IMG/VR virus record: IMGVR_UViG_3300049172_000080
Span: 31,701 to 95,700 of that record
From: a virus
Reading direction: 5' to 3' (one strand)
Length of the DNA stretch: 64,000 nucleotides
In this document: one piece after another, positions 1-64,000 of the stretch
Position numbering within the stretch: the first letter of the stretch is position 1
How the letters are laid out: every line of letters begins with the position of its first letter
Made by a program: the position numbers and the translations under genes
The notes under the pieces: generated by a model
Databases searched by the model: none
The model's input: the letters and a program-made list of their open reading frames with translations, nothing else
What the model was told of the DNA's origin: nothing

Positions 1-74
1 TGACCGACACCACCACATCGCTCCCGGTCTACGAGCGCCGGGACATCCCCGAGCAGCACCGGCACCTGCGCACG

Positions 75-1250
75 ATGACGGAGCTGAAAGCCGACCGCCT
101 GAAGCCGGCCGAAGGGCAGCAGCCCGTGGCACTGGTCCGGGTGTACCGGCGCGGCCACGGCTGGGGCGAATTCCCCCTGTATGACCCCGCTGGTGCGGCG
201 AAGATGCGCCCGCTGTCCGCCAAGCAGCAGCGTGCCATCGAGGCCCGGCGGACCTGCCCGGAGTGCAATGAGGTGCGCGGATACGTCGTCTACATCAGGT
301 GTAACGACTGCCGGGCGAAGGCGCAGCAGGAGGCGCAGGACCGGCAGGCGCGCACCTGCGAGCGGTGCAGGCGCGAGGCCGGGGCCGCGCTGCCGAAGGA
401 CGTGCATGGCTGGCCGGCGTGCGATCCGTGCCGGATCCGCTACGCCATTTGCAAGCAACTCGCCGATGAGCGAGCGGCCGTGTGGCGCCGTACCTGCCCC
501 GGATATCCGGGCCACGACTGCACGGTGGAGACCGCGACGGATGACGAGATCACCGAAGCATGGAACGCCGGGGACTACACCGGGCCCTGGCGGTGTCCGC
601 CGTGCGGCGAGGCGTATGAGCGGTGGTACGAGGCTCAGCGCCACCAGGTCGGGGAGACGCGGGAGCGGCAGGTGGCCGGGCTGTCCGCATGGGCGCGGGA
701 CGCTCTCGCCGACCCGGCCGTGGTCGTCCTGGACACGGAGACGACCGGGCTGCACGACGGGGCACGCATCGTCGACCTGGCTGTGCTGACCGTCGGCGGG
801 GACGTCCTCGTGAACACGTTGCTCGACCCGGGCGAGCCGATCCCGGCCGAGGCGACGGACATCCACGGCATCACCGACGTGGACGTCCAGGGCCAGCCCC
901 GGTTCGGGGACGTCCTGGTGCAGCTCACCGGGGCGCTCGTCAACCGCCGGTGTCTGATCTACAACGACACGTTCGACGTCGGCCGGCTGCGCCACGAACT
1001 GACGATGCACTACCGCGAGGCCGGCCACGGCGACCCGGCTGCCTCGGCAGCCGCGTGGCTGGAGACGATGCGGTTCGAGGACGTGATGATGCCGTACTCG
1101 GACTGGTACGGGGAGTGGTCGGACTACCACGGGAACTACTGCTGGCAGCCGCTGTTCGGCGGGGACCACCGGGCCGCGTCGGACTGCCGCGCGGTGCTGG
1201 ACCGACTGCGCGAGATGGCGGCTGGGGTTGCTGACCCGGCTGAGGCATGA
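75..1250 (+). CDS. DnaQ-like (DEDDh) 3'-5' exonuclease with N-terminal multi-CxxC zinc-finger region
   Basis: C-terminal VVVLDTETTGL..DIHGITD exonuclease motifs. Several CxxC pairs upstream. The frame stays open to window position 3, so the true start may lie outside the window. Confidence 0.7.
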   Translation: MTELKADRLKPAEGQQPVALVRVYRRGHGWGEFPLYDPAGAAKMRPLSAKQQRAIEARRTCPECNEVRGYVVYIRCNDCRAKAQQEAQDRQARTCERCRREAGAALPKDVHGWPACDPCRIRYAICKQLADERAAVWRRTCPGYPGHDCTVETATDDEITEAWNAGDYTGPWRCPPCGEAYERWYEAQRHQVGETRERQVAGLSAWARDALADPAVVVLDTETTGLHDGARIVDLAVLTVGGDVLVNTLLDPGEPIPAEATDIHGITDVDVQGQPRFGDVLVQLTGALVNRRCLIYNDTFDVGRLRHELTMHYREAGHGDPAASAAAWLETMRFEDVMMPYSDWYGEWSDYHGNYCWQPLFGGDHRAASDCRAVLDRLREMAAGVADPAEA

Positions 1251-1263
1251 TTTAATCAAATCA
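1224..1263 (+). promoter_or_regulatory. Conserved phage promoter cassette (copy a)
   Basis: GGGGTTGCTG-N17-TTTAAT within palindrome TGATTTAATCAAATCA. Followed by the GACCAAGGAACGAGGA leader and the ATG at 1294. Confidence 0.6.
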
Positions 1264-1293
1264 AGAACACCGACCAAGGAACGAGGACTAGAC

Positions 1294-1581
1294 ATGGACG
1301 AAGCGCAGGCAGCGTTGGAAGGCGCGATCCGCAAAGCTGTGCCGGGGGACGGGGTGGACGCGATCGTCAACCTGATCGGCCCGCTGGTGGACGAGATTCG
1401 CCGCGACCAAGCCAAACGGGACGCTGACGTGCTGCGGCGGATGTCCGAGCGCAGCCCGAACACCACGCCGCCCCGGGGCGGCACGAACAGCCGCATGGTC
1501 TTCGGCACCGCTGCGCAGATGCTGGACCCCGACGGGGAGGGTTGGGGGCTGAACCTCCCGGACCACCTCAAGGACGCCTGA
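1294..1581 (+). CDS. hypothetical protein (95 aa)
   Basis: ATG preceded by the conserved leader GACCAAGGAACGAGGAC. Followed by a hairpin terminator. Confidence 0.6.
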   Translation: MDEAQAALEGAIRKAVPGDGVDAIVNLIGPLVDEIRRDQAKRDADVLRRMSERSPNTTPPRGGTNSRMVFGTAAQMLDPDGEGWGLNLPDHLKDA

Positions 1582-1597
1582 CCCAGACCGCAGACCG

Positions 1598-1623
1598 GCC
1601 CCGGAGTCTCGTGACTCCGGGGC
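1598..1623. terminator. Bidirectional stem-loop between convergent genes
   Basis: GCCCCGGAGTC / GACTCCGGGGC stem followed by TTCGTCG. Confidence 0.6.
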
Positions 1624-1632
1624 TTCGTCGTG

Positions 1633-2733
1633 TCACAGGAACCGGTCGACCAGGCCCTCGTATACCTTCACGGCCGCCGCCGCGTGCGTGCGCTTGAGCG
1701 CCTCGTCGTCCCGGCGACGGATGTAGCGCATCGTCGTGGAAATGTGGCTGTGGTCGGCGAACCGGCGGATATCGTCCGGCGTTGGCTTCCCGTCCTTCGA
1801 CGCCAGACCCTCGTCGTACATGTGGGTCAGCTTGCTGGCCCTCAGGACATGCGGGGTGAGGTCCCGGCCCGGCAGCACACCGGCCGCACGGCCGAGGCGG
1901 TTCAACAGCCGGTCCACGGCGTGCCGGTCCATCGGCCGGCCGCCGTCATCGAGCAGCAGGTGCCCGGAGGTGCGGCCCTCCCAGCACACCGCGCCCAGCT
2001 CGCACAGCTTCGGCGGAAGGGTGAACTTCCGGCCCTTGCCGCCCTTGCGGGTCAGGTCCAGCTTGCACTCCCCGCCGGACGGCTTCATGTGCTGCATCCC
2101 GGCCGCGCAGCACTCCGAGACGCGGCCGGCCAGCGTGTAGATGAGCACCGGCACGAGGGCCTGGCGCGGGGTCTGCGCCTGCTCCACCACAGCCTGGAAC
2201 TCAGGCACTTCGAGGATCGGCGTCATCGCCGCCTCGTCGTGCTGGTCGATCACCGGCCGGTCGTACCGGGTGATGGGGTTGATGATCTCCAGCCGGGTAC
2301 GGAACTTGGTGTACTCGATCAGCGAAGTCAGCGAGGACACCAGCCGGTTGACCCGGCGCGGCCCGAGCCCGATGTCCGTGGTCCAGGCCCTCCAGGCCGG
2401 GATGACGTCGGGGGTGATCGCCCCGAGGTACCAGGGCTCAGTACCGACCAGCTCCCGGGCGGCGCGTGCCCAGTGGCGGACGTCGTCGGCGTACTCGCGC
2501 CGGGTGCCGTCGCTCAGCCTCTCGGAGTTCAACCACCCCACCACGTGCTCGAACGTCTCGGGTGCGCACAGCTCGTGAAGCAGGTCGAGCCGGTGGACGC
2601 GCGGCCCGAGCCGGCGGTTCCTCGGGTCGCGCGGGGCGACCGTGCCCAGTTTCTCGCGCAGGCCCAGCACGGTACGCAGCGCCGCGTTCCCGTCGGCCGC
2701 GATGGTGGTGGGCTCGGTTGGAGCGAGTGTCAC
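1633..2733 (-). CDS. int: tyrosine recombinase / integrase
   Basis: AGRVSE (box I Arg), PHVLRAS (HxLR) and HSHISTTMRYI (His..Tyr) catalytic motifs. The GTG start overlaps the upstream stop (GTGA). Confidence 0.85.
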   Translation of the reverse strand: MTLAPTEPTTIAADGNAALRTVLGLREKLGTVAPRDPRNRRLGPRVHRLDLLHELCAPETFEHVVGWLNSERLSDGTRREYADDVRHWARAARELVGTEPWYLGAITPDVIPAWRAWTTDIGLGPRRVNRLVSSLTSLIEYTKFRTRLEIINPITRYDRPVIDQHDEAAMTPILEVPEFQAVVEQAQTPRQALVPVLIYTLAGRVSECCAAGMQHMKPSGGECKLDLTRKGGKGRKFTLPPKLCELGAVCWEGRTSGHLLLDDGGRPMDRHAVDRLLNRLGRAAGVLPGRDLTPHVLRASKLTHMYDEGLASKDGKPTPDDIRRFADHSHISTTMRYIRRRDDEALKRTHAAAAVKVYEGLVDRFL

Positions 2734-3203
2734 GGCGGATCCCAGATCGCCCCGCCCAAGCCAGCGGGGACAGCGCTGAATTCGCAATCGGTCCACCGAC
2801 AGACGTCCTCGGCTGCCGGGCCGTACTGGACGTACCAGGCGTGGTCGTGGAGTCTCTCGTCGCTCTCGGAAGCCTCAGCCGCCCACTCTTCGTCTGTTGT
2901 CGCCCACTCGTCCCGGTGTGCGAGCAGGATACCGAAGCCCCGGATCTGCCTATCAGGATCGCGGCGGTACGGCGTCCCGGCTTCCATGACGAGGTCACCC
3001 AACTCGGGGTCGCGCATACGTGCGTCCAGTTCGGCGACCTTCGGGGCCGGGTTGCCTACAGTCACCGCATCGCGAAGGGCGCCCGCAACGATGATCATGT
3101 GTCGACGGAGGGCGGTTGCCTTGTCGTCCAGGTCCAGCAGACCATCTCTGCGCGCGGTTCCGGAGACGCCCTCGTAGGGCTGCGGGTATCGGGTGTCGCT
3201 CAA
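2730..3203 (-). CDS. hypothetical protein (157 aa), co-transcribed with int
   Basis: TTG start preceded by the leader variant GACCACGGAATGAGGAACC. Acidic, coding-like composition. Confidence 0.55.
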   Translation of the reverse strand: MSDTRYPQPYEGVSGTARRDGLLDLDDKATALRRHMIIVAGALRDAVTVGNPAPKVAELDARMRDPELGDLVMEAGTPYRRDPDRQIRGFGILLAHRDEWATTDEEWAAEASESDERLHDHAWYVQYGPAAEDVCRWTDCEFSAVPAGLGGAIWDPP

Positions 3204-3245
3204 GGTTCCTCATTCCGTGGTCGTGAGTGTCACGGCTGATGAGCC

Positions 3246-3392
3246 CTAGTCCTGAGGCAGCGCACCGGGCGGGATCACCAGCAGCCCACCGTCCACATGA
3301 TCAGGAGCGTCGCCATAGAGCACGATCTCAATTCCGCCGTCCGTTCGTTCCAGCTCCACCGTATTCACGAGTTGTGGGTCGCGTTCGTCCAT
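3246..3392 (-). CDS. small hypothetical protein (48 aa)
   Basis: Hand-translated ATG..TAG ORF (MDERDPQLVNTVELERTDGG...). It is below the ORF-track size cutoff and has a weak RBS. Confidence 0.3.
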   Translation of the reverse strand: MDERDPQLVNTVELERTDGGIEIVLYGDAPDHVDGGLLVIPPGALPQD

Positions 3393-3493
3393 GCGCTGAG
3401 CCTACCCGGGACCATGATCACGTGGACGCAAAACACACGTTTTGCGCTTCGCCCAGAGCGATTCTGCGAGAACGACGTTCTGTGCCATCCTCC

Positions 3494-3532
3494 GGGTTGT
3501 CCTCTGCGAGATCCCATGGTTTAATTAATTCA
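3494..3532 (+). promoter_or_regulatory. Conserved phage promoter cassette (copy b)
   Basis: GGGTTGTCC-N17-TTTAAT within TGGTTTAATTAATTCA. Lies upstream of the GTG at 3580. Confidence 0.6.
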
Positions 3533-3579
3533 TCGGGCAGGATGAGCGGCCCGACTGACCAAGGAAAGAGGGACCGGCT

Positions 3580-4032
3580 GTGACTCGACGCGAGATGTCC
3601 AAGACGGAGCGCGCGGCCCGCGACGCAATGAAGCCCTACATCCGCGAGGGCCTCATCAGCCAGGGCGAGGCGAACAAGACGATCCGCGACAGCCTCGCCC
3701 TGGTGGAGAAGACCGTCCGGGACAACTACTCACCGGATCAGGCGTTCTACTACGCGGGCAAGATCGCAACGGCGCGCGAGGCGTTCGAGGCGCAGGAGAA
3801 CCCCGTGGTGCGTATCATCCTCCGGGGCAAACTGATGGGCTGGGAGATGTACGCGGCCGTCTACGTGGTGGTCCGCGAGGAGCACGGCGACACGGACGTC
3901 CCGATGGACCAGGCCGTGGAGACCATGGCCACCATCCGCGACACCGCGCGGGAGATGCGGACGGAGTCGCAGGCCTTCAAGGACATCGTCCGTGAGACCG
4001 AGCTGACGGCACCTGTGGAGGCCGCGCGATGA
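3580..4032 (+). CDS. hypothetical protein (150 aa)
   Basis: GTG start after the leader CTGACCAAGGAAAGAGGGACC. Its stop overlaps the next start (ATGA). Confidence 0.6.
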   Translation: MTRREMSKTERAARDAMKPYIREGLISQGEANKTIRDSLALVEKTVRDNYSPDQAFYYAGKIATAREAFEAQENPVVRIILRGKLMGWEMYAAVYVVVREEHGDTDVPMDQAVETMATIRDTAREMRTESQAFKDIVRETELTAPVEAAR

Positions 4033-4550
4033 CCACACCCGAACGCCGCAGGGCGGACCGTCTCCAGGAGCAGGCCGACCGGCTCACGGCCAGGGCTGAG
4101 GGGATGCGCGAGCGGGCAGACGGCATGTACGGCCGGTTCGCCGGCGGACAGCCGCTGCTCGTCGGCCACCACTCCTACCGCTCCGCCCGGCGGACGAAGA
4201 ACCGTGCGGACGCGGCGTCCGACCGGGCGCTGGCCGCGTACACCGAGGCGAAGCAGGCACAGGCCAACGCGAAGTACGCCAAGGCCAAGGCGGACGCGAA
4301 GGACTCAATAGTCGAGAAGGTGTCCGCCCGGACCCGGCCGTGGCAGCGCTCGGATTTCCGGGTGGGCGACATCGTCACCGTGCGCACCTTCGAGACCGGT
4401 CAGGACACCTACCGGGTGAAGAGGGTCAACGCCAAGACGCTGACGCTGGACGGCGGCGGAGGTGGCTGGGACGACCCCCGCCGCGAGTACGACCGAGTCC
4501 TGTCCCGCACCCGGGACGGCGTCACCATCACCGACCCGGCCGAAGTCTGA
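4029..4550 (+). CDS. DUF3560-like protein
   Basis: GQPLLVGHHSYRS motif and C-terminal DFRVGD..Y.V.RVNAKTLT motif, assigned from memory of the family. A paralogous C-terminus occurs at 35036..35482. Confidence 0.55.
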   Translation: MTTPERRRADRLQEQADRLTARAEGMRERADGMYGRFAGGQPLLVGHHSYRSARRTKNRADAASDRALAAYTEAKQAQANAKYAKAKADAKDSIVEKVSARTRPWQRSDFRVGDIVTVRTFETGQDTYRVKRVNAKTLTLDGGGGGWDDPRREYDRVLSRTRDGVTITDPAEV

Positions 4551-4551
4551 C

Positions 4552-4590
4552 GGGTTGTGCCCCTGCCCGGACCATGATTTAATTAAGTCA
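4552..4590 (+). promoter_or_regulatory. Conserved phage promoter cassette (copy c)
   Basis: GGGTTGTGC-N17-TTTAAT within TGATTTAATTAAGTCA. The -35 element overlaps the end of the preceding CDS. Confidence 0.6.
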
Positions 4591-4632
4591 TCGGGCAGGG
4601 GCCCGGCAGACCAAGGAAAGAAGGAACTGACC

Positions 4633-4995
4633 ATGAACGCCACCGCCACCCGCGCCGCCTCCTCCACCATGATCCGCATTGCCGCCGTCCTGCGTGAGCA
4701 CGAGGCGCTGCTGGCCAAGTACGGCGTGCACGGCATCGTCGGCGTCATCGCCTACATCACCGCCGACGGCTACGGCCGCCGCTACGACGCCGACAGCCCC
4801 CTGCCCGCCCTGGCCGTCCGCATCGGCCGCATCGGCTCCCACGTCGCCGGCGTCCGCCGCGTCAACCGCCGCATCGTCCAGACCCACGAGGTGAGCGAGG
4901 CCCGCATGCGCGACGGCATGCTGCTCCAGGACATCGCCAACACCCTCGACTCCCTGCGCATGGGCGGCGGGCCTGTCGGCCGCGTCAGCGCCTGA
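4633..4995 (+). CDS. hypothetical protein (120 aa)
   Basis: ATG after the leader AGACCAAGGAAAGAAGGAACTGACC. Confidence 0.6.
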   Translation: MNATATRAASSTMIRIAAVLREHEALLAKYGVHGIVGVIAYITADGYGRRYDADSPLPALAVRIGRIGSHVAGVRRVNRRIVQTHEVSEARMRDGMLLQDIANTLDSLRMGGGPVGRVSA

Positions 4996-5003
4996 CCCCA
5001 GAC

Positions 5004-5049
5004 ACGACGAAGCCCCGGGACTCCACCACAGGTCCCGGGGCTTCGTCGT
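5004..5049. terminator. Bidirectional hairpin terminator
   Basis: ACGACGAAGCCCCGGGA / TCCCGGGGCTTCGTCGT 17-bp stem. Confidence 0.7.
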
Positions 5050-5058
5050 CGTGACTCG

Positions 5059-5439
5059 TTACACGAGCCAGTGCCGGCCACCAGCCGCACCGAAGGCGCC
5101 GACGTACACCTGGTGCGTGTAGTCGCCGGACTGCCAGCGTGTGCCCGCAGTGCCCGCGATGAAGCGATGGCACGTACGTTCGATAATACGGCGTAGCTCG
5201 GGGAACTGAAGGTTCAAGAGCAGACCCGACAGCTCCACCCCTTCCGGAGCGGGCAGGGCCGCCGCGTCCTCGTCCCCGGTCGCCTCGTGCACGGCGGCCC
5301 GGATGGCCAGGACGCGGACCGCGTCGGCCATGCTCCCGGCGACGTCCGGCATCTCCGGGTCAGCCATCCACCGGCCGTGGATCTCTGCCGCGCGGCAAGC
5401 GGTCATCGTGACGTCGGACAGAGTGCTGGTGGCGGCCAT
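5059..5439 (-). CDS. hypothetical protein (126 aa)
   Basis: Coding-like composition. Divergent from the GntR gene. Confidence 0.5.
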   Translation of the reverse strand: MAATSTLSDVTMTACRAAEIHGRWMADPEMPDVAGSMADAVRVLAIRAAVHEATGDEDAAALPAPEGVELSGLLLNLQFPELRRIIERTCHRFIAGTAGTRWQSGDYTHQVYVGAFGAAGGRHWLV

Positions 5440-5488
5440 GCGGTCCTCCGTGTGTGATTTATCGAATTCATGGGCATGCCCCTGTGAG

Positions 5489-5521
5489 ACTTCCTACAGG
5501 AAGCACCCTCCTGTAGGAAGT
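5489..5521. promoter_or_regulatory. Inverted repeat, candidate GntR operator
   Basis: ACTTCCTACAGGAAG-N4-CTCCTGTAGGAAGT lies in the divergent intergenic region, 60 bp upstream of the GntR start. Confidence 0.4.
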
Positions 5522-5579
5522 TAGGGCACCGTTCCGGTACCGTCAACCACATCCGATAGGAAGACCCGAGGAGCTAAGC

Positions 5580-6257
5580 ATGGCTGGCACCGTGGCACGC
5601 ATGGTCAATTACCTGAAAGCGCGCGTTGACCTGGGAACACTGAAGCCTGGCGACCGACTGCCACCCACCACCGCACTGATGAAGCAGTTCATGATCAGCG
5701 ACAACGCGGTCTACCGGGGAATCGCGCTCTTGAAGGCCGAGGGCTACGTCACCTCCCAGCAGGGCAAGGGGGTGTTCGTCGCCGACCGCCGCCGGCTCAT
5801 CGTGGGTGAGAAGCGGATCCAGGGCATTACGCAAGCCGGTGAGACGATCAACCACAAGCGCAGCGAACGCGTGCAGGCGCCGGACTGGGTCGCCGAGTTC
5901 CTCGGGGAGGGCGAGTGCGTGAATCGCGTTCGTACCGTGAGCCGTGGGGACGCGGTCGTGCAGGCGTCGCAGTCGTGGGTGCACCTCGCGGTTGCCGACG
6001 TCGTTCCCGAGATCGATGAGCCCCAGGCCTGCGACCCGACCTGGCAAGCCGTTTACCAGGACCGCTCGGGCAACCCCGTGAAGGTGGCGTCCAAGACGGG
6101 CATCGTCCGCACCACCACGGACGAGGAGCGTGAGGAGTTCGGCCTGGACGCCGACCGGGAGGTGCTGGCCGTCCGTAGCATCTACGTCACCGGCAATACG
6201 GTGATCGGTGTCGGCGAGGCCGCGTACGCGCCGGATAACCCTTTGATCATGTCCTGA
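5580..6257 (+). CDS. GntR-family transcriptional regulator (HutC/UTRA-like)
   Basis: N-terminal winged HTH LPPTTALMKQFMISDNAVYRGIALLKAEGYVTSQQGKGVFV, plus a C-terminal effector-type domain of about 150 aa. Confidence 0.8.
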   Translation: MAGTVARMVNYLKARVDLGTLKPGDRLPPTTALMKQFMISDNAVYRGIALLKAEGYVTSQQGKGVFVADRRRLIVGEKRIQGITQAGETINHKRSERVQAPDWVAEFLGEGECVNRVRTVSRGDAVVQASQSWVHLAVADVVPEIDEPQACDPTWQAVYQDRSGNPVKVASKTGIVRTTTDEEREEFGLDADREVLAVRSIYVTGNTVIGVGEAAYAPDNPLIMS

Positions 6258-6281
6258 GAGCGCATGCGTGCCCCACCCGAG

Positions 6282-6305
6282 CCCCGGAGCCTTCACGCTC
6301 CGGGG
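6282..6305 (+). terminator. Hairpin terminator after GntR gene
   Basis: CCCCGGAGC / GCTCCGGGG stem followed by a TTTCGTTGTGT tail. Confidence 0.6.
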
Positions 6306-6320
6306 TTTCGTTGTGTCGGA

Positions 6321-6359
6321 GAGTTGCATGCATCACACAACTGTGGTTTAATTAATCCA
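6321..6359 (+). promoter_or_regulatory. Conserved phage promoter cassette (copy e)
   Basis: TTGCAT-N17-TTTAAT within TGGTTTAATTAATCCA, about 150 nt upstream of the precursor ORF. Confidence 0.55.
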
Positions 6360-6509
6360 TGATCGGCGACCCGTGGGAGCTGGTCTTCCACGGCGTGAAC
6401 ACCGGCCGGGACTGAGTTCACGTACAGCCGACCACCCGGCGGAGAGCAAGGAACCAGGAACACAGGAACGGGTCGTCAACGCGCGGCCCCACAACAGAAG
6501 GACTACGTC

Positions 6510-6779
6510 ATGAGTGCTACGGCCACTCCGTTCGCTCTTCTCGTCGAGATTCCGGCACCTCCCGTCAACCGGACTCCGGCGTACACGTACGACAAGTCCC
6601 GCCAGCTCAACGTGACGGCGGCCGGTGACGCTGTGATCGACGTCAGTTCCGTCGCGGCCCCCTCGCACACGCACAACCACAAGGGCTGGAAGAAGGACGA
6701 CGACTGGGCGTCCCCGGACGGGCTGTTCGGACCGACGTTCACGCACAACGCCTCGGGTCACAAGAAGGACGACGACTGA
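6510..6779 (+). CDS. graspetide (omega-ester/amide RiPP) precursor peptide, two core repeats
   Basis: 89 aa. The leader carries a PFALLVEI helix motif (compare microviridin PFFARFL). Two Thr/Ser...KKDDD repeats are present: SHTHNHKGWKKDDD and the C-terminal TFTHNASGHKKDDD. The ORF ends 3 nt before the ATP-grasp gene. Confidence 0.65.
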   Translation: MSATATPFALLVEIPAPPVNRTPAYTYDKSRQLNVTAAGDAVIDVSSVAAPSHTHNHKGWKKDDDWASPDGLFGPTFTHNASGHKKDDD

Positions 6780-6781
6780 TC

Positions 6782-7789
6782 ATGCCTCTCACTCCCACAG
6801 TGCTCGTCATCAGCGCACCCGATGACCTGAGTGCAGATCTCGTGATACGGCAGATCCAGGAACGTGGAGTCAGCATTCACCGCGTCAACCCCGCTGACCT
6901 CGCGCGCCCGGGTCTCCTGCGAATGACCGGCATCTCGGACGAGGAACCCCTGAGGTTCAAGATCGACGATGGTCACCGCGTCACACTCTCGCAGTCGGTC
7001 GCGTCCGTTTTCTGGTGGCACCCGGATCCACCCAGCCGCTGGGAGGAGGGAGAGTCCAGGGCCATCCTGGAGGACTTCCTTTACGGTCTCGATGACGTCC
7101 TGTGGGTCAACCACCCGCGCCGGGCCCAAGCGGCTCGGCCGGGCCCTCGGCAACTGAACATCGCGGCATCTCTGGGCTTCCGTACCCCGCCCGCGCTCTA
7201 CACCAACGACCCCGTCCAGGCTGCCGCCTTCGCCCGGGAGCAAGGCGGGCAGGTTGTGTGCAAGACACTCACTGCGCACCCTGACCGGTTCGTTCAGGCA
7301 CGGCTCACGACCGCCGAGGAGATCGAGGCCGCCGCAAACAGCGTGCGTCAGAACGTCGGCTACTTCCAGAAGCCGGTGGACAAGGTATGCGACGTCCGCT
7401 TAACCGTGGTCGGTGACCGGGCGTTCCCTTGCAGGATCACGTCCCCCGGCGCACTGGACTGGAGGGCGGTGCCTGAGACGGGCCTGGGTTTCGAGGTAGT
7501 GGGTATCAGCCTGCCCTTAAACCAGAAGGTTCAGAAACTCATGCAGGTTCTGGGTCTGGAGTACGCGGCGCTGGATTTCGCCGTCGACCAGAACGGCACC
7601 TGGTGGTTCCTGGAGGCGAACCCGGCCGGCCAGTTCGGGTTCGTGGAGGCCGCGACCGGCATGGTCATCTCACGAGCCATCTCTGATCACCTCGTGCAGA
7701 CCGCTCTGGCAACCCACGTCTACACCCCCGGCGGCGGCCACCACGCCTCTTCCGGGGCCCCGTGGCAGCGGGGTGGCGCCGACCGCTGA
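6782..7789 (+). CDS. ATP-grasp ribosomal peptide maturase (MvdC/MvdD-like)
   Basis: RimK/MvdD-type motifs: DVRLTVVGDRAF, DWR, YAALDFAVDQNGTWWFLEANPAGQFGF. Contains two in-frame TTA codons, at 7400 and 7517. Confidence 0.8.
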   Translation: MPLTPTVLVISAPDDLSADLVIRQIQERGVSIHRVNPADLARPGLLRMTGISDEEPLRFKIDDGHRVTLSQSVASVFWWHPDPPSRWEEGESRAILEDFLYGLDDVLWVNHPRRAQAARPGPRQLNIAASLGFRTPPALYTNDPVQAAAFAREQGGQVVCKTLTAHPDRFVQARLTTAEEIEAAANSVRQNVGYFQKPVDKVCDVRLTVVGDRAFPCRITSPGALDWRAVPETGLGFEVVGISLPLNQKVQKLMQVLGLEYAALDFAVDQNGTWWFLEANPAGQFGFVEAATGMVISRAISDHLVQTALATHVYTPGGGHHASSGAPWQRGGADR

Positions 7790-7807
7790 GCGCATGTGCG
7801 CCCCACC

Positions 7808-7834
7808 GGCCCCGGAGCGAAGATGCTCCGGGGC
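7808..7834 (+). terminator. Hairpin terminator after ATP-grasp gene
   Basis: GGCCCCGGAGC / GCTCCGGGGCC stem. The sequence context nearly repeats the terminator at 6282. Confidence 0.6.
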
Positions 7835-7920
7835 CTTCGTGTGTGAGTAGGCGAAATAGACCTTTCGACGTATGGTGCCCCGCGTCCCCCAGACTTCCTC
7901 GGGTCAGGGTGCACAGGGGT

Positions 7921-7958
7921 GCGTGAGCCCCGCTGGTGTGGTGGCCAGCGGGGCTCAC
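7921..7958. other. Perfect 15-bp stem-loop upstream of the 7988 gene
   Basis: CGTGAGCCCCGCTGG / CCAGCGGGGCTCACG. Could be a second terminator or a leader structure. Confidence 0.45.
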
Positions 7959-7987
7959 GTGCGAACCGCTGCCGACGGGAGAACGAG

Positions 7988-8719
7988 ATGCCCCGGGACT
8001 GGCTGCTCCGCCAGAACAGCGAACTGCGCCGTGAAGGCATATTCAACTGGAGTCTCCCGGCTTGGGCGGGCCGGCTCCCCGACGGCCGGACGTACAACAC
8101 GTGTCCCTCCGCTTCCGCCTGCGCACCGCTCTGTTACGCGCGGCAGGGGACCTACCGCTTCCCGGGCGTCCTCGCCGCGCATGAGCGCAACCTCATGATG
8201 ATTCTGGACGACCTGCCCGGCTGGGAGCGGCGGATGGAAGAGGAGCTAAACCATCCACGTTTCCGGGGCAACCACGTGCGCATCCACGACAGTGGGGATT
8301 TCCTCAGCTTGGAGTACCTGGACGCCTGGCTGCGCATCATGCGCTACGTCCCTGCGACCTCCTTCTACGCGTACACCAAGGAGATCACCCTGTTTCGCGA
8401 GAGGGTGGAACCCGATCCGCCGGCGAACTTCCACTGGTGCTACTCCCTGGGTGGTACGCAGGACCGCCTCATCGACCGCGAGCACGACCGTCACGCCGAC
8501 GTCTTCCCCGACGAAGGCGCCATCGCTGAGGCAGGGTATGCCTCACAAGAGAAGTCCGATCTTCTGGCCATCTACGGCCCGCCGAAGATGGGCATCCCCG
8601 CCAACAACATCCGCCACCTGCGCCGCCGTCAGGGCATGGCCAGCTTCGGCGACTTGCAGGAGCAGCGTGACAACCGCCGACGCGGTCCCGGCAAGCAGTA
8701 CCGCCCCGGGCGGCCGTAG
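7988..8719 (+). CDS. Cys-rich phage protein (possibly Gp88-like family)
   Basis: ATG after GGGAGAACGAG. Motifs CPSASACAPLCYARQG, IHDSGDF and YAYTKE. The family assignment is from memory only. Confidence 0.45.
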   Translation: MPRDWLLRQNSELRREGIFNWSLPAWAGRLPDGRTYNTCPSASACAPLCYARQGTYRFPGVLAAHERNLMMILDDLPGWERRMEEELNHPRFRGNHVRIHDSGDFLSLEYLDAWLRIMRYVPATSFYAYTKEITLFRERVEPDPPANFHWCYSLGGTQDRLIDREHDRHADVFPDEGAIAEAGYASQEKSDLLAIYGPPKMGIPANNIRHLRRRQGMASFGDLQEQRDNRRRGPGKQYRPGRP

Positions 8720-8794
8720 CCCGTTTGCCGTGAAAACGGCTATTCGGATGATCGCGGCTACCATGCCCTCCGATCCGAACCGGGGAGGTATGCC

Positions 8795-10651
8795 GTGCCG
8801 TGGTACGACGCATTCCGGGGGCGTGTGGCCCGGGAGCCTGCCCCGCTGCCCCAGTCGCCGCCGGAGGCGCTGACGGCCGCCGCTGCTCCGCCTCCCGGCC
8901 CCGAGACCAAGTTCCTGCGCCGCACAGAGCAGTGGCAGGAGGAGGTCTGGCGCTTCCACGACACGCTCGGCGAGTTCAATTACGGCGTCGGGTGGTTGGC
9001 CAACATGCTGTCCCGGGTGCGCCTGCGCGCCGGCCGCCTGAAGCCGGGCTCCGATGAACCGGACATCGTCACCTCCGGTACGGCCGCTGACCTGATGATG
9101 CTGTTCGGCGGAGGGGTCGCCAGTCAGTCACAGCTCATGAGGCGCCTGACCGTACAGCTCTCCCTCCCGGGCGAGGGGTACCTGGTCGGCGAGACAGTGG
9201 GCAAGACCGAACGCTGGCAGGTCCGTTCCGTCGACGAGATCCGCGTGCAGTCCGGCAAATACCAGGTGATGGACGAAGAAAGCGCCACCACCGGCCAGGA
9301 CTGGCGCGACCTCGCCGAGGATCACCACGTCGTCCGCGTCTGGCGCCCGCACGACCGGTACTACCACATGGCAGACTCCCCGGCGCGCAGCGCCCGCGAC
9401 ATCATGCGAGAGCTGGAGCTGGTCAACCGGAAGATCACGGCCGAGTACCTCTCCCGCCTGGCCTCCGCCGGACTCCTCCTGCTCCCCGATGAGCTGAGCT
9501 TCCCGGTCCGCGAGGAGTTCGCCAACGACCCGGACAATGCCAACCCGCTGATGTCCGAGTGGATCGAGATTGCCGCGACGGCGATCCAGAACCCGGGAAC
9601 CGCGTCCGCCGTGGTTCCCATTCCGCTGGTCGGTCCGGCCGAGGCGATCGACAAGGTCAAGCACGTCGACTTCACGTTGAAGATCGACGAAAAGATTATC
9701 GAGAAGCGGGACAGCGCGATCAAGCGCCTGGCAACCAAGTTGGACATGCCGGCCGACGTGCTACTGGGTCTGGGTGACGTCAACCACTGGTCTGCCTGGC
9801 AGTTGGAGGAGGGCGCTCTCAAGACGCATATCGCCCCCATCGCTGAGCTGATCTGCGACGCCCTCACGCGCGGCTATCTCCAGCCCCGGCTGGAGGCGTC
9901 CGGCGAGGATCCGGCCGCCTGGGTCGTCTGGTACGACATGAGCGAGCTGGCTCTGAGCCCGGACCGCAGCGGCAACGCGACTCTGGCCTACGACCGGATG
10001 GAGCTGGGTGGCGCCGCGTACCGGCGAGAGCTGGGGTTCGACGAGGACGACGCGCCTTCGCCCGAAGACTTGAAGGAACAGGCCCTGAAGGTCATCATCC
10101 GCACGCTGCCGTCCGGCGCCGCGTCCGCCCTCGCCCAGCTCATCAGCGAGGACGTCCCGCAGATCGTCCCCGTCTCCCCGCAGGACCCCGGGACCGCCGA
10201 GGCCGTGCAGCAAGGCGACACCCCGCCGCCGGCGAACCAGCAGCCGACCGAGGAGGGCGCGGGCCGCGCGGCGCCGCCGTCCGACGAGCCGTCGCCGACG
10301 CAGGACCGCACCGGGCCGCCCTCCCGGGACCAGCGCGCCACGGCCGAGCGGGCGCAGCTCCTCGTGCAGCAGGCCCGGACGCAGCACATGCTCCGAGTCG
10401 GTGCGGCCAACCGGTGGGACCTGCTGCATCCCGGCATCTGCGGCGAGCACGAGTACTCCTGCCCGTTCACACACGCAGTCGCCACGGCGGCCCCGTCCGT
10501 ACGGCCCGGGACGTCGGGGACGTACCTGTGCCACCTGGACGCCTTCGGCCGCCTAGTTCTCGACGGCCGTAGTCCCTACGCGGACACCGCCGCCATGATC
10601 TCCACGTCACTGGTACCGAGGGCGGTGAACGGCCATGCCCCCGCGCACTGA
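8795..10651 (+). CDS. portal protein
   Basis: 618 aa with a GTG start after GGGGAGG. Lies immediately upstream of the MuF/protease fusion and the capsid gene. Pro/Gln-rich C-terminal tail. Confidence 0.7.
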   Translation: MPWYDAFRGRVAREPAPLPQSPPEALTAAAAPPPGPETKFLRRTEQWQEEVWRFHDTLGEFNYGVGWLANMLSRVRLRAGRLKPGSDEPDIVTSGTAADLMMLFGGGVASQSQLMRRLTVQLSLPGEGYLVGETVGKTERWQVRSVDEIRVQSGKYQVMDEESATTGQDWRDLAEDHHVVRVWRPHDRYYHMADSPARSARDIMRELELVNRKITAEYLSRLASAGLLLLPDELSFPVREEFANDPDNANPLMSEWIEIAATAIQNPGTASAVVPIPLVGPAEAIDKVKHVDFTLKIDEKIIEKRDSAIKRLATKLDMPADVLLGLGDVNHWSAWQLEEGALKTHIAPIAELICDALTRGYLQPRLEASGEDPAAWVVWYDMSELALSPDRSGNATLAYDRMELGGAAYRRELGFDEDDAPSPEDLKEQALKVIIRTLPSGAASALAQLISEDVPQIVPVSPQDPGTAEAVQQGDTPPPANQQPTEEGAGRAAPPSDEPSPTQDRTGPPSRDQRATAERAQLLVQQARTQHMLRVGAANRWDLLHPGICGEHEYSCPFTHAVATAAPSVRPGTSGTYLCHLDAFGRLVLDGRSPYADTAAMISTSLVPRAVNGHAPAH

Positions 10652-13622
10652 CCACCAGCACCCGCCGCTCGTGACGGCAGCCGCCGACGGCTCGCACACG
10701 CAGGGCTGCATGATCGCCCTCATGCCGGCGGCAGAGAACGCAGAACGCTTGGCGATACCGGGCGGGGAACCGGCCGAGGAGCTGCACTGCACGCTGCGCT
10801 ATCTGGGCAAGGCAGACACGCACGGCGCTGACGCGCGCACGTCCCTCATAGAGGAGATGCGCAGGCTCAGCCGAGATCTTCCGCCGATCACGTCCAAGAT
10901 CTTCGGGGCCGCGCACTGGAACGGTAATGGCCCCGAGCCGTCATGGGTGTGGTCCGTAGGGGACCTGCCTGACGGGGTGTCTTTGAACGCCGCTCACGAG
11001 ATGGCCAACGAAGCCGTGTGGGCGACGGCCCTTGAAGTCCCCCGACCGCACAGCCCCTGGGTCGCCCACATCTGCGCCGCGTACAGCGATGACCCGGAAT
11101 TCCTCGCGGAGATGGAGCAGCGGCTCGGCGAGGTGACGTTCGACCGCATCCGGGTCAGCTTCGGTGACGAAGACCACGACATCCCGCTGACCGGCGACGC
11201 GGTGACGGCCGCCGCCGGGCCGTTGCGTCGGGAGCCGACCGAGCTGGAGATGGCTTCGCGCGTCGACTTCGCCTCCGTGCACCGCGAGTGGGAGGCGGCG
11301 ACGAACCGGGCGATGCAGTCACTGAGGTCTACGACGGCCGCCTGGCGCCTGGACCTGCGGCAGCAAATCGCCCGCGACCTCGCCGACGACGCCCTGGACT
11401 CCATCCCCGAGCTGACCCTGGACAGCCGGGCCGCCACGGCCACGCTGCTCAGCCTCATGGAGGAGTACGCGGTCAAGGCCGGTCGGGCGTGCCAGCGCGA
11501 GGCGGAGCAGCAAGGCATCGCCGTGCCGGACTGGTCACTGCCCGACGGCGGCGAAGACGCGGTCACCGCCGCGCTCACCGGGCGGCGACTGCTGACGTCC
11601 GTCGCGGAGCTGACCAGCGACCTCATGTCCGGCGCATTGCTGACGGCCGCGAAGCGGAAACTCTCCGGCCTGCTGCGCTCGAACCGGCCGACGAACCAGA
11701 TCGCTGCCGAGGTGGATCGGGAGCTGGCCACGGTCGACGACACCACCGTGCGCGCCGCCGTGGGCTCCGCGATGACGGCCGCTCAGAACGCCGGACGGTA
11801 CGCCGTGATGGAAGCCGCTCCGCTGGCGCAGTCGTACGTGGCCAGCGAGATCCTGGACCGCCGCACGTGCGAGCCGTGCAAGGACATCGACGGCCGTACC
11901 TTCACCTCCCTGGACGGCGCCGTGGCGGAGTACCCGGTCATGGGCTACCGCGACTGCACCGGCGCCCGCTACGGCAACGCCTGTCGTGGCTTCATCATCG
12001 CCGTCTGGCAGGAAGTGCGAAGCCCGGCGACTACGGCGAGCGCCGATACCCAACCGGCCGCACAGGACGCGGCGAAAGGAGATCAGTCCATGACGACCGA
12101 AGCAGCGACCGAAGCGACCGAGGCCCTGAGCAAGGGCGACCCGAACCCTGGCACGCCGAAGGACAAGCGGCTCAAGGAGAACCAGAAGGCGGCCGAGGAG
12201 AAGCAGTGCCCGCCCGGCATGGAGCTGGACGAGGAGTCTGGCGAGTGCGTGCCGGAGTCCGATGAGGAAGAGGCGGCCGGGGGCACGACGGCGCTGCGCG
12301 GCGAGCACGGCCCGGAGACCCTGGCCCACGGCGCGGCGGCTGACGCCGAGAAGGTGACCGGCCCGCCGGTCAGCGAGATGGGCGCCGGGGACACCGCGCC
12401 GTGGCGTGGCCCGCTGACCGTGGAGGGCATAGAGACCGGCGACGGCCGCGAGTTCAAGCCGGACGCACTCACCTGGGCTGATCTGCCTCTGCCGCTGCGC
12501 TGGAACAAAGAGGACTCCCACGGCGGGGAACCGCACACCGTGGCGGTCAATGTCGGCCGCATCGACAAGGTGTGGCGCGAGGACGGCGGCCTGGTCATGG
12601 GCGAGGGCGTGCTGGACCTGTCCACCGAGGACGGCCGCACCGTCCACGGCAAGATCAAGGGCCAATTCCTGCGCGGGGTGTCCGTGGACGTTGACTCCAT
12701 CAAGGACGCCGACATGGAGCTGGTGTGGCCGGCCGACCCGGACGCCGACGGCGAGGGCTCCCCGTTCGACATGCTGTTCGCGTCGCCGGAAAAGGTGGTT
12801 TTCAACCGAGGCCGCATCCGCGCGGCGACGCTGGTGGACATCCCGGCGTTCGCCGAGGCGTACATCGCGTTGCTGGACGAGGCGGGGGCCGTCGTCGCCG
12901 GCGGGGAGCCGATCGGCGCGGTGCGTGAGACGCGTGTCCGGTCGGTTCAGGCGCGCACGGTGGAGGCGCCGCTGCGTCCGCCGGCCGGCTGGTTCGCCAA
13001 CCCGGGTCTGTCCGTGCCGACGGGGATTACCGTCACGCCGGAGGGTCGGGTCTACGGGCACGCCGCGCTGTGGGGGACGTGTCACATCGGGCAGGAGGGT
13101 GTGTGCGTCACCCCGCCGCACGAGGAGTCCCACCCGTACTACATGACCGGCAACGTCTGGACGGAGGACGGCTCGTCGGTGTCCGTCGGCCAGATCACCG
13201 TCGGCACCGGGCACGCGCCACTGTCCTACGGCTACCGGGCGGCGGCTGACCATTACGACAACACCGGCGCGGCCGTGGCCGACGTCGCGGTGGGCAACGA
13301 CGCGCACGGTATCTGGGTCGCCGGGTCCATCCGCCCCAAGACCCCGGAGTCGCGCATCCACGAGCTGCGCGCGGCTGGTCAGGTGTCCGGCGACTGGCGC
13401 CGCATCGGCGGGAACCTGCGCCTGGTGGGTCTGCTCGCGGTGAACGTCCCCGGCTTCCCGGTCCCCAAGCTGAAGACGCACCTGACGTCCGGTCAGCAGC
13501 TCGCCCTCGTCGCGGCGGGTATCCCGCAGCTCAGTGAATCGCTGAGCGAGGAGGAGCTGGACCAGTGGGCTTACCGCCGCGTCCTCAAGACCCTGTCCCG
13601 ACAGGTACACGGAGAGGAGTGA
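10635..13622 (+). CDS. 2H-phosphoesterase (LigT-like) / MuF-like / capsid maturation protease fusion protein
   Basis: N-terminal LHCTLRYLG and VAHICAAY (HxT/HxC) motifs. Central MuF-type segment: RRTCEPCKDIDGRTF..GYRDCTG..CRGFII. C-terminal prohead-protease-like segment: PLRWNKEDSHGG..GHAALWGTCHIG. Confidence 0.7.
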   Translation: MPPRTDHQHPPLVTAAADGSHTQGCMIALMPAAENAERLAIPGGEPAEELHCTLRYLGKADTHGADARTSLIEEMRRLSRDLPPITSKIFGAAHWNGNGPEPSWVWSVGDLPDGVSLNAAHEMANEAVWATALEVPRPHSPWVAHICAAYSDDPEFLAEMEQRLGEVTFDRIRVSFGDEDHDIPLTGDAVTAAAGPLRREPTELEMASRVDFASVHREWEAATNRAMQSLRSTTAAWRLDLRQQIARDLADDALDSIPELTLDSRAATATLLSLMEEYAVKAGRACQREAEQQGIAVPDWSLPDGGEDAVTAALTGRRLLTSVAELTSDLMSGALLTAAKRKLSGLLRSNRPTNQIAAEVDRELATVDDTTVRAAVGSAMTAAQNAGRYAVMEAAPLAQSYVASEILDRRTCEPCKDIDGRTFTSLDGAVAEYPVMGYRDCTGARYGNACRGFIIAVWQEVRSPATTASADTQPAAQDAAKGDQSMTTEAATEATEALSKGDPNPGTPKDKRLKENQKAAEEKQCPPGMELDEESGECVPESDEEEAAGGTTALRGEHGPETLAHGAAADAEKVTGPPVSEMGAGDTAPWRGPLTVEGIETGDGREFKPDALTWADLPLPLRWNKEDSHGGEPHTVAVNVGRIDKVWREDGGLVMGEGVLDLSTEDGRTVHGKIKGQFLRGVSVDVDSIKDADMELVWPADPDADGEGSPFDMLFASPEKVVFNRGRIRAATLVDIPAFAEAYIALLDEAGAVVAGGEPIGAVRETRVRSVQARTVEAPLRPPAGWFANPGLSVPTGITVTPEGRVYGHAALWGTCHIGQEGVCVTPPHEESHPYYMTGNVWTEDGSSVSVGQITVGTGHAPLSYGYRAAADHYDNTGAAVADVAVGNDAHGIWVAGSIRPKTPESRIHELRAAGQVSGDWRRIGGNLRLVGLLAVNVPGFPVPKLKTHLTSGQQLALVAAGIPQLSESLSEEELDQWAYRRVLKTLSRQVHGEE

Positions 13623-13701
13623 TCACAATGTGTGGCTGCAACCGTCCCGCACCGCCCCCGCCGCCGCAGCCGGAACCGATCGGCGGCTGACCAGCGACAA
13701 C

Positions 13702-13743
13702 GGCCGAATCGTCAGAGTCCTTGTGACTTTTGGCGATTCGGCC
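13702..13743 (+). other. Stem-loop in the leader of the capsid gene
   Basis: GGCCGAATCG / CGATTCGGCC 10-bp stem with a loop of about 22 nt, within the 177-bp gap before the capsid gene. Confidence 0.35.
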
Positions 13744-13799
13744 GTTTGTATGTACGGTGCGCGCCGACTTGATCTCGGCAGCTTCCCACGGAGGTTTCA

Positions 13800-15590
13800 G
13801 TGCCGGAACCGGAGCTTTTCACCGCACCTGACGACCTCTCCCTGGTGGGCGAGGCCGATCTGCGCGAACTGGAGACCAACGCGGTCGGCGAGTTCGACCG
13901 CGTCAATGGCCTCCAGCACATCACGCCCGAACACATCAGCTACAGCGAACGCCTCACGCGCGACCTGGACCGCATCCGCGCCGAGCTGCGCGTGCGCGCG
14001 GTCCGCGCGGAGGAAGAGGCCGCCACCGCACAGCAGGAGGCGACGCGGCGCATGGCGCTGCTGCGTCAGTCCGTGCACGCCGGTGAGGGCGGCGGAGGCG
14101 GTGACGGAGGCGAGGGCGCCGCCCCCGTCACCGCCGGCGGCCGTGTCGACCTCGCGGCGCTGACCGAGGCCACGGCCAAGGGCGTGGCGTCGATCCTGTT
14201 CGGAGACCAGGCGCCGGAGTCCGTGCGCAAGCGCGTCGCCTCCCTGTCGCAGGTGCGTGAGCGCGCCCCGCAGGCCAAGGCACCGAACGCGCAGACCATG
14301 GCCGTGACGGCCAGCGTTGACATCCCCGGCGTGGCGGCCGGCCAGTCCATGCCGACGCTGGAGGCCCTGGGCGAGGCGTTCCGCGCCAAGGCCAAGGCAG
14401 TCCCCACCACGCAGTACGGCGATCGTGGCGCACCGCGCCACCTGGTGGCCTCGGTGCGCAACCAGTTCGACCACACCGTGGACGACCGCACCTCCGCCTC
14501 CACGGTGGAGGAGCTGTGGCACTCGATGACGCAGGCGGGCGGCAAGGCCGAGGCCCTGCTGGCCGGCGGTGGCTGGTGCGCCCCGTCGGAAGTCTCCTAC
14601 GACTTCTTCAACATCGCCGACACTCCGGTGGGTCTCGTCGACCTGCCGACCGTCGGCGTTTCCCGGGGCGGCATCCGCTTCCCCGTCTCCCCGTCCATCG
14701 GGGACGTGTTCTTCCAGAACGCGGGCAGCAACCCGGCCTCCGGGTTCGGCGGGTTCGGCGTCACCTTCTCCAACGCGAGCGACCCGTGGCTGTGGACCGA
14801 GGCCGATGACATCGCCACCGTCACCGGCTCGGTGAACAAGCCGACCCTGCGCGTGCCGTGCCCGACGTTCGATGAGGCTCGGCTGGAGGCGTACGGCATC
14901 AGCCTCACCGCCGGTAACCTCACCGACGACGCGTACCCCGAAGCCACGCAGAACTTCATCAGGTTGCTGCGGGCCGCCTACGCGCACGTCATCAACGCCC
15001 GGCTCATCTCCCTCATGGTGGCCCGGTCCACCTCGGCGATCGCTCTTGGCGGGTCGAACAAGCCGGCCGCGCAGACCCTGCTCAACGGCGTGGAGCTGGC
15101 GGCGATCGACTACCGCGCCAAGTTCGCCATGCGTGAGGACGCGGTGCTGGAGGTCGTCCTGCCGCGCTGGACGCTCGCGGTCATCCGGGCCGACCTCGCC
15201 TGGCGGACCAAGGTGGAGCGGGAGTCGGTGTCGGACGCGCAGATCACAGCCTGGTTCACGGACCGGTCGGTGCGCCCGCAGTTCGTCTCCGACTGGCAGG
15301 TGCGCGGCTCCGGCCAGTTCGGCCGCGTGGACACGAACATGACGGCGTGGCCGACGGCGGTGGACTTCATGATGTACGCCGCCGGCACCTTCCTTCACGG
15401 CAACGGCCTCCAGCTCGACCTCGGCGTCATCCGCGACAGCGTGCTGAACGCGGAAAACGATTACACGGCCCTGTGGGCGGAGGAAGCGCACCTGGTCGCC
15501 AAGGTCGGCCACGAGTCCCGCCTGTACCGGGCGACGCTCGCGGTCAACGGCTCGGGCAGCGCTGACCAGACCCTCGGTCACCAGCTCTGA
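13800..15590 (+). CDS. major capsid protein (HK97-fold) with N-terminal scaffold-like delta domain
   Basis: 596 aa with a GTG start after GGAGG. Coiled Ala/Glu/Arg-rich N-terminus. GGWCAPSE..YDF and NAENDYTALWAEE segments are typical of actinophage capsid proteins. Confidence 0.75.
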   Translation: MPEPELFTAPDDLSLVGEADLRELETNAVGEFDRVNGLQHITPEHISYSERLTRDLDRIRAELRVRAVRAEEEAATAQQEATRRMALLRQSVHAGEGGGGGDGGEGAAPVTAGGRVDLAALTEATAKGVASILFGDQAPESVRKRVASLSQVRERAPQAKAPNAQTMAVTASVDIPGVAAGQSMPTLEALGEAFRAKAKAVPTTQYGDRGAPRHLVASVRNQFDHTVDDRTSASTVEELWHSMTQAGGKAEALLAGGGWCAPSEVSYDFFNIADTPVGLVDLPTVGVSRGGIRFPVSPSIGDVFFQNAGSNPASGFGGFGVTFSNASDPWLWTEADDIATVTGSVNKPTLRVPCPTFDEARLEAYGISLTAGNLTDDAYPEATQNFIRLLRAAYAHVINARLISLMVARSTSAIALGGSNKPAAQTLLNGVELAAIDYRAKFAMREDAVLEVVLPRWTLAVIRADLAWRTKVERESVSDAQITAWFTDRSVRPQFVSDWQVRGSGQFGRVDTNMTAWPTAVDFMMYAAGTFLHGNGLQLDLGVIRDSVLNAENDYTALWAEEAHLVAKVGHESRLYRATLAVNGSGSADQTLGHQL

Positions 15591-15624
15591 GTCCTGACCG
15601 CAGCAGCAACGGGAGGAGCGTGAC

Positions 15625-16512
15625 GTGGCCGGTATCCGGGGCATAGTCGACGGGCCGGACTTCGTCGCGCTCCCGAACATCCTGTGGGACGCCGCTCAGC
15701 ACCCCGCTCCGGCGGGGCCGCACTGGCAGCAGGGCGTGACCTGGACGGACTGGTGCGGCGGCGCGCAGACGACCTACGCGGACGAGTGCATCGCCGTCAC
15801 CGGTACGGACGGTGCCGTTCCGGCCGCTCCGCCGTTGGAGCCGACGGCGAGCGGCGTGGACCGTGGGGCAACCGCCTTCACGGTGTACGCCGCGTTCGAT
15901 TGTTCGCTGATCGGCCTGCCCGACGTGGACCAGGCAGTGCAGGCGCTGGACCGCAGCGAGGCCTTCCAGGTGGGCCGCGCGTTCTGGACGGGGCAGGCTG
16001 GCGGACAGGCCACGGTGTGGCCGCACCTGGCCGCCGACGACGATCTGGACGACCCGCACGGCATTCGCCTTCAGACGGCTGCCGACACGGTGGTGGCGAC
16101 AGCCAGCGACGCGGCCACGGTAGTCGGCCGCCTGGACGGAGCACTCGCCGACCAGTACGGCGGGGAAGGCGTGGTCCACGTTCCCGTGGTCGCCCTGGCC
16201 ACTCTGACGTCCCGGGACCTTGTCCGTCAGGAAGCGAACGGGGTGCTGCGCACCCCCGGCGGGCACCGGGTCGTCGCGGCGGCCGGGTACACCGGGTCCG
16301 GCCCGGACGGCGCCGCCTCTCCGGACGGCTCGGCGTGGATCTACGCCACCGGCGCCCTGTTCGGCTACCGCTCGGACGTCGCGGTACGGGACTTCCCCGG
16401 CACGTTCGACCGGTCCAACAACACCGTCCGCAAACAGGCGTCCCGTACGTACCTCTTCGGCTGGGAGTGCGCACATCTCGCAGCCCTGATGACTCTCGGC
16501 GTACCCACGTAA
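15625..16512 (+). CDS. virion-associated hypothetical protein (295 aa)
   Basis: GTG start after GGGAGGAG. Assigned by position in the structural operon. Confidence 0.5.
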   Translation: MAGIRGIVDGPDFVALPNILWDAAQHPAPAGPHWQQGVTWTDWCGGAQTTYADECIAVTGTDGAVPAAPPLEPTASGVDRGATAFTVYAAFDCSLIGLPDVDQAVQALDRSEAFQVGRAFWTGQAGGQATVWPHLAADDDLDDPHGIRLQTAADTVVATASDAATVVGRLDGALADQYGGEGVVHVPVVALATLTSRDLVRQEANGVLRTPGGHRVVAAAGYTGSGPDGAASPDGSAWIYATGALFGYRSDVAVRDFPGTFDRSNNTVRKQASRTYLFGWECAHLAALMTLGVPT

Positions 16513-16522
16513 GGGGTGAACA

Positions 16523-17218
16523 GTGGTAGCAACCGTGGCTTCGGCCGCCACCGCGATCAAGGGCACGCACGCCCGAATCGTCCGCGTGGACGCCTGCGGC
16601 AACCCGGTCACCGGGACGGGATCCATGGTCGTCGTGACCAAGGGTTTTGTTCAGGTGCAAATGGAACCTCAGTACGAGGACGGCGAAGAGTTCTTTGAAA
16701 GGACTGCTGACGGCACTCCTTGCGTGAACCAGAAGGACGATCCTGTGCTGAAGCGAATGCAGCTCACGATCGACTTCTGTGAAATCAACACCACCGGGGT
16801 CGCGTACCTCGCGAGCGCGAGGGAGCTGACCGTCAACGGCGCCGGGGTGACCGGGACCGGCTTCGCCTTCGCGGAGGGCTCGCCGTCAAACCGGTATTCC
16901 CTGGAGGTGTGGCAGCGCGTAGCGGGGTCGGGCTCGTGCGACCCGTCCGGAGCGCAGCGCTACATCTACAACGCGTGGCCCAACGTGGGCGCCTCGCGCA
17001 TCGGCTCGTACACGGTGGAGAACGGCCGCTCCACCATGCAGGTCCTGTCCGAGACGCAGGCGGTGTCCACGACACCGGTCATCGGGTGGGGTAACGGGCC
17101 CGGGGCCACGTCGTGGCTGCCGACCGGCGAGACAGCACAGGCCGGCGAGCACTGGCTGTGGAACATCACCACTACGGCTCCGCCCGACCCGCAGGTCAAC
17201 CCGCTGACCCTGACGTGA
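16523..17218 (+). CDS. virion structural protein (possible tail tube / major tail protein)
   Basis: 231 aa, beta-rich composition. No other tail-tube candidate sits before the chaperone genes. Assignment is tentative. Confidence 0.35.
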   Translation: MVATVASAATAIKGTHARIVRVDACGNPVTGTGSMVVVTKGFVQVQMEPQYEDGEEFFERTADGTPCVNQKDDPVLKRMQLTIDFCEINTTGVAYLASARELTVNGAGVTGTGFAFAEGSPSNRYSLEVWQRVAGSGSCDPSGAQRYIYNAWPNVGASRIGSYTVENGRSTMQVLSETQAVSTTPVIGWGNGPGATSWLPTGETAQAGEHWLWNITTTAPPDPQVNPLTLT

Positions 17219-17508
17219 TCCTGACCCGCGAGCAGCACTGGGTCTGCCCCAACTGTGACCGTGCGGAGGTTACGGAGGGGGCAGACAACCGTTTCCACAC
17301 CTGTGCCGGCCTCGCCGGGCTGCTCGCCCCGATGGTCCTGGAGGGGACGCGGGTCAGCGTGAGGGCTGTGGTCCGGGAGGACTACGTAGGTAGCGAGGAC
17401 GTGCGGTACGACGGCGAGGGCCGGCCGGTGATGGCCGTGGTCACGGAGCGGGACGACGGCATGGACCGTGCAGTCTTCGCCCCCACGGCCCGAGTGACGA
17501 GGGGCTGA
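17215..17508 (+). CDS. small Cys-containing protein (97 aa)
   Basis: The GTG start overlaps the upstream stop (GTGA). CPNC...HTC putative zinc site. Confidence 0.5.
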   Translation: MILTREQHWVCPNCDRAEVTEGADNRFHTCAGLAGLLAPMVLEGTRVSVRAVVREDYVGSEDVRYDGEGRPVMAVVTERDDGMDRAVFAPTARVTRG

Positions 17509-17512
17509 ACCG

Positions 17513-17995
17513 ATGGCGTGGACGGACAGCAGGGCTTTCAGGGCGTGGATCTCGGGCCCGATGATGCAGGCCTCCGGGACCGGCTACACCGGCCTGGACA
17601 GCGACACGCTCAAGGCCGCGCTGTTCGACAACACTGTCACCCCGGACCGTGACGCGGCCGTCGCCGATACCGGATACGGAGTGGGCACCTGGACGACCGC
17701 GCGGGAAATCACCGGCGGTGCCAACTGGGCTGCGGGCGGCCGTACACTCACCGGCAAGACGGTCTCCACCCCGAGTCCCGGCGTGGTGATGTTCGACGCG
17801 GCCGACCTTGCCGCCGGTGGCACCCTCACCTTGTCCGATGCCTACGGCTGTCTCGTCTACGACGACTCCATCACCGGCGGCACGGTCGCCGACCAAGGTG
17901 TGGCCTACTTCTACTTCGGCGGCCCGCAACCGGTCGTCTCCGGCTCGTTCACTGTGGTCTGGTCCAGCAGCGGCCTGCTCCAGTTCGAGGCGTAA
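17513..17995 (+). CDS. virion-associated hypothetical protein (160 aa)
   Basis: Tightly packed within the structural operon. Confidence 0.5.
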   Translation: MAWTDSRAFRAWISGPMMQASGTGYTGLDSDTLKAALFDNTVTPDRDAAVADTGYGVGTWTTAREITGGANWAAGGRTLTGKTVSTPSPGVVMFDAADLAAGGTLTLSDAYGCLVYDDSITGGTVADQGVAYFYFGGPQPVVSGSFTVVWSSSGLLQFEA

Positions 17996-18005
17996 GGGGT
18001 CTGCC

Positions 18006-19814
18006 GTGCCTATCCCCGCAGGAGTCGAGACGGTCACCGTCACCGACGGCGGCGTGCCTCTCACCGGGCCCGACGGCACCCCGCTGGAGGGGTCCTTCAC
18101 CGTGGCCGGACCGGACCTCGCCACGGTCGCCGAGGACGACTATCTGTTCGGCGGGTCCGCGCGCCGGTGGGTGAGGGCCGGACGGTTCGACCCCCTGCCG
18201 CTCGTGGCCACGGACGCCACTGGCATAGATCCGACCGGATTCTCCTACACGATCGTTTTCACCCCGCAGTACGGCACGGCTTGGACCCGGTACTTCCAGT
18301 TGCCGAAGGCCTCACCGTCCGTCGTCCTGGCGGACATCCTCATCCCTGATCCGGTGGCCGGCTCGCACGCTGTGCTCGTGAATCCGTCCCAGGTCGTCAT
18401 CGGCCAGGACCAGGTGACTGGACTGCCGGAGGCGCTGGACGCACTGCTGCCCAGGGCCGGCGGCTCGATCACCGGGGACCTGAGCATCTCGGGACGGCTG
18501 AGCACGGCCGGGGTGCCCTTGCCGTTGATGGTGCCTGCCAGTCCTCGCCCGGCCTACCGAGAGGCTTCCTGGTCGCAGCAGTTCCAGTCGGGGCACGGTT
18601 GGACGGCCTCGGGCTCCGGCGTCGGGTCTAGCGAACCCAACGACACCACGACTTTCTGCAAGGGAACGCAGAGCTTCCGCGTGACGACGACCGGCACCGG
18701 CGCCGTGGCGAACATCCGCCGTCTGGGATCCGCGCTGCCGGACCTGACCGGAAAGGCCCTCCGGCTGACCTTCCGCGTCTCGAACACCACATACCTGAAC
18801 CAGATCAACGTTCAGGTCGGCAGCGGCACGTTGACGAACACGTTCTCGTGGCGGCTGCACACGCACTCCGCCACGGCGGAGAACCAGGTGCTCAGTGGTG
18901 AGTGGACGGTCATGACGCTGTCGTGGGCGGACGTCCGCTCGACGACCGGCACCTACTCCATCAGCGCGAACGGCGTCCCCTCCGTGACCTCCGGCTTCAC
19001 GGACCTCCTCTTCCAGGTGGTCGACAACAACACCGGCAACCCGGTCACGGCCCACCTCCAGGCCGTGGAGGTCATCCCGGACACCAAGGAGAAGTTCCCG
19101 AACGGCGTTGTCTCCGTCACCTTCGACGACTCCTACGCCAGCCAGTACACCCTCGCCCGGCCGAAGATGGACGCCCTGGGCTTCCGGGGCACCCTGTACA
19201 CGATCTGCGACGTCATCGGAACGTCGTCGTACCTGACGCTGCCCCAGCTCCAGTCCGTGCAGGGCGCCTCGGGGTGGGAAGTGGCGGGCCACGCCTATTC
19301 GGTGGCGAACCACAACGCGAAGTTCAACACCTTGACCTCGGCAGTGGTGGAGGACGACATCCGGCGCACCCGGGCGTGGATGCTCGCCAACGGCTTCCCG
19401 AGCGACAGCTTCGCCTACCCAGGTGGGTTCTTCGGCCGGACCAGCGATGGCGCGTCCATCGAGTCCCTCACCTGCCGCTACTTCTCCAGCGGGCGGGGCA
19501 TCAGCAGCGCCGACAACCTGGAGAGCTTCCCGCCCCCGACCCCGCTGCGCATGCGGTCCATCACGGGGATTGGCGCCCTTGCCGGGGCCTCGGCCCGAGG
19601 TCTCCCGGCGAACCTCACCGGCCCTGGAGGATCGCTCGACCGCTGCCAGCTCGACGGCAACTGGACCACCCTGACCTTCCACGAGATCGTCACCGGCTCG
19701 GTCACGACGACGAATCAGTGCAGCCAGACCGACTTCAACTCGATCATGGACGCCATCGCAGCGCGCGGCATCCGCGTCCTGCCGGTGGGCGACGTCCTCC
19801 GGCTCAACGCCTGA
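18006..19814 (+). CDS. structural protein with C-terminal polysaccharide deacetylase (NodB/CE4-like) domain
   Basis: GTG start after AAGGGG. C-terminal VSVTFDDSYASQ..RGTLY..GHAYS motifs. Confidence 0.6.
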   Translation: MPIPAGVETVTVTDGGVPLTGPDGTPLEGSFTVAGPDLATVAEDDYLFGGSARRWVRAGRFDPLPLVATDATGIDPTGFSYTIVFTPQYGTAWTRYFQLPKASPSVVLADILIPDPVAGSHAVLVNPSQVVIGQDQVTGLPEALDALLPRAGGSITGDLSISGRLSTAGVPLPLMVPASPRPAYREASWSQQFQSGHGWTASGSGVGSSEPNDTTTFCKGTQSFRVTTTGTGAVANIRRLGSALPDLTGKALRLTFRVSNTTYLNQINVQVGSGTLTNTFSWRLHTHSATAENQVLSGEWTVMTLSWADVRSTTGTYSISANGVPSVTSGFTDLLFQVVDNNTGNPVTAHLQAVEVIPDTKEKFPNGVVSVTFDDSYASQYTLARPKMDALGFRGTLYTICDVIGTSSYLTLPQLQSVQGASGWEVAGHAYSVANHNAKFNTLTSAVVEDDIRRTRAWMLANGFPSDSFAYPGGFFGRTSDGASIESLTCRYFSSGRGISSADNLESFPPPTPLRMRSITGIGALAGASARGLPANLTGPGGSLDRCQLDGNWTTLTFHEIVTGSVTTTNQCSQTDFNSIMDAIAARGIRVLPVGDVLRLNA

Positions 19815-19826
19815 CAGGGAGGCGCC

Positions 19827-20606
19827 GTGGCTGAGATGGGTCCGTGTGAGGACTGGCCGGTCTACTGGACGTGCGACGTATCCACCTACTCACCCGAGCT
19901 GACCGAGTACGCGGTGGCGGCCGCCACGAGGGTGCTGTGGGCGCTGTCGGGGCGCCGGTTCGGACAGTGCGAAGTGACCTGGAGGCCGTGCGCGGAGGAC
20001 TGTGGGGACTGGGCATCCATCCCGCTGTGGGGCAGGGACTGGCGCGTCGGCTACTCGATGCCGCCGTGGGACTTCTACCGCCTCCCGTACTGCTCCGGGG
20101 GCTGCTCGTCCGGCGGATGCTCCTGCACGCACATCCCGACCATTCGCCTGTCCGACACGGTGAGCCGCGTCGTGGAGGTGAAGCTGGACGGCACGCCGAT
20201 GGTCACTGGCGCCTACCGGCTGGACGGCCGTGCCCTGATGCGCACCGACGGGCACACCTGGCCGCGCTGCAACAACCTCGCCCGGGACGACGACCAGCCG
20301 GGCACCTGGTCCGTGCGGGCAGTCGTCGGTGAACCGGTGCCGGACTCCGGGCGCCTGGCGATGGGCGAGCTGGCCTGCGAGATCGCCAAGGCCGGGACCG
20401 GGGCGGACTGTCGTCTCCCGCCGGGCGTGACGCAGCTCGTCCGCCAGGGCGTCACGATCCAGTACCCGGACATGGGCCAGTTGCTCAAGGACGGCAGGAC
20501 CGGCCTGTACCTGGTGGACATGTTCCTGGCGGCTGAGAACCCCGACGGCCTGAAGCAACGCGGCCGGGTGTACGACGTCGACCGGATGCTGAGGGGGCGA
20601 CCGTGA
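19827..20606 (+). CDS. head-to-tail adaptor-like protein
   Basis: N-terminal PCEDWPVYWTCD..A.RVLWALSGRRFGQCEV..RPC pattern, recalled from actinophage adaptors. Confidence 0.5.
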   Translation: MAEMGPCEDWPVYWTCDVSTYSPELTEYAVAAATRVLWALSGRRFGQCEVTWRPCAEDCGDWASIPLWGRDWRVGYSMPPWDFYRLPYCSGGCSSGGCSCTHIPTIRLSDTVSRVVEVKLDGTPMVTGAYRLDGRALMRTDGHTWPRCNNLARDDDQPGTWSVRAVVGEPVPDSGRLAMGELACEIAKAGTGADCRLPPGVTQLVRQGVTIQYPDMGQLLKDGRTGLYLVDMFLAAENPDGLKQRGRVYDVDRMLRGRP

Positions 20607-21103
20607 TCGAAGGGAAGGCGCGCTGGTACGTCGTCGGGCAGAACCTCGTAGCCGCCGTGCGGGCCGGGCTCACGTCCAAGCCGAAGCGGGCCGGGCAGGT
20701 CCCCGGGGACATCGCCTGGGACTCGTGCGACTGCGGCGGGATGCTCGCCGTGTCGCTGTCCCGGCTGTACCTCTCGGATAACTTCCCCGAGGAGTCCGAG
20801 ACGGTCACCGGAGCCTGCCAGCCTCCGTACGAGGTCGGACAGTTCACCGTGGCCGTGGTGCGCTGCGCCCCGAACCCCGACGGCACTGAGCAGGCCCCGC
20901 CCGCCGACGAGCTGGACACGGCCGCAGGACTACTGCTCCAGGACGCCACCGAGATGCTGGACGCGGTGGCCGCTGTGCTGTGCCGCCTGAAGAACGACGA
21001 CCAGGTGCTGGACTACCTGGTGACTCCGGTGGAACCGGTCGGACCTGAGGGCGGCTGCGTGGGCGTCAATCTGACCGTGCGCGTCTGCCTGGTGAGGAGC
21101 TGA
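20603..21103 (+). CDS. head-tail connector-region protein
   Basis: Overlapping GTG start. Assigned by position. Confidence 0.45.
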   Translation: MIEGKARWYVVGQNLVAAVRAGLTSKPKRAGQVPGDIAWDSCDCGGMLAVSLSRLYLSDNFPEESETVTGACQPPYEVGQFTVAVVRCAPNPDGTEQAPPADELDTAAGLLLQDATEMLDAVAAVLCRLKNDDQVLDYLVTPVEPVGPEGGCVGVNLTVRVCLVRS

Positions 21104-21104
21104 C

Positions 21105-21470
21105 GTGCCGGCCGCACGTATCGAGATCCGGGCCGGCGGGGTCAACGAACTCCTCCTCGCCCCCGACTCGCCTGTGATGAAGGAACTCCTTCGTAAGGCC
21201 CGCCGGGTGCAGCGCAACGCCCGGCGCATGGCCCCGGGGAAGATGGGCCGCAAGGTGCGCGCCGTGGTCGTCGGGCGGCACGTGCGGGTGGAGTCCACCC
21301 ACGAGGCGACGATGTACGTCATCAAGGGCACCCGGCCGCACCAGATCCGCCCGCGCACCCGTCAGGTTCTCAAGTTCACCACCAAGCGTGGCGTCGTGTT
21401 CGCCCGCGTGGTCAACCACCCTGGCACGAAGAAGAACGACTTCCTGACCAAGGCCTTGAGGATGGGCTGA
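21105..21470 (+). CDS. HK97 gp10-like head-tail joining / tail completion protein
   Basis: 121 aa with a C-terminal NHPGTKKNDFLTKAL motif. Confidence 0.6.
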   Translation: MPAARIEIRAGGVNELLLAPDSPVMKELLRKARRVQRNARRMAPGKMGRKVRAVVVGRHVRVESTHEATMYVIKGTRPHQIRPRTRQVLKFTTKRGVVFARVVNHPGTKKNDFLTKALRMG

Positions 21471-21473
21471 GCT

Positions 21474-21809
21474 ATGGATCCATGTGTCTTCTGCGAGATA
21501 GTCGCCGGTCAGGCCCCGGCCACTGTCATTCAGGAGTGGGACGATGCGCTCGCTATCGTGCCGCTCGGCCCGGTGGCCGACGGGCACACGCTCGTCATCC
21601 CCAAGCAGCACGTCGCCGACTTCGGTGAGAACCCGGACGTGTCTGGTGCCACGATGCGCCGGGCTGCCGAACTGGCTGCGGGCGGGCAACCGATGAACGT
21701 GATCACCTCCCGGGGACGCGAGGCCACACAGTCCGTGTTTCATCTCCACCTGCACCTGATACCACGCGCCAAGAACGACGGCTTGGCTCTGCCCTGGTAT
21801 AGCGGGTAA
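21474..21809 (+). CDS. HIT-family (histidine triad) nucleotide hydrolase/transferase
   Basis: CVFCEI N-terminus and the HLHLHLIPR histidine triad. Confidence 0.85.
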   Translation: MDPCVFCEIVAGQAPATVIQEWDDALAIVPLGPVADGHTLVIPKQHVADFGENPDVSGATMRRAAELAAGGQPMNVITSRGREATQSVFHLHLHLIPRAKNDGLALPWYSG

Positions 21810-21826
21810 CACGCTCCGGAACGATC

Positions 21827-22288
21827 ATGGTGCGCTCTGGGCTTACCGTGCGCGCCATGACCGAGATCAGGGACTTCACGAAGGCGCGGAGGGACATCTC
21901 CTTCCGCGTGGACGACGACATGTTCCACGCCGCGCGCGGTGTCCCGGCTGACGTGCTGCTGGACTTCGCCACGGAGTTCTCCAGCATGGAGACGAGCGCG
22001 ACCATCGACCAGCAGCTCAAGGCCTTCCGCTCGATGCTGGAGGTCGTGCTGCTGCCGGAGTCGCTGAAGCGGTTCAACGAGCGGATGCGCGACCGCGAGA
22101 ACCCCATCGAGATCGACCAGGTAGAGGACATCGTCACCTGGCTTATGGAGCAGTACGGGCTCCGCCCTACCGAACCGTCCTCGGCCTCGCCCTCTGGGCC
22201 CTCCAGCCCGGGACCTGGCACTACCTCGACGGTCAGTACACCGGCCGAGGTGTCGATATCCGCCAGCTCCCCGTCGATCGCTTCCTGA
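21827..22288 (+). CDS. tail assembly chaperone (upstream frame)
   Basis: Lies directly before the tape measure gene. Acidic, with a Ser/Thr/Pro-rich C-terminus. An alternative start is the ATG at 21857. Confidence 0.6.
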   Translation: MVRSGLTVRAMTEIRDFTKARRDISFRVDDDMFHAARGVPADVLLDFATEFSSMETSATIDQQLKAFRSMLEVVLLPESLKRFNERMRDRENPIEIDQVEDIVTWLMEQYGLRPTEPSSASPSGPSSPGPGTTSTVSTPAEVSISASSPSIAS

Positions 22289-22512
22289 ACCTCGTCTACT
22301 ACGAGATGAGCCAGCGAGCGGAGCCGCGCGAAGGCGAACCGGAGAACGCCGCACAGCAGCGGCTGGACTCCGAGCTGGAGGTGCGCCTGTGGCGTACCCC
22401 AGGCCAGGCCGAGCCCAAGCCGGTGGAGCTGGAAGAGGGCGCGCCCTGGTGGTGGCACGGCGACGAGGACGCAAGTCAGCAGTTCCTCGCCGCACGAGGG
22501 GTGGTGCTGTAG
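22201..22512 (+). CDS. tail assembly chaperone, -1 frameshift extension
   Basis: The -1 frame is open from before 22141 to 22512 (..VDRFLNLVYYEM..). A candidate slippery heptamer C_CCG_GGA sits at 22207-22213. The frame ends 1 nt before the tape measure ATG. Confidence 0.45.
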   Translation, partial: LQPGTWHYLDGQYTGRGVDIRQLPVDRFLNLVYYEMSQRAEPREGEPENAAQQRLDSELEVRLWRTPGQAEPKPVELEEGAPWWWHGDEDASQQFLAARGVVL

Positions 22513-25500
22513 ATGGCCGTCGGCACGCTGATCGGAGTCGGGTTCGTCCGTATCGACGCCGACACATCTCCGGCCATGAAGGCGGTACAGGGGCTGGGGC
22601 GGATCGGCTCGCACGCCCTCGCCAGTGCCTTCACGCCGGTGACGGCAGCCGTGGCGGCCGGGGTCGGCGCCCTGACGGCCACCCTGGCCTCTGCCGGCGC
22701 GGCGGGCGGCGCGTTCGCGGCGGCCGTCGTCCCGCAGTTCCAGAAGATCACCGAGGCCAGTCAGAAGCTGAAGACTGCGGAGGACGCCGAGGAGAAGGCG
22801 ACCGTCGCCAAGGCGCATGCCCAGAAGCTGGCCCGGGAAATGGGTGTCAAGTACGGCCAGCAGATCCAGATTTCCTCCGGCATGTCGGAGGAGGCCAAGA
22901 CCAAGGCGCAGGAGTACAACAAGGCGTTGAGCGAGGTCACCACCTCCACCAACGCCGCGCGCAAGTCGCAGGCCATCTACGACGAGAAGATGAAGGCGAT
23001 GTCCCCGGCCACCCGGGACACAGCCAACGCGTACCAGAACCTCAAGGACGCCGTAGAGGACTGGTCCGACTCTTTGTCGTCGACCACGATGCCGATCTTC
23101 ACGACGGGTCTGAACAAGATCCGGGAAATGCTGCCGAAGCTGACCCCGTTCGTGAAGACCGGTGCCCAGGAAATCCGTGGGTTCCTGTCGTCGTTCGGGG
23201 AGGGCCAGGCCGGCCGGGTCTTCTCCGAGTTCGGTAAGAACCTCCAGGCGAACGCCGGTTCCGCGCTGGGCGGTCTGCTGACCTCCATCAAGAACATCAC
23301 CGTCGGCGTCGTCGGCATGATCAACGCTTTCATGCCGGTGCAGAAGGACATGTCCGGCGGCATGGTGGAGCTGACGCAGCGTTTCGCCGACTTCGGCGCG
23401 AACCTCGGCAAGAGCGAGGGGTTCGCGACGTTCATGGAGCAGGCGCGCGGGGCTATCCCGCCGATCAAGGAGTTTGTCTCAGCTCTCGGCGACGTCGCCT
23501 CCGCAGCAGGCCCCCTGGGCGGCATCGGACTGCTGGTGCTCCAGGTCTTTTCGCAGATCGTGGCTGCGACGCCCACACCGGTGCTGCGGTTGCTCATTCC
23601 GGCGATCCTCGCCGTCAACGCCGGGATGAAGCTGTACGCCATCTACCAGTCGGCCTCGGCTGCGGCTACGTGGGCCTTCAGCACGTCGGTCGTGGCGAGC
23701 AACGGGGCCGTGGCCAGCAGCCGTGCGGCTCTGCTCCTTTTCCGGATCCAGCAGGCCGCATACGCCGTGAGTACGGCCGCGTCCACCGCAGCCACGTGGC
23801 TGTTCACCACATCGGTCACCACGTCCAGCGGCGCGGTGTACGCCAGCCGGGCCGCGCTGATCGCACACCGGATCGTCACGCTGGCATCTGCCGCAGCCAC
23901 CGGGATAGCCACAGCGGCCACCTGGGCGTTCAGTGCCGCGATGGCCGTCGCCACCTCTCCCATTACGCTGGTGATCGCCGCGTTGGTCGCCCTCGGCGTG
24001 GGGCTCTTCCTGTTGTGGAAGAAGTCGGAGACTTTCCGCAACATCGTCAAGGGCGCCCTGAGCGGCGTGGCCAGCGCGGCAAAGGCCGTCGGAGCCTGGT
24101 TCGCCGGACCCTTCGTCAACTTCTTCACCGGGGCCTGGAACGGGCTGAACAACCGAGTGTTCCAGCCGATCGGCCGGTTCTTCACGCAGACCCTGCCCGG
24201 AGCCGCCGCGATCGTGCGGGACCGTGTCACCGGGGCGTGGAACAGCCTGCGCGACCGGGTGACCGTAGCCTACGCGGCGGTCCGTGACCGGGTGCTGGCG
24301 CCCATCGGCCGGTTCTTCACCCAGACCATCCCCGGCTGGGCGCTGACCGTGGCCAGCCGGGTGACCGGATCCTGGAACGGCCTGCGGGATCGGCTCGTCG
24401 GGGTCTACGGGTCCGTGCGCAACCGGGTGTTCTCGCCCATCGGCAACTTCTTCACCCGGACCATCCCCGGCTGGGCGAGTACCGTGCGCTCGCGTGTGAG
24501 CGGCGCCTGGTCCGGGCTGTTGGACCGGCTCGTCGGGGTCTACAACTCGATACGCAACCGGGTGTTCTCACCCATCGGGAACTTCTTCACCAAGACCATC
24601 CCGAACTGGGCGAAGACCTTGCGCGACCGCGTGAAGAGCTACTTCTCCGCAATGCGTGACGGCATCGGCACCATCTGGAACGGCATCAAGTCCAAGACCA
24701 AGGCGCCCATCAACTGGGTGCTGGACAAGGTGTGGAACAAGGGGATCTACAAAATCTGGGGGAAGATCGCCGGCTGGGTCGGGCTGGAGAACAGCCTGAA
24801 AGAGATCAAACTGCTGGCGGCCGGCGGCACGGTCGGTCGGGCCACCCCGGGTGTCTTCAACAAGCCAACCGCGATCGTCGGCGAGGGCAACCCGAGGTAT
24901 CCGGAATTCGTGATCCCCACCGACCCCAAGTACGCCACGCGGGCACGGGGCCTGTGGGAGGCGGCCGGGGCGCACTTCTACGCGGACGGCGGCATCCTCG
25001 GCTCCATCAAGGGCGCCGTCGGCTCCGTGCTCGATACAGGCAAGAACCTGAGCAAGACGGCCCTGAGCTTCCTGTCCGACCCGGTCGACAAGGCCAAGGA
25101 CATGCTGATGGGCCCGCTGAAGAACATGACGCGGGCCATCGGCTCCAGCTCATGGGCGAAGATGGCCGCCCGGCTGCCGCGCATGGCCGTGGACGGCCTG
25201 CTCAAGGCCGTGACGTCCGTGGGCTCCGACCTGCTCGGCATCGGCGGATCCGGCGGCCCGGTGGACATCGGCGGCTCAGGTGTGAAGCGCTGGACCGGCG
25301 TCGTGCGCCAGGCCCTCGGCCTCGTCGGCCAGCCGCTGTCCCTGACGAACACGACGCTGCGCCGCATGAACCAGGAGTCCGGCGGCAACCCCAGGGCCGT
25401 CAACCTCTGGGACATCAACGCCAAGCGCGGCTATCCGTCGGTCGGTCTCATGCAGGTCATCCGGCCTACCTTCCAGTCCCACGCCGGCCGGTTCCGCAAG

Positions 25501-25890
25501 ACGGGGCCGTTCATGTACGGCACGTCCATCAACCCGCTGGCCAACGTCTACGCGAGCATGCGTTACGCGTTGTCGGCGTACGGCAGCCTGTCCCGCGCCT
25601 ACAACCGGCCCGGCGGGTACGCGGGCGGCACCGATGGTGCGACCAATGGATGGCATTGGGTCGGGGAGATGGGGCCGGAGCTGCTGAAGCTGCCCGCCGG
25701 TGCCCGGGTGCGCAGCCACCGCGCGTCGGTACGCCAGGCCGTCACCGCGTCCCCGTCCGTGATCCACCTGACCGTGGAGAACCACGGCGTGATCGGCAGC
25801 CGGCAGGAGACGCTGGACTGGCTGACCCACGCACTGGACCAACTCGACCGCCTCAACCGGCTGCCCCGTGCGGCGAGGAGGGCCGGATAG
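22513..25890 (+). CDS. tape measure protein with lytic transglycosylase (SLT) domain
   Basis: 1125 aa with Ala-rich helical and TM segments and internal tandem repeats. SLT motif ESGGNPRAVN..GLMQVI. Confidence 0.85.
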   Translation: MAVGTLIGVGFVRIDADTSPAMKAVQGLGRIGSHALASAFTPVTAAVAAGVGALTATLASAGAAGGAFAAAVVPQFQKITEASQKLKTAEDAEEKATVAKAHAQKLAREMGVKYGQQIQISSGMSEEAKTKAQEYNKALSEVTTSTNAARKSQAIYDEKMKAMSPATRDTANAYQNLKDAVEDWSDSLSSTTMPIFTTGLNKIREMLPKLTPFVKTGAQEIRGFLSSFGEGQAGRVFSEFGKNLQANAGSALGGLLTSIKNITVGVVGMINAFMPVQKDMSGGMVELTQRFADFGANLGKSEGFATFMEQARGAIPPIKEFVSALGDVASAAGPLGGIGLLVLQVFSQIVAATPTPVLRLLIPAILAVNAGMKLYAIYQSASAAATWAFSTSVVASNGAVASSRAALLLFRIQQAAYAVSTAASTAATWLFTTSVTTSSGAVYASRAALIAHRIVTLASAAATGIATAATWAFSAAMAVATSPITLVIAALVALGVGLFLLWKKSETFRNIVKGALSGVASAAKAVGAWFAGPFVNFFTGAWNGLNNRVFQPIGRFFTQTLPGAAAIVRDRVTGAWNSLRDRVTVAYAAVRDRVLAPIGRFFTQTIPGWALTVASRVTGSWNGLRDRLVGVYGSVRNRVFSPIGNFFTRTIPGWASTVRSRVSGAWSGLLDRLVGVYNSIRNRVFSPIGNFFTKTIPNWAKTLRDRVKSYFSAMRDGIGTIWNGIKSKTKAPINWVLDKVWNKGIYKIWGKIAGWVGLENSLKEIKLLAAGGTVGRATPGVFNKPTAIVGEGNPRYPEFVIPTDPKYATRARGLWEAAGAHFYADGGILGSIKGAVGSVLDTGKNLSKTALSFLSDPVDKAKDMLMGPLKNMTRAIGSSSWAKMAARLPRMAVDGLLKAVTSVGSDLLGIGGSGGPVDIGGSGVKRWTGVVRQALGLVGQPLSLTNTTLRRMNQESGGNPRAVNLWDINAKRGYPSVGLMQVIRPTFQSHAGRFRKTGPFMYGTSINPLANVYASMRYALSAYGSLSRAYNRPGGYAGGTDGATNGWHWVGEMGPELLKLPAGARVRSHRASVRQAVTASPSVIHLTVENHGVIGSRQETLDWLTHALDQLDRLNRLPRAARRAG
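24154..24693 (+). repeat. Four tandem 135-bp (45-aa) repeats inside the tape measure gene
   Basis: Units R(V)(F/L)xPIG(R/N)FFT(Q/R/K)TIPGWA..RV(T/S)G(A/S)W.GL.DR start at 24154, 24289, 24424 and 24559. Confidence 0.8.
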
Positions 25891-28800
25891 ATGGCAGTCG
25901 CCTTCCGCTCCATCGGCACCCGGCTCAAGGTCGACATGACCTCCGCGCCGAACCCGCAGACCGTCACCATGCCGCCGGGCCACGCCTCCGGGGACCTGCT
26001 GCTGCTGTTCCTCGTCTACGACAACAACGTGGCCCCGACGACCGAGCCCGGAGGCTGGACGCTGCTCGGTACGGCCAGTGCGGGGCAGTCGCTCCCGGGC
26101 GCGACCGCGTCCCAGGTACAGACGCGCGTGTACTACCGCGTGGCCACCGGGGCCACTCCCGGCGCCTCATTCTCGTTCTCGAAAGCAGCGTGGCCCACGG
26201 GGAGCCCGTTCGTCCTCGCTTTCGCGGCCGCCTACAGCGGGGTAGACCCGGCGGGCCCGATAGAGAAGTGGGGTGCGACCGGGACGGCGAACACAGCCGC
26301 GACGCAGGCGCACCCGCAGCTCACCACCGTGGCCAGCGGGGACTGGCTGCTCACCTTCCGCTCGGGCTCCGCCTGGCAGGCCCGCACGGTGACCGCCTCG
26401 GGTGGCACGAACACCGAGCGGGTGGACGACGTCGACGGCTTCGGCGAGCTGTTCGCCGCGCTGTACGACTCCGGGGCCGATCTCACCCCGGGGACGCAGA
26501 CGCAGCGCTCCACCACCTCTGCCGGCGGGGACGCCATCTGCCAGGGCGGCTCCACCATGTGGTCGCTGGCGCTGAAGCCGGTCACGGCCGCCGCCGTCAC
26601 CGTTGCGCTGCCCGGCACCGCCACCGTGTCCGCCACGGCCTACAACCCCACCGTGGTCACCGCTCCAGGCGGGTGGGATCTGTGCGGCGCCGAGGGGTTG
26701 CCGTCGTACTCCTTCCGCGTGGACTGGAACGCGGACGGCTCGTTCACCGACTCGGACTCTGCCGGGGACGCGTACGCGGCCGACACCTTCGGCCGGACGG
26801 TGGCCAGCGGCTGGGGTACGGCAGACACCGGGCAGTCCTGGACCGTCAACGGCGGCTCGGCGTCCGACTACTCCGTGGGCTCCGGGGCCGGCCGGCACTC
26901 GTGCTCTTCGCGGTCCGTGTCGCGGTTCAGCTTCCTGCCGGGCGCCGCGCCAGGTGCGGACATGGACGTCTCCGTCACCGTGTCCACCGACCAAACGGCT
27001 GTCGGCGGCTCGTTCCTGGCGTTCCTGCTGGCCCGGTTCACCGACACGTCCAACGCGTACATGGCCCGCCTGGACTTCAAGGCGACTCAGGGCATGGCGC
27101 TCATCATCCGTAAGCGGGTCGCCGGGGTGGAGACGGAGCTGGCCACCTTCACGCTGCCGTTCCCGCACACGGCGTCCGCGCTGTACCGGCTCCGGCTGCG
27201 CACGCTGGGCCCGTACATCCATGCCAAGTGCTGGCCGGACGGGGAGACGGAGCCGGCCTGGCAGGTGGCGGCGGAGGACTCCGCGCTGACCTCCGGATCC
27301 GGCGCCGGGGTGCGCACGTTCGTCGAAGGGACCACCACCAACACGCTGCCCGTCGGCTACGCGTTCGACGACTTCCAGGTGCGCGAGACCCTGGACCTGG
27401 AGGACGTCACCGACGACATCATCAGCGACATCTCGGTGAGCTACGGCCGGGACCAGGACCGCCAGCTCAGCCCGGCCGCTGTCGGCTCGGCGTCGTTCAC
27501 CCTGAACAACATCAGCGAGCGGCACAGCCCGGAGAACGCGGCGGGCCCGCTGTACGGGGACCTGGACCCGGCGAGGGCGATGCGAGGGGAGGTGACGTTC
27601 AACGGGCAGACGCACGCGCTGTTCAACGGCCGCATCGACGACTACACGGTGCACGCCGACTTTGCCGACCGCACAGCGGAGTTCACGTTCCTGGACGGGC
27701 TGAACGACCTCTCCGGCATCAAGCTCTCCACCGGCGTGTACAGCGCGCTGCGCACCGGGGAGCTGATCAACACGATCCTGGACCTGGTCGGGTGGACGGC
27801 CGCACGGGACATCGACCCCGGCGCCACGGTGGTGCGCTACTGGTGGGCGGAGGGCGCGGACGCCTTCAGTGCCATCACCGACCTGGTGAAATCAGAGGGC
27901 CCGCCTGCGGTCGCCTACGTCGCCCCGGACGGCCGGTTCGTCTTCCGCGACAGGCATCACCGGCTACTGCGCACGCAGTCGCGCGAGATCCGGGCGACGT
28001 TCACCGGTGGCCGGCTCGGGGACTGTGCGGCGGGCGCACCGCCGTCGGGCTACGACTTCACCAAGCCGTTCGTCTACTCGCACGGCTGGCGCGACATCGT
28101 CAACGCCGTCACGTTCGATGTGGAGGAGCGGACACCGTCGGCGACGCTGGAGGCGGTGTGGACGGATGAGTCCACCTACACGTTGAGCGCGGGGCAGTCT
28201 CTGGAGCTGGAGGTAACGACCTCCGACCCGTTCGTCGACGCGGCTCCGATGGTGGGCGGCCAGGACATCATTTACAGCGCCCCGGGCGCGGCGTGGGTGG
28301 ACAGGGTGCTGAGCCGGACCTCAGGCGCCTCGGCCACGCTGACGCTGCGGGCCGTGGGCGGCCCGGCGACCATCACCTACATACAGCTTCGCGCCCGGCC
28401 GCTAGCGGTGAACCGCACGGTGAAAATATCGCTGACAGACCCGGGCTCGATCACGCGGCACGGTGAGCGGTCCTACCCCGACGGTGCGCCGTGGGCGGGC
28501 CCGGCAGACGCGGAGGCCATCGCGAATATGGTCCTGCTGCACTACGGCAGGCGCCGGCCCACCGTGCAGATCCGGGTGGCCAGTTCGGACCCGGCGCACC
28601 TCATGCAGGTACTCCAGCGCACCGTCAGCGACCGCATCCGCATCGTCAACGAGGAGATGGGGCTGGATGGGGACTTCTTCGTGGAGCGGGTGACGCACAC
28701 GATCCAGCGTCTCGGCCGGCCGGGCCGCGCCCCGGTGCACTCGGTGGTGCTCGGGTGCGAGCGGGACCTGGTGGCGCCTTCGAACGCGTTCACGTTCGAC

Positions 28801-28923
28801 GTGCGCGGCGCCGGGTTCGACCAAGGCGTATTCGACCTGACGGTGGCGGACAGCCCGGACGAGGTGTTCGTGTTCGACGACCCGGTGCAGGGTCGGCTCG
28901 ACTACGGCCGACTCGGGACCTGA
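25891..28923 (+). CDS. minor tail protein (1010 aa)
   Basis: Large ORF immediately after the tape measure gene. Confidence 0.65.
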   Translation: MAVAFRSIGTRLKVDMTSAPNPQTVTMPPGHASGDLLLLFLVYDNNVAPTTEPGGWTLLGTASAGQSLPGATASQVQTRVYYRVATGATPGASFSFSKAAWPTGSPFVLAFAAAYSGVDPAGPIEKWGATGTANTAATQAHPQLTTVASGDWLLTFRSGSAWQARTVTASGGTNTERVDDVDGFGELFAALYDSGADLTPGTQTQRSTTSAGGDAICQGGSTMWSLALKPVTAAAVTVALPGTATVSATAYNPTVVTAPGGWDLCGAEGLPSYSFRVDWNADGSFTDSDSAGDAYAADTFGRTVASGWGTADTGQSWTVNGGSASDYSVGSGAGRHSCSSRSVSRFSFLPGAAPGADMDVSVTVSTDQTAVGGSFLAFLLARFTDTSNAYMARLDFKATQGMALIIRKRVAGVETELATFTLPFPHTASALYRLRLRTLGPYIHAKCWPDGETEPAWQVAAEDSALTSGSGAGVRTFVEGTTTNTLPVGYAFDDFQVRETLDLEDVTDDIISDISVSYGRDQDRQLSPAAVGSASFTLNNISERHSPENAAGPLYGDLDPARAMRGEVTFNGQTHALFNGRIDDYTVHADFADRTAEFTFLDGLNDLSGIKLSTGVYSALRTGELINTILDLVGWTAARDIDPGATVVRYWWAEGADAFSAITDLVKSEGPPAVAYVAPDGRFVFRDRHHRLLRTQSREIRATFTGGRLGDCAAGAPPSGYDFTKPFVYSHGWRDIVNAVTFDVEERTPSATLEAVWTDESTYTLSAGQSLELEVTTSDPFVDAAPMVGGQDIIYSAPGAAWVDRVLSRTSGASATLTLRAVGGPATITYIQLRARPLAVNRTVKISLTDPGSITRHGERSYPDGAPWAGPADAEAIANMVLLHYGRRRPTVQIRVASSDPAHLMQVLQRTVSDRIRIVNEEMGLDGDFFVERVTHTIQRLGRPGRAPVHSVVLGCERDLVAPSNAFTFDVRGAGFDQGVFDLTVADSPDEVFVFDDPVQGRLDYGRLGT

Positions 28924-28934
28924 GGGAGGCAGCG

Positions 28935-29321
28935 ATGGGGATGGAAGTACCGCGTGAGCGGGCGCAGGTGGCCCGTGCGTACGTCTACAGCGGAGAGTGG
29001 GTGGCCGACTGCCCCCGGCCCGGCGCACAGCCGGGACAGGCGGGCTGCGGCAACGTCGAGTTCCTGTACCGGCCTGCTCGTATCGGCGGGCCCCGGGACG
29101 TGCCGGTCGACTTCTACCTGTGCTCGCACTGCGGCATGCAGGCGCCCATCGTCTGGCCCGACGACCGGCACGCACTCCTCGCCGTGCTGATGCGCCGCCC
29201 GGTGTCCGAGACGCGCAACTGGTACCCGGCCGATCACCCCGTGGCGATCCGGTTCCGCATCCCGCACGGGCAGAGCGTGCGCGATCTTGAGGACGAGAAC
29301 GAGGTCCACGGTGTGCGCTGA
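28935..29321 (+). CDS. hypothetical Cys-rich protein (128 aa)
   Basis: ATG after GGGAGG. Cys residues at CPRPG..CGN and CSHC. Confidence 0.5.
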   Translation: MGMEVPRERAQVARAYVYSGEWVADCPRPGAQPGQAGCGNVEFLYRPARIGGPRDVPVDFYLCSHCGMQAPIVWPDDRHALLAVLMRRPVSETRNWYPADHPVAIRFRIPHGQSVRDLEDENEVHGVR

Positions 29322-29395
29322 CAGACCCCCAGAAACGTTAGGCCCGATAACGGTTAAGACCGAAAATCCGCAGGTGAGAGGTAAGAACAAGATCC

Positions 29396-29410
29396 GGTAC
29401 CGTCGGTACC
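29396..29410. promoter_or_regulatory. Palindrome GGTACCGTCGGTACC (site 1 of 2)
   Basis: Lies in the 204-bp lower-GC gap between tail genes. Confidence 0.45.
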
Positions 29411-29465
29411 CTCTTAGTCGGTTAACCGTGAAATTGACTCCCCCTATACGTAAACAGGAGCACAC

Positions 29466-29480
29466 GGTACCGCCGGTACC
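29466..29480. promoter_or_regulatory. Palindrome GGTACCGCCGGTACC (site 2 of 2)
   Basis: Same 15-bp palindrome, 70 bp downstream of site 1 and 46 bp before the ATG at 29526. Confidence 0.45.
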
Positions 29481-29525
29481 GAAACTGATTCGTTTCGTTA
29501 ACGTGGCTCGGGAGGTGGCCTGACG

Positions 29526-30068
29526 ATGGCCTGGAGCGCACCTATGACCGCTGTCGCCGGAGCGACCTTCACGGCGGCGGCCTTCAATCAGTTCGTCCGC
29601 GACAACCTGCTGGAGACCGCACCCGCCAAGGCGACCGCCGCGTCCCAGCTCTTCGTGTCCACGGGCCCGAACGCGATCACCACCCGCGTGCCGACGCAGG
29701 CCTCGGTCACCACCAACCAGTCGACGTCCTCGTCCACGTTCACGGACCTGGCTACCGTCGGCCCCCGGGTGACCGTGGAGACCGGCACCATCGCGTTCTG
29801 CTGGTTCGGGGCCAGCCAGGCCCACAGCGCCACCGACAACGAGACCGCGTGCAGTGTGGCCGTCTCCGGGGCGTCCACCGTGGCCGCGTCCAATGCCTGG
29901 CAGCACTCCACCGACGGCGTCACCGCCGGCAACTACGTGCGCGGCACCAGCTTCCACATCTTCACCGGCCTGACCCCCGGGGTGAACGTCTTCACCATGA
30001 AGTACCGGCTCGGGGTGTCGGGCACCGCCTCGTTCAAGGACCGCGAACTCGGCGTACTGCCGCTGTAA
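29526..30068 (+). CDS. minor tail protein, paralog A
   Basis: MAWSAPMTAVAGATFTAAAFNQFVRDNLLETAPAKA N-terminus. Paralog of 30084..30620. Confidence 0.6.
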   Translation: MAWSAPMTAVAGATFTAAAFNQFVRDNLLETAPAKATAASQLFVSTGPNAITTRVPTQASVTTNQSTSSSTFTDLATVGPRVTVETGTIAFCWFGASQAHSATDNETACSVAVSGASTVAASNAWQHSTDGVTAGNYVRGTSFHIFTGLTPGVNVFTMKYRLGVSGTASFKDRELGVLPL

Positions 30069-30083
30069 GGAGGGAGACGAACC

Positions 30084-30620
30084 ATGGCCTGGAACGCCCC
30101 CATGACCGCCATCGCCGGCAGCGTCTTCACCGCCGCGCAGTTCAACCAGTTCATCCGCGACAACCTCGCCGAGACCGCGCCTGCCAAGGCCGTCACGCCC
30201 GGCGGGTACTTCGTCACCACGGCTACCAACCAGATCGCCGAGCGCATCGGCCAGGCAGCAACCCAGTTGGCCAACGACACCACGACCTCCACGTCCTACG
30301 GGGACCTGGACACCACGTCGGGACCATCCCTGACCGTGACCACCGGCAACTGCGCCCTCGTCATCATCTCCGCCTCGTTGAGCAACTCGGCGAACGTATC
30401 CGCGCGCATGGCGTACGAGGTGAGCGGGGCGTCGTCCCTCGCTGCTGCGGACAACCGGGGTATCGCCACCTTCGGAGTGGCCGGCGTGGGCATCGTCGCC
30501 TCGAACATGATTTTCCACAGCGATCTGACGGCGGGCTCCAACACGTTCGCCGCGAAGTACCGCGTGGCCGGCGGAACGGGTTCCTTCACGTCCCGCCGTA
30601 TCACCGTCCTGCCCTTCTAG
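30084..30620 (+). CDS. minor tail protein, paralog B
   Basis: MAWNAPMTAIAGSVFTAAQFNQFIRDNLAETAPAKA N-terminus. Same length class and a similar C-terminus (KYR..G.G..SF..R...VLP). Confidence 0.6.
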   Translation: MAWNAPMTAIAGSVFTAAQFNQFIRDNLAETAPAKAVTPGGYFVTTATNQIAERIGQAATQLANDTTTSTSYGDLDTTSGPSLTVTTGNCALVIISASLSNSANVSARMAYEVSGASSLAAADNRGIATFGVAGVGIVASNMIFHSDLTAGSNTFAAKYRVAGGTGSFTSRRITVLPF

Positions 30621-30628
30621 GAGGCCCC

Positions 30629-31108
30629 GTGCCCGCCGGATACGTCACCGTTAAGGTGTACTACGAGTACGACGCCGGTACCTGGTACGCCTCCGGCGAC
30701 CAGCCCGAGGCGCGTGCCCGGCCGCTGGCGGCCACCAACCGCGCAGCCGCCGAGACCGAGGCGACGACGGAACTCACTGCGCGCGGCCTGAGCCTCGTGG
30801 GCGCCTGGACCTATCAGGGCAACGACGAGGCGGGGTCCCGCGCCGTGTTCGCTCGCGCAGGCTCCAGCGACGCGGTGAAGTCCCTCCTCGCGCTGTTCTG
30901 GACCACCCACAAGGAGCTGCTGGCCAAGCTGGGCGTCAACGTCCCTGCACTGCCCGCCGCCCAGCGCGCCCTGCTCTTCAGCCAGGACGTCATGCTGGTC
31001 GGGCTGGTGCGGACCCTGGTGGACAGGGGCGACCTCACGGAGGACGACATCGCCGCCGCGTGCAGCTCTGTCCAGGCCGCAGACTTCTCCTGGCTGACGG
31101 GTCTGTGA
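30629..31108 (+). CDS. hypothetical protein (159 aa)
   Basis: GTG start after GGAGG. The stop overlaps the next ATG (TGATG). Confidence 0.5.
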   Translation: MPAGYVTVKVYYEYDAGTWYASGDQPEARARPLAATNRAAAETEATTELTARGLSLVGAWTYQGNDEAGSRAVFARAGSSDAVKSLLALFWTTHKELLAKLGVNVPALPAAQRALLFSQDVMLVGLVRTLVDRGDLTEDDIAAACSSVQAADFSWLTGL

Positions 31109-31428
31109 TGGACGGCTTCAGTGCGTTCCTCACCCCGACGCTGGGCGCCGGCGGAATCGTCCTACTCGTCGTGCTCATGGTCCTGCGGGGGACGCTGGTA
31201 CCCCGCTCCACCGTGGACATGATGCGCGAGGACAGCAACCGTCAGGTGGAGCTGTGGAAGGCCCTTGCCGAGGGCAGGCAAGGGCTCATCGAGATTCAGC
31301 AGGCGCAGCTCGACATGCTGATGGGCACCGCCGAGACCACTGAACGCGTGCTGAACGCCGTCTCCGAAGCGGCACGCGACAACCGGGGAGGTGGTGGCCG
31401 TGCCCTGGCTCAGTCGCCGCAGGAGTGA
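31108..31428 (+). CDS. single-pass membrane protein (lysis-cassette candidate)
   Basis: N-terminal TM segment LGAGGIVLLVVLMVL followed by a coiled region. Confidence 0.5.
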   Translation: MDGFSAFLTPTLGAGGIVLLVVLMVLRGTLVPRSTVDMMREDSNRQVELWKALAEGRQGLIEIQQAQLDMLMGTAETTERVLNAVSEAARDNRGGGGRALAQSPQE

Positions 31429-31621
31429 GGCGGGCCGCGAACAGGCGGCCGAGGAGGTGCAGACCGTCCAGGAGGCGCTCCAGTCCCTCGAACAGGACAT
31501 CGCTCGGGCGCACGCTCGTACGGCGGTGATTTCGGAGATTTCGCGTACTCTGCGGCGGCTGGGCGAACGAAATCACTTTGCCCCGATGATCAAAGATGCG
31601 CTTGGGGGCAAGTTCAGATGA
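31391..31621 (+). CDS. hypothetical protein (about 76 aa)
   Basis: Several GTG start candidates after GGGGAGG. Start is uncertain. Confidence 0.4.
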   Translation: MVAVPWLSRRRSEAGREQAAEEVQTVQEALQSLEQDIARAHARTAVISEISRTLRRLGERNHFAPMIKDALGGKFR

Positions 31622-31938
31622 CGTCAGGGGAGATGGTGAACGTCTGGGGCAGCGCGATCGCTCTTGTCGGGTGCCTGTCCTTCGTCGCCGTCTACACCCT
31701 GCTCGCCCGATGGTGGCGGACGCTCGTCGGCCGGCTGCTCGTCATCAAGGCTCTGGCCATTGCGGCGTTCATGGCCATCTCCATCTGCGTCACCGCGTTC
31801 GGGGTCGACGCGGAGGCCCTGCGCACGCTGCGGGGCATCCTCGCCGCGCTGTTCGGAGTGCTGATGCTGTATCAGGCGTGGCTCGTAGGCCACACGCAGA
31901 TCAAGGGGGCCCGCCGTGGCGGCACCGATGAACCCTGA
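31618..31938 (+). CDS. multi-pass membrane protein, holin-like
   Basis: Three or four hydrophobic segments. Overlaps the endolysin start. Confidence 0.55.
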   Translation: MTSGEMVNVWGSAIALVGCLSFVAVYTLLARWWRTLVGRLLVIKALAIAAFMAISICVTAFGVDAEALRTLRGILAALFGVLMLYQAWLVGHTQIKGARRGGTDEP

Positions 31939-32887
31939 CACCTTCATACGCATCTTCCGCGAGGAGGGCGTGCGGATCTCCGAGTACCCGGGCTGGCGCA
32001 CCCGGGAGCGCGACGACGAGACCGGCCTGGTCTTCGGCCCGGTGCGGATGATCCTCAACCACCACACCGCTGGGAGGAACTCCCGCGACATCGTCGCCCG
32101 GGACGGCGTACCCGGCCTGCCCCCGCCGCTCGCGCACATCCACCTCGCCAAGGACGGCGTCGCCACGATGTGCAGCGACGGCCGCGCGAACCACGCCGGG
32201 CCGATGGCCGTCAACGCCTACCAGAGTTTCCGCGACGAGCAGGCCGTCCACCCGGCTCCGTCCAAGGCCTCGGGCACCATCGACGGCAACGACGTCAGCT
32301 ACGGCATCGAGACCGAGAACCTCGGCGACGGCCGGGACGTCTACCCGCGCGCCCAGTACGACGCCTGGGTGCGCGTCAACGCCGCCATCTGCCGTCACTA
32401 CGGCTGGTCCGCCGAGTCGGTCGGCTGCCACAAGGAGACGTCGGTGGAGGGCAAGCCGGACCCGCGCGGCCCCGTGGAGGGCTACGGCAGCCGGGGCCGG
32501 TTCGAGTTCACCCCCAAGCAATTCCGCGCGGACGTGGCCGAGCGGCTGCGCCACGAGCGCACCTGGACTCCCGGAGAGGACGACGACATGGCACTGACGA
32601 GCGCGGACATCGAGAAGGTCGCGGACGCGGTGGTGAAGAAGCTGCTCGCCGGAGGCGGGGTGCTGGAGGGTGGCGACGTCCGGAAGATCTTCACCACGGA
32701 CGACGTCCTCACCGCCCCGGCAGATGCCTCTGACTACGCGACCAACAAGCACTGGACGTTTGCCACGCACGTGCAGTCCACCACGGCGGCGGTGCGTGAG
32801 ATCCGGGCTCAGTCCCGGTCCAACGGGTCCCAGCTCACCGAGCTGAAGCGGGCCGTGGACGCCATCAAGACCAAGCTGGGGGCGTGA
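31916..32887 (+). CDS. endolysin, N-acetylmuramoyl-L-alanine amidase (PGRP/amidase_2-like)
   Basis: NHHTAG, YGIETEN and GCHKE zinc-amidase motifs. An alternative start is the ATG at 31928. Confidence 0.8.
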   Translation: MAAPMNPDTFIRIFREEGVRISEYPGWRTRERDDETGLVFGPVRMILNHHTAGRNSRDIVARDGVPGLPPPLAHIHLAKDGVATMCSDGRANHAGPMAVNAYQSFRDEQAVHPAPSKASGTIDGNDVSYGIETENLGDGRDVYPRAQYDAWVRVNAAICRHYGWSAESVGCHKETSVEGKPDPRGPVEGYGSRGRFEFTPKQFRADVAERLRHERTWTPGEDDDMALTSADIEKVADAVVKKLLAGGGVLEGGDVRKIFTTDDVLTAPADASDYATNKHWTFATHVQSTTAAVREIRAQSRSNGSQLTELKRAVDAIKTKLGA

Positions 32888-32891
32888 CCGC

Positions 32892-33119
32892 ATGTCGCAG
32901 GACGCAAGGATGCGCGCGGTCATCGACGAGGCTGTGGCCCGCGCCACCGAGCCGCTGAAGAAGCGCGTGGAGGAGCTGAGCGCCCGTCTCGCGGCCGTGG
33001 AGGACTCCAGCGGCCCGAGCCCTACCCCTGAGCAGAAGCGGGCGCCTGCGGGCCGTACAGCCAGGGCCAGGGGGTCGGCGGACGGCAAGGCCGAGGACAC
33101 CCCCAAGACCGGGCAGTAG
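32892..33119 (+). CDS. hypothetical protein (75 aa)
   Basis: Coiled N-terminus and a basic tail. Confidence 0.45.
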   Translation: MSQDARMRAVIDEAVARATEPLKKRVEELSARLAAVEDSSGPSPTPEQKRAPAGRTARARGSADGKAEDTPKTGQ

Positions 33120-33160
33120 TCCGGCAGTAGGCCCAAGGACCAGGGAACGGAGACCGAGGA

Positions 33161-34219
33161 ATGCGCGTCGTCACCTACCCGGCCGACACCGGCGGCTGCG
33201 GCTACTTCCGGATCATCTGGGCGGCGGAGCTGCTCGCGGCCGCCGGGCGCGATGTGGAGATCCGGCCGCCTGCCGACCGGGGACTGAAGTTGAAGATCGG
33301 GGCGGACAACCACGTGGAGGACGTCCTGGACGTGGACGACGTGGACGTCCTCGTCTTCCAGCGGCTCACGCACCGGTGGATGGCGGAGGCGGTGCCGCTG
33401 CTGCGCGCCCGGGGCATAGCCGTCGTCGTGGACGTGGACGACGACCTGTCCACCGTGCACCCTCGCAACCCGGCCTACGCCTCGATGCACCCGAGGAACC
33501 CCGGTCACCACTCCTGGCAGCACCTGGCAGCGGCGTGCCGGGACGCCACGCTGGTGACCGTGTCCACCCCGGCGCTGCTGGAGCGCTACGCCCGGCACGG
33601 CCGAGGTCACGTCGTTTACAACCATCTGCCCGACTCCTACTACGACGTGCCGCGCGTGGATCGCGACACCATCGGCTGGCCGGCGGCCCTGGCGAGCCAC
33701 CCTGATGACCCGGCTGTGGTCGGCGGCGCCGTCGCGCGGCTGGTGTCAGAGGGCGCAGACTTCCGCGTGGTCGGCGACCCGACCGGCGCCGGCGCCGCGT
33801 TCGGTCTGACCCTGGATCCCCAAGGACACACGGGCGTTGACGTGGCGGGCTGGCCGGCGGCCGTATCGGGAGACCTCGGCATAGGGATTGCGCCACTGGC
33901 AGATACCCGGTTCAACATGGCCAAGTCCTGGCTGAAACCGCTGGAGCTGAGTGCGCTCGGGGTGCCTTGGGTGGCCTCGCCCCGGGCGGAGTACATCAGG
34001 CTGCACAAGCGGGGCGCAGGCGTCCTCGCCGACACACCACGACGCTGGTACCGGGAACTGAAACGCCTGGTCGACTCGCCGGCCCTGCGCGAGGAGCGAG
34101 CGGAGGCCGGCCGGGCGGTGGCCGAGGGTCTGCGGCTGTCGAGCAACGCGTGGCGGTGGTGGGAGGCGTGGGAGAGGGCGCGCGATACGCAGAGTGCGTC
34201 CAAGGCGTACGCGGCGTGA
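33161..34219 (+). CDS. GT-B-fold glycosyltransferase-like protein
   Basis: C-terminal FNMAKSWLKPLELSALGVPWVASPRAEY segment resembles the GT1/GT4 nucleotide-sugar binding region. Confidence 0.55.
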   Translation: MRVVTYPADTGGCGYFRIIWAAELLAAAGRDVEIRPPADRGLKLKIGADNHVEDVLDVDDVDVLVFQRLTHRWMAEAVPLLRARGIAVVVDVDDDLSTVHPRNPAYASMHPRNPGHHSWQHLAAACRDATLVTVSTPALLERYARHGRGHVVYNHLPDSYYDVPRVDRDTIGWPAALASHPDDPAVVGGAVARLVSEGADFRVVGDPTGAGAAFGLTLDPQGHTGVDVAGWPAAVSGDLGIGIAPLADTRFNMAKSWLKPLELSALGVPWVASPRAEYIRLHKRGAGVLADTPRRWYRELKRLVDSPALREERAEAGRAVAEGLRLSSNAWRWWEAWERARDTQSASKAYAA

Positions 34220-34256
34220 TCTGAACGCCCCGGGAAGCAAAGATATGAACCAATAA

Positions 34257-34292
34257 GGCCGGGCGGCCACTCACTGAGTGGGCCGCCCGGCC
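34257..34292. terminator. Convergent-junction hairpin 1
   Basis: GGCCGGGCGGCCACTCA / TGAGTGGGCCGCCCGGCC. Confidence 0.7.
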
Positions 34293-34308
34293 ATTACGTT
34301 GTCCATCA

Positions 34309-34347
34309 CTGACGGCCCTCCCCGTCGACAGCGGGGAGGGCCGTCAG
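34309..34347. terminator. Convergent-junction hairpin 2
   Basis: CTGACGGCCCTCCCCG / CGGGGAGGGCCGTCAG, a perfect 16-bp stem. Confidence 0.7.
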
Positions 34348-34757
34348 GCTATGGCACGCACATTGGTGCGCGTGCGGGGCTGCGCGGCCGACTCCCGCAG
34401 CCACGACAGACCGCAAGCCAGGCACAGCGCGTCGTGGCTGTCCGCCATGTTGACGACCCGGGTGGAGCCGCACGACGGGGACGGGCACTTGGCCCTGTCC
34501 TTCTTGGCCTTGAGCCGCCGACGCTCTGCCGTGTCGGTCCCGCCCCAATACCCGCGCAGGTTGTATGTAAGCGCGTACCGGAGGCACGTCCCCCAAACGG
34601 GGCACAGGTTGCAGTACTTGCGCGAGGCCTCCAGGCCTTCGGCGTCTTCCTTGTCGGGAACGAACGTCTCCATCGGGAGACCGTTGCACAGTGCGTCGTC
34701 CTGCCAGCGCACCTCGGAAGCGGCGTAGCCGCTACCGCTGTTCGATCGCTGTATCAC
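34344..34757 (-). CDS. WhiB-like (Wbl) Fe-S transcription factor with C-terminal zinc-ribbon extension
   Basis: C-X23-CNLC-X5-C plus a GYWGGT turn. Additional CPSPSC...CLAC motif. GTG start after GAGGAG. Confidence 0.8.
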   Translation of the reverse strand: MIQRSNSGSGYAASEVRWQDDALCNGLPMETFVPDKEDAEGLEASRKYCNLCPVWGTCLRYALTYNLRGYWGGTDTAERRRLKAKKDRAKCPSPSCGSTRVVNMADSHDALCLACGLSWLRESAAQPRTRTNVRAIA

Positions 34758-35035
34758 CTATCGACTCCTCGGACGCAGGGACACCTCTAGGGTTGAATCA
34801 TTGCTGTGTGCACCCGTGTTCGGAACAGCACACACGTGAATAATCGCGACCCTCGCTCAAAGTAATAGACACGTTTCCGATTGTGAGTTGTCGCAGCTCA
34901 GAGGGGGCCACCTCCACCAATCGTCCACAGCCTGAGGGTGGATCCACCAACTGGGCATATTCCCAACGGAGTTACCGCCGGTATAACGAGAGCCTCCCAC
35001 GACCGACGGGGGAGAGAGGCTCTCGTCTAAACCGG

Positions 35036-35482
35036 TCAGTCACCCGGTCCGTGCCTGAGGCAAGCGTTTTCATTCGCGCCTTCCCGGGCCATCTCGTCGA
35101 CGCTCCGCCGCCCCGTCAGGTCGTCGGTGTAGGCCAGCGTCCACGTCCGGCCGGTTCCGGAGACAGCCGGGACCGTCAGACTCTTGGCGTTGACCCTCAA
35201 CACCTCGTACCAAACACCCCGGTACTGGACGAAGTCCCCTTTACGGAAATCCGCGCGGGTCCAGATTTTGAAGCCCTGAGCCTCGGCCCTGGTGACGATC
35301 GCCCCCAGGTGCTCGATCTGGCCCTCCAGCTCTGCAAGCTGCCGGTCCAGCTCCTGCGCGTAGTCGGACCCCGGAGTGCACCGACTGCGGGAGCGCTGCA
35401 CGCGCCGCCGATCGGCTTCCAGCTTCACTATGCGCCGCAGGGCCTCAACGGCTCTAACTGTCGTGTCTCTGCCCGTGCCCAT
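35036..35482 (-). CDS. hypothetical protein, C-terminus paralogous to 4029..4550
   Basis: DFRKGDFV..YEVLRVNAKSLTV motif. Preceded by the conserved leader. Confidence 0.55.
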   Translation of the reverse strand: MGTGRDTTVRAVEALRRIVKLEADRRRVQRSRSRCTPGSDYAQELDRQLAELEGQIEHLGAIVTRAEAQGFKIWTRADFRKGDFVQYRGVWYEVLRVNAKSLTVPAVSGTGRTWTLAYTDDLTGRRSVDEMAREGANENACLRHGPGD

Positions 35483-35632
35483 GAAGGGCCCCCTTGTTCC
35501 TTGGTCTGGAGTTGCGAGTGCCCCGCCCAGGGGGGAGTGGGCGGGGCACAGTCGACGTGACCCGGCAGGGGGTGGGCCACGTCGTACGGCACGGAGTGTG
35601 CCAGTGGGTACGTCAATCGCCGAACGGCCTCG

Positions 35633-36076
35633 TCAGGCCGTCAGCTCGCGCCGCGTCCAGCCCTCGGCGTCAGTCCGGCGCAGCCACTCCGCCGCAGCGG
35701 CCCGGCCTTCGGGGGTGAGCATCACGACGGAGCCGTACGCCTTGCCGCGCGGGCCTGCCTGCACCCGGGCCGTCCCGAAGGGCAGCAGGCAGTCCAGCCT
35801 GGCCCAGGTGCGCGTGAACCAGACGATGGCGTACTCGTCGCCGGAGATGTCCATGCGCTTGCCGTACAGAGTGCCCGGGAGGTCCCCGAGTGCGGCCGGC
35901 TGCGCCTCACCGGCGAACCAAGCGGCGAGCGGGAGGATCCACGACGGGTCCAGGACGACACCGTTGTGCCCGCCGGGGGTGATGAACTGAACCGTCATCA
36001 CCAGCGTGCCGTCGTGGCCCGGGTCGAACCGCAGAGCCGTTCCCCGCACGGTGCCGGGGATCTCGAATGCGTCCAT
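35633..36076 (-). CDS. hypothetical protein (147 aa)
   Basis: ATG after CTGACCAAGGAAGG. Confidence 0.55.
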   Translation of the reverse strand: MDAFEIPGTVRGTALRFDPGHDGTLVMTVQFITPGGHNGVVLDPSWILPLAAWFAGEAQPAALGDLPGTLYGKRMDISGDEYAIVWFTRTWARLDCLLPFGTARVQAGPRGKAYGSVVMLTPEGRAAAAEWLRRTDAEGWTRRELTA

Positions 36077-36220
36077 GTGGTGCCTTCCTTGGTCAGCGGT
36101 GCGGTGCAGGGGGTGGGTGCTCCCGGCCGGTCACGATCCGGCACTTCCGCCTTGAGAGGGCGATGGACATCCGTTATCCCACGGGAGCGGGTTGGGACCG
36201 AACGGTCCCGAACAGCGTGG

Positions 36221-36511
36221 TCAGTCGACGATCTCGACGCCGGGCCAGTAGGCGACGATGCCGAGCCCCATCGAGTCGGTGCGGGTGAGCCGGGCCAGGC
36301 GCATCGCGTCGTCTGCCCGGTCGTCCTCGGTCATCGACACGGCGAGCGCCACGAGGAACTCCGTCAGCTTGCCGGTGCTGGGCAGCGTCACGGCTGCGCA
36401 CGTACCGGACCCCATGCCCTGGCCGTTGTACGTCGGGCGGATGCTGTACTCGTCCTCCCAGATTTCGGCCGTCTCGGCGGCGCCCTGGACCTCACGGCGG
36501 GTGATCTTCAT
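36221..36511 (-). CDS. hypothetical protein (96 aa)
   Basis: ATG after GGGACGAGGAACCGACC. Promoter copy f lies upstream. Confidence 0.55.
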   Translation of the reverse strand: MKITRREVQGAAETAEIWEDEYSIRPTYNGQGMGSGTCAAVTLPSTGKLTEFLVALAVSMTEDDRADDAMRLARLTRTDSMGLGIVAYWPGVEIVD

Positions 36512-36558
36512 GGTCGGTTCCTCGTCCCTTGGGTGGTTCAGCCGGCGTCCCCGGCTGA

Positions 36559-36598
36559 TGACTTAATTAAATCACAGCGCCCCAGGGCGGACAACCCC
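36559..36598 (-). promoter_or_regulatory. Conserved phage promoter cassette (copy f)
   Basis: Minus-sense GGGGTTGTCC-N17-TTTAAT. Palindrome TGACTTAATTAAATCA. Confidence 0.6.
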
Positions 36599-36623
36599 GG
36601 GGCGCGGATTTGTTGAACCTTCG

Positions 36624-36896
36624 TCAGTTGAGTGCGGCCATGCGGTGCTGCTCTTCCACGCCGATCCGGGCGACGGTCCGCAGGGTCTCTCCCTCGGCAC
36701 AGTCCGGCCGGTCGTCGCGGCGGCAGTCGGCACAGGCGGCGATGTGCGTCGGGTAGTCGGAGAACGCGCCGTAATACGGCAGCGTCTCCACCAGCTTTAT
36801 TTCGGAGGTGCCGAGGCTGTCCAGGCTCGTCTGCCCCTCCGCCTCGGCGGCGTCCCGTATGTCGTCCAGGGTCCAGCCCACCCACATTGTGCGCAT
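36624..36896 (-). CDS. hypothetical protein (90 aa)
   Basis: ATG after CTGACCAAGGAAACGAGGAATCGACC. Confidence 0.55.
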   Translation of the reverse strand: MRTMWVGWTLDDIRDAAEAEGQTSLDSLGTSEIKLVETLPYYGAFSDYPTHIAACADCRRDDRPDCAEGETLRTVARIGVEEQHRMAALN

Positions 36897-36939
36897 GGTC
36901 GATTCCTCGTTTCCTTGGTCAGCCCCGGTCCAACCGGGG

Positions 36940-36978
36940 TGATTTGATTAAATCATAGGGTGTTGGGCGAGACAATAC
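36940..36978 (-). promoter_or_regulatory. Conserved phage promoter cassette (copy g), in the divergent region with parA
   Basis: Minus-sense TTGTCT-N17-TTTAAT. Palindrome TGATTTGATTAAATCA. Confidence 0.6.
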
Positions 36979-37015
36979 GTAGGTACACACCGGGCGCCCG
37001 ATAAGCTCCGGCGTC

Positions 37016-37810
37016 ATGGATGCATCCACCACCACGCGCATCATCGCAATCACGAACCAGAAGGGCGGCGTGGGCAAGACCGCCACGACCGTCGGCACCG
37101 CCGGAGCCCTCGCCGAGATGGGCCACCACGTCCTCATCGTCGACCTGGACCCACAGGGCCACCTCACCAACGCGGTCAAGCTGCCGAAGGCGCCCTCCGG
37201 CCCCGGCGCCGCGAACCTCTACCGCGCGCTCATCGGCGAGTACACAGACGGCGTCGCCGGTCTGGTCGTCACCCACTCCGAGCCCGCAGGCCGCATCGAC
37301 GTCATCCCGAACGCGCTCGAAATGTTCATGGCCGTCCGGGATATCGACAAGACCAAAGCTCGCGAGCACCGCCTGGCGCGGCTGCTGGCACCTGCGCGGG
37401 GCGTCTACGACTTCGTCCTCATCGACGCCCCTCCGTCCCTGGACATCCTCACGGACAACGCATTGACGGCCGCCGACGGCGTGCTGGTCCCGGTCCAGGC
37501 CGAGGACTCCAGCCTGGACGCGCTCAGCCTGCTGCTCCCGCAGATCGAAGCTGTCGACGTAGACCTGCGAGACAAGCCGCTGGAGCTATACGGCATGGTC
37601 GTCAACCTGCTGCGCCGGCCGGTGACCAAGCTCGCCGAGTCTGTCCTGGACGAGCTGAAGAAGCTGGAGGGTCTGCCCATCATCGCCACCGTGCCGCAGT
37701 CCGTCACCATCACCGAGGCGTGGCGGTACGGACGGACGACGGTGGCATATGCGCCCGACTCCGAGCACGCCGAGGCGTACCGCACCATCGCCAGGGCGGT
37801 GAGCCGGTGA
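37016..37810 (+). CDS. parA: ParA-family partition ATPase
   Basis: Deviant Walker A NQKGGVGKTATT. DLDPQ and IDAPPSL motifs. Confidence 0.85.
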   Translation: MDASTTTRIIAITNQKGGVGKTATTVGTAGALAEMGHHVLIVDLDPQGHLTNAVKLPKAPSGPGAANLYRALIGEYTDGVAGLVVTHSEPAGRIDVIPNALEMFMAVRDIDKTKAREHRLARLLAPARGVYDFVLIDAPPSLDILTDNALTAADGVLVPVQAEDSSLDALSLLLPQIEAVDVDLRDKPLELYGMVVNLLRRPVTKLAESVLDELKKLEGLPIIATVPQSVTITEAWRYGRTTVAYAPDSEHAEAYRTIARAVSR

Positions 37811-38646
37811 GCCCCAAGGAACTTCCCTCGCCGGTGCAGGGTGACGCACTGAGGGCCGTTCTCAGGACTCGGCACGTCGGCGCGGAGAAACCCAGCGACA
37901 GCACTGCGGAGCCCGCGAAGGCCGTAGCCGTGGTGGATCCGTTCGCCCCGAAGCCGCTGGACCCCGCCACCGTCACAGGCACTGCCGAGCAGCGCCTGGC
38001 CGTGTACGAGGCTGCCATCGACGGGGCGAAGGAGACCGCAGGCAACTCCATCAAAGCCGCTCGCGCCCGGTTCGTCGTGGAGGCCGGGACGGCCCTGCGC
38101 GCGATCCGCGACGAGGACGGCGGACTCTACAAGGGCTCCTACGAGACGTTCGAGGACTACGTCACCAAGCGCTGGGACATGGACCGCTCCCGCGCCTATC
38201 AGCTCATCGACGCGGTTCCGGCCATGCTCACGATGTCTAAAATTTTCGACACGGCGCCGGTCGAGTCTCAGGCCCGTGCCGTGATCCCAGTCCTGGAGAG
38301 TCACGGCGAGGCGGCCGTGCAGGAGATCGTCGCGTCCATCCGGACGGCCGGGGAGAAGGTCACGGCGAAGACCATCACGGACGCCGGGCGGCGCCTCGGC
38401 TACATCCCCGAGCAGCCGTCGGCCGACGAGGACGCGAAACCGGCAGCCCCCGCGACGGAGCACACGCCCGAACAGGCCCTGGCTATCATCCGGCTGGAGA
38501 AGGGACTGTCCGCGCTGCGCGTCGCGCACAAGGCCCTGCGCGGCACGGTGGTTCCCGATGCCCTCGCCGCCGATCACGAACGCGGCCTGGAGCTGGCCAA
38601 GCAGGTGGCGTCCCTCGCCGCGAAGATCGGCCGGCTCACGCCGTGA
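37807..38646 (+). CDS. ParB-analogue, HTH centromere-binding protein candidate
   Basis: GTGA overlap with parA. Contains the ..FEDYVTKRWDMDRSRAYQLIDA HTH. No clear ParB N-terminal nuclease-like box was seen. Confidence 0.55.
   Translation: MSPKELPSPVQGDALRAVLRTRHVGAEKPSDSTAEPAKAVAVVDPFAPKPLDPATVTGTAEQRLAVYEAAIDGAKETAGNSIKAARARFVVEAGTALRAIRDEDGGLYKGSYETFEDYVTKRWDMDRSRAYQLIDAVPAMLTMSKIFDTAPVESQARAVIPVLESHGEAAVQEIVASIRTAGEKVTAKTITDAGRRLGYIPEQPSADEDAKPAAPATEHTPEQALAIIRLEKGLSALRVAHKALRGTVVPDALAADHERGLELAKQVASLAAKIGRLTP
38234..38255. promoter_or_regulatory. parS-like AT-centred palindrome (copy 1, inside the parB-like gene)
   Basis: TGTCTAAAATTTTCGACACGGC. The core GTGTCTAAAA/TTTTCGACAC is an imperfect 20-bp palindrome. 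Confidence 0.5.
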
Positions 38647-38654
38647 CGGACACG

Positions 38655-38690
38655 ACGAAGCCCCGGGGCCAGGACGGCTCCGGGGCTTCG
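38655..38690. terminator. Bidirectional hairpin terminator
   Basis: CGAAGCCCCGG / CCGGGGCTTCG. Confidence 0.65.
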
Positions 38691-38708
38691 GGCTGTACGG
38701 GGTCAGAG

Positions 38709-38942
38709 TCACGCGGTTGGGTCGGTGGTCCCAGTCCAGTCGCTGTGCCTGAAGTTCCGGCTTCCAGGGTGCTTGCGCTTCAAGTATTCGACGGCTCCGT
38801 CGATGAGACTCTGCCTCTTGTCATCGGGGTCGTCTGCTGCGCACACGAGGTCGTGCGTCACAGTCCATGAGTAGTGATCACCAGTGACGGTGCAACTCAG
38901 CCTCCTGGGTGGCTGCACTGCTGTCTCGTATGTGTTGCGCAT
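38709..38942 (-). CDS. hypothetical protein (77 aa)
   Basis: ATG after CTGACCAGAACGAGGAACA. Confidence 0.5.
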   Translation of the reverse strand: MRNTYETAVQPPRRLSCTVTGDHYSWTVTHDLVCAADDPDDKRQSLIDGAVEYLKRKHPGSRNFRHSDWTGTTDPTA

Positions 38943-38957
38943 TGTTCCTCGTTCTGG

Positions 38958-39179
38958 TCAGAGTCCTGCGATGATGCGGGCCGCGTTGTGGTCGGTGCAG
39001 TGTCCGTGCTCACCGGCCCAGTCGGCAACGTCCAGCGGCCAGCGCTTGTCGAAGTAGCCGATGACGACGACCGCGCCCTCCTGGCGGACGGTGTGGACCT
39101 CGTCGCCGGGCCGGGTGGCCTCCTCGATGACGGCCTTCGCGTGCTCCTCGTCCAGGCAGACGAGTCGGGTCTCGGGCAT
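38958..39179 (-). CDS. hypothetical protein (73 aa)
   Basis: ATG after CTGACCAAGGAAGAGAGGAACCGTC. Confidence 0.5.
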   Translation of the reverse strand: MPETRLVCLDEEHAKAVIEEATRPGDEVHTVRQEGAVVVIGYFDKRWPLDVADWAGEHGHCTDHNAARIIAGL

Positions 39180-39200
39180 GACGGTTCCTCTCTTCCTTGG

Positions 39201-39488
39201 TCAGCGGCGCGGTGGGTGGCAGGTAGGACAGGCGTCCGCGTTGGGCATGTTGAGGACCCCGTGGGCTGCGCGAGTGGCAGCGGCCCACGGGTGGTAGCCG
39301 CCCTCGTGCTCGCGGAACGGTGCGAGCCACGCCATGTCATCGGCCACCCGGTCGAGCCAGTCCCCGAGGGGTGCCGTGTAGAACTTGCGCCCCGGGTCCA
39401 GGTTCGGATCCGGCTCGCGCATCCGATCAGCGGCCTGCTGGAGGTGTCGGGCTGCGGGCCACCTGGTCCGGGTAGCTGCCACGGTCAC
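39201..39488 (-). CDS. hypothetical protein (95 aa)
   Basis: The GTG start overlaps the upstream stop (GTGA). Only this part of the 238-aa track ORF looks coding. Confidence 0.5.
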   Translation of the reverse strand: MTVAATRTRWPAARHLQQAADRMREPDPNLDPGRKFYTAPLGDWLDRVADDMAWLAPFREHEGGYHPWAAATRAAHGVLNMPNADACPTCHPPRR

Positions 39489-40303
39489 TCCTCCCCGGCG
39501 AGCAGCTTGAGCGACTCGACGGCCGCGTAATCCACAGCCGCGAACTCGTCGCCCTCGAACGCCATCTTGTCCCCGACCAGCTCCAGGGCGTAGCGCAGCA
39601 TCGCGCGCTCGGCGGAGTTCAGCCCCGGCCGGACCCCTGTCGACGTCACGTGGACCAGCGACTTGGTGTGGCTGGGTGTACCGAGCTGCTCCCGGCCGGC
39701 GCACCACGAACACCCCTCCACGATCAGCCCGTCGTGCTCCGTGTCGTGCAGCGCCTTCACGTGCGTGCACGGGGTGAGGGAGACGGGCGGGCCAGTCTTC
39801 TCCGGGGCCTGGTCCGCCCGGATCTGCTGAGCCAGCTCGTCGAGACCGGTGGGCCGCCACGCGGGGTCCTCGACAGTCACCTCGTCGGCAATCCGCCGTA
39901 CCTCGGCCGTGGCCCACCGGGCTCCTTCGCAGAAGTCGGCGGTGCTCCCCGCCGTCTGCGGGAGGTCTTCCGAGTCGACCAACTCAGCCGTGCGGTGCAG
40001 GATGCGCGACACCAGGCCGACGGAGTCCGCGTCGTCCTCGGGGGCCGGGACGTAGCGGTACCAGCCGAGCCGGTCCATGTCCGCGCTGTCGACGAACCGG
40101 CCGCGCATCGCGGGCTCGGGCACGAACCACGGCCCGTTGCCGGGGTCGTAGAACGCGAACAGGCGCCGGTCCGGAGATAGGCGGAACTCCCATCCCTCCG
40201 GCACGGGTGGGCGGTTGGACGGAGAGCTGTCGATGTTGTGACCAAGGGCTTCACGGATCTCCCTCATGGTCATTGCGCGGCCGGTGGGCCGAGAGTCGGT
40301 CAT
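39485..40303 (-). CDS. hypothetical protein (272 aa)
   Basis: ATG (MTDSRPTG) after GACCATGGAAACGAGGAGCG. Confidence 0.55.
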   Translation of the reverse strand: MTDSRPTGRAMTMREIREALGHNIDSSPSNRPPVPEGWEFRLSPDRRLFAFYDPGNGPWFVPEPAMRGRFVDSADMDRLGWYRYVPAPEDDADSVGLVSRILHRTAELVDSEDLPQTAGSTADFCEGARWATAEVRRIADEVTVEDPAWRPTGLDELAQQIRADQAPEKTGPPVSLTPCTHVKALHDTEHDGLIVEGCSWCAGREQLGTPSHTKSLVHVTSTGVRPGLNSAERAMLRYALELVGDKMAFEGDEFAAVDYAAVESLKLLAGEE

Positions 40304-40338
40304 CGCTCCTCGTTTCCATGGTCGTCGTCTGCCTGCTG

Positions 40339-40436
40339 TGGTGGGCCCGCCCGGAGTCGAACCGGGGGCCTCGCAGAGCGCGTGGGAACCGACCAAGGTT
40401 CGCGCTCGGATGCGAGGCTGCCGCGCTACGGGGCCC
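40339..40436 (-). ncRNA. tRNA-like element (98 nt, non-canonical)
   Basis: Minus-sense GGGCCC(C)G...CCCGG-TTCGACT-CCGGG-CGGGCCC-A-CCA. It has a canonical T-arm, a 6/7-bp acceptor stem, a discriminator and an encoded CCA. The middle is aberrant: G at position 33 in the best anticodon-loop reading and a variable region of about 26 nt. Confidence 0.45.
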
Positions 40437-40500
40437 TCGTGCCGCAGGCCGGTGAGCCTGCGAGCGGTGCCGGGATCACGGCTCCCGGCCGGCCGTCGTG

Positions 40501-41388
40501 CTACAGGTTCCAATCAGCGGCAGGGTCCGGGTCAGAAACGGTCTCCCGACCGGACAGGTTCGCCGATGGCGCGGCGCTCTGCCCCGCCACCCGCGCCGCG
40601 TTGGCCATGTCGGCGTCGGTCTGCTGCGTGCCACCGCCGTTGACCAACAAGTAGAACCGGGCTTCGTCGGCTACGGTGGCGCAGTCCTTGGCCTCGGCGA
40701 CCATGAGGCCGAAGCGGCTGCGGGTGAACCGCTGGCCGACGTCGGTGAGGCCGTTGTGGCGGACGTACGGGCCGTCCTCAGTGTCCTCAGTCGTCTCCAC
40801 GAACTTGGCCGGGACCCAGGAGGCCGGGATGGCGAACTCGCTGCGGAACCACATGAGCGCCGTGGTCAACCGCTGCTTGCCGTCGATGACGGCCCACATG
40901 CCCTTGCCCGTCTCGTACGGGTCGGGGTTGCCGGCCCGGCGCCACGCCTCATTGCCCCGGTCTGCCAGGGTGACGACGTGGGTGGGCAGGCCGCGCAGCC
41001 AGGACTCCACGAGCGCGATGCGTTGGTCCAGCGTCCACACGCTGCCGCGCTGGTAAGGCGGGTCCAGCAGCAGGGCGCCGTCGTTGATGAGGTCCACCAG
41101 GCCCTTGGCCTCGCGGTAGGACGGGTTCAGGCTGGTGTGTTCCAGCGGGGCGGCGGTCTGCCGGGTCATGGCCGGTTCCTCGTTTCCGTGATCGTCGTTC
41201 CAGGGTGTGCCGTCTGGGTTTTCGGGGCGGCAGGACCGGGCCGCGTAGCGGACGTCCACGATGTCCTCCCACGGCTCCGGGTCACGCGGCCGGCGGGGGT
41301 CCCAGCGGACCGAGTCTCCCCACACTGTCCGGATCACTGCCCCGCGCTTCTGCGCGCGGAGCAGGTCCCGGGTCGTCCAGGCGGCCAT
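40501..41388 (-). CDS. DUF262 (ParB-like/GmrSD N-terminal type) domain protein
   Basis: DPPYQRGSVW and VIDGKQRLTT motifs. The ATG at 41388 overlaps the upstream stop. An internal in-frame leader plus ATG occurs at 41169. Confidence 0.6.
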   Translation of the reverse strand: MAAWTTRDLLRAQKRGAVIRTVWGDSVRWDPRRPRDPEPWEDIVDVRYAARSCRPENPDGTPWNDDHGNEEPAMTRQTAAPLEHTSLNPSYREAKGLVDLINDGALLLDPPYQRGSVWTLDQRIALVESWLRGLPTHVVTLADRGNEAWRRAGNPDPYETGKGMWAVIDGKQRLTTALMWFRSEFAIPASWVPAKFVETTEDTEDGPYVRHNGLTDVGQRFTRSRFGLMVAEAKDCATVADEARFYLLVNGGGTQQTDADMANAARVAGQSAAPSANLSGRETVSDPDPAADWNL

Positions 41389-41615
41389 CAGAGGGCGGTG
41401 ACGGTGAACTTGCCGCAGTCCACTTCGTTGTCGTCGATGAGTCGGCCGCCCAGCATGTCGTCGTTCAGGTCACCACCGATGGTTCCCCGGCTGACGTGGT
41501 TGACGTACCAGGCGAGTTCCTGGATCAGCTCGTCACGGTCGTCCGCCGTGATGATGGCGGGCTTCGCGTTGAAGTCCTGGCCGACGGGGGCGAAGTCGAC
41601 GCGGTACGTGGTCAT
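41388..41615 (-). CDS. hypothetical protein (75 aa)
   Basis: ATG after GGAAACGAGGAACCGACC. Promoter copy h lies upstream. Confidence 0.55.
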   Translation of the reverse strand: MTTYRVDFAPVGQDFNAKPAIITADDRDELIQELAWYVNHVSRGTIGGDLNDDMLGGRLIDDNEVDCGKFTVTAL

Positions 41616-41653
41616 GGTCGGTTCCTCGTTTCCGGCCGGTCTGTCCGGCTCAC

Positions 41654-41693
41654 TGATTTAATTAAATCAGAAAGTCCCGGGGCACACAACCCC
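41654..41693 (-). promoter_or_regulatory. Conserved phage promoter cassette (copy h)
   Basis: Minus-sense GGGGTTGTGT-N17-TTTAAT. Perfect palindrome TGATTTAATTAAATCA. The -35 element lies inside the hairpin GTCCCGGGG..CCCCGGGAC. Confidence 0.65.
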
Positions 41694-41726
41694 GGGACTC
41701 GATTCGATTCCTTGGTCAGCGGTAGG

Positions 41727-41927
41727 TCAGGACGTGGCGGCCGAGACGTCCAGTTTCCGCAGCCCGAGGTACAGGCCCCGGTCCAGGCCGTTGGAGTAGG
41801 TCCGCTGCACGATGACGAGGGCCCGGTCATACGGCACGCCGAGGCGGGTCAGCTCGGATATCGCCGCGTCGTTCTGGTCCTGCGCGGCAGTGAACCCGGG
41901 GTCGGCGATGCGGTCCTGCTTCGTCAC
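41727..41927 (-). CDS. hypothetical protein (66 aa)
   Basis: GTG start after GAGAGGACGACCGACC. Confidence 0.5.
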   Translation of the reverse strand: MTKQDRIADPGFTAAQDQNDAAISELTRLGVPYDRALVIVQRTYSNGLDRGLYLGLRKLDVSAATS

Positions 41928-42052
41928 GGTCGGTCGTCCTCTCTGGGGCCCCGTCGGCCGGCACGGATCATACGGCCGGAGCGGGGAATCGCTTCCTTGA
42001 TTCCTTGGTCAGATGGTGCAGGACCCCGGCCGCCGCGCCGGGGTCCGGTGAG

Positions 42053-42187
42053 TCAGGCGTCCTTGTCGGGCCGGTACTCATGGGGGCCCGGCCGGGCGAA
42101 CAGGTACCCGCACAGGTCACAGTCGCCGCTGTGGTGTTCCTTCTCCGGGTGCCCGCACTCGGCACACGGCAGCTTTCGGGTCTTCAT
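42053..42187 (-). CDS. small zinc-ribbon protein (44 aa)
   Basis: MKTRKLPCAECGH..GDCDLCG. ATG after GACCAGGAAACGAGGAACCGACT. Confidence 0.45.
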   Translation of the reverse strand: MKTRKLPCAECGHPEKEHHSGDCDLCGYLFARPGPHEYRPDKDA

Positions 42188-42239
42188 AGTCGGTTCCTCG
42201 TTTCCTGGTCTACGGTCCGTCCTGGTGACCAGTTCTGCG

Positions 42240-42431
42240 TCAGACGTTACGGGTGGAGGCCCGGCGCTCGGCGCGGTCGGCGACCCAGCGGGAGAACTCA
42301 CTTCCCGACTCGACACCGACGATCCCGGTGGTCCGGCCGGTGTCGGGGTCACTGGTGATCTCCACGCCATTGCCCTCGCGGAGCTGCTGAACGATGTACT
42401 CGGCGTTGCTGTCGGTCACTGTGTTCTGCAC
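42240..42431 (-). CDS. hypothetical protein (63 aa)
   Basis: GTG start after GACCAAGGAATGAGGAACCGGCC. Confidence 0.5.
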   Translation of the reverse strand: MQNTVTDSNAEYIVQQLREGNGVEITSDPDTGRTTGIVGVESGSEFSRWVADRAERRASTRNV

Positions 42432-42492
42432 GGCCGGTTCCTCATTCCTTGGTCTGCGGTCCGTCTGTCCGGGACGCCGGCTGGTGTCCCGA

Positions 42493-42532
42493 TGAATTAA
42501 TTAAACCATGGGTTGGGGCGAGACACAACCCC
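42493..42532 (-). promoter_or_regulatory. Conserved phage promoter cassette (copy i)
   Basis: Minus-sense GGGGTTGTGT-N17-TTTAAT. Palindrome TGAATTAATTAAACCA. Confidence 0.6.
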
Positions 42533-42540
42533 GGACACGA

Positions 42541-42575
42541 CGAAGCCCCGGGCCGTAGGAGGCTCCGGGGCTTCG
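42541..42575. terminator. Hairpin terminator (CACGACGAAGCCCCGG family)
   Basis: CGAAGCCCCGG / CCGGGGCTTCG. Confidence 0.65.
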
Positions 42576-42595
42576 CTGCTGTGCGTCTCAGGTCG

Positions 42596-43111
42596 TCAGC
42601 GCGGGCTGTGCTTCCGCGCGAACTCGGCGGCGGCGTCCAGCAGGCCGCGCACCTCGTCCCAGGTGCGTCCCCGCTTCTTCACCCACGGCGTGCTTTGCGC
42701 GGACGGGAAACCGGTGTAGGCACACACCATGGCGTTCAGGACCCGGTCAGCCACTGTCTGGGTGTCGGTGTCGCCGGACGTGTGAGTCACTTCGTACATC
42801 GCCTCCGTCAGGGTCATCGGGCCCGGGGCCGCGACGGCGGACCGCAGGAAGCGCAGCCCGGCCAGCAGCAGCGCCTTGACCGACATCGATTCGTCGACCT
42901 CGGAGAGCTGCGGGTCCTCGGGGCAGTTGCGCGCCCAGCCGCGCACCGCAAGCATCGTGGAGACGTCCTCGATGTACTCGGACACGCCATGGCCGGTCAC
43001 GGGCTCCCCGGACCGTCCGGTCCAGAAGCCTTCGGAGGCGGTGTACTCGGAGGCCCTGTCCGTGACGTCGGCGGAGCTGAAGCTACGGGCAGGGGTGGTG
43101 GTGTCGGTCAT
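42596..43111 (-). CDS. hypothetical protein (171 aa)
   Basis: ATG after GACCAAGGAATGAGGAACCGCC. Confidence 0.55.
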   Translation of the reverse strand: MTDTTTPARSFSSADVTDRASEYTASEGFWTGRSGEPVTGHGVSEYIEDVSTMLAVRGWARNCPEDPQLSEVDESMSVKALLLAGLRFLRSAVAAPGPMTLTEAMYEVTHTSGDTDTQTVADRVLNAMVCAYTGFPSAQSTPWVKKRGRTWDEVRGLLDAAAEFARKHSPR

Positions 43112-43146
43112 GGCGGTTCCTCATTCCTTGGTCTGATCGAGCACAA

Positions 43147-43185
43147 TGGATTAACTAAACCAAGATCCAGGGGTGTGCGCAAGAC
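43147..43185 (-). promoter_or_regulatory. Conserved phage promoter cassette (copy j)
   Basis: Minus-sense TTGCGC-N17-TTTAGT. Palindrome TGGATTAACTAAACCA. Confidence 0.55.
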
Positions 43186-43192
43186 CGCACGA

Positions 43193-43227
43193 CGAAGCCC
43201 CGGGCCGCGTACGGCTCCAGGGCTTCG
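43193..43227. terminator. Hairpin terminator (same family, imperfect)
   Basis: CGAAGCCCCGG / CCAGGGCTTCG. Confidence 0.55.
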
Positions 43228-43246
43228 CTGCTGTGCTGTCGGATCG

Positions 43247-44230
43247 TCAGGCCGCCAGCACCTCCTCGCGCTCCCCGATGCCCGACGCGGCCCGGACGGC
43301 CGCGAGGGCCAGGGCCTTAGGAACGGCGTTGCCAACCTGGAGGTACTGCTGCCCGGACTTCCCCTGGAAAACGAGGCCCGGCCGGAACCCCTGAAGCGCG
43401 GCGCACTCAGCCACGGTCGGCCGCAGGTGTTTGCACGGCTCGTCCGGGTCGTCGTGGTCCCGGCCGCACAGAGGCATGCGGTCCTGCCAGGCGCTGGTGC
43501 CCATGGCCCGTCGCATCGCCTGCCGGGAACCGTTGCCGAACGGCTCCGCCCCGCCGGTGTAGACCCCGCCGCCGGTGACCGCCGGGGACGGGCGCCGGGT
43601 GTACCCCCAGCCGATGACATCCGCCATGGCGACGAGCGGCGGCTGCCCGGGCCCGCCGTGCGTCGGCGCGGGCAGGGCCACCTCCCGCACCCGGGAGGCG
43701 AGCAGGATGGCACGGGGCCGATTCTGCCCGGCACCGTGCCGCTCAGCGTGCAGGACGCCGGCCGCCGTGCTGTAGCCCCAGCCGTCCAGGATCTCCGCCA
43801 CGTGCGCCCACACGGGGAGCACGGCGTCGACCTGCTCCAGGACCACCCACTGGGGGCGCAGAGCGTACAGCCATCGCACGGGCTCGGCGGTCAGGATGGA
43901 CCTGGGGTCCAGGCACCCGGCCCCGTGCACCGTGCGGGTGTCCCGGCCCTGGGCCAAGTCGTCGATTGCCTCGTGGACCAGTGGCAGATCAGTAAGCCCC
44001 AGTTTCCGGCCGGACTTCCCGAACGGCGGGCAGGGCGGCCCACCCACCAGTGCCTCGGTACCGGCGGACGAGTCCACGGGGTACTCGGTGACGTCGCACT
44101 GAGTGGTCCAGTGCTTCGCCATCTTGCGCGTTGCGCACGTAGCCGGGTCCATCTCGAACCCCCGGCTCTGCATCCCGAGACTGCGCAGGACTTCGCTGAA
44201 GCCGATGCCGGCGAATATCTCCGTGATCAT
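43247..44230 (-). CDS. DNA (cytosine-5) methyltransferase
   Basis: Motif I IFAGIGF, motif IV GGPPCPPFG, and QVGNAVP. ATGA overlap with the upstream gene. Confidence 0.85.
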   Translation of the reverse strand: MITEIFAGIGFSEVLRSLGMQSRGFEMDPATCATRKMAKHWTTQCDVTEYPVDSSAGTEALVGGPPCPPFGKSGRKLGLTDLPLVHEAIDDLAQGRDTRTVHGAGCLDPRSILTAEPVRWLYALRPQWVVLEQVDAVLPVWAHVAEILDGWGYSTAAGVLHAERHGAGQNRPRAILLASRVREVALPAPTHGGPGQPPLVAMADVIGWGYTRRPSPAVTGGGVYTGGAEPFGNGSRQAMRRAMGTSAWQDRMPLCGRDHDDPDEPCKHLRPTVAECAALQGFRPGLVFQGKSGQQYLQVGNAVPKALALAAVRAASGIGEREEVLAA

Positions 44231-44724
44231 TCCTCGTCCTCCAGCTCGTCGTCGGCGGTGCCGCCGTTCCAGCACCGCGCGCAGTACCAGCCGGACGTCA
44301 CCGGCCCGCGCTGGGACTTCAGCCCGGGGTGGGTCTCCTGCGTCACCTCGAACAGCCGCTCCGTGCCGTGGCTGCACGCCTCGCACCGCAGGACGGCGAT
44401 GGACTGGTGGACCAAGCCGCGCCGGCGCAGCTCGTCGCGCAGGGCCCGTGTGTAGGCGTAGACCTCTCGCTCGGCCGCTTGGTCGGGCAGCCTGCCGATC
44501 ACCTCGGCGAGCTGGTACCGACGCAGCAACTGGTCGGCGGTCACGCGCTTCCAGTGGGCGCCGCCGAGACCGGAGTACCGCCGGGCTGCCTGCCTCAGCG
44601 CGTCGAACTCCTCAGCCGTCGGGGCGACGTAGCCCTCCGGCGGCCAGACCTTCACGCGGGGCGCGTAGCCACCGGACTGCTTCGCCTTCAGCCGGGCCCG
44701 GGGCGACAGAGTGTCGACTGCCAT
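44227..44724 (-). CDS. hypothetical zinc-ribbon protein (165 aa)
   Basis: CEAC...CARC pairs and an acidic tail. Confidence 0.55.
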   Translation of the reverse strand: MAVDTLSPRARLKAKQSGGYAPRVKVWPPEGYVAPTAEEFDALRQAARRYSGLGGAHWKRVTADQLLRRYQLAEVIGRLPDQAAEREVYAYTRALRDELRRRGLVHQSIAVLRCEACSHGTERLFEVTQETHPGLKSQRGPVTSGWYCARCWNGGTADDELEDEE

Positions 44725-44727
44725 GGG

Positions 44728-45183
44728 TCACCGGTCCCGCTTGACGGAGTGGAGGGTGAACTGCCAGTTGGCGCGCGGGCCGTGCTCCGTCCGGACCTTC
44801 TGGAGCGCCAGGTACCGGGCCTCCAGCTCCGTACGTGCGTTGACGAACACCGGCACCAGCTCGTCGCCGCTGCCGTCGGCCGCCACGGCCTTGTGCTTAA
44901 GCGTGACGGTCCACCGGCGGTAGACGACGTGGCGCGGGAAGACCTGCGACGGCCGGTACCGCCGGGTCTGGTTCTCGCCTTCCGGGGCGCAGCGCATGTG
45001 CAGGCCGTCGGTGCGGACGTAGACGGCCGGGAACTCGATCTCGTTGCCGCCCTCGTCGAACGTGCGGATGGTCACCGGCTGTCCGGGGGTCGCCTGGCCG
45101 GGGCGCAGGTGGACCAGTCCGGGACGGACGCTGGACTGCCGGGCGGGCCGGCGTACCGGCCTCTCCACCGAGTAGCTGGTCAT
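44728..45183 (-). CDS. hypothetical protein (151 aa)
   Basis: ATG after GACCAAGGAACCAGGAAAGTAGGACCC. Confidence 0.55.
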   Translation of the reverse strand: MTSYSVERPVRRPARQSSVRPGLVHLRPGQATPGQPVTIRTFDEGGNEIEFPAVYVRTDGLHMRCAPEGENQTRRYRPSQVFPRHVVYRRWTVTLKHKAVAADGSGDELVPVFVNARTELEARYLALQKVRTEHGPRANWQFTLHSVKRDR

Positions 45184-45226
45184 GGGGTCCTACTTTCCTG
45201 GTTCCTTGGTCTACGACCTAACCGAT

Positions 45227-45270
45227 CGATTTAGCTAAATCATACCTGTGCCCCGGGGTGAGGACAACCC
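45227..45270 (-). promoter_or_regulatory. Conserved phage promoter cassette (copy k, 22-nt spacer variant)
   Basis: Minus-sense GGGGTTGTCC-N22-TTTAGC. Palindrome CGATTTAGCTAAATCA. Confidence 0.5.
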
Positions 45271-45299
45271 CGGGGCACAGATTCAGCGGTGACGCCTGG

Positions 45300-45515
45300 T
45301 CAGCGTCGGGCGGTCCGACGCCGTTGGGCGAGCAGACTGACCGGCAATCCGATGACGACCGGGCCCAACAGCAGTGCGGTGCAGGCGACGACCAGACGGG
45401 AAGTGCTGAGCCCGGACGAGGGGTGTGAGAGAACGACGGCGGTGAACACGGCGAACCCCGCGACGAAGCCGAGGATAGGTCCGCCGTAGGCGAGGAGCGT
45501 GAAGCTGCGGGACAT
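45300..45515 (-). CDS. small membrane protein (71 aa)
   Basis: Two hydrophobic segments. ATG after GGAGGAACCGACC. Confidence 0.5.
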   Translation of the reverse strand: MSRSFTLLAYGGPILGFVAGFAVFTAVVLSHPSSGLSTSRLVVACTALLLGPVVIGLPVSLLAQRRRTARR

Positions 45516-45575
45516 GGTCGGTTCCTCCAGGGTCAACAGGCGAAGGCCCCGCCGGGTGGCGGGGCCGGGGGTCGG

Positions 45576-45731
45576 TCAGTCCTCGTCCGGGACGTGCACG
45601 CGGAAGCTGTCGGAGGCCATGTCCATCTTCACCTCGGCCTGGCCGCCGGCGTCCCGGATCTCCTGAGCTTTCTCGTCGGCTGGCCGGGAGCCGTAGCGGT
45701 GGCTGACGGGAGACGTGAACGCAATACCCAT
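45576..45731 (-). CDS. small hypothetical protein (51 aa)
   Basis: Hand-translated (MGIAFTSPVSHRYG..). ATG after GACCAAGGAATGAGGAATCGATC. Confidence 0.35.
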   Translation of the reverse strand: MGIAFTSPVSHRYGSRPADEKAQEIRDAGGQAEVKMDMASDSFRVHVPDED

Positions 45732-45815
45732 GATCGATTCCTCATTCCTTGGTCGGTGAGGCTGAGCCGCCTCGGGGACGCCACCGGCGCGGTGCCGATG
45801 ACGTTCACGTGAGGC

Positions 45816-46103
45816 TCAGACGGCCGACGTGCCGGGGCCGGTAGGCGGCTTCGCGCTGGAGGTGCGCATCCACTCGCGGTAGTCGTCCCTGACCATGCCG
45901 TCTCCGTCCGGCCGGTTCAGCGCCGTGGCTGCCGCATTGGCGAGCTGCGCGTGCACCAGGGCCTCGGTCAGGTCCGCCATGCGGCGGGCCAGGCGCTCAT
46001 CGGTGGAGAGGTGAGCCTTCCATCCGGTGTCCGCGTCCATCCACGTACCGGCTTGCTGCGTGAGCTGCTCGGCCTCGCGGTAGTGCTCGGGTCCGGTAGC
46101 CAT
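45816..46103 (-). CDS. hypothetical protein (95 aa)
   Basis: ATG after AAGGAGAACCGACACG. Confidence 0.5.
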   Translation of the reverse strand: MATGPEHYREAEQLTQQAGTWMDADTGWKAHLSTDERLARRMADLTEALVHAQLANAAATALNRPDGDGMVRDDYREWMRTSSAKPPTGPGTSAV

Positions 46104-46193
46104 CGTGTCGGTTCTCCTTGTGTCTCGGGTCAGAGGCTGAGCTGCCTCACAGGGGCCACGGTCGGACGTCCCGTCCGCGACCCCGAGCGGTGC

Positions 46194-46511
46194 TCAGACG
46201 CTGGTGGGATAGGTGAACCAGTGGCCGGTGGCCTTGGTGTGCTCGCCCACGGCGAGGCCGCATCCAATCGCGCAGGCCGGCTCGACGGGCTCGGGCGTGG
46301 GCGCCTTCTGGTCGTCCGGGAGGGCGGTCCACTCCAGGTCCACGATGCCGTCGATGATCTCGTCTTTGCGCCACGACTCCAGCGGGTTGGCGCTCCAGAC
46401 GTGGCCCATCCGGCGGTACAGCGCGCACAGTTCGGCCTTGCGCATCTTGCCGAGTTCTTGCCCCCGGCGGAGCCAGTGCTGGTGCTTCGTTTCCGGGCCC
46501 GGGTTGCTCAT
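46194..46511 (-). CDS. hypothetical protein (105 aa)
   Basis: ATG after AGAGAGGAACCGACACG. Confidence 0.5.
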   Translation of the reverse strand: MSNPGPETKHQHWLRRGQELGKMRKAELCALYRRMGHVWSANPLESWRKDEIIDGIVDLEWTALPDDQKAPTPEPVEPACAIGCGLAVGEHTKATGHWFTYPTSV

Positions 46512-46572
46512 CGTGTCGGTTCCTCTCTGCTCGGGCCGGGGCCGTCGACCGGCGGCCCCGGGTTGGACTGTG

Positions 46573-46995
46573 TCAGGCGTTGACCAGCTCGCGCGCCGGG
46601 ACGGCGACGGCCGGGCGGACCGTCTGGCGGACGGTCACCGGGGCGCCGTGCGCGAGGACCATGAGCACGACGGCTGCGCGAAATTCCGCCTTGCGCGGCT
46701 TGTAGTTGCGCAGGAGCACCTGGACCTGGGCGGAGGTGAAGTGGTTCACCTTGCGCAGCCGGGCCGCGCGGCCGTCGGTGGTGCAGTGCGTGCGGGCGAC
46801 CTTGACGGGCTCCATCCCGATCCGCTTGGCCACGGAGCGCAGGCCGTTCGCCACACCGGCCGCCGTTCCGGCATCCACACCGGCGGCGATGGCGTGCGTC
46901 GCGAGGCTGCGGCCCTTGCGCAGGGACCGGGCGAAGCGGGTGGCGGCGGCGCGCTGGGCGACGATCTGGCGGCGGAGGCGGGAGGTCTTCGTCAT
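46573..46995 (-). CDS. hypothetical basic protein (140 aa)
   Basis: ATG after GACCAAGGAAAGCAGGGACCGACC. Confidence 0.5.
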   Translation of the reverse strand: MTKTSRLRRQIVAQRAAATRFARSLRKGRSLATHAIAAGVDAGTAAGVANGLRSVAKRIGMEPVKVARTHCTTDGRAARLRKVNHFTSAQVQVLLRNYKPRKAEFRAAVVLMVLAHGAPVTVRQTVRPAVAVPARELVNA

Positions 46996-47047
46996 GGTCG
47001 GTCCCTGCTTTCCTTGGTCCGTCGTTCCGGCCGGTCGGCCGTTCCGA

Positions 47048-47087
47048 TGGATTAACTAAATCATAGCTGTCGGGCGGGCACAACCCC
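47048..47087 (-). promoter_or_regulatory. Conserved phage promoter cassette (copy l)
   Basis: Minus-sense GGGGTTGTGC-N17-TTTAGT. Palindrome TGGATTAACTAAATCA. Confidence 0.6.
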
Positions 47088-47097
47088 GGACGCGAAA

Positions 47098-47127
47098 GAG
47101 CCCCGACCCAGTTGTGGGTCGGGGCTC
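47098..47127. terminator. Hairpin terminator
   Basis: GAGCCCCGACCCA / TGGGTCGGGGCTC. Confidence 0.6.
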
Positions 47128-47142
47128 ATACGGCGAGGCCAG

Positions 47143-47751
47143 TCAGTGGTCGACGCGCGCCCAGGCGGGCGCCGCCGGCTCGTGCTCGCGGTAGCCGATC
47201 ACCCGGTCCAGCAGGGGCCACAGCCGGGTGTCCCGGCCCCACACGGGGTCGATGACTGCCAGGGCGACACCGTGGCGCGTCAGCTCCCGGCGGACCTCAC
47301 GCCCGATGCAGGGCAGCTCCGCGTGGCGCTGGAGGCGCCGTGGACGGCCGCCGAAACCCGTGTGCGCCTCGTCGCCCCAGCGGGTCACCGTGAGGCCGTG
47401 ACGCGGGCCTATGGACCGCCCCGGGCCGTACGCGGTGACGATGAGTCCGGCGCCCCGGGCCCGGCGGATGAGCGGGCCGAGGAGCGGGTTCCGGCAGGAG
47501 ATCCAGCCTTCCACGGCGGCTCGCTGCTCCCAGGGTCGGCCGTCGTACGCCGTGCCGGTCTCGCCGGGCTGCGAGCAGGTAGTCACCCAGCCGCGTCGGT
47601 TCAGCCGGGCGAGGACCGGCACCAGGTGCGCGGTCTCCTCGTCGGGGCCAGCCGAGCAGCCGGGCTGCGTGGCGATGCGCCCCTCCAGCCAGCCAGCCAT
47701 CGCCGCGCCGAGTTCGTCGACGCTGCGGACGTCACGCCAGATGCGGTCCAC
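47143..47751 (-). CDS. hypothetical protein (202 aa)
   Basis: GTG start 2 nt after the upstream stop. Trp/Arg-rich conserved-looking core. Confidence 0.5.
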   Translation of the reverse strand: MDRIWRDVRSVDELGAAMAGWLEGRIATQPGCSAGPDEETAHLVPVLARLNRRGWVTTCSQPGETGTAYDGRPWEQRAAVEGWISCRNPLLGPLIRRARGAGLIVTAYGPGRSIGPRHGLTVTRWGDEAHTGFGGRPRRLQRHAELPCIGREVRRELTRHGVALAVIDPVWGRDTRLWPLLDRVIGYREHEPAAPAWARVDH

Positions 47752-47753
47752 GG

Positions 47754-48047
47754 TCAGCCTGCCTCGATGGCGTCGGAGAAGTCCAGGAACCGGCGCCCCG
47801 TGAGGTACCGCACGATGGCCTTGTTGTAGCGGCGGGTGACGGCCGGGGTGAGTTCGGTCTGACCCCCGTCGGCGGTCTTTCCGTTGGGTGCGAGGACGAT
47901 CCGGCTGCCTTCGGTCTCGGAGGCGTCGACCCAGACCGGCACCGTGCGCTGCCACCAGGCCAGCGGACGCGGGAAAGGCGCTGCGCCCTGGCGGACAAGG
48001 TCCACGTCGATACGGATCTTCGTTTGGTCGATGACGATGCGGTCCAT
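47754..48047 (-). CDS. hypothetical protein (97 aa)
   Basis: ATG (MDRIVIDQ) after CTGACCAAGGAACTGAGGAAGCGAGGGGTC. Confidence 0.5.
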   Translation of the reverse strand: MDRIVIDQTKIRIDVDLVRQGAAPFPRPLAWWQRTVPVWVDASETEGSRIVLAPNGKTADGGQTELTPAVTRRYNKAIVRYLTGRRFLDFSDAIEAG

Positions 48048-48062
48048 GACCCCTCGCTTCCT

Positions 48063-48113
48063 CAGTTCCTTGGTCAGGGTGGTGCAGGGCCCCGGAATCG
48101 CCAACCGGCTCCG
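48063..48113 (-). repeat. 51-bp direct repeat, copy A (class-2 upstream element)
   Basis: 49 of 51 nt identical to 48389-48439. Minus-sense CGGAGCCGGTTGGCGATTCCGGGGCCCTGCACCACCCTGACCAAGGAACTG. Confidence 0.7.
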
Positions 48114-48126
48114 GGGCCCGGGATGG

Positions 48127-48372
48127 TCAGCGCAGGTACGGGAGCGGGTCCATCGCGTCGCCGTCAGTCCACACCCACGTGTCGAACTTCTCCTCGCCCA
48201 TGCGCTCCCCCAGCTCGTCCATCAGCCAGCCCCGCGTCATGGCGAGTTCCTCGCTCATCGGCACCGTCTCGGTAAGCAGCCACGTCACGCTCAGGGCCTC
48301 GTTCGTGAGACGGCTCAGCTTTTCCCGTGCGGCGGCTTCCAGTCGCTGGCCCTCGGGCGTCTTGGCTCGCAT
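48127..48372 (-). CDS. hypothetical protein (81 aa)
   Basis: ATG after CTGACCACGGAACTGAGGAATCGAGGAAGCC. Confidence 0.5.
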   Translation of the reverse strand: MRAKTPEGQRLEAAAREKLSRLTNEALSVTWLLTETVPMSEELAMTRGWLMDELGERMGEEKFDTWVWTDGDAMDPLPYLR

Positions 48373-48388
48373 GGCTTCCTCGATTCCT

Positions 48389-48439
48389 CAGTTCCGTGGT
48401 CAGGGTGGTGCAGGGCCCCGGAATCGCCAACCGACTCCG
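48389..48439 (-). repeat. 51-bp direct repeat, copy B
   Basis: See copy A. Same position relative to the downstream gene start. Confidence 0.7.
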
Positions 48440-48452
48440 AGGCCTGGGGTGG

Positions 48453-48689
48453 TCAAGCCCGGCTCGGGCACTTGTGCGGCAGTCGGGCGAGCACGTAGTA
48501 CCGGGGCTGCGGGTTCTCGCGCGTGGCGTATCGACCGCACTTCAGCACGTCGGCCAGATACCACTTGCCGGTCTTGGCGGACTGCTTCCACGCGAGTTTG
48601 TCGTCCGCACACCGCTTGCAGGTGACCAACCGGCCGGTGACCTCCGCTGCGTTGTTCGGTGGCTGTCCGTCAGCGGTGAAGTGCTCCAT
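48453..48689 (-). CDS. hypothetical protein (78 aa)
   Basis: ATG after GAGGAGACGCAGCC. Contains CKRC..C Cys residues. Confidence 0.5.
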   Translation of the reverse strand: MEHFTADGQPPNNAAEVTGRLVTCKRCADDKLAWKQSAKTGKWYLADVLKCGRYATRENPQPRYYVLARLPHKCPSRA

Positions 48690-48715
48690 GGCTGCGTCTC
48701 CTCGGTCGGCGTCTA

Positions 48716-48756
48716 TGACTTAATTAAATCATAGGTCTGCCGACGGGACAACCCCC
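48716..48756 (-). promoter_or_regulatory. Conserved phage promoter cassette (copy m)
   Basis: Minus-sense GGGGGTTGTCC-N17-TTTAAT. Palindrome TGACTTAATTAAATCA. Confidence 0.6.
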
Positions 48757-48795
48757 AGACGCGCCGGAGCCCGGGACCGCAGGGCCCCGGGCTCC

Positions 48796-48818
48796 GTGTC
48801 TAAAATTTTCGACACGGC
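48796..48818. promoter_or_regulatory. parS-like AT-centred palindrome (copy 2, intergenic)
   Basis: GTGTCTAAAATTTTCGACACGGC, 22 nt identical to 38234-38255. Preceded by the hairpin GGAGCCCGGG..CCCGGGCTCC. Confidence 0.5.
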
Positions 48819-48820
48819 CG

Positions 48821-49051
48821 TCAGGCACGGTCCACGCGGAATGCGTAGCCGGACGACTCGTGCTTCAGCGTTTCGCCCAGCGCCTGCCGGACCAGGCCTG
48901 CCGCGAAGGTCCGGGCCTCGCCGCGCGGCACGCGGGAGTTGTCCATCAGGCAGTACGCGATGGCGACCTCCACCTCGCGCAGCGTGCGCAGGGCCGTCGG
49001 GTTGGTCCGCTCGGTGCCGTCGGGGAGTGTGCGGGTCAGGGAGTACTGCAT
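48821..49051 (-). CDS. hypothetical protein (76 aa)
   Basis: ATG after GACCAAGGAATCGAGGAACCCCTG. Confidence 0.5.
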   Translation of the reverse strand: MQYSLTRTLPDGTERTNPTALRTLREVEVAIAYCLMDNSRVPRGEARTFAAGLVRQALGETLKHESSGYAFRVDRA

Positions 49052-49096
49052 CAGGGGTTCCTCGATTCCTTGGTCTCCGGTGGAAGGCTGGCCCGG

Positions 49097-49384
49097 TTAC
49101 CGGAACCAGCCGCGCTTCTTCTTCGGGGCAGCTTCGGCCTCGGCTTTGTTCGCGGTCTCTCGCAGCCCCCGGCCCCGACCACGGAGCCGATCGGCCTCCC
49201 GCTGCGCACGGGCCGCCTTCGCCGGGTCGCTGTAGTCACGGCCCTGGCGTCCGTAGACGTCGGCCGTCATCTGCTGCCGCTCCGCTTCCTGCTCGGCGCT
49301 ATATGCCATCTGCCGCAGGGCGGGGGCTTGCCGGGCGGCGTACTGCTGCTCCGGCGTCTGCATGTCCTTGAACTTCCGGCCCAT
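49097..49384 (-). CDS. hypothetical basic protein (95 aa)
   Basis: ATG after GACCAAGGAATCGAGGAAGCG. Confidence 0.5.
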   Translation of the reverse strand: MGRKFKDMQTPEQQYAARQAPALRQMAYSAEQEAERQQMTADVYGRQGRDYSDPAKAARAQREADRLRGRGRGLRETANKAEAEAAPKKKRGWFR

Positions 49385-49417
49385 CGCTTCCTCGATTCCT
49401 TGGTCGGTCGTACGGGT

Positions 49418-49843
49418 CTAGTCCTCGCGCTCCCAGGTGGTTCCGCAATCGTCGTCGTGGTCCTCATCGTGACCCGGTTCGAGCTGGCAGAACACCTCGG
49501 AGCCAACGGAGTTGTGGTTCATCTCGTCGCACACCGGGCCGGTACGGCGCGGGCTGTCGGCGATCGAGTCGATGAGGCGTTCCCGAGCCTCTCGGGCCCG
49601 GCGCGTCTCCCAGCCCTTGCGGGCGCCTGCGGCGCGGTTGGCGCGCGTCACGGGGTCGTTGCGGCGAGCCTCTCGCAGGAGCGCACGGGCGGCGCGCCGC
49701 TGGTCTGCCATCTGCTGAGCGGCGGCCCCGAGAGCGGAGAACAGATCACCCACGGCGTCGCTCCGTCGCGCCGGGTCGTGCATGGCGCGGTCGAGATTCC
49801 GCGCGGCCTGCTCGACGTCCATCGGTTCCGATTGGGCGCTCAC
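49418..49843 (-). CDS. hypothetical protein (141 aa)
   Basis: The GTG start overlaps the upstream stop (GTGA). C-terminal Cys/His/Asp-rich segment. Confidence 0.5.
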   Translation of the reverse strand: MSAQSEPMDVEQAARNLDRAMHDPARRSDAVGDLFSALGAAAQQMADQRRAARALLREARRNDPVTRANRAAGARKGWETRRAREARERLIDSIADSPRRTGPVCDEMNHNSVGSEVFCQLEPGHDEDHDDDCGTTWERED

Positions 49844-50427
49844 CGCGATGCCGTCCCCTCCACGGCCAGCAGGCCCCGGATCTTGTTGGCCACGCGGTAC
49901 AGCTCTTCGTTCTCGCGCTCGGGCTTTTCGTGCGGCCAGGCCTCGTCGTCGATGGCCTCGCCCGCGCGGTCGAGCACGTCCTGCTGGTGGGCCGTGGCCC
50001 ACGCGTTCGCTTCCTCCGGGTTCAGGCCGATGGCTCGCAGGCCCCGGATGACGGCCGCGTGCATCGCAGCTGGGTCGTGCTTGGCGTATGCATCGAGGTG
50101 CGCGGGCAGGGCCGGCGCCGGGACAGGCCAGCCACCCATGCCGGTGCGGCGGTCCGCGTCGGGGCTGTCGACGTCGGCCGGGCGGTTGGCCTCCACGATC
50201 CGGCGCATCCACTCGGGCATCTCCATGGCGGGCGGGAAGTGCTCCGCCGCGTTGTGGAACTCCACGGTGATGTCCACGCGGGCCGCGCCCCGGCTGAGGC
50301 CGTAGTGGATGCGCAGGCCCACCGGCTTACGGCGCCCGCCCGTGGCGGTCTTCATCGGCTCCGCGTCGGTGAGGTCCACGCGGACCTCGTGACTGATCTC
50401 CCGGACACTCGCCTTCGGCTCGTTCAT
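49840..50427 (-). CDS. hypothetical protein (195 aa)
   Basis: ATG after CTGACCACGGAAACGAGGAACCT. Confidence 0.55.
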   Translation of the reverse strand: MNEPKASVREISHEVRVDLTDAEPMKTATGGRRKPVGLRIHYGLSRGAARVDITVEFHNAAEHFPPAMEMPEWMRRIVEANRPADVDSPDADRRTGMGGWPVPAPALPAHLDAYAKHDPAAMHAAVIRGLRAIGLNPEEANAWATAHQQDVLDRAGEAIDDEAWPHEKPERENEELYRVANKIRGLLAVEGTASR

Positions 50428-50446
50428 AGGTTCCTCGTTTCCGTGG

Positions 50447-50776
50447 TCAGCCTGCGTTGCTCAGGTACTCGGCGAGGTCGCGCTGCATGCCGTCCCAGAC
50501 GGCTAGGGCGAACTCCGCCGCGATGACGCTGCGGCCGTCGTGGTTGGCGTGCGCCCGGTCGAGCCGCCGCTGGAAGGCGTCCGTGATGGCCTGCGCGCTG
50601 AGCCCGTCCCGCGTGCGCAGGTAGGACAGCGTGCGGGTGGTGACCAGGAAGCCGTCCGTGGCCATGCCCTTGGCGACCTCGGGCTCCATGTCGCCGCTCA
50701 TCACCTTGCGCATCAGGTACGCGTCGGCTTCCTCGTGCGCGTGCGCCAGCAGCGGCCGGGGGTTCGTGTCCGTCAT
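50447..50776 (-). CDS. hypothetical protein (109 aa)
   Basis: ATG after GACCAAGGAACGAGGGACCC. Confidence 0.55.
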   Translation of the reverse strand: MTDTNPRPLLAHAHEEADAYLMRKVMSGDMEPEVAKGMATDGFLVTTRTLSYLRTRDGLSAQAITDAFQRRLDRAHANHDGRSVIAAEFALAVWDGMQRDLAEYLSNAG

Positions 50777-50831
50777 GGGTCCCTCGTTCCTTGGTCGGGC
50801 CCGGGAGCCGCTCGGCTCCCGGGCCAGCGGA

Positions 50832-51281
50832 TCACTGGTTCGCTGCGTCCCAGATGGCGCGGCCTACGGTGCCCGGCCTCCGGCTCGCGAGAGCGTGCTG
50901 CGTGGGGCCGAAGGTCTCGCCGTTGCGCTCGGACCAGTAGCAGATGTACGCCTCGGGGACCCAGGACACGGCGCCCGGAGTCCGGGGCTGGGCTGGGGTG
51001 ACGGCGCCGACGATGTACCGCTTGCCCTTGACGGTAGCGATCCGGCGTCCCTTGGCGTCCGTCTCGGCGGGCTGCGCGGCCGGGGCGTCGACCAGGGTCA
51101 TGCGGACGTGCCGGCCGTCGCGGTAGGCGATCCAGTGCGCCGTACGGCCCGAGGACATCTCGCGGACGTCGCGCTTGCCGTCCATCATCGCGTGGTTGAC
51201 CTCGGCCATGGCTTCGCGGACGGAGACGTGGGTGACGGTGCCGTTCTCGGTCCGCTCGTAGACCTTGGCCTGTGCGCTCAT
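50832..51281 (-). CDS. hypothetical protein (149 aa)
   Basis: ATG (MSAQAKV) after GACCAAGGAAAGCAGGACATC. Confidence 0.55.
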   Translation of the reverse strand: MSAQAKVYERTENGTVTHVSVREAMAEVNHAMMDGKRDVREMSSGRTAHWIAYRDGRHVRMTLVDAPAAQPAETDAKGRRIATVKGKRYIVGAVTPAQPRTPGAVSWVPEAYICYWSERNGETFGPTQHALASRRPGTVGRAIWDAANQ

Positions 51282-51314
51282 GATGTCCTGCTTTCCTTGG
51301 TCGGTCCTTCTCGA

Positions 51315-51354
51315 TGACTTAATTAAATCATAGCTCCGGGGGAGGCACAACCCC
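51315..51354 (-). promoter_or_regulatory. Conserved phage promoter cassette (copy n)
   Basis: Minus-sense GGGGTTGTGC-N17-TTTAAT. Palindrome TGACTTAATTAAATCA. Confidence 0.6.
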
Positions 51355-51359
51355 TGACG

Positions 51360-52256
51360 TCAGATCACGTTCAGTGCCCGCAGGACCCCGTCCATGAGGT
51401 CCACGCGCGGCTCGTAGAACCGCCGCATCCGCGTTGGGTCGCCGACGCGGTACGCCACGCCGGCCGGCTTGTCGGCCAGCGGCTTGATCTCCGGGCTGTA
51501 CTCGGCGACGTCGGCCATCATCCGCGCCAGCTCCAGGAACGACGTCGCCCGGCCGGTGCAGAGGTTCACCGGGTCCTCGGTGCCCGACTCGGCGACGGCG
51601 AGCGCCCCGGCCACGAGGTCGTCCACGTGGATCCAGTCGCGTACCTGCTCGCCGGTGCCCCATACCTCCAGCGGATCCTCCCGTCGGCGCACCCGCTCCA
51701 GGATCGCCCGGAACGGGTACGTGTCGTCCTGGTCCTTGCCGTAGCCGGAGAACGGCCGGACCACGGTGACCGGGACGCCAGTCTCGCGGAGGCGGGCGGC
51801 GAGGAGTTCGCCGGTCACCTTGGACCAGCCGTACACCTGGTCCGGCATGCCTACGGTGACCGCCAAATAGACGTCGTCCTCCCGCAGAGTCTCCTTGCTC
51901 CACACCCCGGTCTGGTACGCCGCTGGGTACGCCGCGCTGCTGCTGAAGTACAGCACCCGGCCCGGCCGCGCGACGGCCGCCCACCGGAACATCTCCGCGT
52001 CGATGCTCAGCGACTCCGCCGTGGCGAGCGGGTCGCCGTCGATCGTCGCCCGGCCACCGACCACGGCCGCGCAGTGTACGACCAGGTCCCAGTGCGGCAT
52101 GGTCCGCAGCCGGACGTCCTCGTCGAACAGGCGCCTGCAATCCTGGCTCCGGGCGGTCTTCGTGTCGCAACCCACGACCTGGTACCCCCGGCGCCGCAGC
52201 TCGTCGGCGAAGTGCCGCCCGAGGAACCCCCGGTCACCTGTGATCAGCGCACGCAT
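51360..52256 (-). CDS. NAD-dependent sugar epimerase/dehydratase (SDR family)
   Basis: ITGDRGFLG Rossmann motif and YGWSK catalytic YxxxK. ATG after AGGAGG. Confidence 0.8.
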   Translation of the reverse strand: MRALITGDRGFLGRHFADELRRRGYQVVGCDTKTARSQDCRRLFDEDVRLRTMPHWDLVVHCAAVVGGRATIDGDPLATAESLSIDAEMFRWAAVARPGRVLYFSSSAAYPAAYQTGVWSKETLREDDVYLAVTVGMPDQVYGWSKVTGELLAARLRETGVPVTVVRPFSGYGKDQDDTYPFRAILERVRRREDPLEVWGTGEQVRDWIHVDDLVAGALAVAESGTEDPVNLCTGRATSFLELARMMADVAEYSPEIKPLADKPAGVAYRVGDPTRMRRFYEPRVDLMDGVLRALNVI

Positions 52257-52393
52257 GCCGGACCTCCTACCAGGCTCATGACTGCGAAGACGACGGCGAA
52301 GGCGGACAGCCACACCGGCGCGGTTTCCTTGAGGATCAGCCAGGCGGTGACGAGGACGTCCCACAGACCCCGGATCGGGAACAGGATCACCAC
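52244..52393 (-). CDS. possible small membrane protein (49 aa)
   Basis: The GTG start overlaps the stop of the GT2 gene. One or two hydrophobic segments. Weak support. Confidence 0.3.
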   Translation of the reverse strand: MVILFPIRGLWDVLVTAWLILKETAPVWLSAFAVVFAVMSLVGGPACVR

Positions 52394-52986
52394 AGGTCCC
52401 GCCTCCCGCTGGTGTTCGCCCCGTGCCAGTGCCAGGTCCAAGTCCGGCAGTTGAGGTGCTCGAACCTCGCGCCTCGCTCCAGCAGCGCGCCCCAGGTCCC
52501 CCAGTCGTCGCACGGGTTGTCCGGCGGCCCCTTGGGCCGGAAGCCACCGACGTCCCGCAGCAACTCCGTACGGACCAGGACCGTGATCGGGATGTAGTTC
52601 TCCCCGCGCAGCGCCTCGCGGTTGAATGGCTGGCCCTCACGGTGCGGCCACGGGTCGAACCCGCCCGGGACCGTGAACCACGGGTAGACGAGGTCGGCCC
52701 CGGTGACCCGTGCATGCGCCATCAAGTTTCCGACGTGGGTGGGACCCCACTCGTCATCGTCGTCCAGCAGCGCGGTCCACTCTGTCCCGACTCCTGCCAG
52801 GGCCTGGTTGCGGTTGACGGACGAGCCGAGCCGTTCGGTGTCTATGCTCACGCTGATCGCGTCGACCGGCAGGGTCTGGCTCATCACGCTCGCCAGCGCG
52901 CGGTGCAGCTTGCCGTCGGCCACCCAGGGCGGTATCGCCGGGATGACGGCCGTGACGCCGGGCCTCACCGGGCCACCGCCAGCCAC
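52387..52986 (-). CDS. glycosyltransferase family 2 (paralog of 62952..63605)
   Basis: VTAVIPAIP, LLDDDDEW (DxD) and FEHLNCRTWTWHWHGANTSGR. An alternative GTG start at 52968 overlaps the upstream stop. Confidence 0.75.
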   Translation of the reverse strand: MAGGGPVRPGVTAVIPAIPPWVADGKLHRALASVMSQTLPVDAISVSIDTERLGSSVNRNQALAGVGTEWTALLDDDDEWGPTHVGNLMAHARVTGADLVYPWFTVPGGFDPWPHREGQPFNREALRGENYIPITVLVRTELLRDVGGFRPKGPPDNPCDDWGTWGALLERGARFEHLNCRTWTWHWHGANTSGRRDLW

Positions 52987-53597
52987 ATCTGGTAGCGGTA
53001 CGCACCCGGCATGTCCCGGGTCGACTCCGGCCGCAGCGTGCGCTGGTCGAGCGGCTCCCAGCCGGTCGCGTGCAGCATGTCGTAGACGTCCGTCACGTCC
53101 CAGCTCCAGTAGTGCTCCAGGTTCCCGGAGTCGGCCGACTCCGCCACCGGCGTGCTGAGGAACAGATACCGGCTGACCGAGGTAAGCCGGGCCAGCAGGT
53201 CGTCCGGGTCGTCCACGTGCTCCAGCGTCTCGGACAGGATGAACAGGTCCACCGGCTCCAGGTGCGCCAGGCTGTCCGGCAGCGCGGCGGCCCCGATCGT
53301 CTCCAGCACCCGTGCCTTACAGCTCACGGCGGCCGACGTCGGTACCCCGTTGAGGTCGCCGAGCACAGCCCGGGTCAGGTGACGGCTGATCATGTTGAGC
53401 AGCGCCCCGTCACCGCAGGACAGATCGGCCGCCGAGCGTATCTGGCTGGCGTACCGCTCAATCATGTCGGCGGAGGCCTTGACCCGCTCCACGTGGTCCG
53501 CCCAGCAGTCATGCCGGTACCCGTCGGGATACACCTGGGCGTAGTAGGCCGCCTCGTCGGCGGCCGACCGGGACTCACGAAGCCGTATGCGTGTCAT
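52965..53597 (-). CDS. class I SAM-dependent methyltransferase
   Basis: Motif I ADLSCGDGALLN. Acidic post-I residue. Confidence 0.75.
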   Translation of the reverse strand: MTRIRLRESRSAADEAAYYAQVYPDGYRHDCWADHVERVKASADMIERYASQIRSAADLSCGDGALLNMISRHLTRAVLGDLNGVPTSAAVSCKARVLETIGAAALPDSLAHLEPVDLFILSETLEHVDDPDDLLARLTSVSRYLFLSTPVAESADSGNLEHYWSWDVTDVYDMLHATGWEPLDQRTLRPESTRDMPGAYRYQMWLAVAR

Positions 53598-54339
53598 GGC
53601 TGTACTCCTCTCGCACGCGACGAAGAGCAGCCGCGAAGCCCTCGCCGTCCCGGAACCCCATCCACGCCAGGCGGTCGGCCACGTCGGCCTCGGGGGCGTT
53701 GACCGCCGCGTACCGCTCGTCCATGGGCGTCTTGCCGGCCGCCGGGTGGATGTGCTCGATGACGACGTCCGGCAGGTAGGTCAGCCCGCCGAGCTGCGTG
53801 CCGAGGTCCAGCCAGAAGTTATCGACGTACAGGTGCCGCAGCACCGGCGGCGCCATGTACCCCAGCGTCCGCACCACCCGGGACGGGAGGAAGGCGGCCG
53901 TCGGCAGCCGCTCGCCCTGGAACAGGTCGTTGCCGTAGACCATGCGGGGCCAGGGGGAGTTCAGCGCGCCGAGGACGTGCGCGTCCCAGCCTGCCGTGCG
54001 CGGCAGGTGGTCGTCGCCCATGAACCCCAGCGCGTCGTACTCACCAGCGAGCCGGCCCGCGATCGTGTTGAGGGAGGCGACCATGCCGCGCCCGCCCTCG
54101 CCCTCGTACACCGTGAGGTGGTCGATTTCGCCGACGCCCGCGCGTTCCCAGTAGCCCTGTAGTTCTGGGTCGTCGTGGTCGACGACGAAGACGAGAACCG
54201 CGTTCAGAGATTCGGTGTCGCGGAATGCCTGCTGAAGCCGGGCTGCGTTCTGGGGTCGTCCTCGCGTGGGGACGATGACCGCGAGGGGTTCCGTGGTCTG
54301 CGTCATGCGGCGGACCGTACCGAGGATTCGCCGAATCAC
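53575..54339 (-). CDS. glycosyltransferase (GT2-like)
   Basis: LAVIVPTRGRP and VVDHDDPE. An alternative start is the ATG at 54306. Confidence 0.6.
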   Translation of the reverse strand: MIRRILGTVRRMTQTTEPLAVIVPTRGRPQNAARLQQAFRDTESLNAVLVFVVDHDDPELQGYWERAGVGEIDHLTVYEGEGGRGMVASLNTIAGRLAGEYDALGFMGDDHLPRTAGWDAHVLGALNSPWPRMVYGNDLFQGERLPTAAFLPSRVVRTLGYMAPPVLRHLYVDNFWLDLGTQLGGLTYLPDVVIEHIHPAAGKTPMDERYAAVNAPEADVADRLAWMGFRDGEGFAAALRRVREEYSHDTHTAS

Positions 54340-54374
54340 CGCACGCTCACTTCGTTCGCGGGCTCCCGGGCACG

Positions 54375-54409
54375 ACGAAGCCCCGGGCCGTGAGGGCTCC
54401 GGGGCTTCG
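54375..54409. terminator. Hairpin terminator (CACGACGAAGCCCCGG family)
   Basis: CGAAGCCCCGG / CCGGGGCTTCG. Confidence 0.65.
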
Positions 54410-54420
54410 GTAAGCAGACG

Positions 54421-54897
54421 TCAGACGGCCGCGATGATGAGCGCGACGACGAACAGCCAAAAGTGATGGAACGACTGATCAAGCGCATAGGCCCCAGTTC
54501 CGAGAGTCGGGGCGTACGCGCCATCGGCCGTCACGGGGTGGAACTCGTGAGCCGGGGTGCCAAGGGTGTGGAACTCCGCCTTCCCGCAGACCCGGGCGAG
54601 GCCGGCCAGCGTGTGCCGGCGGTCCGCCCAGTAGTGTGTCCCTGCGTCCAGGCCAAGGCCGACGACCACGCCGAGGGCGTTCACCTCCAGGCCGAGCACG
54701 GCCACGGCGACGAGCAGAAGAAGAGCTTTGGTCACGGTGAGGCCGAGGACGTGCCGGCCGCAGGCGATGTACCCGGTGCGGCTGCGCTCACCCTTGCGGT
54801 CCGCCTGCCACGATGTCTGCACCCAGTGGTCCCCGACGGAATGCGCGACGAACAGGGCCGCGAAGACGGCGGCGAAGGTACCTGCTGTGTCGGTCAT
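54421..54897 (-). CDS. DUF3307-like integral membrane protein
   Basis: AHSVGDHWVQT motif and multiple TM segments. Confidence 0.55.
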   Translation of the reverse strand: MTDTAGTFAAVFAALFVAHSVGDHWVQTSWQADRKGERSRTGYIACGRHVLGLTVTKALLLLVAVAVLGLEVNALGVVVGLGLDAGTHYWADRRHTLAGLARVCGKAEFHTLGTPAHEFHPVTADGAYAPTLGTGAYALDQSFHHFWLFVVALIIAAV

Positions 54898-54983
54898 GAT
54901 CTTGTGATTCCTCGTCCCTTGGTCGACGAAGCCCCAGAGCGGGGCTGGAGAGCTGACGGTCAGCGGGCGGCGCAGGTCCAGGG

Positions 54984-55658
54984 TCAGGTGAAGTCACAGG
55001 TGGGGGAGTGCGTGCCGTTCGGCAGCCCGGCAAGGGCGGCCACTTCGTCGCCGTCCAGGCGGAGCCGAGATGCCAGTGCACTGGCAACGGAGAGGATGCG
55101 GGTCCAGTGCTCGCTGAGGAAGTGGTCGGCGAGGTCGTGGACGACGACGTAGTCCTGTCCGGTGCCGAAGCCGATGTGCGGGTTGTCCCGCAGCAGGGCC
55201 GTGCGATCCCCGTATGCGCCCATCTCGACGCCGGCCGCGAGCGTGGATGTCCATAACCCGCTCTCGCGCAGCCACCGATCCTCAGCGCGTTCGCCGGCTC
55301 CGATGAAGACCGCGTGAGCTGTGCCACTGGGGAGGTTGCACCCCCGGACCTGTCCGCTCACGGTTCCCTGGTCGGACGGCTCATGGGTGCGGAGTTCAGC
55401 GGTGGTCATAATGCGAGCGTCGTGGATGTACCCGCCGCCGGCCAGGACGGCGACCGCATGGGCGGCTTCGTGGATGGCGCGTAGAACGTCCCGCTGTCCG
55501 TACGTGAGGGAGCCTAAGTACGCGTCGCTGTTCGGGCCGTAGTCGGGCGCGTAGTTCCGCGTGGGGTAGGGCTCACGGTTGATCAGGATGTCGTCGTGCC
55601 AGATGACCTCGGCCGGGGGCGTCCAGGTGACGGCGCTCGGGTCGACGGTGCTGGTCAT
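54984..55658 (-). CDS. putative zinc metalloprotease (HExxH)
   Basis: A single IHEAAHAV motif. Otherwise unassigned. Confidence 0.45.
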   Translation of the reverse strand: MTSTVDPSAVTWTPPAEVIWHDDILINREPYPTRNYAPDYGPNSDAYLGSLTYGQRDVLRAIHEAAHAVAVLAGGGYIHDARIMTTAELRTHEPSDQGTVSGQVRGCNLPSGTAHAVFIGAGERAEDRWLRESGLWTSTLAAGVEMGAYGDRTALLRDNPHIGFGTGQDYVVVHDLADHFLSEHWTRILSVASALASRLRLDGDEVAALAGLPNGTHSPTCDFT

Positions 55659-55689
55659 CGCTTCCTCGTTCCGTGGTCGGCGGGGTGGG

Positions 55690-55917
55690 TCAGCGTCGGA
55701 CGTAGGAACCCGTGGCGTCGTCGTACCGGATGTACGCCTTACGGGCCTCCAGCGCGTTAGCGATCTCGGGCACGTTGGCCGGGTTGACGGTGCCCACGAA
55801 GCCGCGCCACGAGAACACAGCGGCCTGCTGTCCGTCCAGGGTCACCTTGCTGATGCGCTGGCCCCAGAGCTGGAACCGCTCGTTGGTTCCGAGGTGAACC
55901 ACGATCTTCTTAGCCAT
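55690..55917 (-). CDS. hypothetical protein (75 aa)
   Basis: ATG (MAKKIVVHL) after GGGAGAAGAG. Confidence 0.5.
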   Translation of the reverse strand: MAKKIVVHLGTNERFQLWGQRISKVTLDGQQAAVFSWRGFVGTVNPANVPEIANALEARKAYIRYDDATGSYVRR

Positions 55918-55955
55918 CTCTTCTCCCACGGTCCACCGCCAGGGCTGTTCCCGAC

Positions 55956-55995
55956 TGATTTAATTAAACCATCAGTCCGGCGACCGCGCAACCCC
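55956..55995 (-). promoter_or_regulatory. Conserved phage promoter cassette (copy o)
   Basis: Minus-sense GGGGTTGCGC-N17-TTTAAT. Palindrome TGATTTAATTAAACCA. Confidence 0.6.
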
Positions 55996-56059
55996 TCAAC
56001 GCAAAGAACCCCGGCCCTCGTCGGGTCCGGGGTTCTCCGGGTCGGCGGTGCCATGAGCC

Positions 56060-56473
56060 TCACCGCCTCTTGTGCTTGCCCTTGTTCAGCGCCTCCGCTG
56101 CCTTGGCCCGCGCTTCCACGGCCCCGGTCTGCGAGTTGATGATGTGCGCGACCACCAGGCCGAGCACGATCACTGCCGCCAGGACGGCCACGACGACGAC
56201 GGCCACCATGGCGAACACCAGCGCGCACAGCGTCAGGACGACGCAGGACAGCAGCGCGGCGTACAGCCACGGGATCACCTTCTCCGCCACCGTCTTCTCC
56301 GGGCCCTGGTGCACGATCGCCCCGGCAGGGACGGCCGGCTCCGGGGCCGCGTAGTGGTGGTGCACGTGGACGTGGACTCCGCCGTCGGCTGCCTGCTGCG
56401 CAGCCGTCGGGTTGGCCTTCAGGTACTCCAGCAGCTCGCCGGGGACGGGGGCACGCCTCCGCTCTATCTCCAT
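56060..56473 (-). CDS. membrane protein (137 aa)
   Basis: Two long hydrophobic segments. Leader GACCTAGGAATCAAGGAATCTGACC. Confidence 0.5.
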   Translation of the reverse strand: MEIERRRAPVPGELLEYLKANPTAAQQAADGGVHVHVHHHYAAPEPAVPAGAIVHQGPEKTVAEKVIPWLYAALLSCVVLTLCALVFAMVAVVVVAVLAAVIVLGLVVAHIINSQTGAVEARAKAAEALNKGKHKRR

Positions 56474-56568
56474 GGTCAGATTCCTTGATTCCTAGGTCAT
56501 GGGCCCCGGAGGAGGCCCCGAATTAGTTGTACCACGGCGGGGCCTGGGCGAATCTGCCCGTGCACGAC

Positions 56569-56600
56569 GAAGCCCCGGCGCCCTCGCGGCCCGGGGCTTC
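56569..56600. terminator. Hairpin terminator (same family)
   Basis: GAAGCCCCGG / CCGGGGCTTC. Confidence 0.6.
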
Positions 56601-56617
56601 AGGGTCGGGCGGTACGA

Positions 56618-56803
56618 TCAGCGGTGGTCCTTCCACTCGAAGAACAGGATGCAGACACCGATCGCAAGGAGGGCCCCACCAACCTCGCCGAGTGCCACGT
56701 GCATCGGAGTGGGCGCGAAACCCAGGGCCCCGAGGGCCACGGCGAGCACAACAACTCCAGCCGCCGCCAGAGTCAGGCCCGATACGGTCCAGCTTGTACG
56801 CAT
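56618..56803 (-). CDS. small membrane protein (61 aa)
   Basis: Two TM segments. ATG after GACCAAGGAACGAGGAAGTC. Confidence 0.45.
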   Translation of the reverse strand: MRTSWTVSGLTLAAAGVVVLAVALGALGFAPTPMHVALGEVGGALLAIGVCILFFEWKDHR

Positions 56804-56834
56804 GACTTCCTCGTTCCTTGGTCGGTGGTTCAGT

Positions 56835-56874
56835 TGGATTAACTAAACCATCTCCCCGGCGACCGCACAACCCC
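56835..56874 (-). promoter_or_regulatory. Conserved phage promoter cassette (copy p)
   Basis: Minus-sense GGGGTTGTGC-N17-TTTAGT. Palindrome TGGATTAACTAAACCA. Confidence 0.6.
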
Positions 56875-56879
56875 GCCGG

Positions 56880-57275
56880 TCAGTACGTGAAGGCGTAGCC
56901 CACCCCGTCCGGGGTCTTCTCCTTGACCAGGTCACCGCCTTTCACCCGGTCGTCCAACCACTGGTACACCCACGGGCGGGACCGCCCGGTGATCTCCATC
57001 AGTTCCTTGAAGTCCTGGAAGGTCACCCGCTTCACCCCCTTTCGCCGCAGGACGACCAGCCGCTGGTGCGCCACGTCGTCTGCCTCCTTCGGGCTCATCC
57101 CGGGCGACGGGGGAGCCGGGAGTTCGATCACTCCGGAGTCTCCACGCAGCCCGTCGAAGACGAAGCCCATTGCCTCCTCGGCGACGGCCAGGCCGCACCG
57201 CGCGCACAGGGCGACGGTCTTGGTGAAGGCGGCGGGAACACCGCAGCCGATGCAGGTCTTCTGTTCCTTGGTCAT
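56880..57275 (-). CDS. zinc-ribbon + winged-helix DNA-binding protein
   Basis: CIGC..CARC N-terminus. The C-terminal RSRPWVYQWLDDRVKGGDLVKE..GYAF segment resembles the wHTH tail of the FtsK-like protein. Confidence 0.5.
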   Translation of the reverse strand: MTKEQKTCIGCGVPAAFTKTVALCARCGLAVAEEAMGFVFDGLRGDSGVIELPAPPSPGMSPKEADDVAHQRLVVLRRKGVKRVTFQDFKELMEITGRSRPWVYQWLDDRVKGGDLVKEKTPDGVGYAFTY

Positions 57276-57361
57276 CCGTCAGTCTTCCTCGTGTCATCGG
57301 TCGTTGTCCGCGCCGGCCGGGCCGAGCGGGAGAGAACCTGAGGCTGGATCGCTCGGGGCCT

Positions 57362-57470
57362 CGTCAGAGCCTCTGTCAGACCCGTGTAAGCACCCGAGCC
57401 ACCGAACAGTCAGAGCTTGTCTGCTGACGTGTCAGAGGCGTCACCGGGGCCCGTCAGCAATGCGTCAGGG
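57362..57470. repeat. GTCAG(AG) short-repeat cluster in the promoter region
   Basis: About nine GTCAG/CTGAC units in about 110 bp, including GTCAGAG three times. Confidence 0.5.
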
Positions 57471-57501
57471 CGGGCACCCCTGACATAGGGTGCCCGCCCT
57501 G
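57466..57501 (-). terminator. Perfect 14-bp hairpin downstream of the FtsK-like gene
   Basis: CAGGGCGGGCACCC / GGGTGCCCGCCCTG. Confidence 0.7.
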
Positions 57502-57519
57502 AGAGAGCGCCAATCGGCC

Positions 57520-59514
57520 TTACCCGACGGCCGCGAGACTCCCGAAATCGATCTCGTACAGGGCTGCCATGTTGGGCGGAGTGACCCTCTTCAGCAGACC
57601 CTCGTCCGCCAGGCTTTCGACCTCCGCGTAGACCCAGCCACGGGGCCAGCCGGTCAGCTCGGGGAGGTCCATCAGATCCTCCACGCTGACGTTCTGCTGG
57701 CCGGACTGGCGCAGGATCTCCAGCCGGTTCAGCAGCTCCGCCCGCGCGTCCGCCTCGGACATCCGCGATGTCGCCGGAGCTGCGAACGTCACCTCGGCGC
57801 CGCGCGGCGCGGCCAGCGGTTCGCTCGTGTCGATGCCGTCGTCGCTGACTGTGTTCAGATCGCTGACCTGCGCAAAGTCAGTGTCCACGTCGTCCTCCAG
57901 GGTTGCCTCCACGGCCGCCGAGGCTGCCTCGTCCTGCTGCTCGTCCACGACGCCCTCGGCGAGGATGCGGTAGCTGCCCGCGTCCAGCTCCGCCCAGTAC
58001 GGCCGGGTGACCTGGATCATCTCCGCGCGGTCGGCCGCCTTCACGCGCGGCGCCCGGCCGTCAGCCGACCAATGGATCCTGTCCGTGCCCGTGACCTCGG
58101 CATACAGCGAACCGGGGGAGTTGTTGGCCCACTTGGTCGGGTCGGCCCCGGCCTCCAGGGTCTCCGCCTCCAGGGAGTACTTCGCGTCCTGGAACTCCTT
58201 CTGCCCGTGGGCCAGGGACTGAGCGAAATGACCCCTGGTCTCCCGACTGATCTTGTTGTGCGGCATGGTCTGCATCGACGCGCAGAAGTGCACGCCGACT
58301 GACCTCAGCTTGCGCAGCGCCTCGTCGGCCTCATCGTCCACCACCATCATCACGTCGGCAGCCTCCTCGATGTCCACGAAGATCGCCGGGATGCCGTGCA
58401 GCGTGTACATCTCCGGCACCCACTGCTTGTAGCCGACCTTGCCGTCTGCCCTGGTCAGCGTGCCGAACAGGCCCGCGCGGTACTCGATGAGCGGGATGAG
58501 GTTCCGCACGAGCTGCTCGGTGGTCTCGCGGGTCTTCGCGGCCAGGCCCAACACCTCCTCGATGTCGCCGAACGACTGCCGGAACTTGGCCGGGTCGCCG
58601 ACCACGGGGACCACGTCAGTGCGCTCGCGCATCTGGAGAATCGCCGTGCAGATGGTCTCCGTCTTGCCCGCGCCGGTCATGCCGGTGCACTTCGTGTGGG
58701 CCAGTGGCCTGGGGTTTTCGTCGTCGTCGGAGCCGACGATCCACCAGTCGATGTCCGTGCCGTCGGTGCGCGGACCGAGCCAGATCGGGTAGTCAGCGAT
58801 GGACTTGCCGAGGTGGCGCGGGCCCGTCCAGATGACCGGCTTGGCCGCGTCCTGAGCGCGGGTGAACGTCACGTCCACCTGACCCTCGTGACCTGCGACT
58901 TTGAGCACCTTGACCTGGTCGGCACCGACCCCGGCGACGGCCGCGATCTGCTCCCGGGCGTCCTGCGCCTCCTTCGCCGTGGTCGGGGCGTCCAGGTGTA
59001 CACGGGCGCGCAGCTCCTGCTCGGACTCCGTGACCTTGCCGACCCGGGCGTCCTTGAACGCACGCACCTTGGCCAGCAGACCGTCGTTTCCGCTGGTCTC
59101 CGGCGACTTGTCGGAGTCCCTCACGCCCGACAGAGCGGCATGCCGGACGCACCAGGCGACCGACAGGACCAGACCGCCGATCGACCAGGCCTTGAAGACG
59201 TCGGCCTGCCAAGGCCGGATGGTGATGGCGAAGAGTTCCCAGGTCAGGACGGCGATGACGAACACCGTGACCATGGTCCGGGTCTCCTGGCGGCGCACCG
59301 CCCAGGTCGACCAGGTCACGTACGCGAGGTACGCGAACCCGAGGGCGAGAAAGGACATCCACAGCGGGCTGTCCCCGATGACGAAGTGGAGTACCAGGGC
59401 GAGCGGCCAGGCCGCCCCCGTGATGGCCCACGGCAGGACGTACGAGGTGATGCGCTCGGGCACCCTGAACAGGGCGTATCCACGCACGCGGTGATTGTTC
59501 GACACGTCGTCCAC
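57520..59514 (-). CDS. FtsK/SpoIIIE/TraB-like dsDNA translocase (membrane-anchored, C-terminal wHTH)
   Basis: Four N-terminal TM segments. Walker A GMTGAGKTE and Walker B IFVDIEEA. C-terminal GWPRGWVYAEVESLADEGLLKRV. GTG start at 59514, just after the upstream stop. Confidence 0.85.
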   Translation of the reverse strand: MDDVSNNHRVRGYALFRVPERITSYVLPWAITGAAWPLALVLHFVIGDSPLWMSFLALGFAYLAYVTWSTWAVRRQETRTMVTVFVIAVLTWELFAITIRPWQADVFKAWSIGGLVLSVAWCVRHAALSGVRDSDKSPETSGNDGLLAKVRAFKDARVGKVTESEQELRARVHLDAPTTAKEAQDAREQIAAVAGVGADQVKVLKVAGHEGQVDVTFTRAQDAAKPVIWTGPRHLGKSIADYPIWLGPRTDGTDIDWWIVGSDDDENPRPLAHTKCTGMTGAGKTETICTAILQMRERTDVVPVVGDPAKFRQSFGDIEEVLGLAAKTRETTEQLVRNLIPLIEYRAGLFGTLTRADGKVGYKQWVPEMYTLHGIPAIFVDIEEAADVMMVVDDEADEALRKLRSVGVHFCASMQTMPHNKISRETRGHFAQSLAHGQKEFQDAKYSLEAETLEAGADPTKWANNSPGSLYAEVTGTDRIHWSADGRAPRVKAADRAEMIQVTRPYWAELDAGSYRILAEGVVDEQQDEAASAAVEATLEDDVDTDFAQVSDLNTVSDDGIDTSEPLAAPRGAEVTFAAPATSRMSEADARAELLNRLEILRQSGQQNVSVEDLMDLPELTGWPRGWVYAEVESLADEGLLKRVTPPNMAALYEIDFGSLAAVG

Positions 59515-59519
59515 CGCCC

Positions 59520-60089
59520 CTACACCACGTTGAAGCCGCCACGGCGGCCCCCAGGACGGTGAACACTGCGGTCTGACTCCAGCTCGCCCATGAAACCGTC
59601 GAACCGGCGCCACGCCTTGACCGCACTCTGAGCCCCACCAGCACACGCGTTGGCCATGTGGTCGAGATCCTTGCCGATCAGACGCAGCGTGTTGGCCAGG
59701 CTGGCACGCTGCATGGGGTTCATCCACCCTTCGTGGGCCTGCTTCACCTGCGCCCGCGCAGCGGCCTTGAGCTGGCCTTCTGCCAGCTTCGCGCTGACGG
59801 CGAGGTAGTTGAGAATGGCCCGGTACGCCTCGCAGAAGGCGTGCAGGTCGTCCTGGTTGCTCAGCTCCATCGACCCGATGGACTGGGCGAGTTGAGCGAT
59901 GCCCTGCCCGCGCGGGCCGCCCGGCCGGGACGGCTTGTGACCTGCGGCTTTGGAGCTGCCGCCGTTCGACGGGAGCGGGTTGCCCTGACCGTCCAGGCCT
60001 CGCTTGTGGAGCTGGTCGTTGGTCTGTCCGTTGGCCCGGCCCGAAGCGCTGAACGGGTTGTCGACGTGGTTCTGTCCGATACGACTCAT
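59520..60089 (-). CDS. hypothetical protein (189 aa)
   Basis: Gly/Asn-rich N-terminus and a helical C-terminus. Leader AGGAATCAGGAAGAGGAATCAGGA. Confidence 0.55.
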   Translation of the reverse strand: MSRIGQNHVDNPFSASGRANGQTNDQLHKRGLDGQGNPLPSNGGSSKAAGHKPSRPGGPRGQGIAQLAQSIGSMELSNQDDLHAFCEAYRAILNYLAVSAKLAEGQLKAAARAQVKQAHEGWMNPMQRASLANTLRLIGKDLDHMANACAGGAQSAVKAWRRFDGFMGELESDRSVHRPGGRRGGFNVV

Positions 60090-60127
60090 TCCTGATTCCT
60101 CTTCCTGATTCCTGGTTCCGAAGGCGA

Positions 60128-60160
60128 AAGCCCTACCGAGGTTGTCCCCGGTAGGGCTTT
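60128..60160 (-). terminator. Hairpin downstream of the 60207 gene
   Basis: AAAGCCCTACCG / CGGTAGGGCTTT 12-bp stem. Confidence 0.6.
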
Positions 60161-60206
60161 ACCTAAATCAAGAGTCTCGCGACCGGTCGCCGACCGCAAG
60201 GCCGTT

Positions 60207-61430
60207 CTACGCCTCCTTGGGGAAGGTCCGTTGAATCGCCTTGCGCAGGCTCTCCGACTTCGGGCCGCCCGACTTCGTGTCCCCGTGTCCCGGCAGGGTC
60301 GGGACAATCGCGCGGATCTCGTTCTTGCTGTGTCCCGTCTCGTACAGAAAGCGGACGATGCCGGTCAGGTTGTCCCGGACGTCATCCGGGACATCGACGA
60401 GGGTCTGTCCCTCGCCCTGGGACACGGCCGGCTCGGCCGGGACAATCTCCGGCAGCTTGTCCAGGGACACCCGGACGGTGGGACGCGGCCGGGACATCGT
60501 CGCCGGGACAGCGGAGCGGGAGCGGGACATCGTCGCCGGGACAGCCGGCTCGGGCGCCGGGACAACGTCCTGCGGGACACGGGACATGTCCCGCTGCGGG
60601 ACAACGAGGGCCGGGACATCGGCCGTGTCCCGGGGGACAGCCGTCTCTCGGGACACGATCGCCGGGACATCGCTCTGTCCCGTGTCCCCGTCGAGCGGGA
60701 CAGCCGGGGCCGGGACAAGGGACAACGACCAGTCGTGCCGCGCGCCGATGTTGGCGAGCGCCTTGACCGACTTGCGCCGGACGACGCGGGCGACGATGGT
60801 GGCCTCCGCCTGCGCGGCCTCCTCCTCGTTCAGTCCGTGACGGGCCGCGTCGATCTGCTTCGCGAGACGGCCCACCAGGCGGGTGTGCTTGCGCTTGCCG
60901 GGCTTGGCGGCTGCCAGACGGTCCGCCAGGTCCACAGCCTTGTCGGCAGCGCGGCTGCGGGCGATGGCGGCAGAGTTGGCGCCCCGCCGGCCGATGCCCA
61001 GGAAGGCCGTCAGACGCTCCTTCAGCTCACGCAGGGCGGAGGCGAGCAGGCCGTCCGACTTGGCGCCTGACATGCGGAGTTCCAAGCCCAGCAGCAGGTG
61101 CAGAAGCACAGCCAGCAGCACCGGGCCGAGGACGACTCGCACCGGGCCGCCGACGCTGCCCGAGACCGTGAAGGCGGGGATGCCCTGCACCAACACGGCC
61201 GCATAGGCGAGGTACGCGGGGCCCTTGGTCCGGGTGGCCCAGGCGTAGACCGTGAGGGCGACGATGGCCGCCTCGGCCACGCCGCACAGGACCATGCGCT
61301 CCTCGTCGTTGGTGATCTGGAGCGCAGTCTCCATGAAGCGGTAGCTGGTGTCGGCGGACATGGCCAGAGCCAGTGCGGCCGGGACAAGCAGGCCGTAGGT
61401 GGCTGCCTGTGCGCGGGACATGCGGGACAT
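60207..61430 (-). CDS. DUF2637-like membrane protein with Val-Pro-rich repeat region
   Basis: Four N-terminal TM segments. Central basic helix. VP(A) dipeptides recur about 12 times and AVPATMSR occurs twice. Two tandem leader copies lie upstream. Confidence 0.6.
   Translation of the reverse strand: MSRMSRAQAATYGLLVPAALALAMSADTSYRFMETALQITNDEERMVLCGVAEAAIVALTVYAWATRTKGPAYLAYAAVLVQGIPAFTVSGSVGGPVRVVLGPVLLAVLLHLLLGLELRMSGAKSDGLLASALRELKERLTAFLGIGRRGANSAAIARSRAADKAVDLADRLAAAKPGKRKHTRLVGRLAKQIDAARHGLNEEEAAQAEATIVARVVRRKSVKALANIGARHDWSLSLVPAPAVPLDGDTGQSDVPAIVSRETAVPRDTADVPALVVPQRDMSRVPQDVVPAPEPAVPATMSRSRSAVPATMSRPRPTVRVSLDKLPEIVPAEPAVSQGEGQTLVDVPDDVRDNLTGIVRFLYETGHSKNEIRAIVPTLPGHGDTKSGGPKSESLRKAIQRTFPKEA
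60279..60730. repeat. CGGGACA/TGTCCCG heptamer array embedded in coding sequence
   Basis: About 20 GGGACA and about 9 TGTCCC in 450 bp. Includes the palindrome GGGACATGTCCC and a 23-bp tandem CGGGACATCGTCGCCGGGACAGC present twice. Confidence 0.85.
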
Positions 61431-61472
61431 GGTCTGTCCTCTCTTCCTTGGTCACGATTCCTTGGTCGGTGC

Positions 61473-61508
61473 TGATTTCCTTAAATCATCGTACACGCTA
61501 CCTGTCCC
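61473..61508 (-). promoter_or_regulatory. Conserved promoter cassette variant (copy q)
   Basis: Palindrome variant TGATTTCCTTAAATCA. The -35 position is occupied by a GGGACA repeat unit. Confidence 0.5.
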
Positions 61509-61768
61509 GTTGTCCCGTGTCCCGGCAGACCTTTGTCCCGGGACATGTCCCGGAGGGGACATGGACTGTTGTCCCGCCGTCATGTCCCAGCCTTGGTGTC
61601 CCGTTGTCCCGTCCGATAGGGACACCCCCTGCGTCCCGATGTCCCTCTGTCCCAGCGTCCGATGTCCCGGGACACGACGAAGCCCCCACGGTCTGTCCCG
61701 TGGGGGCCGTTGTCCCTCTGTCCAGTTGTCCCTCTGTCCCGTTGTCCCGTCAGATGCTGTCCCTGTCC
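61501..61768. repeat. Intergenic TGTCCC(G) array
   Basis: 18 TGTCCC plus 4 GGGACA in 268 bp. Two perfect TGTCCCGGGACA palindromes, at 61534 and about 61662. Confidence 0.9.
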
Positions 61769-62211
61769 GGAGCCCGGAGGATCACGTACTGGCCCGGACG
61801 ATCGGAAACCGGCTTCAGCACACCCTCGTCGGTGAGGCTCTTCAGCTCGCCTACGATCCAGGACCGGCTCTGACGGATCTCCGCGAAGCTGGCCGCGTCC
61901 ACCGTTCGCGCCTCCGCGTCCGGCTCCTCGTGCATCCAGCAGATGAGATTGCGCAGAGCCTTCCGGCTCGTCTCGACGCGCTCCTCAGCTTCCCGGCGTT
62001 CCCGGGCCGCCCGGCGCTCCAGCACCTCGTAGTGCGCCTGCTCGTCGCGAGTGAGCCGGGTCAGCTCCTCGGCCCACGCTGAGGCGAGTGCCCGTCCCCG
62101 GAAGTCCATCGCACCGATGTGCTCCCGCGCAGCCTCGGGGTCGTCGCGGGTGATCGCGTTCAGGGCGCTGAGGGCGCGGTCCTCTGGACCGACGACAGTC
62201 TGCTTGGTCAT
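61750..62211 (-). CDS. winged-helix protein (153 aa)
   Basis: ATG (MTKQTVVG) after GACCAAGGAACGAGGAACC. C-terminal SRSWIVGELKSLTDEGVLKPV resembles the FtsK-like tail. Confidence 0.5.
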   Translation of the reverse strand: MTKQTVVGPEDRALSALNAITRDDPEAAREHIGAMDFRGRALASAWAEELTRLTRDEQAHYEVLERRAARERREAEERVETSRKALRNLICWMHEEPDAEARTVDAASFAEIRQSRSWIVGELKSLTDEGVLKPVSDRPGQYVILRAPDRDSI

Positions 62212-62235
62212 GGTTCCTCGTTCCTTGGTCACCGA

Positions 62236-62280
62236 TGATTTCCTTAAATCATCCTACCCGGGTCGGCTCGGCACAACCCC
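62236..62280 (-). promoter_or_regulatory. Conserved promoter cassette variant (copy r, 22-nt spacer)
   Basis: Palindrome TGATTTCCTTAAATCA. Minus-sense GGGGTTGTGC lies 22 nt upstream of TTTAAG. Confidence 0.5.
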
Positions 62281-62445
62281 GGGACACGACAAAGCCCCTG
62301 CGGTGTGTCCCGCAGGGGCTCGCTGTCTTCTGTCCCTTCGTCAGGTGTCCCACCCGTCGGGGACATCGCAGGGACGGAACGGGTCAGGGCCCCTGTCCGC
62401 GTGGGGACGGAAAGGGTCTGCGCTCTCCGTACCGGCTGCGGTGTC
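62281..62445. repeat. Third, looser TGTCCC/GGGACA cluster
   Basis: About eight units spanning a hairpin terminator and the 3' end of the 62341 gene. Confidence 0.6.
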
Positions 62446-62673
62446 CCGGATGTCGTTCTCCGTGACGATCTCGCTGAACCAGAAGTTGGTGATCTCGATA
62501 CCTGCGAGCGGGACACCTTGCGACTGGGACAGTTCTTGTACGGCTGCCGCGCGAAGCCGCACCTCATCACACCGGCCCACCGAATAGGCCGTCCCGTCCA
62601 GCAGGTGTTTCTGGCCCTTGATTGTGGCCTCGCCGCCATAGACATAGCCGAATTTCGTCACCCGCCGGGTCAC
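62341..62673 (-). CDS. hypothetical protein (110 aa)
   Basis: The GTG start overlaps the upstream stop (GTGA). Confidence 0.45.
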   Translation of the reverse strand: MTRRVTKFGYVYGGEATIKGQKHLLDGTAYSVGRCDEVRLRAAAVQELSQSQGVPLAGIEITNFWFSEIVTENDIRDTAAGTESADPFRPHADRGPDPFRPCDVPDGWDT

Positions 62674-62930
62674 CGCAGGTACTCCGAGCGGGGGCTTACA
62701 GACCATGCACGAGGGCCCGGCTGGTGTACGGGGTGCAGTACCCCAATGCCCTCAAGGACGATTAGATGGTCCTCCAGCCATGCGCCCGGCCGGCCCGCGT
62801 GCCGGGCAACGCCGGGAAAGTCCTGGGTGGTGAACGTCCTCACGCCCCGTGCGGTCAAGTAGCTGATGCGGGCCCGTACTGCGTCGGCAAGTGTGGGGGG
62901 TGGTCCGGTCGTGACTGTGGTGGTCGGCAC
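62670..62930 (-). CDS. hypothetical protein with wHTH-like C-terminus (86 aa)
   Basis: GTG start. The RPGAWLEDHLIVLEGIGVLHPV segment parallels the other wHTH tails. Confidence 0.45.
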   Translation of the reverse strand: MPTTTVTTGPPPTLADAVRARISYLTARGVRTFTTQDFPGVARHAGRPGAWLEDHLIVLEGIGVLHPVHQPGPRAWSVSPRSEYLR

Positions 62931-62951
62931 GACACCTCTCCTCTTCCGTGT

Positions 62952-63605
62952 TCAGATGTCCGCTCGGGCGAGCCCTCGCCCGGCGGTATTTCCACGGTGC
63001 ACGTGCCAGACCCAAGTCCGAGCGTTCAGGTGCTCGAATGTGGCCCCGTCGTCCAGCAGGCGTACCAAATAGTCCTCGTCTTCGCCACGGTAGCGGCGCC
63101 CCAGGCCATCTGTCGTCACGTTCTGGCCAGGACGGAACCCACCGATTTTGCGGACTGACTCCGTCCGCACAAGGTGCGTCATCGGGATGAATGACCCAAG
63201 TCGGCGCAAATGGGCTTCCTGCTCAGGACCGAAGCGCACGCCCCAGGGGAGCCTCCACTGGCCCTGTACCGACACGGCTGTGGGGTCCTCGCCCCCACGC
63301 ACCACAGGCGCCGGGTACACCAGGTCCGGCCGCTCCGGGGACTGCTCCATCACGCGCATGCAGGCCATGAGGTGATTCGGCCGCATTTCGTCGTCGTCGT
63401 CCAGCCAGGCCACCACGTCAGCCGTGACCCGCTCCAGAGCGCGGTTGCGGGCCTGGTCCGCCCCGGTGCGCAGTGAGTCGCGTTCGACGACGACCTGATC
63501 CGGTCGCCGTCGCTGCGCCCGGACCGACGCCAGAGCGCGCTCCAGCATCGCCTCACGGCCGGGGATGGTCGGTATGACGACGGCAACGCTCATGCGGTTA
63601 CGCAT
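62952..63605 (-). CDS. glycosyltransferase family 2 (paralog of 52387..52986)
   Basis: VAVVIPTIPGRE, LDDDDEM and FEHLNARTWVWHVHRGNTAGR. An alternative start is the ATG at 63593. Confidence 0.7.
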   Translation of the reverse strand: MRNRMSVAVVIPTIPGREAMLERALASVRAQRRRPDQVVVERDSLRTGADQARNRALERVTADVVAWLDDDDEMRPNHLMACMRVMEQSPERPDLVYPAPVVRGGEDPTAVSVQGQWRLPWGVRFGPEQEAHLRRLGSFIPMTHLVRTESVRKIGGFRPGQNVTTDGLGRRYRGEDEDYLVRLLDDGATFEHLNARTWVWHVHRGNTAGRGLARADI

Positions 63606-63819
63606 CAGTCCACTTCTTCCAGGTCCACGGCCACGTAGCTGTCGCCTTGGTTGCGGTGCGGAACGCGTCCCAGAACCCGGTCACGTTCCGCAGGACGTTG
63701 GGGAGCCCTTGTGACCGAGCCAGGCTGGCGACGGTGGTCAGCAGCAGGCCGAAGGCGCCAGCGAAGAGGTAGACCGACGGGACGATGACGACTGCGTACG
63801 CGATTGTCAGGCCGGGCAT
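63598..63819 (-). CDS. small membrane protein (73 aa)
   Basis: Two hydrophobic segments. Confidence 0.45.
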   Translation of the reverse strand: MPGLTIAYAVVIVPSVYLFAGAFGLLLTTVASLARSQGLPNVLRNVTGFWDAFRTATKATATWPWTWKKWTDA

Positions 63820-63989
63820 CGGGGTGTCTCCTCTCCGTCGGCCGGCGGACTCCAGCGCATCGCGTCCCCGCTGCCGGTGATCACACGTGGCGTCACGCTG
63901 CCGAACTCATAAGGGGCGCGACGCGCACGTTCCCAGCTCCGGCCGAATTCACGAAACGCCGCTCCGGCTTCCGCCAGCCTCATTTGCAC
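63807..63989 (-). CDS. hypothetical protein (60 aa)
   Basis: ORF near the window edge. Weak support. Confidence 0.3.
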   Translation of the reverse strand: MQMRLAEAGAAFREFGRSWERARRAPYEFGSVTPRVITGSGDAMRWSPPADGEETPRCPA

Positions 63990-64000
63990 GGCCGGGGCCG

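Follow-up and report, generated by a model that had tools for sequence, protein, structure and literature searches.

The minus strand of the stretch of viral DNA analyzed here (64,000 nucleotides; hereafter, the window) carries, at positions 40339-40436, a tRNA-like element that possesses a true acceptor stem, a T arm and an encoded ACCA and is without a normal D arm or anticodon arm, raising the question of what an RNA of this kind would do. An earlier note on this DNA had recognized a tRNA 3' half and a matching 5' acceptor strand, and both were confirmed at these positions: the 5' acceptor strand GGGCCCC (40430-40436; this and all further parts of the element lie on the minus strand) pairs with the 3' acceptor strand CGGGCCC (40343-40349) through 6 bp and a C.C mismatch, and the latter is followed by the discriminator A and CCA (40339-40342). 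The T arm, read directly from the letters, is CCCGG-UUCGACU-CCGGG (40350-40366). The D arm is represented by a remnant, GUAGCGCGGCAG (40418-40429), a 12-nt single strand that forms no D stem and retains GGCAG, while the anticodon-arm position is occupied by a long arm of three segments (40369-40417), which in the MFE fold consists of a basal helix CCUCGC/GCGAGG, an internal loop AUCC/U, a helix GAGCGCG/CGCGCUC and a tip. The 14-mer CCUUGGUCGGUUCC (40385-40398), whose complement is GGAACCGACCAAGG, forms this tip at the end of the arm and folds in the window copy as AACC[UUGGUC]GGUU with a bulge, CCCA. The limits and parts of this 98-nt RNA gene are based on ARAGORN, the MFE fold and 12 homologues. 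The long irregular hairpin with a UUGGUC cap that the earlier note had offered as an alternative fold is in fact the MFE fold of the RNA (-54.1 kcal/mol, z = -2.93).

We asked whether the element could be read as a tRNA. ARAGORN returns a tRNA-Ser(cga) of 97 nt with G33, a weak D stem of two pairs only (G-C and G.U) and an unpaired 'variable arm' of ~26 nt, which is exactly the class-II-like reading described previously (loop CGCGAAC, G33, variable region of ~26 nt). This call is unstable: it recurs in three homologues, and in others with the same central sequence it shifts to Val(aac) or vanishes. The Rfam tRNA model (RF00005) gave no match at E<=10 on the window copy in a 401-nt search, and a control, the genuine tRNA-Glu(CUC) that is also present in the window, scored 49 bits in the same kind of search; as a whole-window Rfam search at gathering thresholds was empty and missed even this real tRNA-Glu, the small-region searches were relied on instead. 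In the software check that had been suggested, ARAGORN forced a tRNA-Ser(CGA) and Rfam found no tRNA. Two homologues, L025 (43.2 bits) and L003 (34.8 bits), exceed the gathering score of 29 that the window copy does not reach, and Rfam aligns both with a 34-nt insertion where the distal part of the anticodon stem and its loop would be. Compared feature by feature with a tRNA, the window copy has the acceptor end (6/7 pairs, A, CCA) and a T arm with a 5-bp stem and a UUCRANY loop; it has neither a D arm, in which a stem of 3-4 bp and conserved bases in the loop would be expected, nor an anticodon arm with a 5-bp stem, a 7-nt loop with U33, a purine at 37 and a stable anticodon.

An odd-shaped decoding or suppressor tRNA, or a decaying tRNA pseudogene, would explain the tRNA-Ser(cga) calls, the encoded CCA and the canonical T loop, but decoding requires one to accept G33, a two-pair D stem and 26 unpaired nucleotides in the variable region, together with an anticodon that changes among homologues and a window copy to which the Rfam tRNA model finds no match. 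Relatives with a canonical body, moreover, have a variable loop of 4-5 nt (AGAC/AAGAC) and bear the long arm in the anticodon-arm position, an observation that also led us to reject a class II tRNA (Ser/Leu/Tyr) or a tRNA-Sec. Nor would a pseudogene be expected to keep an invariant 14-mer, a 7-bp helix and covarying stems across 13 diverged copies, and we therefore consider a decoding or decaying tRNA, which the earlier note had listed among its alternatives, to be very improbable. Two further candidates were set aside. The tRNA-like domain of tmRNA likewise combines an acceptor stem and T arm with a degenerate D region and no anticodon, but ARAGORN reports no tmRNA, G-C or C.C stands at pair 3:70 in place of the G.U of tmRNA, and the element is only 98 nt long, without a tag reading frame or pseudoknots. 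For bacterial Y RNA (YrlA), Y-RNA-like models were absent among the Rfam matches at E<=10; YrlA termini lie in the Ro-binding stem, whereas the termini here lie at the acceptor end, which is the opposite topology.

To describe the family to which the element belongs, we rely on the 12 homologues found, which together with the window copy make 13 distinct sequences. All homologues sit on related 60-99 kb Streptomyces phage or plasmid-prophage contigs, and three Streptomyces assemblies hold related elements as stand-alone contigs of 92-96 kb; carriers of such elements include Streptomyces sp. NRRL S-455 (contig of 95.7 kb) and S. africanus NRRL B-24243 (92.7 kb). Sequenced phages and plasmids gave no match to the locus at the nucleotide level, and the best match of the major capsid among sequenced phages has ~34% identity. 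Eight homologues (type A) retain a canonical D arm, GCUC-AGUCAGGCA-GAGC, which covaries from U-A to A-U, and in the window copy, L006, L007, L012 and L083 the D arm is reduced to the 12-nt single strand with GGCAG; this GGCAG is invariant throughout the family and in alignments occupies the place of G18G19 of the canonical members. CCA is encoded in 11/13 members, L121 and L122 having ACUC instead.

Stems were analyzed by hand segmentation and by a separate alignment of the canonical-bodied members, as RNAalifold performed poorly on a mixed MAFFT alignment in which the two body types misalign at their 5' side. Among homologues, acceptor pairs 4:69, 5:68 and 6:67 covary and T-stem pair 49:65 passes from C-G through U.G to U-A, while the basal helix of the long arm shows compensatory changes across L006, L007 and L012 (U-A to U.G to C-G, and G-C to G.U). 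Of the alignment cells that make up the acceptor, D and T stems, 96.1% are paired, compared with 23-49% when partners are slid, both sides change in three pairs, and the covariation score of 0.102 (0.059 in shuffles) was reached by 1/500 shuffles. The 7-bp helix is otherwise invariant, so that support for its pairing is limited to a single 2-bp insertion in L122, present on both strands of the helix. Most members have a mismatch or bulge in the acceptor stem, a feature not usually seen where a tRNA-like RNA is processed well. The homologues keep a tRNA body in which this hairpin stands where the distal part of the anticodon arm would be, in line with the tRNA-like scaffold and extended, non-decoding central arm envisaged earlier. 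Because two relatives with a canonical body pass the Rfam tRNA model with a 34-nt insertion, the family is tRNA-derived and non-decoding, and the element itself is on this evidence a tRNA-derived, non-decoding small RNA. Since tRNA finders label such genes tRNA-Ser, tRNA-Val or nothing, genomes would mis-annotate or miss these RNAs.

The 14-mer CCUUGGUCGGUUCC is identical in 13/13 family members, including those recovered by searches that left the tip unspecified. Two such tip-free patterns, one combining the T arm with the acceptor strand and the other the 7-bp helix with the T loop, revealed no member with a different tip in viral, genome and metagenome collections, and every true member that they returned carried the same 14-mer. 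Its flanks vary on both sides (5' AA, AG, UU, AU or A; 3' CA, UA, UC, AU or none), and the 4-bp apical stem is missing in L118, L121 and L144. This pattern of conservation indicates that the tip is selected as sequence.

What the tip could pair with is suggested by its complement, which contains both GACCAAGG and GGAACCGACC. The 8-mer GACCAAGG occurs 35 times in the window where 2.15 occurrences are expected; leaving aside the element's own copy, 33 are sense to local genes and 1 is antisense, making it the most strand-asymmetric 8-mer in the window, and the 8-nt antisense match to a common leader reported in the earlier note is thus upheld. The 8-mer stands at the head of ~24 mRNA leaders, immediately 5' of the Shine-Dalgarno sequence, with 24 copies in the full context GACCAAGGAA-N2-4-(G)AGGA-N4-9-ATG/GTG; the number of mRNAs, given before as about 30, is therefore nearer 24, with ~7 more that have variant leaders of the form GACCA[C/T/G]GGAA. 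Genes behind this leader include three on the structural-gene (+) side. The second stretch, GGAACCGACC, equals the consensus from the Shine-Dalgarno sequence to the AUG. It does abut start codons, as had been claimed, but the claim that it does so at many starts was overstated, as the exact 10-mer is found in three leaders only, all on the minus strand: at 36512-36521, adjoining the ATG at 36511 of gene 36221-36511; at 41616-41625, adjoining the ATG at 41615 of gene 41388-41615; and at 45516-45525, adjoining an in-frame ATG at 45515. With one mismatch allowed, 20 matches are found (9.6 expected).

The full leader GACCAAGGAAACGAGGAAUCGACC (36897-36920, minus strand, followed by an AUG at 36896) may serve as an example; of the predicted duplexes with the tip, the one that it forms is the strongest, at -25.7 kcal/mol. 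The gene directly 3' of the RNA has a variant leader, GACCAUGGAAACGAGGAGCG (40304-40323, minus strand, followed by an AUG at 40303), with a mismatch in the middle of the 8-mer, and the GACCAAGG form of this leader is seen in 0/13 homologues. A search for another RNA, one with complementarity to the leader variant GACCACGG, yielded coding-sequence matches only, and a text search of the literature for the leader sequence yielded unrelated primers only. The 8-mer lies in antisense orientation a second time at 40240-40247, within the downstream gene; this copy is conserved in no homologue and was taken as chance. The contiguous match between tip and leader is 8 nt for most leaders of the window and extends to 12 nt in two variants of the RNA, L118 and L144, where UU stands 5' of the core and the match is lengthened to GACCAAGGAACG, the commonest leader form. 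Leader and RNA also occur together: the RNA is present on 12/12 viral contigs that have the leader in several copies, a count over members that all come from one phage lineage and are not phylogenetically independent.

Predicted duplexes between the tip and the 24 leaders have a median energy of -20.8 kcal/mol; shuffled tips average -10.7 kcal/mol and 0/200 reach the observed median, which random GC-rich sense windows attain 5.8% of the time. In the predicted fold, a weak stem takes up 2 of the 8 matching bases and, from the second match, all of GGUU. The two antisense matches overlap at GGUC of the RNA, so one molecule would be unable to pair with both sites simultaneously, and the invariance of tip and leader in every member means that there is no co-variation of regulator and target.

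These properties bear on a different reading, in which the tip of a tRNA-derived RNA binds a protein or another cellular RNA (e.g. rRNA), the molecule serving as a decoy, sponge or assembly factor and the complementarity to leaders being coincidental or indirect. An invariant 14-mer on a never-varying 7-bp helix is equally typical of a protein-recognition hairpin, and both the 8 contiguous nucleotides shared with most leaders and the absent regulator-target co-variation fit this reading as well. It leaves two things to coincidence, however: no other 8-mer of the genome is as strand-biased as the one complementary to the tip, a first match expected by chance anywhere in the RNA at ~91/65,536, and the next 6 nt match the consensus from Shine-Dalgarno sequence to AUG; such a double coincidence in one 14-mer is improbable, and the UU variants extend the leader match further. 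We accordingly regard a tip directed at protein or other RNA as unlikely, while giving it appreciable weight.

The complementarity could also reflect DNA rather than RNA, the element being either an attP or recombination core copied from a tRNA gene of the host or a reversed copy of some DNA-binding site present in the leaders as well. Phage attP sites often overlap tRNA 3' halves, and the window has a gene for a tyrosine recombinase (1633-2796, minus strand), but this gene is ~38 kb distant, the tRNA-like gene is present at full length with its 5' and 3' halves covarying, and the relatives in three Streptomyces assemblies stand alone as contigs. The window encodes ParA, which indicates a plasmid-prophage. 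In addition, the leader motif is tied to gene orientation (33:1) and lies at a fixed distance from the start codon, which points to RNA and not duplex DNA. On these grounds an attP core over a tRNA 3' half was rejected, and a role at the DNA level, which would include the recombination target entertained earlier, seems to us highly unlikely.

How the RNA might be produced is suggested by its surroundings. The gene lies in a leftward early operon, flanked by a gene with a GmrSD_N domain and by the next gene, and neither a sigma-70-type promoter nor a terminator of its own was found at the locus. A hairpin, CCGGGA-GCCGUGA-UCCCGG (40470-40488, minus strand), separates the RNA from the stop codon of the GmrSD_N gene that precedes it. 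Nearly all homologues share this hairpin on the 5' side of the RNA, where it may act in processing or as an attenuator. Two more distant GmrSD_N homologues, L026 and L027, have neither the leader nor the RNA and are possibly not related phages. Its position between co-directional genes, together with the conserved hairpin directly 5' of it, would suit an RNA with a mainly cis role, a tRNA-like punctuation mark in the operon transcript, where cleavage by RNase P/Z would uncouple the genes up- and downstream in their stability or translation, the tip being secondary or idle; the sequence from CCA to the next start is likewise conserved though the downstream gene differs among relatives. Acceptor and T arms alone would suffice for such a role, however, and the invariant 14-mer on its long arm and its complementarity to ~24 distant leaders would go unexplained, so that we think punctuation in cis improbable as the main function.

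We put at about even the chances of the reading that we prefer, namely that the element gives rise to a ~98-nt non-decoding RNA, derived from a phage tRNA and processed by RNase P/Z, that acts in trans as a tRNA-scaffolded antisense RNA on the common leader. The RNA would retain the maturation signals of its tRNA ancestor (acceptor stem, T arm, D-loop GG, discriminator and CCA), and these signals, together with its location within an operon, make it most likely that it is excised from the polycistronic transcript by RNase P and 3' processing; the tRNA fold would then stabilize the excised RNA. A longer helix would take the place of the anticodon arm and display the invariant CCUUGGUCGGUUCC, which would pair in trans with the leader common to ~24 phage mRNAs, either over the 8-12 nt at GACCAAGG, just 5' of the Shine-Dalgarno sequence, or at GGAACCGACC, from the 3' part of the Shine-Dalgarno sequence through the spacer to the AUG. 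The predicted outcome is coordinated control of the translation and/or stability of leader-bearing mRNAs. Repression through occlusion of the RBS region would be the likeliest direction by analogy with the C4 RNA of P1, and protection of mRNA 5' ends or activation are other possible directions, such that the switching off of early translation proposed earlier is one possibility only.

A wider formulation, to which we give somewhat less than even credence, is that this is a natural tRNA-scaffolded global riboregulator, made by a phage from one of its own tRNAs, in which the anticodon arm has become a seed hairpin, processing is tRNA-like and the regulon comprises ~24-30 phage mRNAs reached through their common leader. 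On this formulation the intact acceptor end with its CCA might, in addition, allow charging or EF-Tu binding that couples control to the translational state of the host, like a reversed T-box. If true, this would clearly exemplify a tRNA gene turned riboregulator, with one small RNA driving a phage-wide post-transcriptional regulon. The element shares with canonical phage tRNAs the acceptor stem, T arm, discriminator and CCA, and its relatives pass the Rfam tRNA model, but it differs from them in having no 7-nt anticodon loop or stable anticodon, an arm of ~3 times the normal length and, in the window copy, no D stem.

Several known systems resemble the proposed RNA in part. The C4 RNA of P1 and P7 is phage-encoded, ~77 nt long and cut from a longer transcript by host RNase P, and two short loops within it pair upstream of the RBS and at the RBS (PMC5320573). 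The action proposed here for a phage RNA would be the same in kind, as its tip has short sequences complementary to a site upstream of the RBS (8-12 nt with GACCAAGG(AACG)) and to the RBS (10 nt with GGAACCGACC by the AUG), and an RNase P-made 5' end, as in C4, would be consistent with the tRNA-like acceptor/T domain and the missing promoter. The two complementary stretches overlap in one tip here and occupy separate loops in C4, whose origin is not a complete tRNA that includes T loop and D arm and which targets one immunity operon, in contrast to the ~24 dispersed, leader-sharing candidate targets of the present RNA; the C4 covariance model (Rfam) gave no match at E<=10 in the 401-nt search. 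P1 is itself a plasmid prophage, and the CI RNA of P4 is related to C4 (Rfam C4 family).

The leader, for its part, recalls the start-associated sequence (SAS) of Cluster K mycobacteriophages, also a short, asymmetric and highly conserved motif that lies at the start codons of many non-structural actinophage genes and extends beyond the Shine-Dalgarno core. Its authors left open whether it is bound by a host- or phage-encoded RNA or protein (PMC3203893), and its role was still described as unknown in 2024-2025. SAS differs from the present leader in sequence (GGGAUAGGAGCCC) and position and has no known tRNA-like partner. The single reversed SAS of phage Anaya sits in a hairpin loop, but Keshu and Yuna lack this loop and Ekdilam has it in altered form while SAS is unchanged, and we rejected the parallel as independent support. 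Start-associated motifs of actinophages have been without a known partner since 2011, and an RNA tip complementary to such a motif provides a concrete candidate.

Finally, the architecture is identical to that of the engineered tRNA scaffolds of Ponchon and Dardel, which retain the acceptor stem and both the T and the D arm, have a hairpin where the anticodon stem-loop would be, and are recognized, processed and stable in bacteria (PMC3753655). Those scaffolds are man-made tools, whereas the RNA described here, whose window copy has also lost the D stem, would, if our reading holds, be their first natural counterpart.

At positions 40436-40339 of the minus strand, the window encodes a 98-nt RNA (GGGCCCCGUAGCGCGGCAGCCUCGCAUCCGAGCGCGAACCUUGGUCGGUUCCCACGCGCUCUGCGAGGCCCCCGGUUCGACUCCGGGCGGGCCCACCA) whose T arm (CCCGG-UUCGACU-CCGGG), 3' acceptor strand, discriminator A and CCA are all textbook and whose acceptor stem contains six G-C pairs between its 5' and 3' strands, confirming the earlier note's observation of a tRNA-like 3' half with a matching 5' acceptor strand at 40339-40436. 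ARAGORN called this sequence tRNA-Ser(cga), in a fold whose D stem has two pairs only (G-C and G.U), whose position 33 is G and in which 26 nt are drawn unpaired, and an Rfam search of the 401 nt around the RNA (E<=10) matched neither tRNA nor any other family. A search of the same kind gave 49 bits for a genuine tRNA-Glu(CUC) (36118-36188, -), in which the T loop (AUCGUGA) is unusual and CCA is not encoded; because a whole-window Rfam gathering search overlooked even this gene, a filter artefact, the silence of that search carries no weight. The minimum free energy fold of the RNA (-54.1 kcal/mol, z = -2.93) consists of the acceptor stem, the T arm and a single long arm, which runs CCUCGC / AUCC / GAGCGCG / AACC [UUGGUC] GGUU / CCCA / CGCGCUC / U / GCGAGG. 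Just past the stop codon of the neighbouring GmrSD_N-domain gene is a further hairpin, CCGGGA-GCCGUGA-UCCCGG (40470-40488, -), which is found 5' of the RNA in nearly all homologues and is separated from it in the window by an extra insert of ~30 nt.

Twelve more distinct copies, in other contigs (loci given L-numbers), came from pattern scans, and the family has two body types. Eight copies (L003, L023, L025, L053, L118, L121, L122 and L144) have a canonical body, each with an acceptor stem, U8 A9, a D arm (GCUC-AGUCAGGCA-GAGC), A26 and a T arm, together with an anticodon stem reduced to a 3-4 bp remnant and a variable loop of 4-5 nt. The Rfam tRNA model matches L025 (43.2 bits) and L003 (34.8 bits), placing a 34-nt insertion exactly at the position of the distal anticodon stem and loop. 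The other five (the window copy, L083, L006, L007 and L012) have a reduced body, in which the D stem is lost, a 12-nt strand with GGCAG remains, and the basal helix is longer. In the canonical-bodied copies, 96.1% of cells are paired, compared to 23-49% with partners slid; three pairs show two-sided changes (acceptor 4:69, D 12:24 and T 49:65), and the covariation score of 0.102, against 0.059 in shuffles, was matched by one of 500 shuffles. The basal helix of the reduced-body set changes from U-A through U.G to C-G and from G-C to G.U, while in L122 the 7-bp helix is longer by two pairs, with insertion on both strands. This covariation supports the fold. ARAGORN calls vary across copies (Ser-CGA, Val-AAC or no call) despite a central sequence identical in all, and from these unstable calls, the two body types and the covariation we infer a tRNA-derived, structured RNA family that is under selection and does not decode. 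We hold with high confidence that the RNA is a tRNA-derived, non-decoding structured RNA; the non-decoding tRNA-like body with an extended arm proposed in the earlier note is likewise supported by the homologue bodies, the covariation and the Rfam and ARAGORN results. A decoding tRNA or pseudogene is very improbable, given the Rfam miss at E<=10, the unstable ARAGORN calls, the 34-nt insertion in the anticodon arm of L025 and L003, the invariant tip described below and the covarying stems. An unrelated viral contig (IMGVR_UViG_3300032893_000008; L029 1430-1537) also has a tRNA-like gene, one that shares the T arm and the 3' end of the acceptor and whose D region seems to be interrupted by a large insertion.

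The 14-nt tip of the long arm (CCUUGGUCGGUUCC) is identical in 13/13 copies, and is unchanged also in those retrieved with patterns that left the tip free. The flanking bases vary, with AA, AG, UU, AU or A before the tip and CA, UA, UC, AU or none after it, and the 4-bp apical stem of the window copy (AACC/GGUU) is absent from L118, L121 and L144, which argues that selection acts on the tip sequence itself and not on the apical stem. A purely cis-acting processing signal would leave the tip unexplained, and we consider it improbable.

The tip is complementary to a leader near the Shine-Dalgarno sequence of many phage mRNAs. The window contains 35 occurrences of GACCAAGG (2.15 expected), and with the element excluded 33 copies are sense to local genes and one is antisense, which makes it the most strand-asymmetric 8-mer there. 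In 24 copies, GACCAAGGAA is followed by 2-4 nt, (G)AGGA(A), 4-9 nt and then ATG or GTG, giving the leader consensus GACCAAGGAAaCGAGGAACCGACCAUG. A k-mer profile along the RNA showed strand-biased targets only for positions 39-46, within the tip (sense:antisense GACCAAGG 33:1, CGACCAAG 13:0, CCGACCAA 11:1, ACCGACCA 14:3, GAACCGAC 7:1 and GGAACCGA 7:0). Six leaders, which start ACCGACCAAGG, match the tip over 11 nt, and the exact 10-mer GGAACCGACC adjoins ATG three times. For duplexes predicted between the 18-nt tip and each of the 24 leaders, the median energy is -20.8 kcal/mol, a value reached by 0/200 shuffled tips (mean -10.7) and, because the genome is GC-rich, attained by random sense windows 5.8% of the time. 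The earlier note's functional interpretation, an RNA antisense to the leader, is strengthened and stands as a plausible hypothesis. A hairpin that binds a protein or rRNA, with the leader complementarity coincidental, would also be consistent with tip invariance, but it needs a double coincidence within one 14-mer and we regard it as unlikely.

Upstream of many leaders is a terminator-like hairpin or an AT-rich, near-palindromic box (TGATTTAATTAAATCA; approximate examples at 1233-1250, 4570-4590, 36935-36955, 41640-41660, 51310-51330 and 62240-62260), repeated in this 69% G+C genome, usually located 10-25 nt 5' of a GACCAAGG leader, and probably a phage promoter or operator. TTTAATTA has nine copies in the window, >400 times the mononucleotide expectation. 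A second leader class, GACCA[C/T/G]GGAA, has ~7 copies (among them 48392-48401, 50439-50448, 55669-55678, 40314-40323 and 3213-3222, all -) and carries a change midway in the tip-targeted 8-mer; in all 13 homologues the leader next to the RNA on its 3' side is assigned to this class. A search for a second RNA complementary to this class found none.

The same leader is present at every related locus, and 12/12 viral contigs with several leader copies also carry the RNA. In L118 and L144, the two bases 5' of the tip core are UU, a change that abolishes the apical stem yet makes the match longer, to the 12 nt of GACCAAGGAACG, the most frequent form of the leader. The gene directly 3' of the RNA never has the GACCAAGG form of the leader in the 13 copies (variant base C in nine, U in two and G in one, with an insertion in one), which is weak evidence of a functional link because GACCACGGAA leaders are also present elsewhere in the genome. 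Because neither tip nor leader varies and every copy comes from a single lineage, their joint conservation is not true regulator-target co-variation.

The window (~69% G+C) encodes portal, MuF-like, major head and tape measure proteins on the + strand, and a long leftward block of small genes starts at ~34.3 kb. In a 995-aa protein (10635-13622, +), an RNA-ligase-like region at the N terminus (phrog_2659, residues 12-186) is joined to a MuF/portal-associated head domain, a fusion that is unusual among virion-associated proteins. Capsid protein identity to any sequenced phage is at most ~34%, and no nucleotide match to the RNA locus was found among sequenced phages and plasmids. Relatives are stand-alone contigs of 92-96 kb in Streptomyces sp. 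NRRL S-455, S. africanus NRRL B-24243 and Streptomyces sp. NPDC017936, the remainder being metagenome viral contigs of 38-99 kb. From gene content, capsid identity and the stand-alone relatives, the source is an undescribed Streptomyces siphovirus, probably kept as a plasmid prophage, a lifestyle also suggested by genes for a tyrosine recombinase (1633-2796, -), ParA (37016-37810, +), a C-5 cytosine methyltransferase (43247-44386, -) and a GmrSD N-terminal (DUF262) domain-only protein (40501-41388, -). That the element acts as DNA, as an attP or binding site, is highly improbable: the gene is full-length and covarying, the recombinase gene is distant, the relatives stand alone and the leader is strictly tied to gene orientation.

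The best-supported reading, which we hold at about even confidence, is a tRNA-scaffolded, trans-acting antisense RNA predicted to pair with the leaders. Neither a sigma-70-type promoter nor a terminator belonging to the RNA gene itself was found, and since the gene is placed between co-directional genes, downstream of an AT-rich box at ~41.65 kb, the RNA would be released from a longer transcript by RNase P and by trimming of its 3' end. In bacteria, engineered chimeras of this design undergo processing and are stable (PMC3753655). At GGAACCGACC, the tip would cover the spacer and part of the Shine-Dalgarno sequence. The GACCAAGG site falls in the stretch contacted by the 30S subunit, and the tip could pair inside this region. 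Given the location of these sites, and by analogy with the P1 C4 RNA (PMC5320573), repression would be the likeliest outcome; protection of the mRNA 5' end is a possible alternative because either the AT-rich box, which may be a promoter, or a terminator-like hairpin is found a short distance from the motif.

No natural phage antisense RNA with a tRNA body was described in the literature searched. The leader targeted here resembles the start-associated sequences (SAS) of Cluster K mycobacteriophages, for which the partner is unknown (PMC3203893). In Mycobacterium phage Anaya, the sole reversed SAS (GGCCUCCUAUCCC on the gene strand; L125 39850-39905, record 59849-59904), in the 385-nt gp96-gp97 gap, mostly forms the 10-nt apical loop of a long stable hairpin. 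Conservation of the region extends to 142 Cluster K phages, with the loop kept in Amelie and altered in Ekdilam; the parallel to the tip-leader pair is only partial, because Keshu and Yuna have no loop yet keep the SAS. In its proposed way of working, the RNA is closest to the C4 RNA of P1/P7, although unlike C4 it fails the Rfam C4 family model and has many targets, and in build it resembles the artificial tRNA scaffold.

Follow-up and report, generated by a model that had tools for sequence, protein, structure and literature searches.

A putative TraB-type double-stranded DNA conjugation module with dense short-repeat arrays on a temperate tailed Streptomyces phage

In a 64-kb stretch of DNA from a tailed phage (hereafter the window), genes for a TraB-like translocase, a TraA-like protein and an SpdB2-like membrane protein adjoin about 60 copies of a short word, TGTCCCG or its complement. 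On the strength of sequence comparisons we are somewhat inclined to interpret this locus as a Streptomyces-type module for the conjugation and spreading of double-stranded DNA, carried by a temperate tailed phage-plasmid, in which TraB would read the repeat arrays. The observations made in an initial annotation of this DNA were confirmed, and its interpretation is supported in part only.

Results and discussion

The TraB-like translocase and its core neighbors

All genes given with coordinates below lie on the minus strand. Sequence profile searches with the 664-aa protein encoded at 57520-59514 recovered a practically full-length match to NCBIfam plasmid_TraB (NF041214, E = 9.4e-92, model positions 4-624 of 639), with a score of 308 bits that is far lower than the equivalog cutoff of 800 bits, and tblastn aligned it to the TraB proteins of pSN22, pJV1 and others at 24-27% identity over 94-97% of the length. 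Pfam FtsK_SpoIIIE gave no match in this protein, and the best Foldseek matches of its AF2 model in the PDB are FtsK motor structures (6t8g, 2iut and 2ius; E about 3e-9). The Walker A (GMTGAGKT, residues 278-285) and Walker B (FVDIEE, 379-384) residues are invariant across 21 homologues, and a C-terminal winged helix occupies about residues 587-655 (domain model pLDDT 85.8, winged-helix fold). The Streptomyces TraB architecture claimed earlier is hence upheld, as is the presence of every peptide quoted for the translocase and the small proteins (GMTGAGKT, VDIEE and four WxxxxL...G.L C-termini). Four transmembrane helices had also been claimed; N-terminal helices are indeed seen, though hydropathy makes only two of them strong and two weaker. 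Judged by sequence, this translocase is more than FtsK-like: it is distantly homologous to the TraB proteins of Streptomyces plasmids.

Directly upstream of traB lies a gene for a TraA-like protein of 189 aa (59520-60089), which matches NCBIfam NF041213 plasmid_TraA at E = 1.5e-3. Its positional homologues in the related loci L033, L025 and L032 match the same profile at 1.3e-7, 4.6e-7 and 5.6e-5 respectively, and the protein is 50-78% identical in relatives L004-L009. The next gene (60207-61430) encodes an integral membrane protein of 407 aa, as judged by hydropathy and identity to plasmid proteins, with an N-terminal membrane and coiled part (residues 1-240), a linker of low constraint whose codons contain a DNA array, and, at the C-terminus, a helical domain that is small and conserved (~350-407). 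Residues 1-242 are 75% identical to WP_331728824, encoded downstream of traA-traB on the canonical GntR-traA-traB plasmid NZ_CP108819 of S. canus, 72% identical to an S. goshikiensis plasmid protein preceding a DUF87 translocase, and 38% identical to pZL12.73c. The earlier designation of this protein as DUF2637-like has to be withdrawn: it has no Pfam match, and a DUF2637 match is found only in the replaced N-terminal domain of relative L017. SpdB2-like is the better description.

Small winged-helix paralogues and other small genes

Three small proteins have C-termini that align with the final 75 positions of the NCBIfam profile plasmid_TraB: one of 131 aa (56880-57275, E = 5.6e-7), directly downstream of traB and with an N-terminal CxxC...CxxC zinc ribbon; one of 153 aa (61750-62211, E = 3.9e-5), or 160 aa if started at the upstream GTG at 62232; and one of 86 aa (62670-62930, E = 8.5e-3). 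[quoted passage not shown] The 131-aa protein has no homology to the SpdA-position proteins of canonical plasmids. L004 and L007 lack the 153-aa protein, which is truncated in L008 and present in L005 and L006. The module contains a fifth conserved small gene, missed earlier, for a 121-aa protein (62341-62706; 51-84% identity in L004-L009) that has no family match in profile searches. Downstream of the module is a 137-aa membrane protein (56060-56473) with two hydrophobic segments and 68-93% identity in L004-L009.

Counts and layout of the repeat arrays

The exact heptamer TGTCCCG occurs 64 times in the window against an expectation of 19.2 +/- 4.3, a count reached by none of 100 shuffles; 43 of these copies fall within 60286-62515, and the other 21 agree with chance. 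The six-base core TGTCCC/GGGACA is present in 62 copies in 60200-62600, i.e. 25.8/kb versus 0.57/kb in the remaining window. Motif spacing within the arrays peaks at 7-8 and 14-15 bp.

Array A (60278-60724) comprises 29 copies of the core (on the plus strand, TGTCCC 9 and GGGACA 20) and sits within the linker codons of the SpdB2-like gene, a location in coding sequence that corrects the earlier description. In either orientation its copies use two frames, encoding VP, MSR, VSR, RDT, GDT and TGQ; because frames and orientations vary in this way, the repeat exists at the level of DNA and not of peptide. Three further copies lie at the start of the same gene (61381-61429), where the codons for MSRMSR read ATGTCCCGCATGTCCCGC. 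Array B, with 22 copies at 61503-61763, is intergenic and upstream of the SpdB2-like gene; the count given previously for this region stands, but the gap, placed at 61501-61768, is actually 61431-61749. It includes two TGTCCCGGGACA palindromes (61534-61545 and 61663-74) and a hairpin (61681-61708) that is probably the terminator of the 153-aa gene. A duplicate of this hairpin (62292-62320) is found in array C (62281-62531), which has six copies at 62281-62447 and two more to 62531 and overlaps the 3' part of the 121-aa ORF, the end of which is at 62341. The core counts of 29, 22 and 6 (plus 2) agree with the earlier estimate of about 60 TGTCCCG copies in three arrays.

Conservation and the likely reader of the arrays

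About 20 viral contigs, with TraB identities of 35-90%, contain the module together with GGACA-core arrays, the same core accompanying traB even where only 35% identity is shared. Upstream of traB the density of GGACA is 15-25/kb in 19 of 23 related loci versus 2-5/kb elsewhere. In an alignment of array B with three relatives the motif columns are 83% identical and the spacers 45%, and by this measure the motif copies are under purifying selection. A large copy number is nevertheless dispensable, since the close relatives L018/L008 and L019 (= pS1D4-14.2) lack the big arrays and keep traB intact.

As distant clades (TraB identity 51% or less) retain dense arrays with no paralogue within +/-6 kb, the winged helix of TraB is the sole such domain that is always present. 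This domain is a candidate for the protein element reading the arrays, and we infer that the small paralogues are clade-specific add-ons. Among the relatives compared, the motif variant was not found to follow the recognition helix of TraB in any simple way: the helix is nearly identical in L006, with GGGACA arrays, and L008, without a GGACA array, and the motif-helix pairs are CGGACA with RSRGW in L051 and GGGACA with RGRTW in L053.

The earlier comparison with clt loci is sustained by a unit size of 7-8 bp, the spacing and the linkage to traB. In pJV1 the published clt repeats (CCGCACASS x9) directly follow traB, and on the S. canus plasmid CTGACAC x8, the motif at which Tra gives a footprint in pWTY27 (PMC3583192), is in the same position. 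The latter plasmid additionally has about 20-28 copies of CGCGACAC in its SpdB2-like linker, continuing beyond the stop codon, with CGCGACA just one base apart from the CGGGACA of the window; in a second canonical plasmid, GGTTCCG arrays occupy this linker as well as the gap that precedes the translocase gene. The layouts also differ: clt is 3' of traB in pJV1-type plasmids, whereas the arrays described here are in and upstream of the SpdB2-like gene, and canonical clt loci have 4-9 repeats as opposed to ~60 in both orientations, two genes upstream of traB. We take the arrays to be most likely binding sites of the clt/TRS type.

Promoter-like elements and alternative roles of the arrays

The SpdB2-like gene is preceded, 44 bp before its start, by an AT-rich element, GATTTCCTTAAATCA (61474-61488, minus strand), which directly adjoins the last motif copy. 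A second exact copy (62237-62251, minus strand) is 26 bp upstream of the 153-aa gene, and a variant, GCTTTACCTAAATCA (60156-60170, minus strand), which is conserved in pS1D4-14.2, is 67 bp upstream of the TraA-like gene. The 74 bp from the first element to the ATG of the SpdB2-like gene are 95% identical among four relatives, and the element is a candidate promoter or operator.

These elements bear on the best-surviving alternative, to which we assign a minor but real chance, namely that the arrays are mainly an operator or "sponge" for the 131-, 153- and 86-aa winged-helix proteins and not a translocation start. The small proteins would then repress a potentially lethal spdB2-traA-traB operon, replacing the kil-kor control by GntR-type TraR/KorA regulators, a logic established for traB/traR (PMC4447253). 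In line with this, the proximal motif copies stop ~10 bp from the conserved promoter-like element, each of the module's three transcription units has this element in front of it, the paralogues retain the recognition-helix scaffold of TraB, and a GntR-type TraR/KorA regulator was not found in the module (54984-62930). However, the paralogue-free distant clades still have dense arrays, L004 and L007 have full arrays despite lacking the 153-aa protein, and about 30 copies lie 700-1150 bp into coding sequence, distant from promoters. Such regulation and the transfer function are not exclusive, and both can hold.

Somewhat less probable still is that the C-terminal helical domain of the SpdB2-like protein reads the arrays, tethering the phage-plasmid to a membrane pore complex while TraB uses a smaller site. 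The arrays are always in or beside the SpdB2-like gene, both in the phage-plasmids and in the two canonical plasmids, and in pSVH1 SpdB2 is an interaction partner of TraB that also binds dsDNA, although the DNA binding is reported to be non-specific (PMC4447253). Moreover, in L008 and L009 this domain has been swapped for a different HTH-like domain, coincident with linker repeats that are now CGAAAG/CGAGAG/CGCAAG and with loss of the GGACA arrays; yet the swap of domain and repeat is a single evolutionary event, pS1D4-14.2 keeps the old domain as a separate ORF with few GGACA copies, and L033 has a CTGAGC array without an SpdB2-like gene upstream of traA.

We regard as improbable the proposal that the arrays act as a centromere of the plasmid or as iterons for its replication, the translocase serving to segregate the prophage-plasmid into spore compartments rather than to transfer it from cell to cell. 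Centromeres and iteron origins typically contain dense short repeats, closing septa are cleared of DNA by FtsK-family pumps, and spdB2 is reported to stabilise the linear plasmid SLP2, spreading being able to serve stability (PMC4170104). Against this, ParA has an upstream region of its own and is encoded at a distance of 22 kb, ParB and a P4-type primase are 15-25 kb distant from the arrays in a collinear relative, the linkage of arrays to traA-traB persists over 35-90% identity, and each of the three core proteins has conjugation proteins as its closest homologues. Segregation into spores, which the initial annotation had offered as its alternative, finds no specific support. Finally, it is hardly credible that the repeats stem from a peptide linker that is itself repetitive, or are junk prone to slippage, and have no DNA-level function: half of the copies do lie within a proline-, valine- and arginine-rich linker, and what looks like a CGTGAGC "array" in the spd gene of pJV1 and pSN22 is explained by a Glu/Arg-rich coiled coil on one strand, but at least 30 copies here are intergenic, the core is kept across deep divergence, and the two-frame, two-orientation coding copies and the conservation of motif columns over diverged spacers already contradict this reading.

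Under the preferred conjugation and spreading interpretation, membrane-anchored TraB hexamers would be located, along with the SpdB2-like protein, at hyphal tips or septal cross-walls, and the winged helices of TraB would bind the arrays. The translocase would then pump the unprocessed double-stranded phage-plasmid to a neighbouring hypha (conjugation) or to the next compartment (spreading). Array occupancy probably modulates the expression of the spdB2-traA-traB operon as well, since the conserved promoter-like element directly adjoins the proximal copies. As regulators and not motors, the small winged-helix-only paralogues would most likely be competitors for these sites or form bridges between them.

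Implications for the host element

The window belongs to a tailed phage, as had been proposed, and also encodes ParA and an integrase. It is collinear with the 98.8-kb replicon pS1D4-14.2, which identifies it as a phage-plasmid; the host element is thus a temperate tailed Streptomyces phage of ~95 kb for which a plasmid state is possible. The idea of a conjugation module in a phage is not new, and its description as unusual phage biology was overstated. [quoted passage not shown] Since a set of conjugation genes adjoins ~60 copies of a short word, this phage-plasmid probably spreads in two ways, as virus particles and as naked DNA.

A TraB-type gene cluster on the minus strand

Sequence profile analysis of the 664-aa protein (59514-57520, minus strand) recovered the NCBIfam plasmid_TraB profile NF041214 (E = 9.4e-92, 308.5 bits), with the match running over profile positions 4-624 of 639. 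This score lies below the 800-bit equivalog cutoff of the profile, with proteins of three related loci (L032-L034) at 330-368 bits, and judged by its sequence the protein is a clear homologue of TraB but not an equivalog. Translated searches (tblastn) showed 24-27% identity, over 94-97% of the length, to the TraB proteins of small Streptomyces plasmids, namely pSN22, pJV1 and a dozen others. The N-terminal part contains transmembrane segments, with hydropathy peaks at residues 29-47 and 81-99, to which the structural model adds two weaker helices (50-73 and 106-132), and the Walker A (GMTGAGKT) and Walker B (FVDIEE) motifs are invariant in 21 homologues. The full-length AlphaFold2 model is of moderate quality (mean pLDDT 60.8, approximately 85 in the ATPase core), and only its motor core and the C-terminus were used; among PDB entries Foldseek ranked the motor domains of FtsK highest (6t8g, 2iut and 2ius, each with E about 3e-9). 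The protein has no match to the Pfam FtsK_SpoIIIE domain (PF01580), but an annotated canonical TraB also falls under the gathering score of that family (20.3 versus 24 bits), so that the miss says little. When modelled alone, the C-terminal 91 residues yielded a confident winged helix (pLDDT 85.8) of H-H-H-beta-beta topology, whose best PDB matches are the winged helices of ArsR, PefI, MarR, Z-alpha and BlaI. The FtsK gamma domain was rejected as a specific relative, as it was absent from the top 50 fold matches, which were generic winged helices instead.

All genes of the module lie on the minus strand, and transcription runs from the gene for an 86-aa protein (62930-62670) through those for 121-aa (62706-62341), 153-aa (62211-61750), 407-aa (61430-60207), 189-aa (60089-59520), 664-aa and 131-aa (57275-56880) proteins to that for a 137-aa protein (56473-56060). 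The 189-aa protein directly upstream of the translocase gave a weak match to the plasmid_TraA profile (E = 1.5e-3), and its positional homologues in more distant relatives score better, down to 1.3e-7. The 407-aa protein, of which a 100% identical copy occurs on a 95,700-bp JGI contig, gave no Pfam hit at E <= 0.01; the DUF2637-like label that it had initially received is therefore not supported by Pfam, PF10935 not being matched at that threshold. Over residues 1-242 it shares 75% identity with a protein that the 17.3-kb S. canus NBC_00866 plasmid NZ_CP108819 encodes after GntR, traA, traB and one further orf, and 72% with a protein encoded just before the DUF87 translocase of an S. goshikiensis plasmid (NZ_CP108772). 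It is a membrane protein of about 400 aa with hydrophobic segments, encoded beside traB; in position, size and membrane architecture it resembles the spread proteins of the SpdB2 class, and it is in this sense that we call it SpdB2-like. SpdB2 of pSVH1 is a pore-forming, DNA-binding and TraB-interacting protein of 409 aa with four transmembrane helices (PMC4447253). The identification of the module as one of the TraB/TraA/SpdB2 type has good support.

The last 75 positions of the TraB profile are also matched by the 131-aa (5.6e-7), 153/160-aa (3.9e-5) and 86-aa (8.5e-3) proteins, and an iterated local HMM seeded with the TraB C-terminus retrieves all three, so that the four winged-helix paralogues proposed earlier are borne out. 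In addition, the 131-aa protein has an N-terminal zinc ribbon (CxxC...CxxC). Its equation with SpdA/SpdA2 was rejected, as BLASTP against the S. canus plasmid protein at the SpdA position gave E = 43 and nothing aligned with the proteins at that position in pJV1 and pSN22. No GntR hit was obtained for any of the 10 proteins of 54984-62930 in Pfam or of the seven of these scanned in NCBIfam, nor was a kil-kor arrangement, with a GntR-type TraR/KorA gene next to the translocase gene, seen in this region.

A scan of the locus for consensus sigma-70 promoters found none. An AT-rich palindrome, TGATTTAATTAAATCA, occurs with its asymmetric variants at approximately 13 sites of this 68% GC genome (1248, 4575, 5455, 36559, 36940, 41654, 45228, 48716, 51315, 55956, 60156, 61474 and 62237), giving 21 strand hits versus 0.07 expected. 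For most of the sites a minus-strand gene starts 26-67 bp away in the 3' direction, as is the case at all three transcription units of the tra module and in the divergent region at parA, and the motif is kept in pS1D4-14.2, a collinear Streptomyces replicon; in all probability it marks out a regulon, as either a promoter specific to the phage or an operator for a repressor. One of the three glycosyltransferase genes noted below lies immediately 5' of the module and holds the same place in distant relatives.

Repeat arrays selected at the DNA level

The heptamer TGTCCCG occurs 64 times in the window versus 19.2 +/- 4.3 times in shuffled sequences, none of which reached 64. Two-thirds of these matches (43 of 64) fall within 60286-62515, and the remaining 21 are at chance level, about 19 being expected for the window as a whole. 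The hexamer TGTCCC/GGGACA forms the conserved core of the motif, with 62 copies in 60200-62600 (25.8/kb) versus 0.57/kb in the other 61.6 kb. These copies form an array of 29 within the gene for the SpdB2-like protein (60278-60724), one of 22 upstream of it that holds two TGTCCCGGGACA palindromes (61503-61763) and one of eight at 62281-62531, and three extra copies lie in the opening codons of the 407-aa gene (MSRMSR). The arrays described in the initial annotation are accordingly real, and the peptides and motifs quoted there were all found in the window.

Several features indicate that the repeat is selected as DNA. Within coding sequence the motif spans two frames in each of two orientations, and when the intergenic arrays of four members are aligned, the motif columns are 83% identical whereas the spacers, at 45%, have drifted. 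The linker of the SpdB2-like protein merely tolerates the embedded repeat. The spacing of adjacent copies peaks at 7-8 and 14-15 bp, and the two large arrays hold their position and their opposite strand bias across the close clade. In the alignment of the four members a 74-bp stretch comprising an AT-rich promoter-like element and the leader is 95% identical, and only some 10 bp separate this element from the end of the proximal motif copies, which makes it likely that occupancy of the array regulates the operon, whichever protein binds. Two GC-rich hairpins that are nearly identical, at 61681-61708 and 62292-62320, have a copy of TGTCCCG in their loop and 3' arm; they are probably the terminators of the 153-aa and 121-aa genes, and both are kept in pS1D4-14.2 with GTCCCG retained.

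The host element and its relatives

Virion and lysis proteins specified by the half of the window with plus-strand genes are a portal, a fusion of MuF with a protease, a major head protein, a tape measure and an endolysin; the terminase lies beyond the window and is found at 43.6 kb in the collinear pS1D4-14.2. The window additionally codes for a tyrosine integrase at 1633-2796 and, at 37016-37810, for a ParA ATPase. In segments of 68-85% nucleotide identity the window is collinear with pS1D4-14.2 (98.8 kb), which is a separate replicon in the complete genome of Streptomyces sp. S1D4-14 and encodes ParA, ParB, a P4-type primase, a terminase and an integrase, while related contigs in two draft genomes (95.7 and 92.7 kb) have the size of the element. 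From this combination of virion and lysis genes, ParA, a relative that is a separate replicon and element-sized contigs, the gene content identifies the element as a phage-plasmid, and as it has an integrase an integrated state may also occur. The window is continuous (48685-51060) across the junction between the ends of pS1D4-14.2, deposited as the nominally linear record NZ_CP041606, so that this genome is probably circular or circularly permuted and no invertron. Nucleotide searches with the window gave a single plasmid match and no phage match, and tblastn found no TraB homologue encoded by any INPHARED phage.

Two other features of the element may be recorded. In a 995-aa protein of the virion module (10635-13622), a segment at the N-terminus resembles RNA ligases (PHROG 2659, E = 3e-29), and other segments are MuF/portal-associated or like a head-maturation protease. 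Scattered over the non-structural arm, at 40501-41388, 43247-44386, 33161-34219, 53575-54339 and 62952-63605, are genes for a protein with a GmrSD_N domain, a C5 cytosine methyltransferase and three glycosyltransferases of the family-2 type.

The TraB-like protein belongs to a populous family. A public protein collection contained 209 clusters of relatives (90% identity) at E <= 1e-10, many of them on contigs of 78-107 kb and none with a precomputed Pfam domain, and IMG/VR yielded 22 loci with TraB identities of 35-90% on contigs of 29-98 kb. A triad is conserved among them, in which a membrane protein with an array in its linker is followed by the TraA-like and then the TraB-like protein. Throughout the family traB is accompanied by arrays with a unit of 7-8 bp: words with a GGACA core in 19 of the 23 loci reach 15-25/kb in the 3.2 kb 5' of traB versus 2-5/kb elsewhere, with the flanking base varying by clade (GGGACA, CGGACA, AGGACA or mixed). 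Two close relatives, one of them pS1D4-14.2 and the other represented by loci L008/L018, no longer have the large arrays. More distant clades of phage-plasmids possess arrays with no small winged-helix paralogue nearby, which leaves the C-terminus of TraB as the only winged helix that is always present.

A number of rearrangements were observed around the array-bearing gene. In the two relatives just named (L008/L018; L009/L019, with L002 10131-11740) the C-terminal domain of the SpdB2-like protein is swapped for another HTH-like domain, GLTARELSEVLALVGVTVSGDSIRAHR, the GGGACA array of the linker is replaced by CGAAAG/CGAGAG/CGCAAG and the intergenic array is gone; in pS1D4-14.2 the original C-terminal domain survives as a separate 136-aa ORF. 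In another relative (L017 4353-5333, equivalent to L007 6353-7333) it is the N-terminal membrane domain that is replaced, by a genuine Pfam DUF2637 domain (E = 7e-11), with the linker array and C-terminal domain retained, pointing to domain shuffling around a fixed array. Locus L033, with 37% TraB identity, is without an SpdB2-like gene 5' of traA and has instead about 18-22 copies of CTGAGC/GCTCAG directly 5' of the TraA-like gene (2314-2951).

No covariation was found between the recognition helix of TraB and the motif variant. A helix code linking a glycine before the invariant tryptophan to GGGACA was apparent in the first 23 loci and was abandoned, as it is broken by L032, L018, L051 and L053; indeed, the recognition helix is almost identical in L006, with GGGACA arrays, and L008, with none, and counter-examples exist in both directions.

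Comparison with known transfer systems and the reader of the arrays

Among the nearest known systems are the modules of the small Streptomyces plasmids pSN22, pJV1, pWTY27 and pSVH1 and of the S. canus plasmid, with which the present one shares the TraB architecture, detectable homology, a TraA-like partner and repeats of 7-9 bp beside the genes (CCGCACASS in pJV1, TGACACC in pWTY27 and S. canus). In the characterised plasmids the winged helix of TraB binds direct 8-bp repeats in clt (PMC4447253, PMC4170104), and in pWTY27 the Tra protein footprints the TGACACC repeats (PMC3583192). The nine published CCGCACASS repeats of pJV1 directly follow traB, as do eight copies of CTGACAC in the S. canus plasmid. 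The clt of pSVH1 lies at the 3' end of spdB2. The module differs from these systems in that its TraB is only about 25% identical to theirs and stays under the equivalog cutoff, that its order is spdB2-traA-traB rather than traR-traA-traB-spd, that no GntR repressor was found in it and that it has around 60 repeats in both orientations, none of the arrays directly 3' of traB, as against 4-9 direct repeats; moreover, it resides on a 95-kb phage and not on a plasmid of 10-17 kb.

The S. canus plasmid has, besides the repeats after traB, at least 20 copies of CGCGACAC in the linker of its SpdB2-like protein, running past the stop codon into non-coding DNA (this array and the CTGACAC block together are at 6575-6669 and 7900-8531 of L036, the locus of this plasmid), and its CGCGACA is one base from the CGGGACA of the window. 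The S. goshikiensis plasmid similarly has 20 or more copies of GGTTCCG/CGGAACC in the SpdB2-like linker and the gap before the translocase gene (12560-13281 of its locus, L040). The accessible literature yielded no account of these linker arrays. Such transfer modules thus have in common large, element-specific arrays that lie within and around the spdB2-like gene. For pJV1 and pSN22, the CGTGAGC arrays of the spd genes were rejected as a parallel, since they lie almost entirely on one strand and encode a Glu/Arg-rich coiled coil.

On this analysis, the best reading of the arrays is that they plausibly represent clt-type arrays of TRS-like candidate sites. It would also fit the data if the SpdB2-like protein itself read the array, since in L008/L018 and pS1D4-14.2 the loss of the arrays comes together with a swapped C-terminal domain of that protein and changed linker repeats; across the distant clades, the winged helix common to all is that of TraB. 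The sps site in SpdA2 of pIJ101 offers a precedent, as a cis-acting protein-binding motif inside an spd coding sequence of a Streptomyces conjugation module (PMC4170104), but it is a 12-bp palindrome in 1-3 copies bound by a zinc-finger protein, and the 131-aa zinc-ribbon protein is not homologous to the proteins at the SpdA position. With FtsK/SpoIIIE the translocase shares the membrane anchor, the RecA-type fold of hexameric pumps and a C-terminal winged helix, which in FtsK reads an 8-bp word, though it differs from FtsK with gamma in its fold matches and the PF01580 result; since TGTCCCG is confined to 2.4 kb and at chance density outside, it is not a genome-wide polar guide like KOPS/SRS, whose words are distributed across the replicon with strand polarity.

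A phage with a conjugal transfer locus has a precedent, which tempers the earlier description of the module as unusual phage biology. The circular Streptomyces plasmid pZL12 (GQ919031), about 90 kb in size, gives rise to phage particles as well (PMC3583192, PMC4487206), and its conjugal transfer needs one major tra gene together with two genes that adjoin it (PMC3583192). SpdB2 homologues on actinophages, and the proposal that such proteins spread phage DNA, are also already in print (PMC4447253). Like the present element, pZL12 unites a plasmid (ParA/ParB) and a tailed phage, and its genes pZL12.73c-72c-71c encode an SpdB2-like membrane protein, a 766-aa protein and a protein like FtsK/SpoIIIE, in that order. 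The first of these, pZL12.73c, shares 38% identity with the 407-aa protein over residues 13-212 of the latter. The pZL12 translocase, however, has no tblastn similarity to the present TraB at E <= 1e-5, the virion genes differ (the pZL12 capsid was not among the plasmid hits and megablast gave no match), and the pZL12 locus is without a large repeat array, has a GntR regulator close by and displayed no winged-helix paralogues. The abstract of Zhong et al. 2010 on pZL12 reportedly describes a traA-traC locus.

Functional and evolutionary implications

The general view is that phage-plasmids travel as virions, and conjugation by a single FtsK-like protein is regarded as a trait of plasmids and AICEs of mycelial actinomycetes. 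What is new here is a separate, populous lineage of phage-plasmids with a TraA-TraB pair of the pSN22/pJV1 type, together with the size of the arrays (approximately 60 copies), the deep conservation of their core and the winged-helix-only paralogues. The combined mechanism, a conjugation module with the arrays in the role of clt, is one that we favour by a slight degree. A broader reading, that a widespread family of Streptomyces and other actinomycete phage-plasmids of about 60-100 kb, the one comprising the 209 clusters, routinely uses both virions and TraB-driven transfer of naked dsDNA, with the arrays and paralogues as a hitherto undescribed control layer, is offered tentatively, and we think it rather doubtful. 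In such a layer the motor and the decoy paralogues would compete for one array that serves as both loading site and operator; the outcome would decide the timing of genome pumping versus packaging, and might let a 95-kb phage colonise the whole mycelium from one infected compartment.

In conclusion, pZL12, the isolate that joined phage-plasmid and conjugation in 2010, is no one-off: there is a second, well-populated lineage of Streptomyces elements of about 95 kb with a complete TraA-TraB-SpdB2 set, at 35-90% identity. Its arrays show how clt-type sites evolve, with copy numbers from a few to 60, flanking bases that switch by clade and a tolerance for embedding in codons, and the winged-helix-only paralogues may be decoys of the targeting domain of a motor, which is a testable regulatory idea. 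If the module works, it would provide an escape from the receptor-limited host range of the virion and could mobilise chromosomal DNA as TraB plasmids do, and either effect would be of importance for how genes pass between antibiotic producers.
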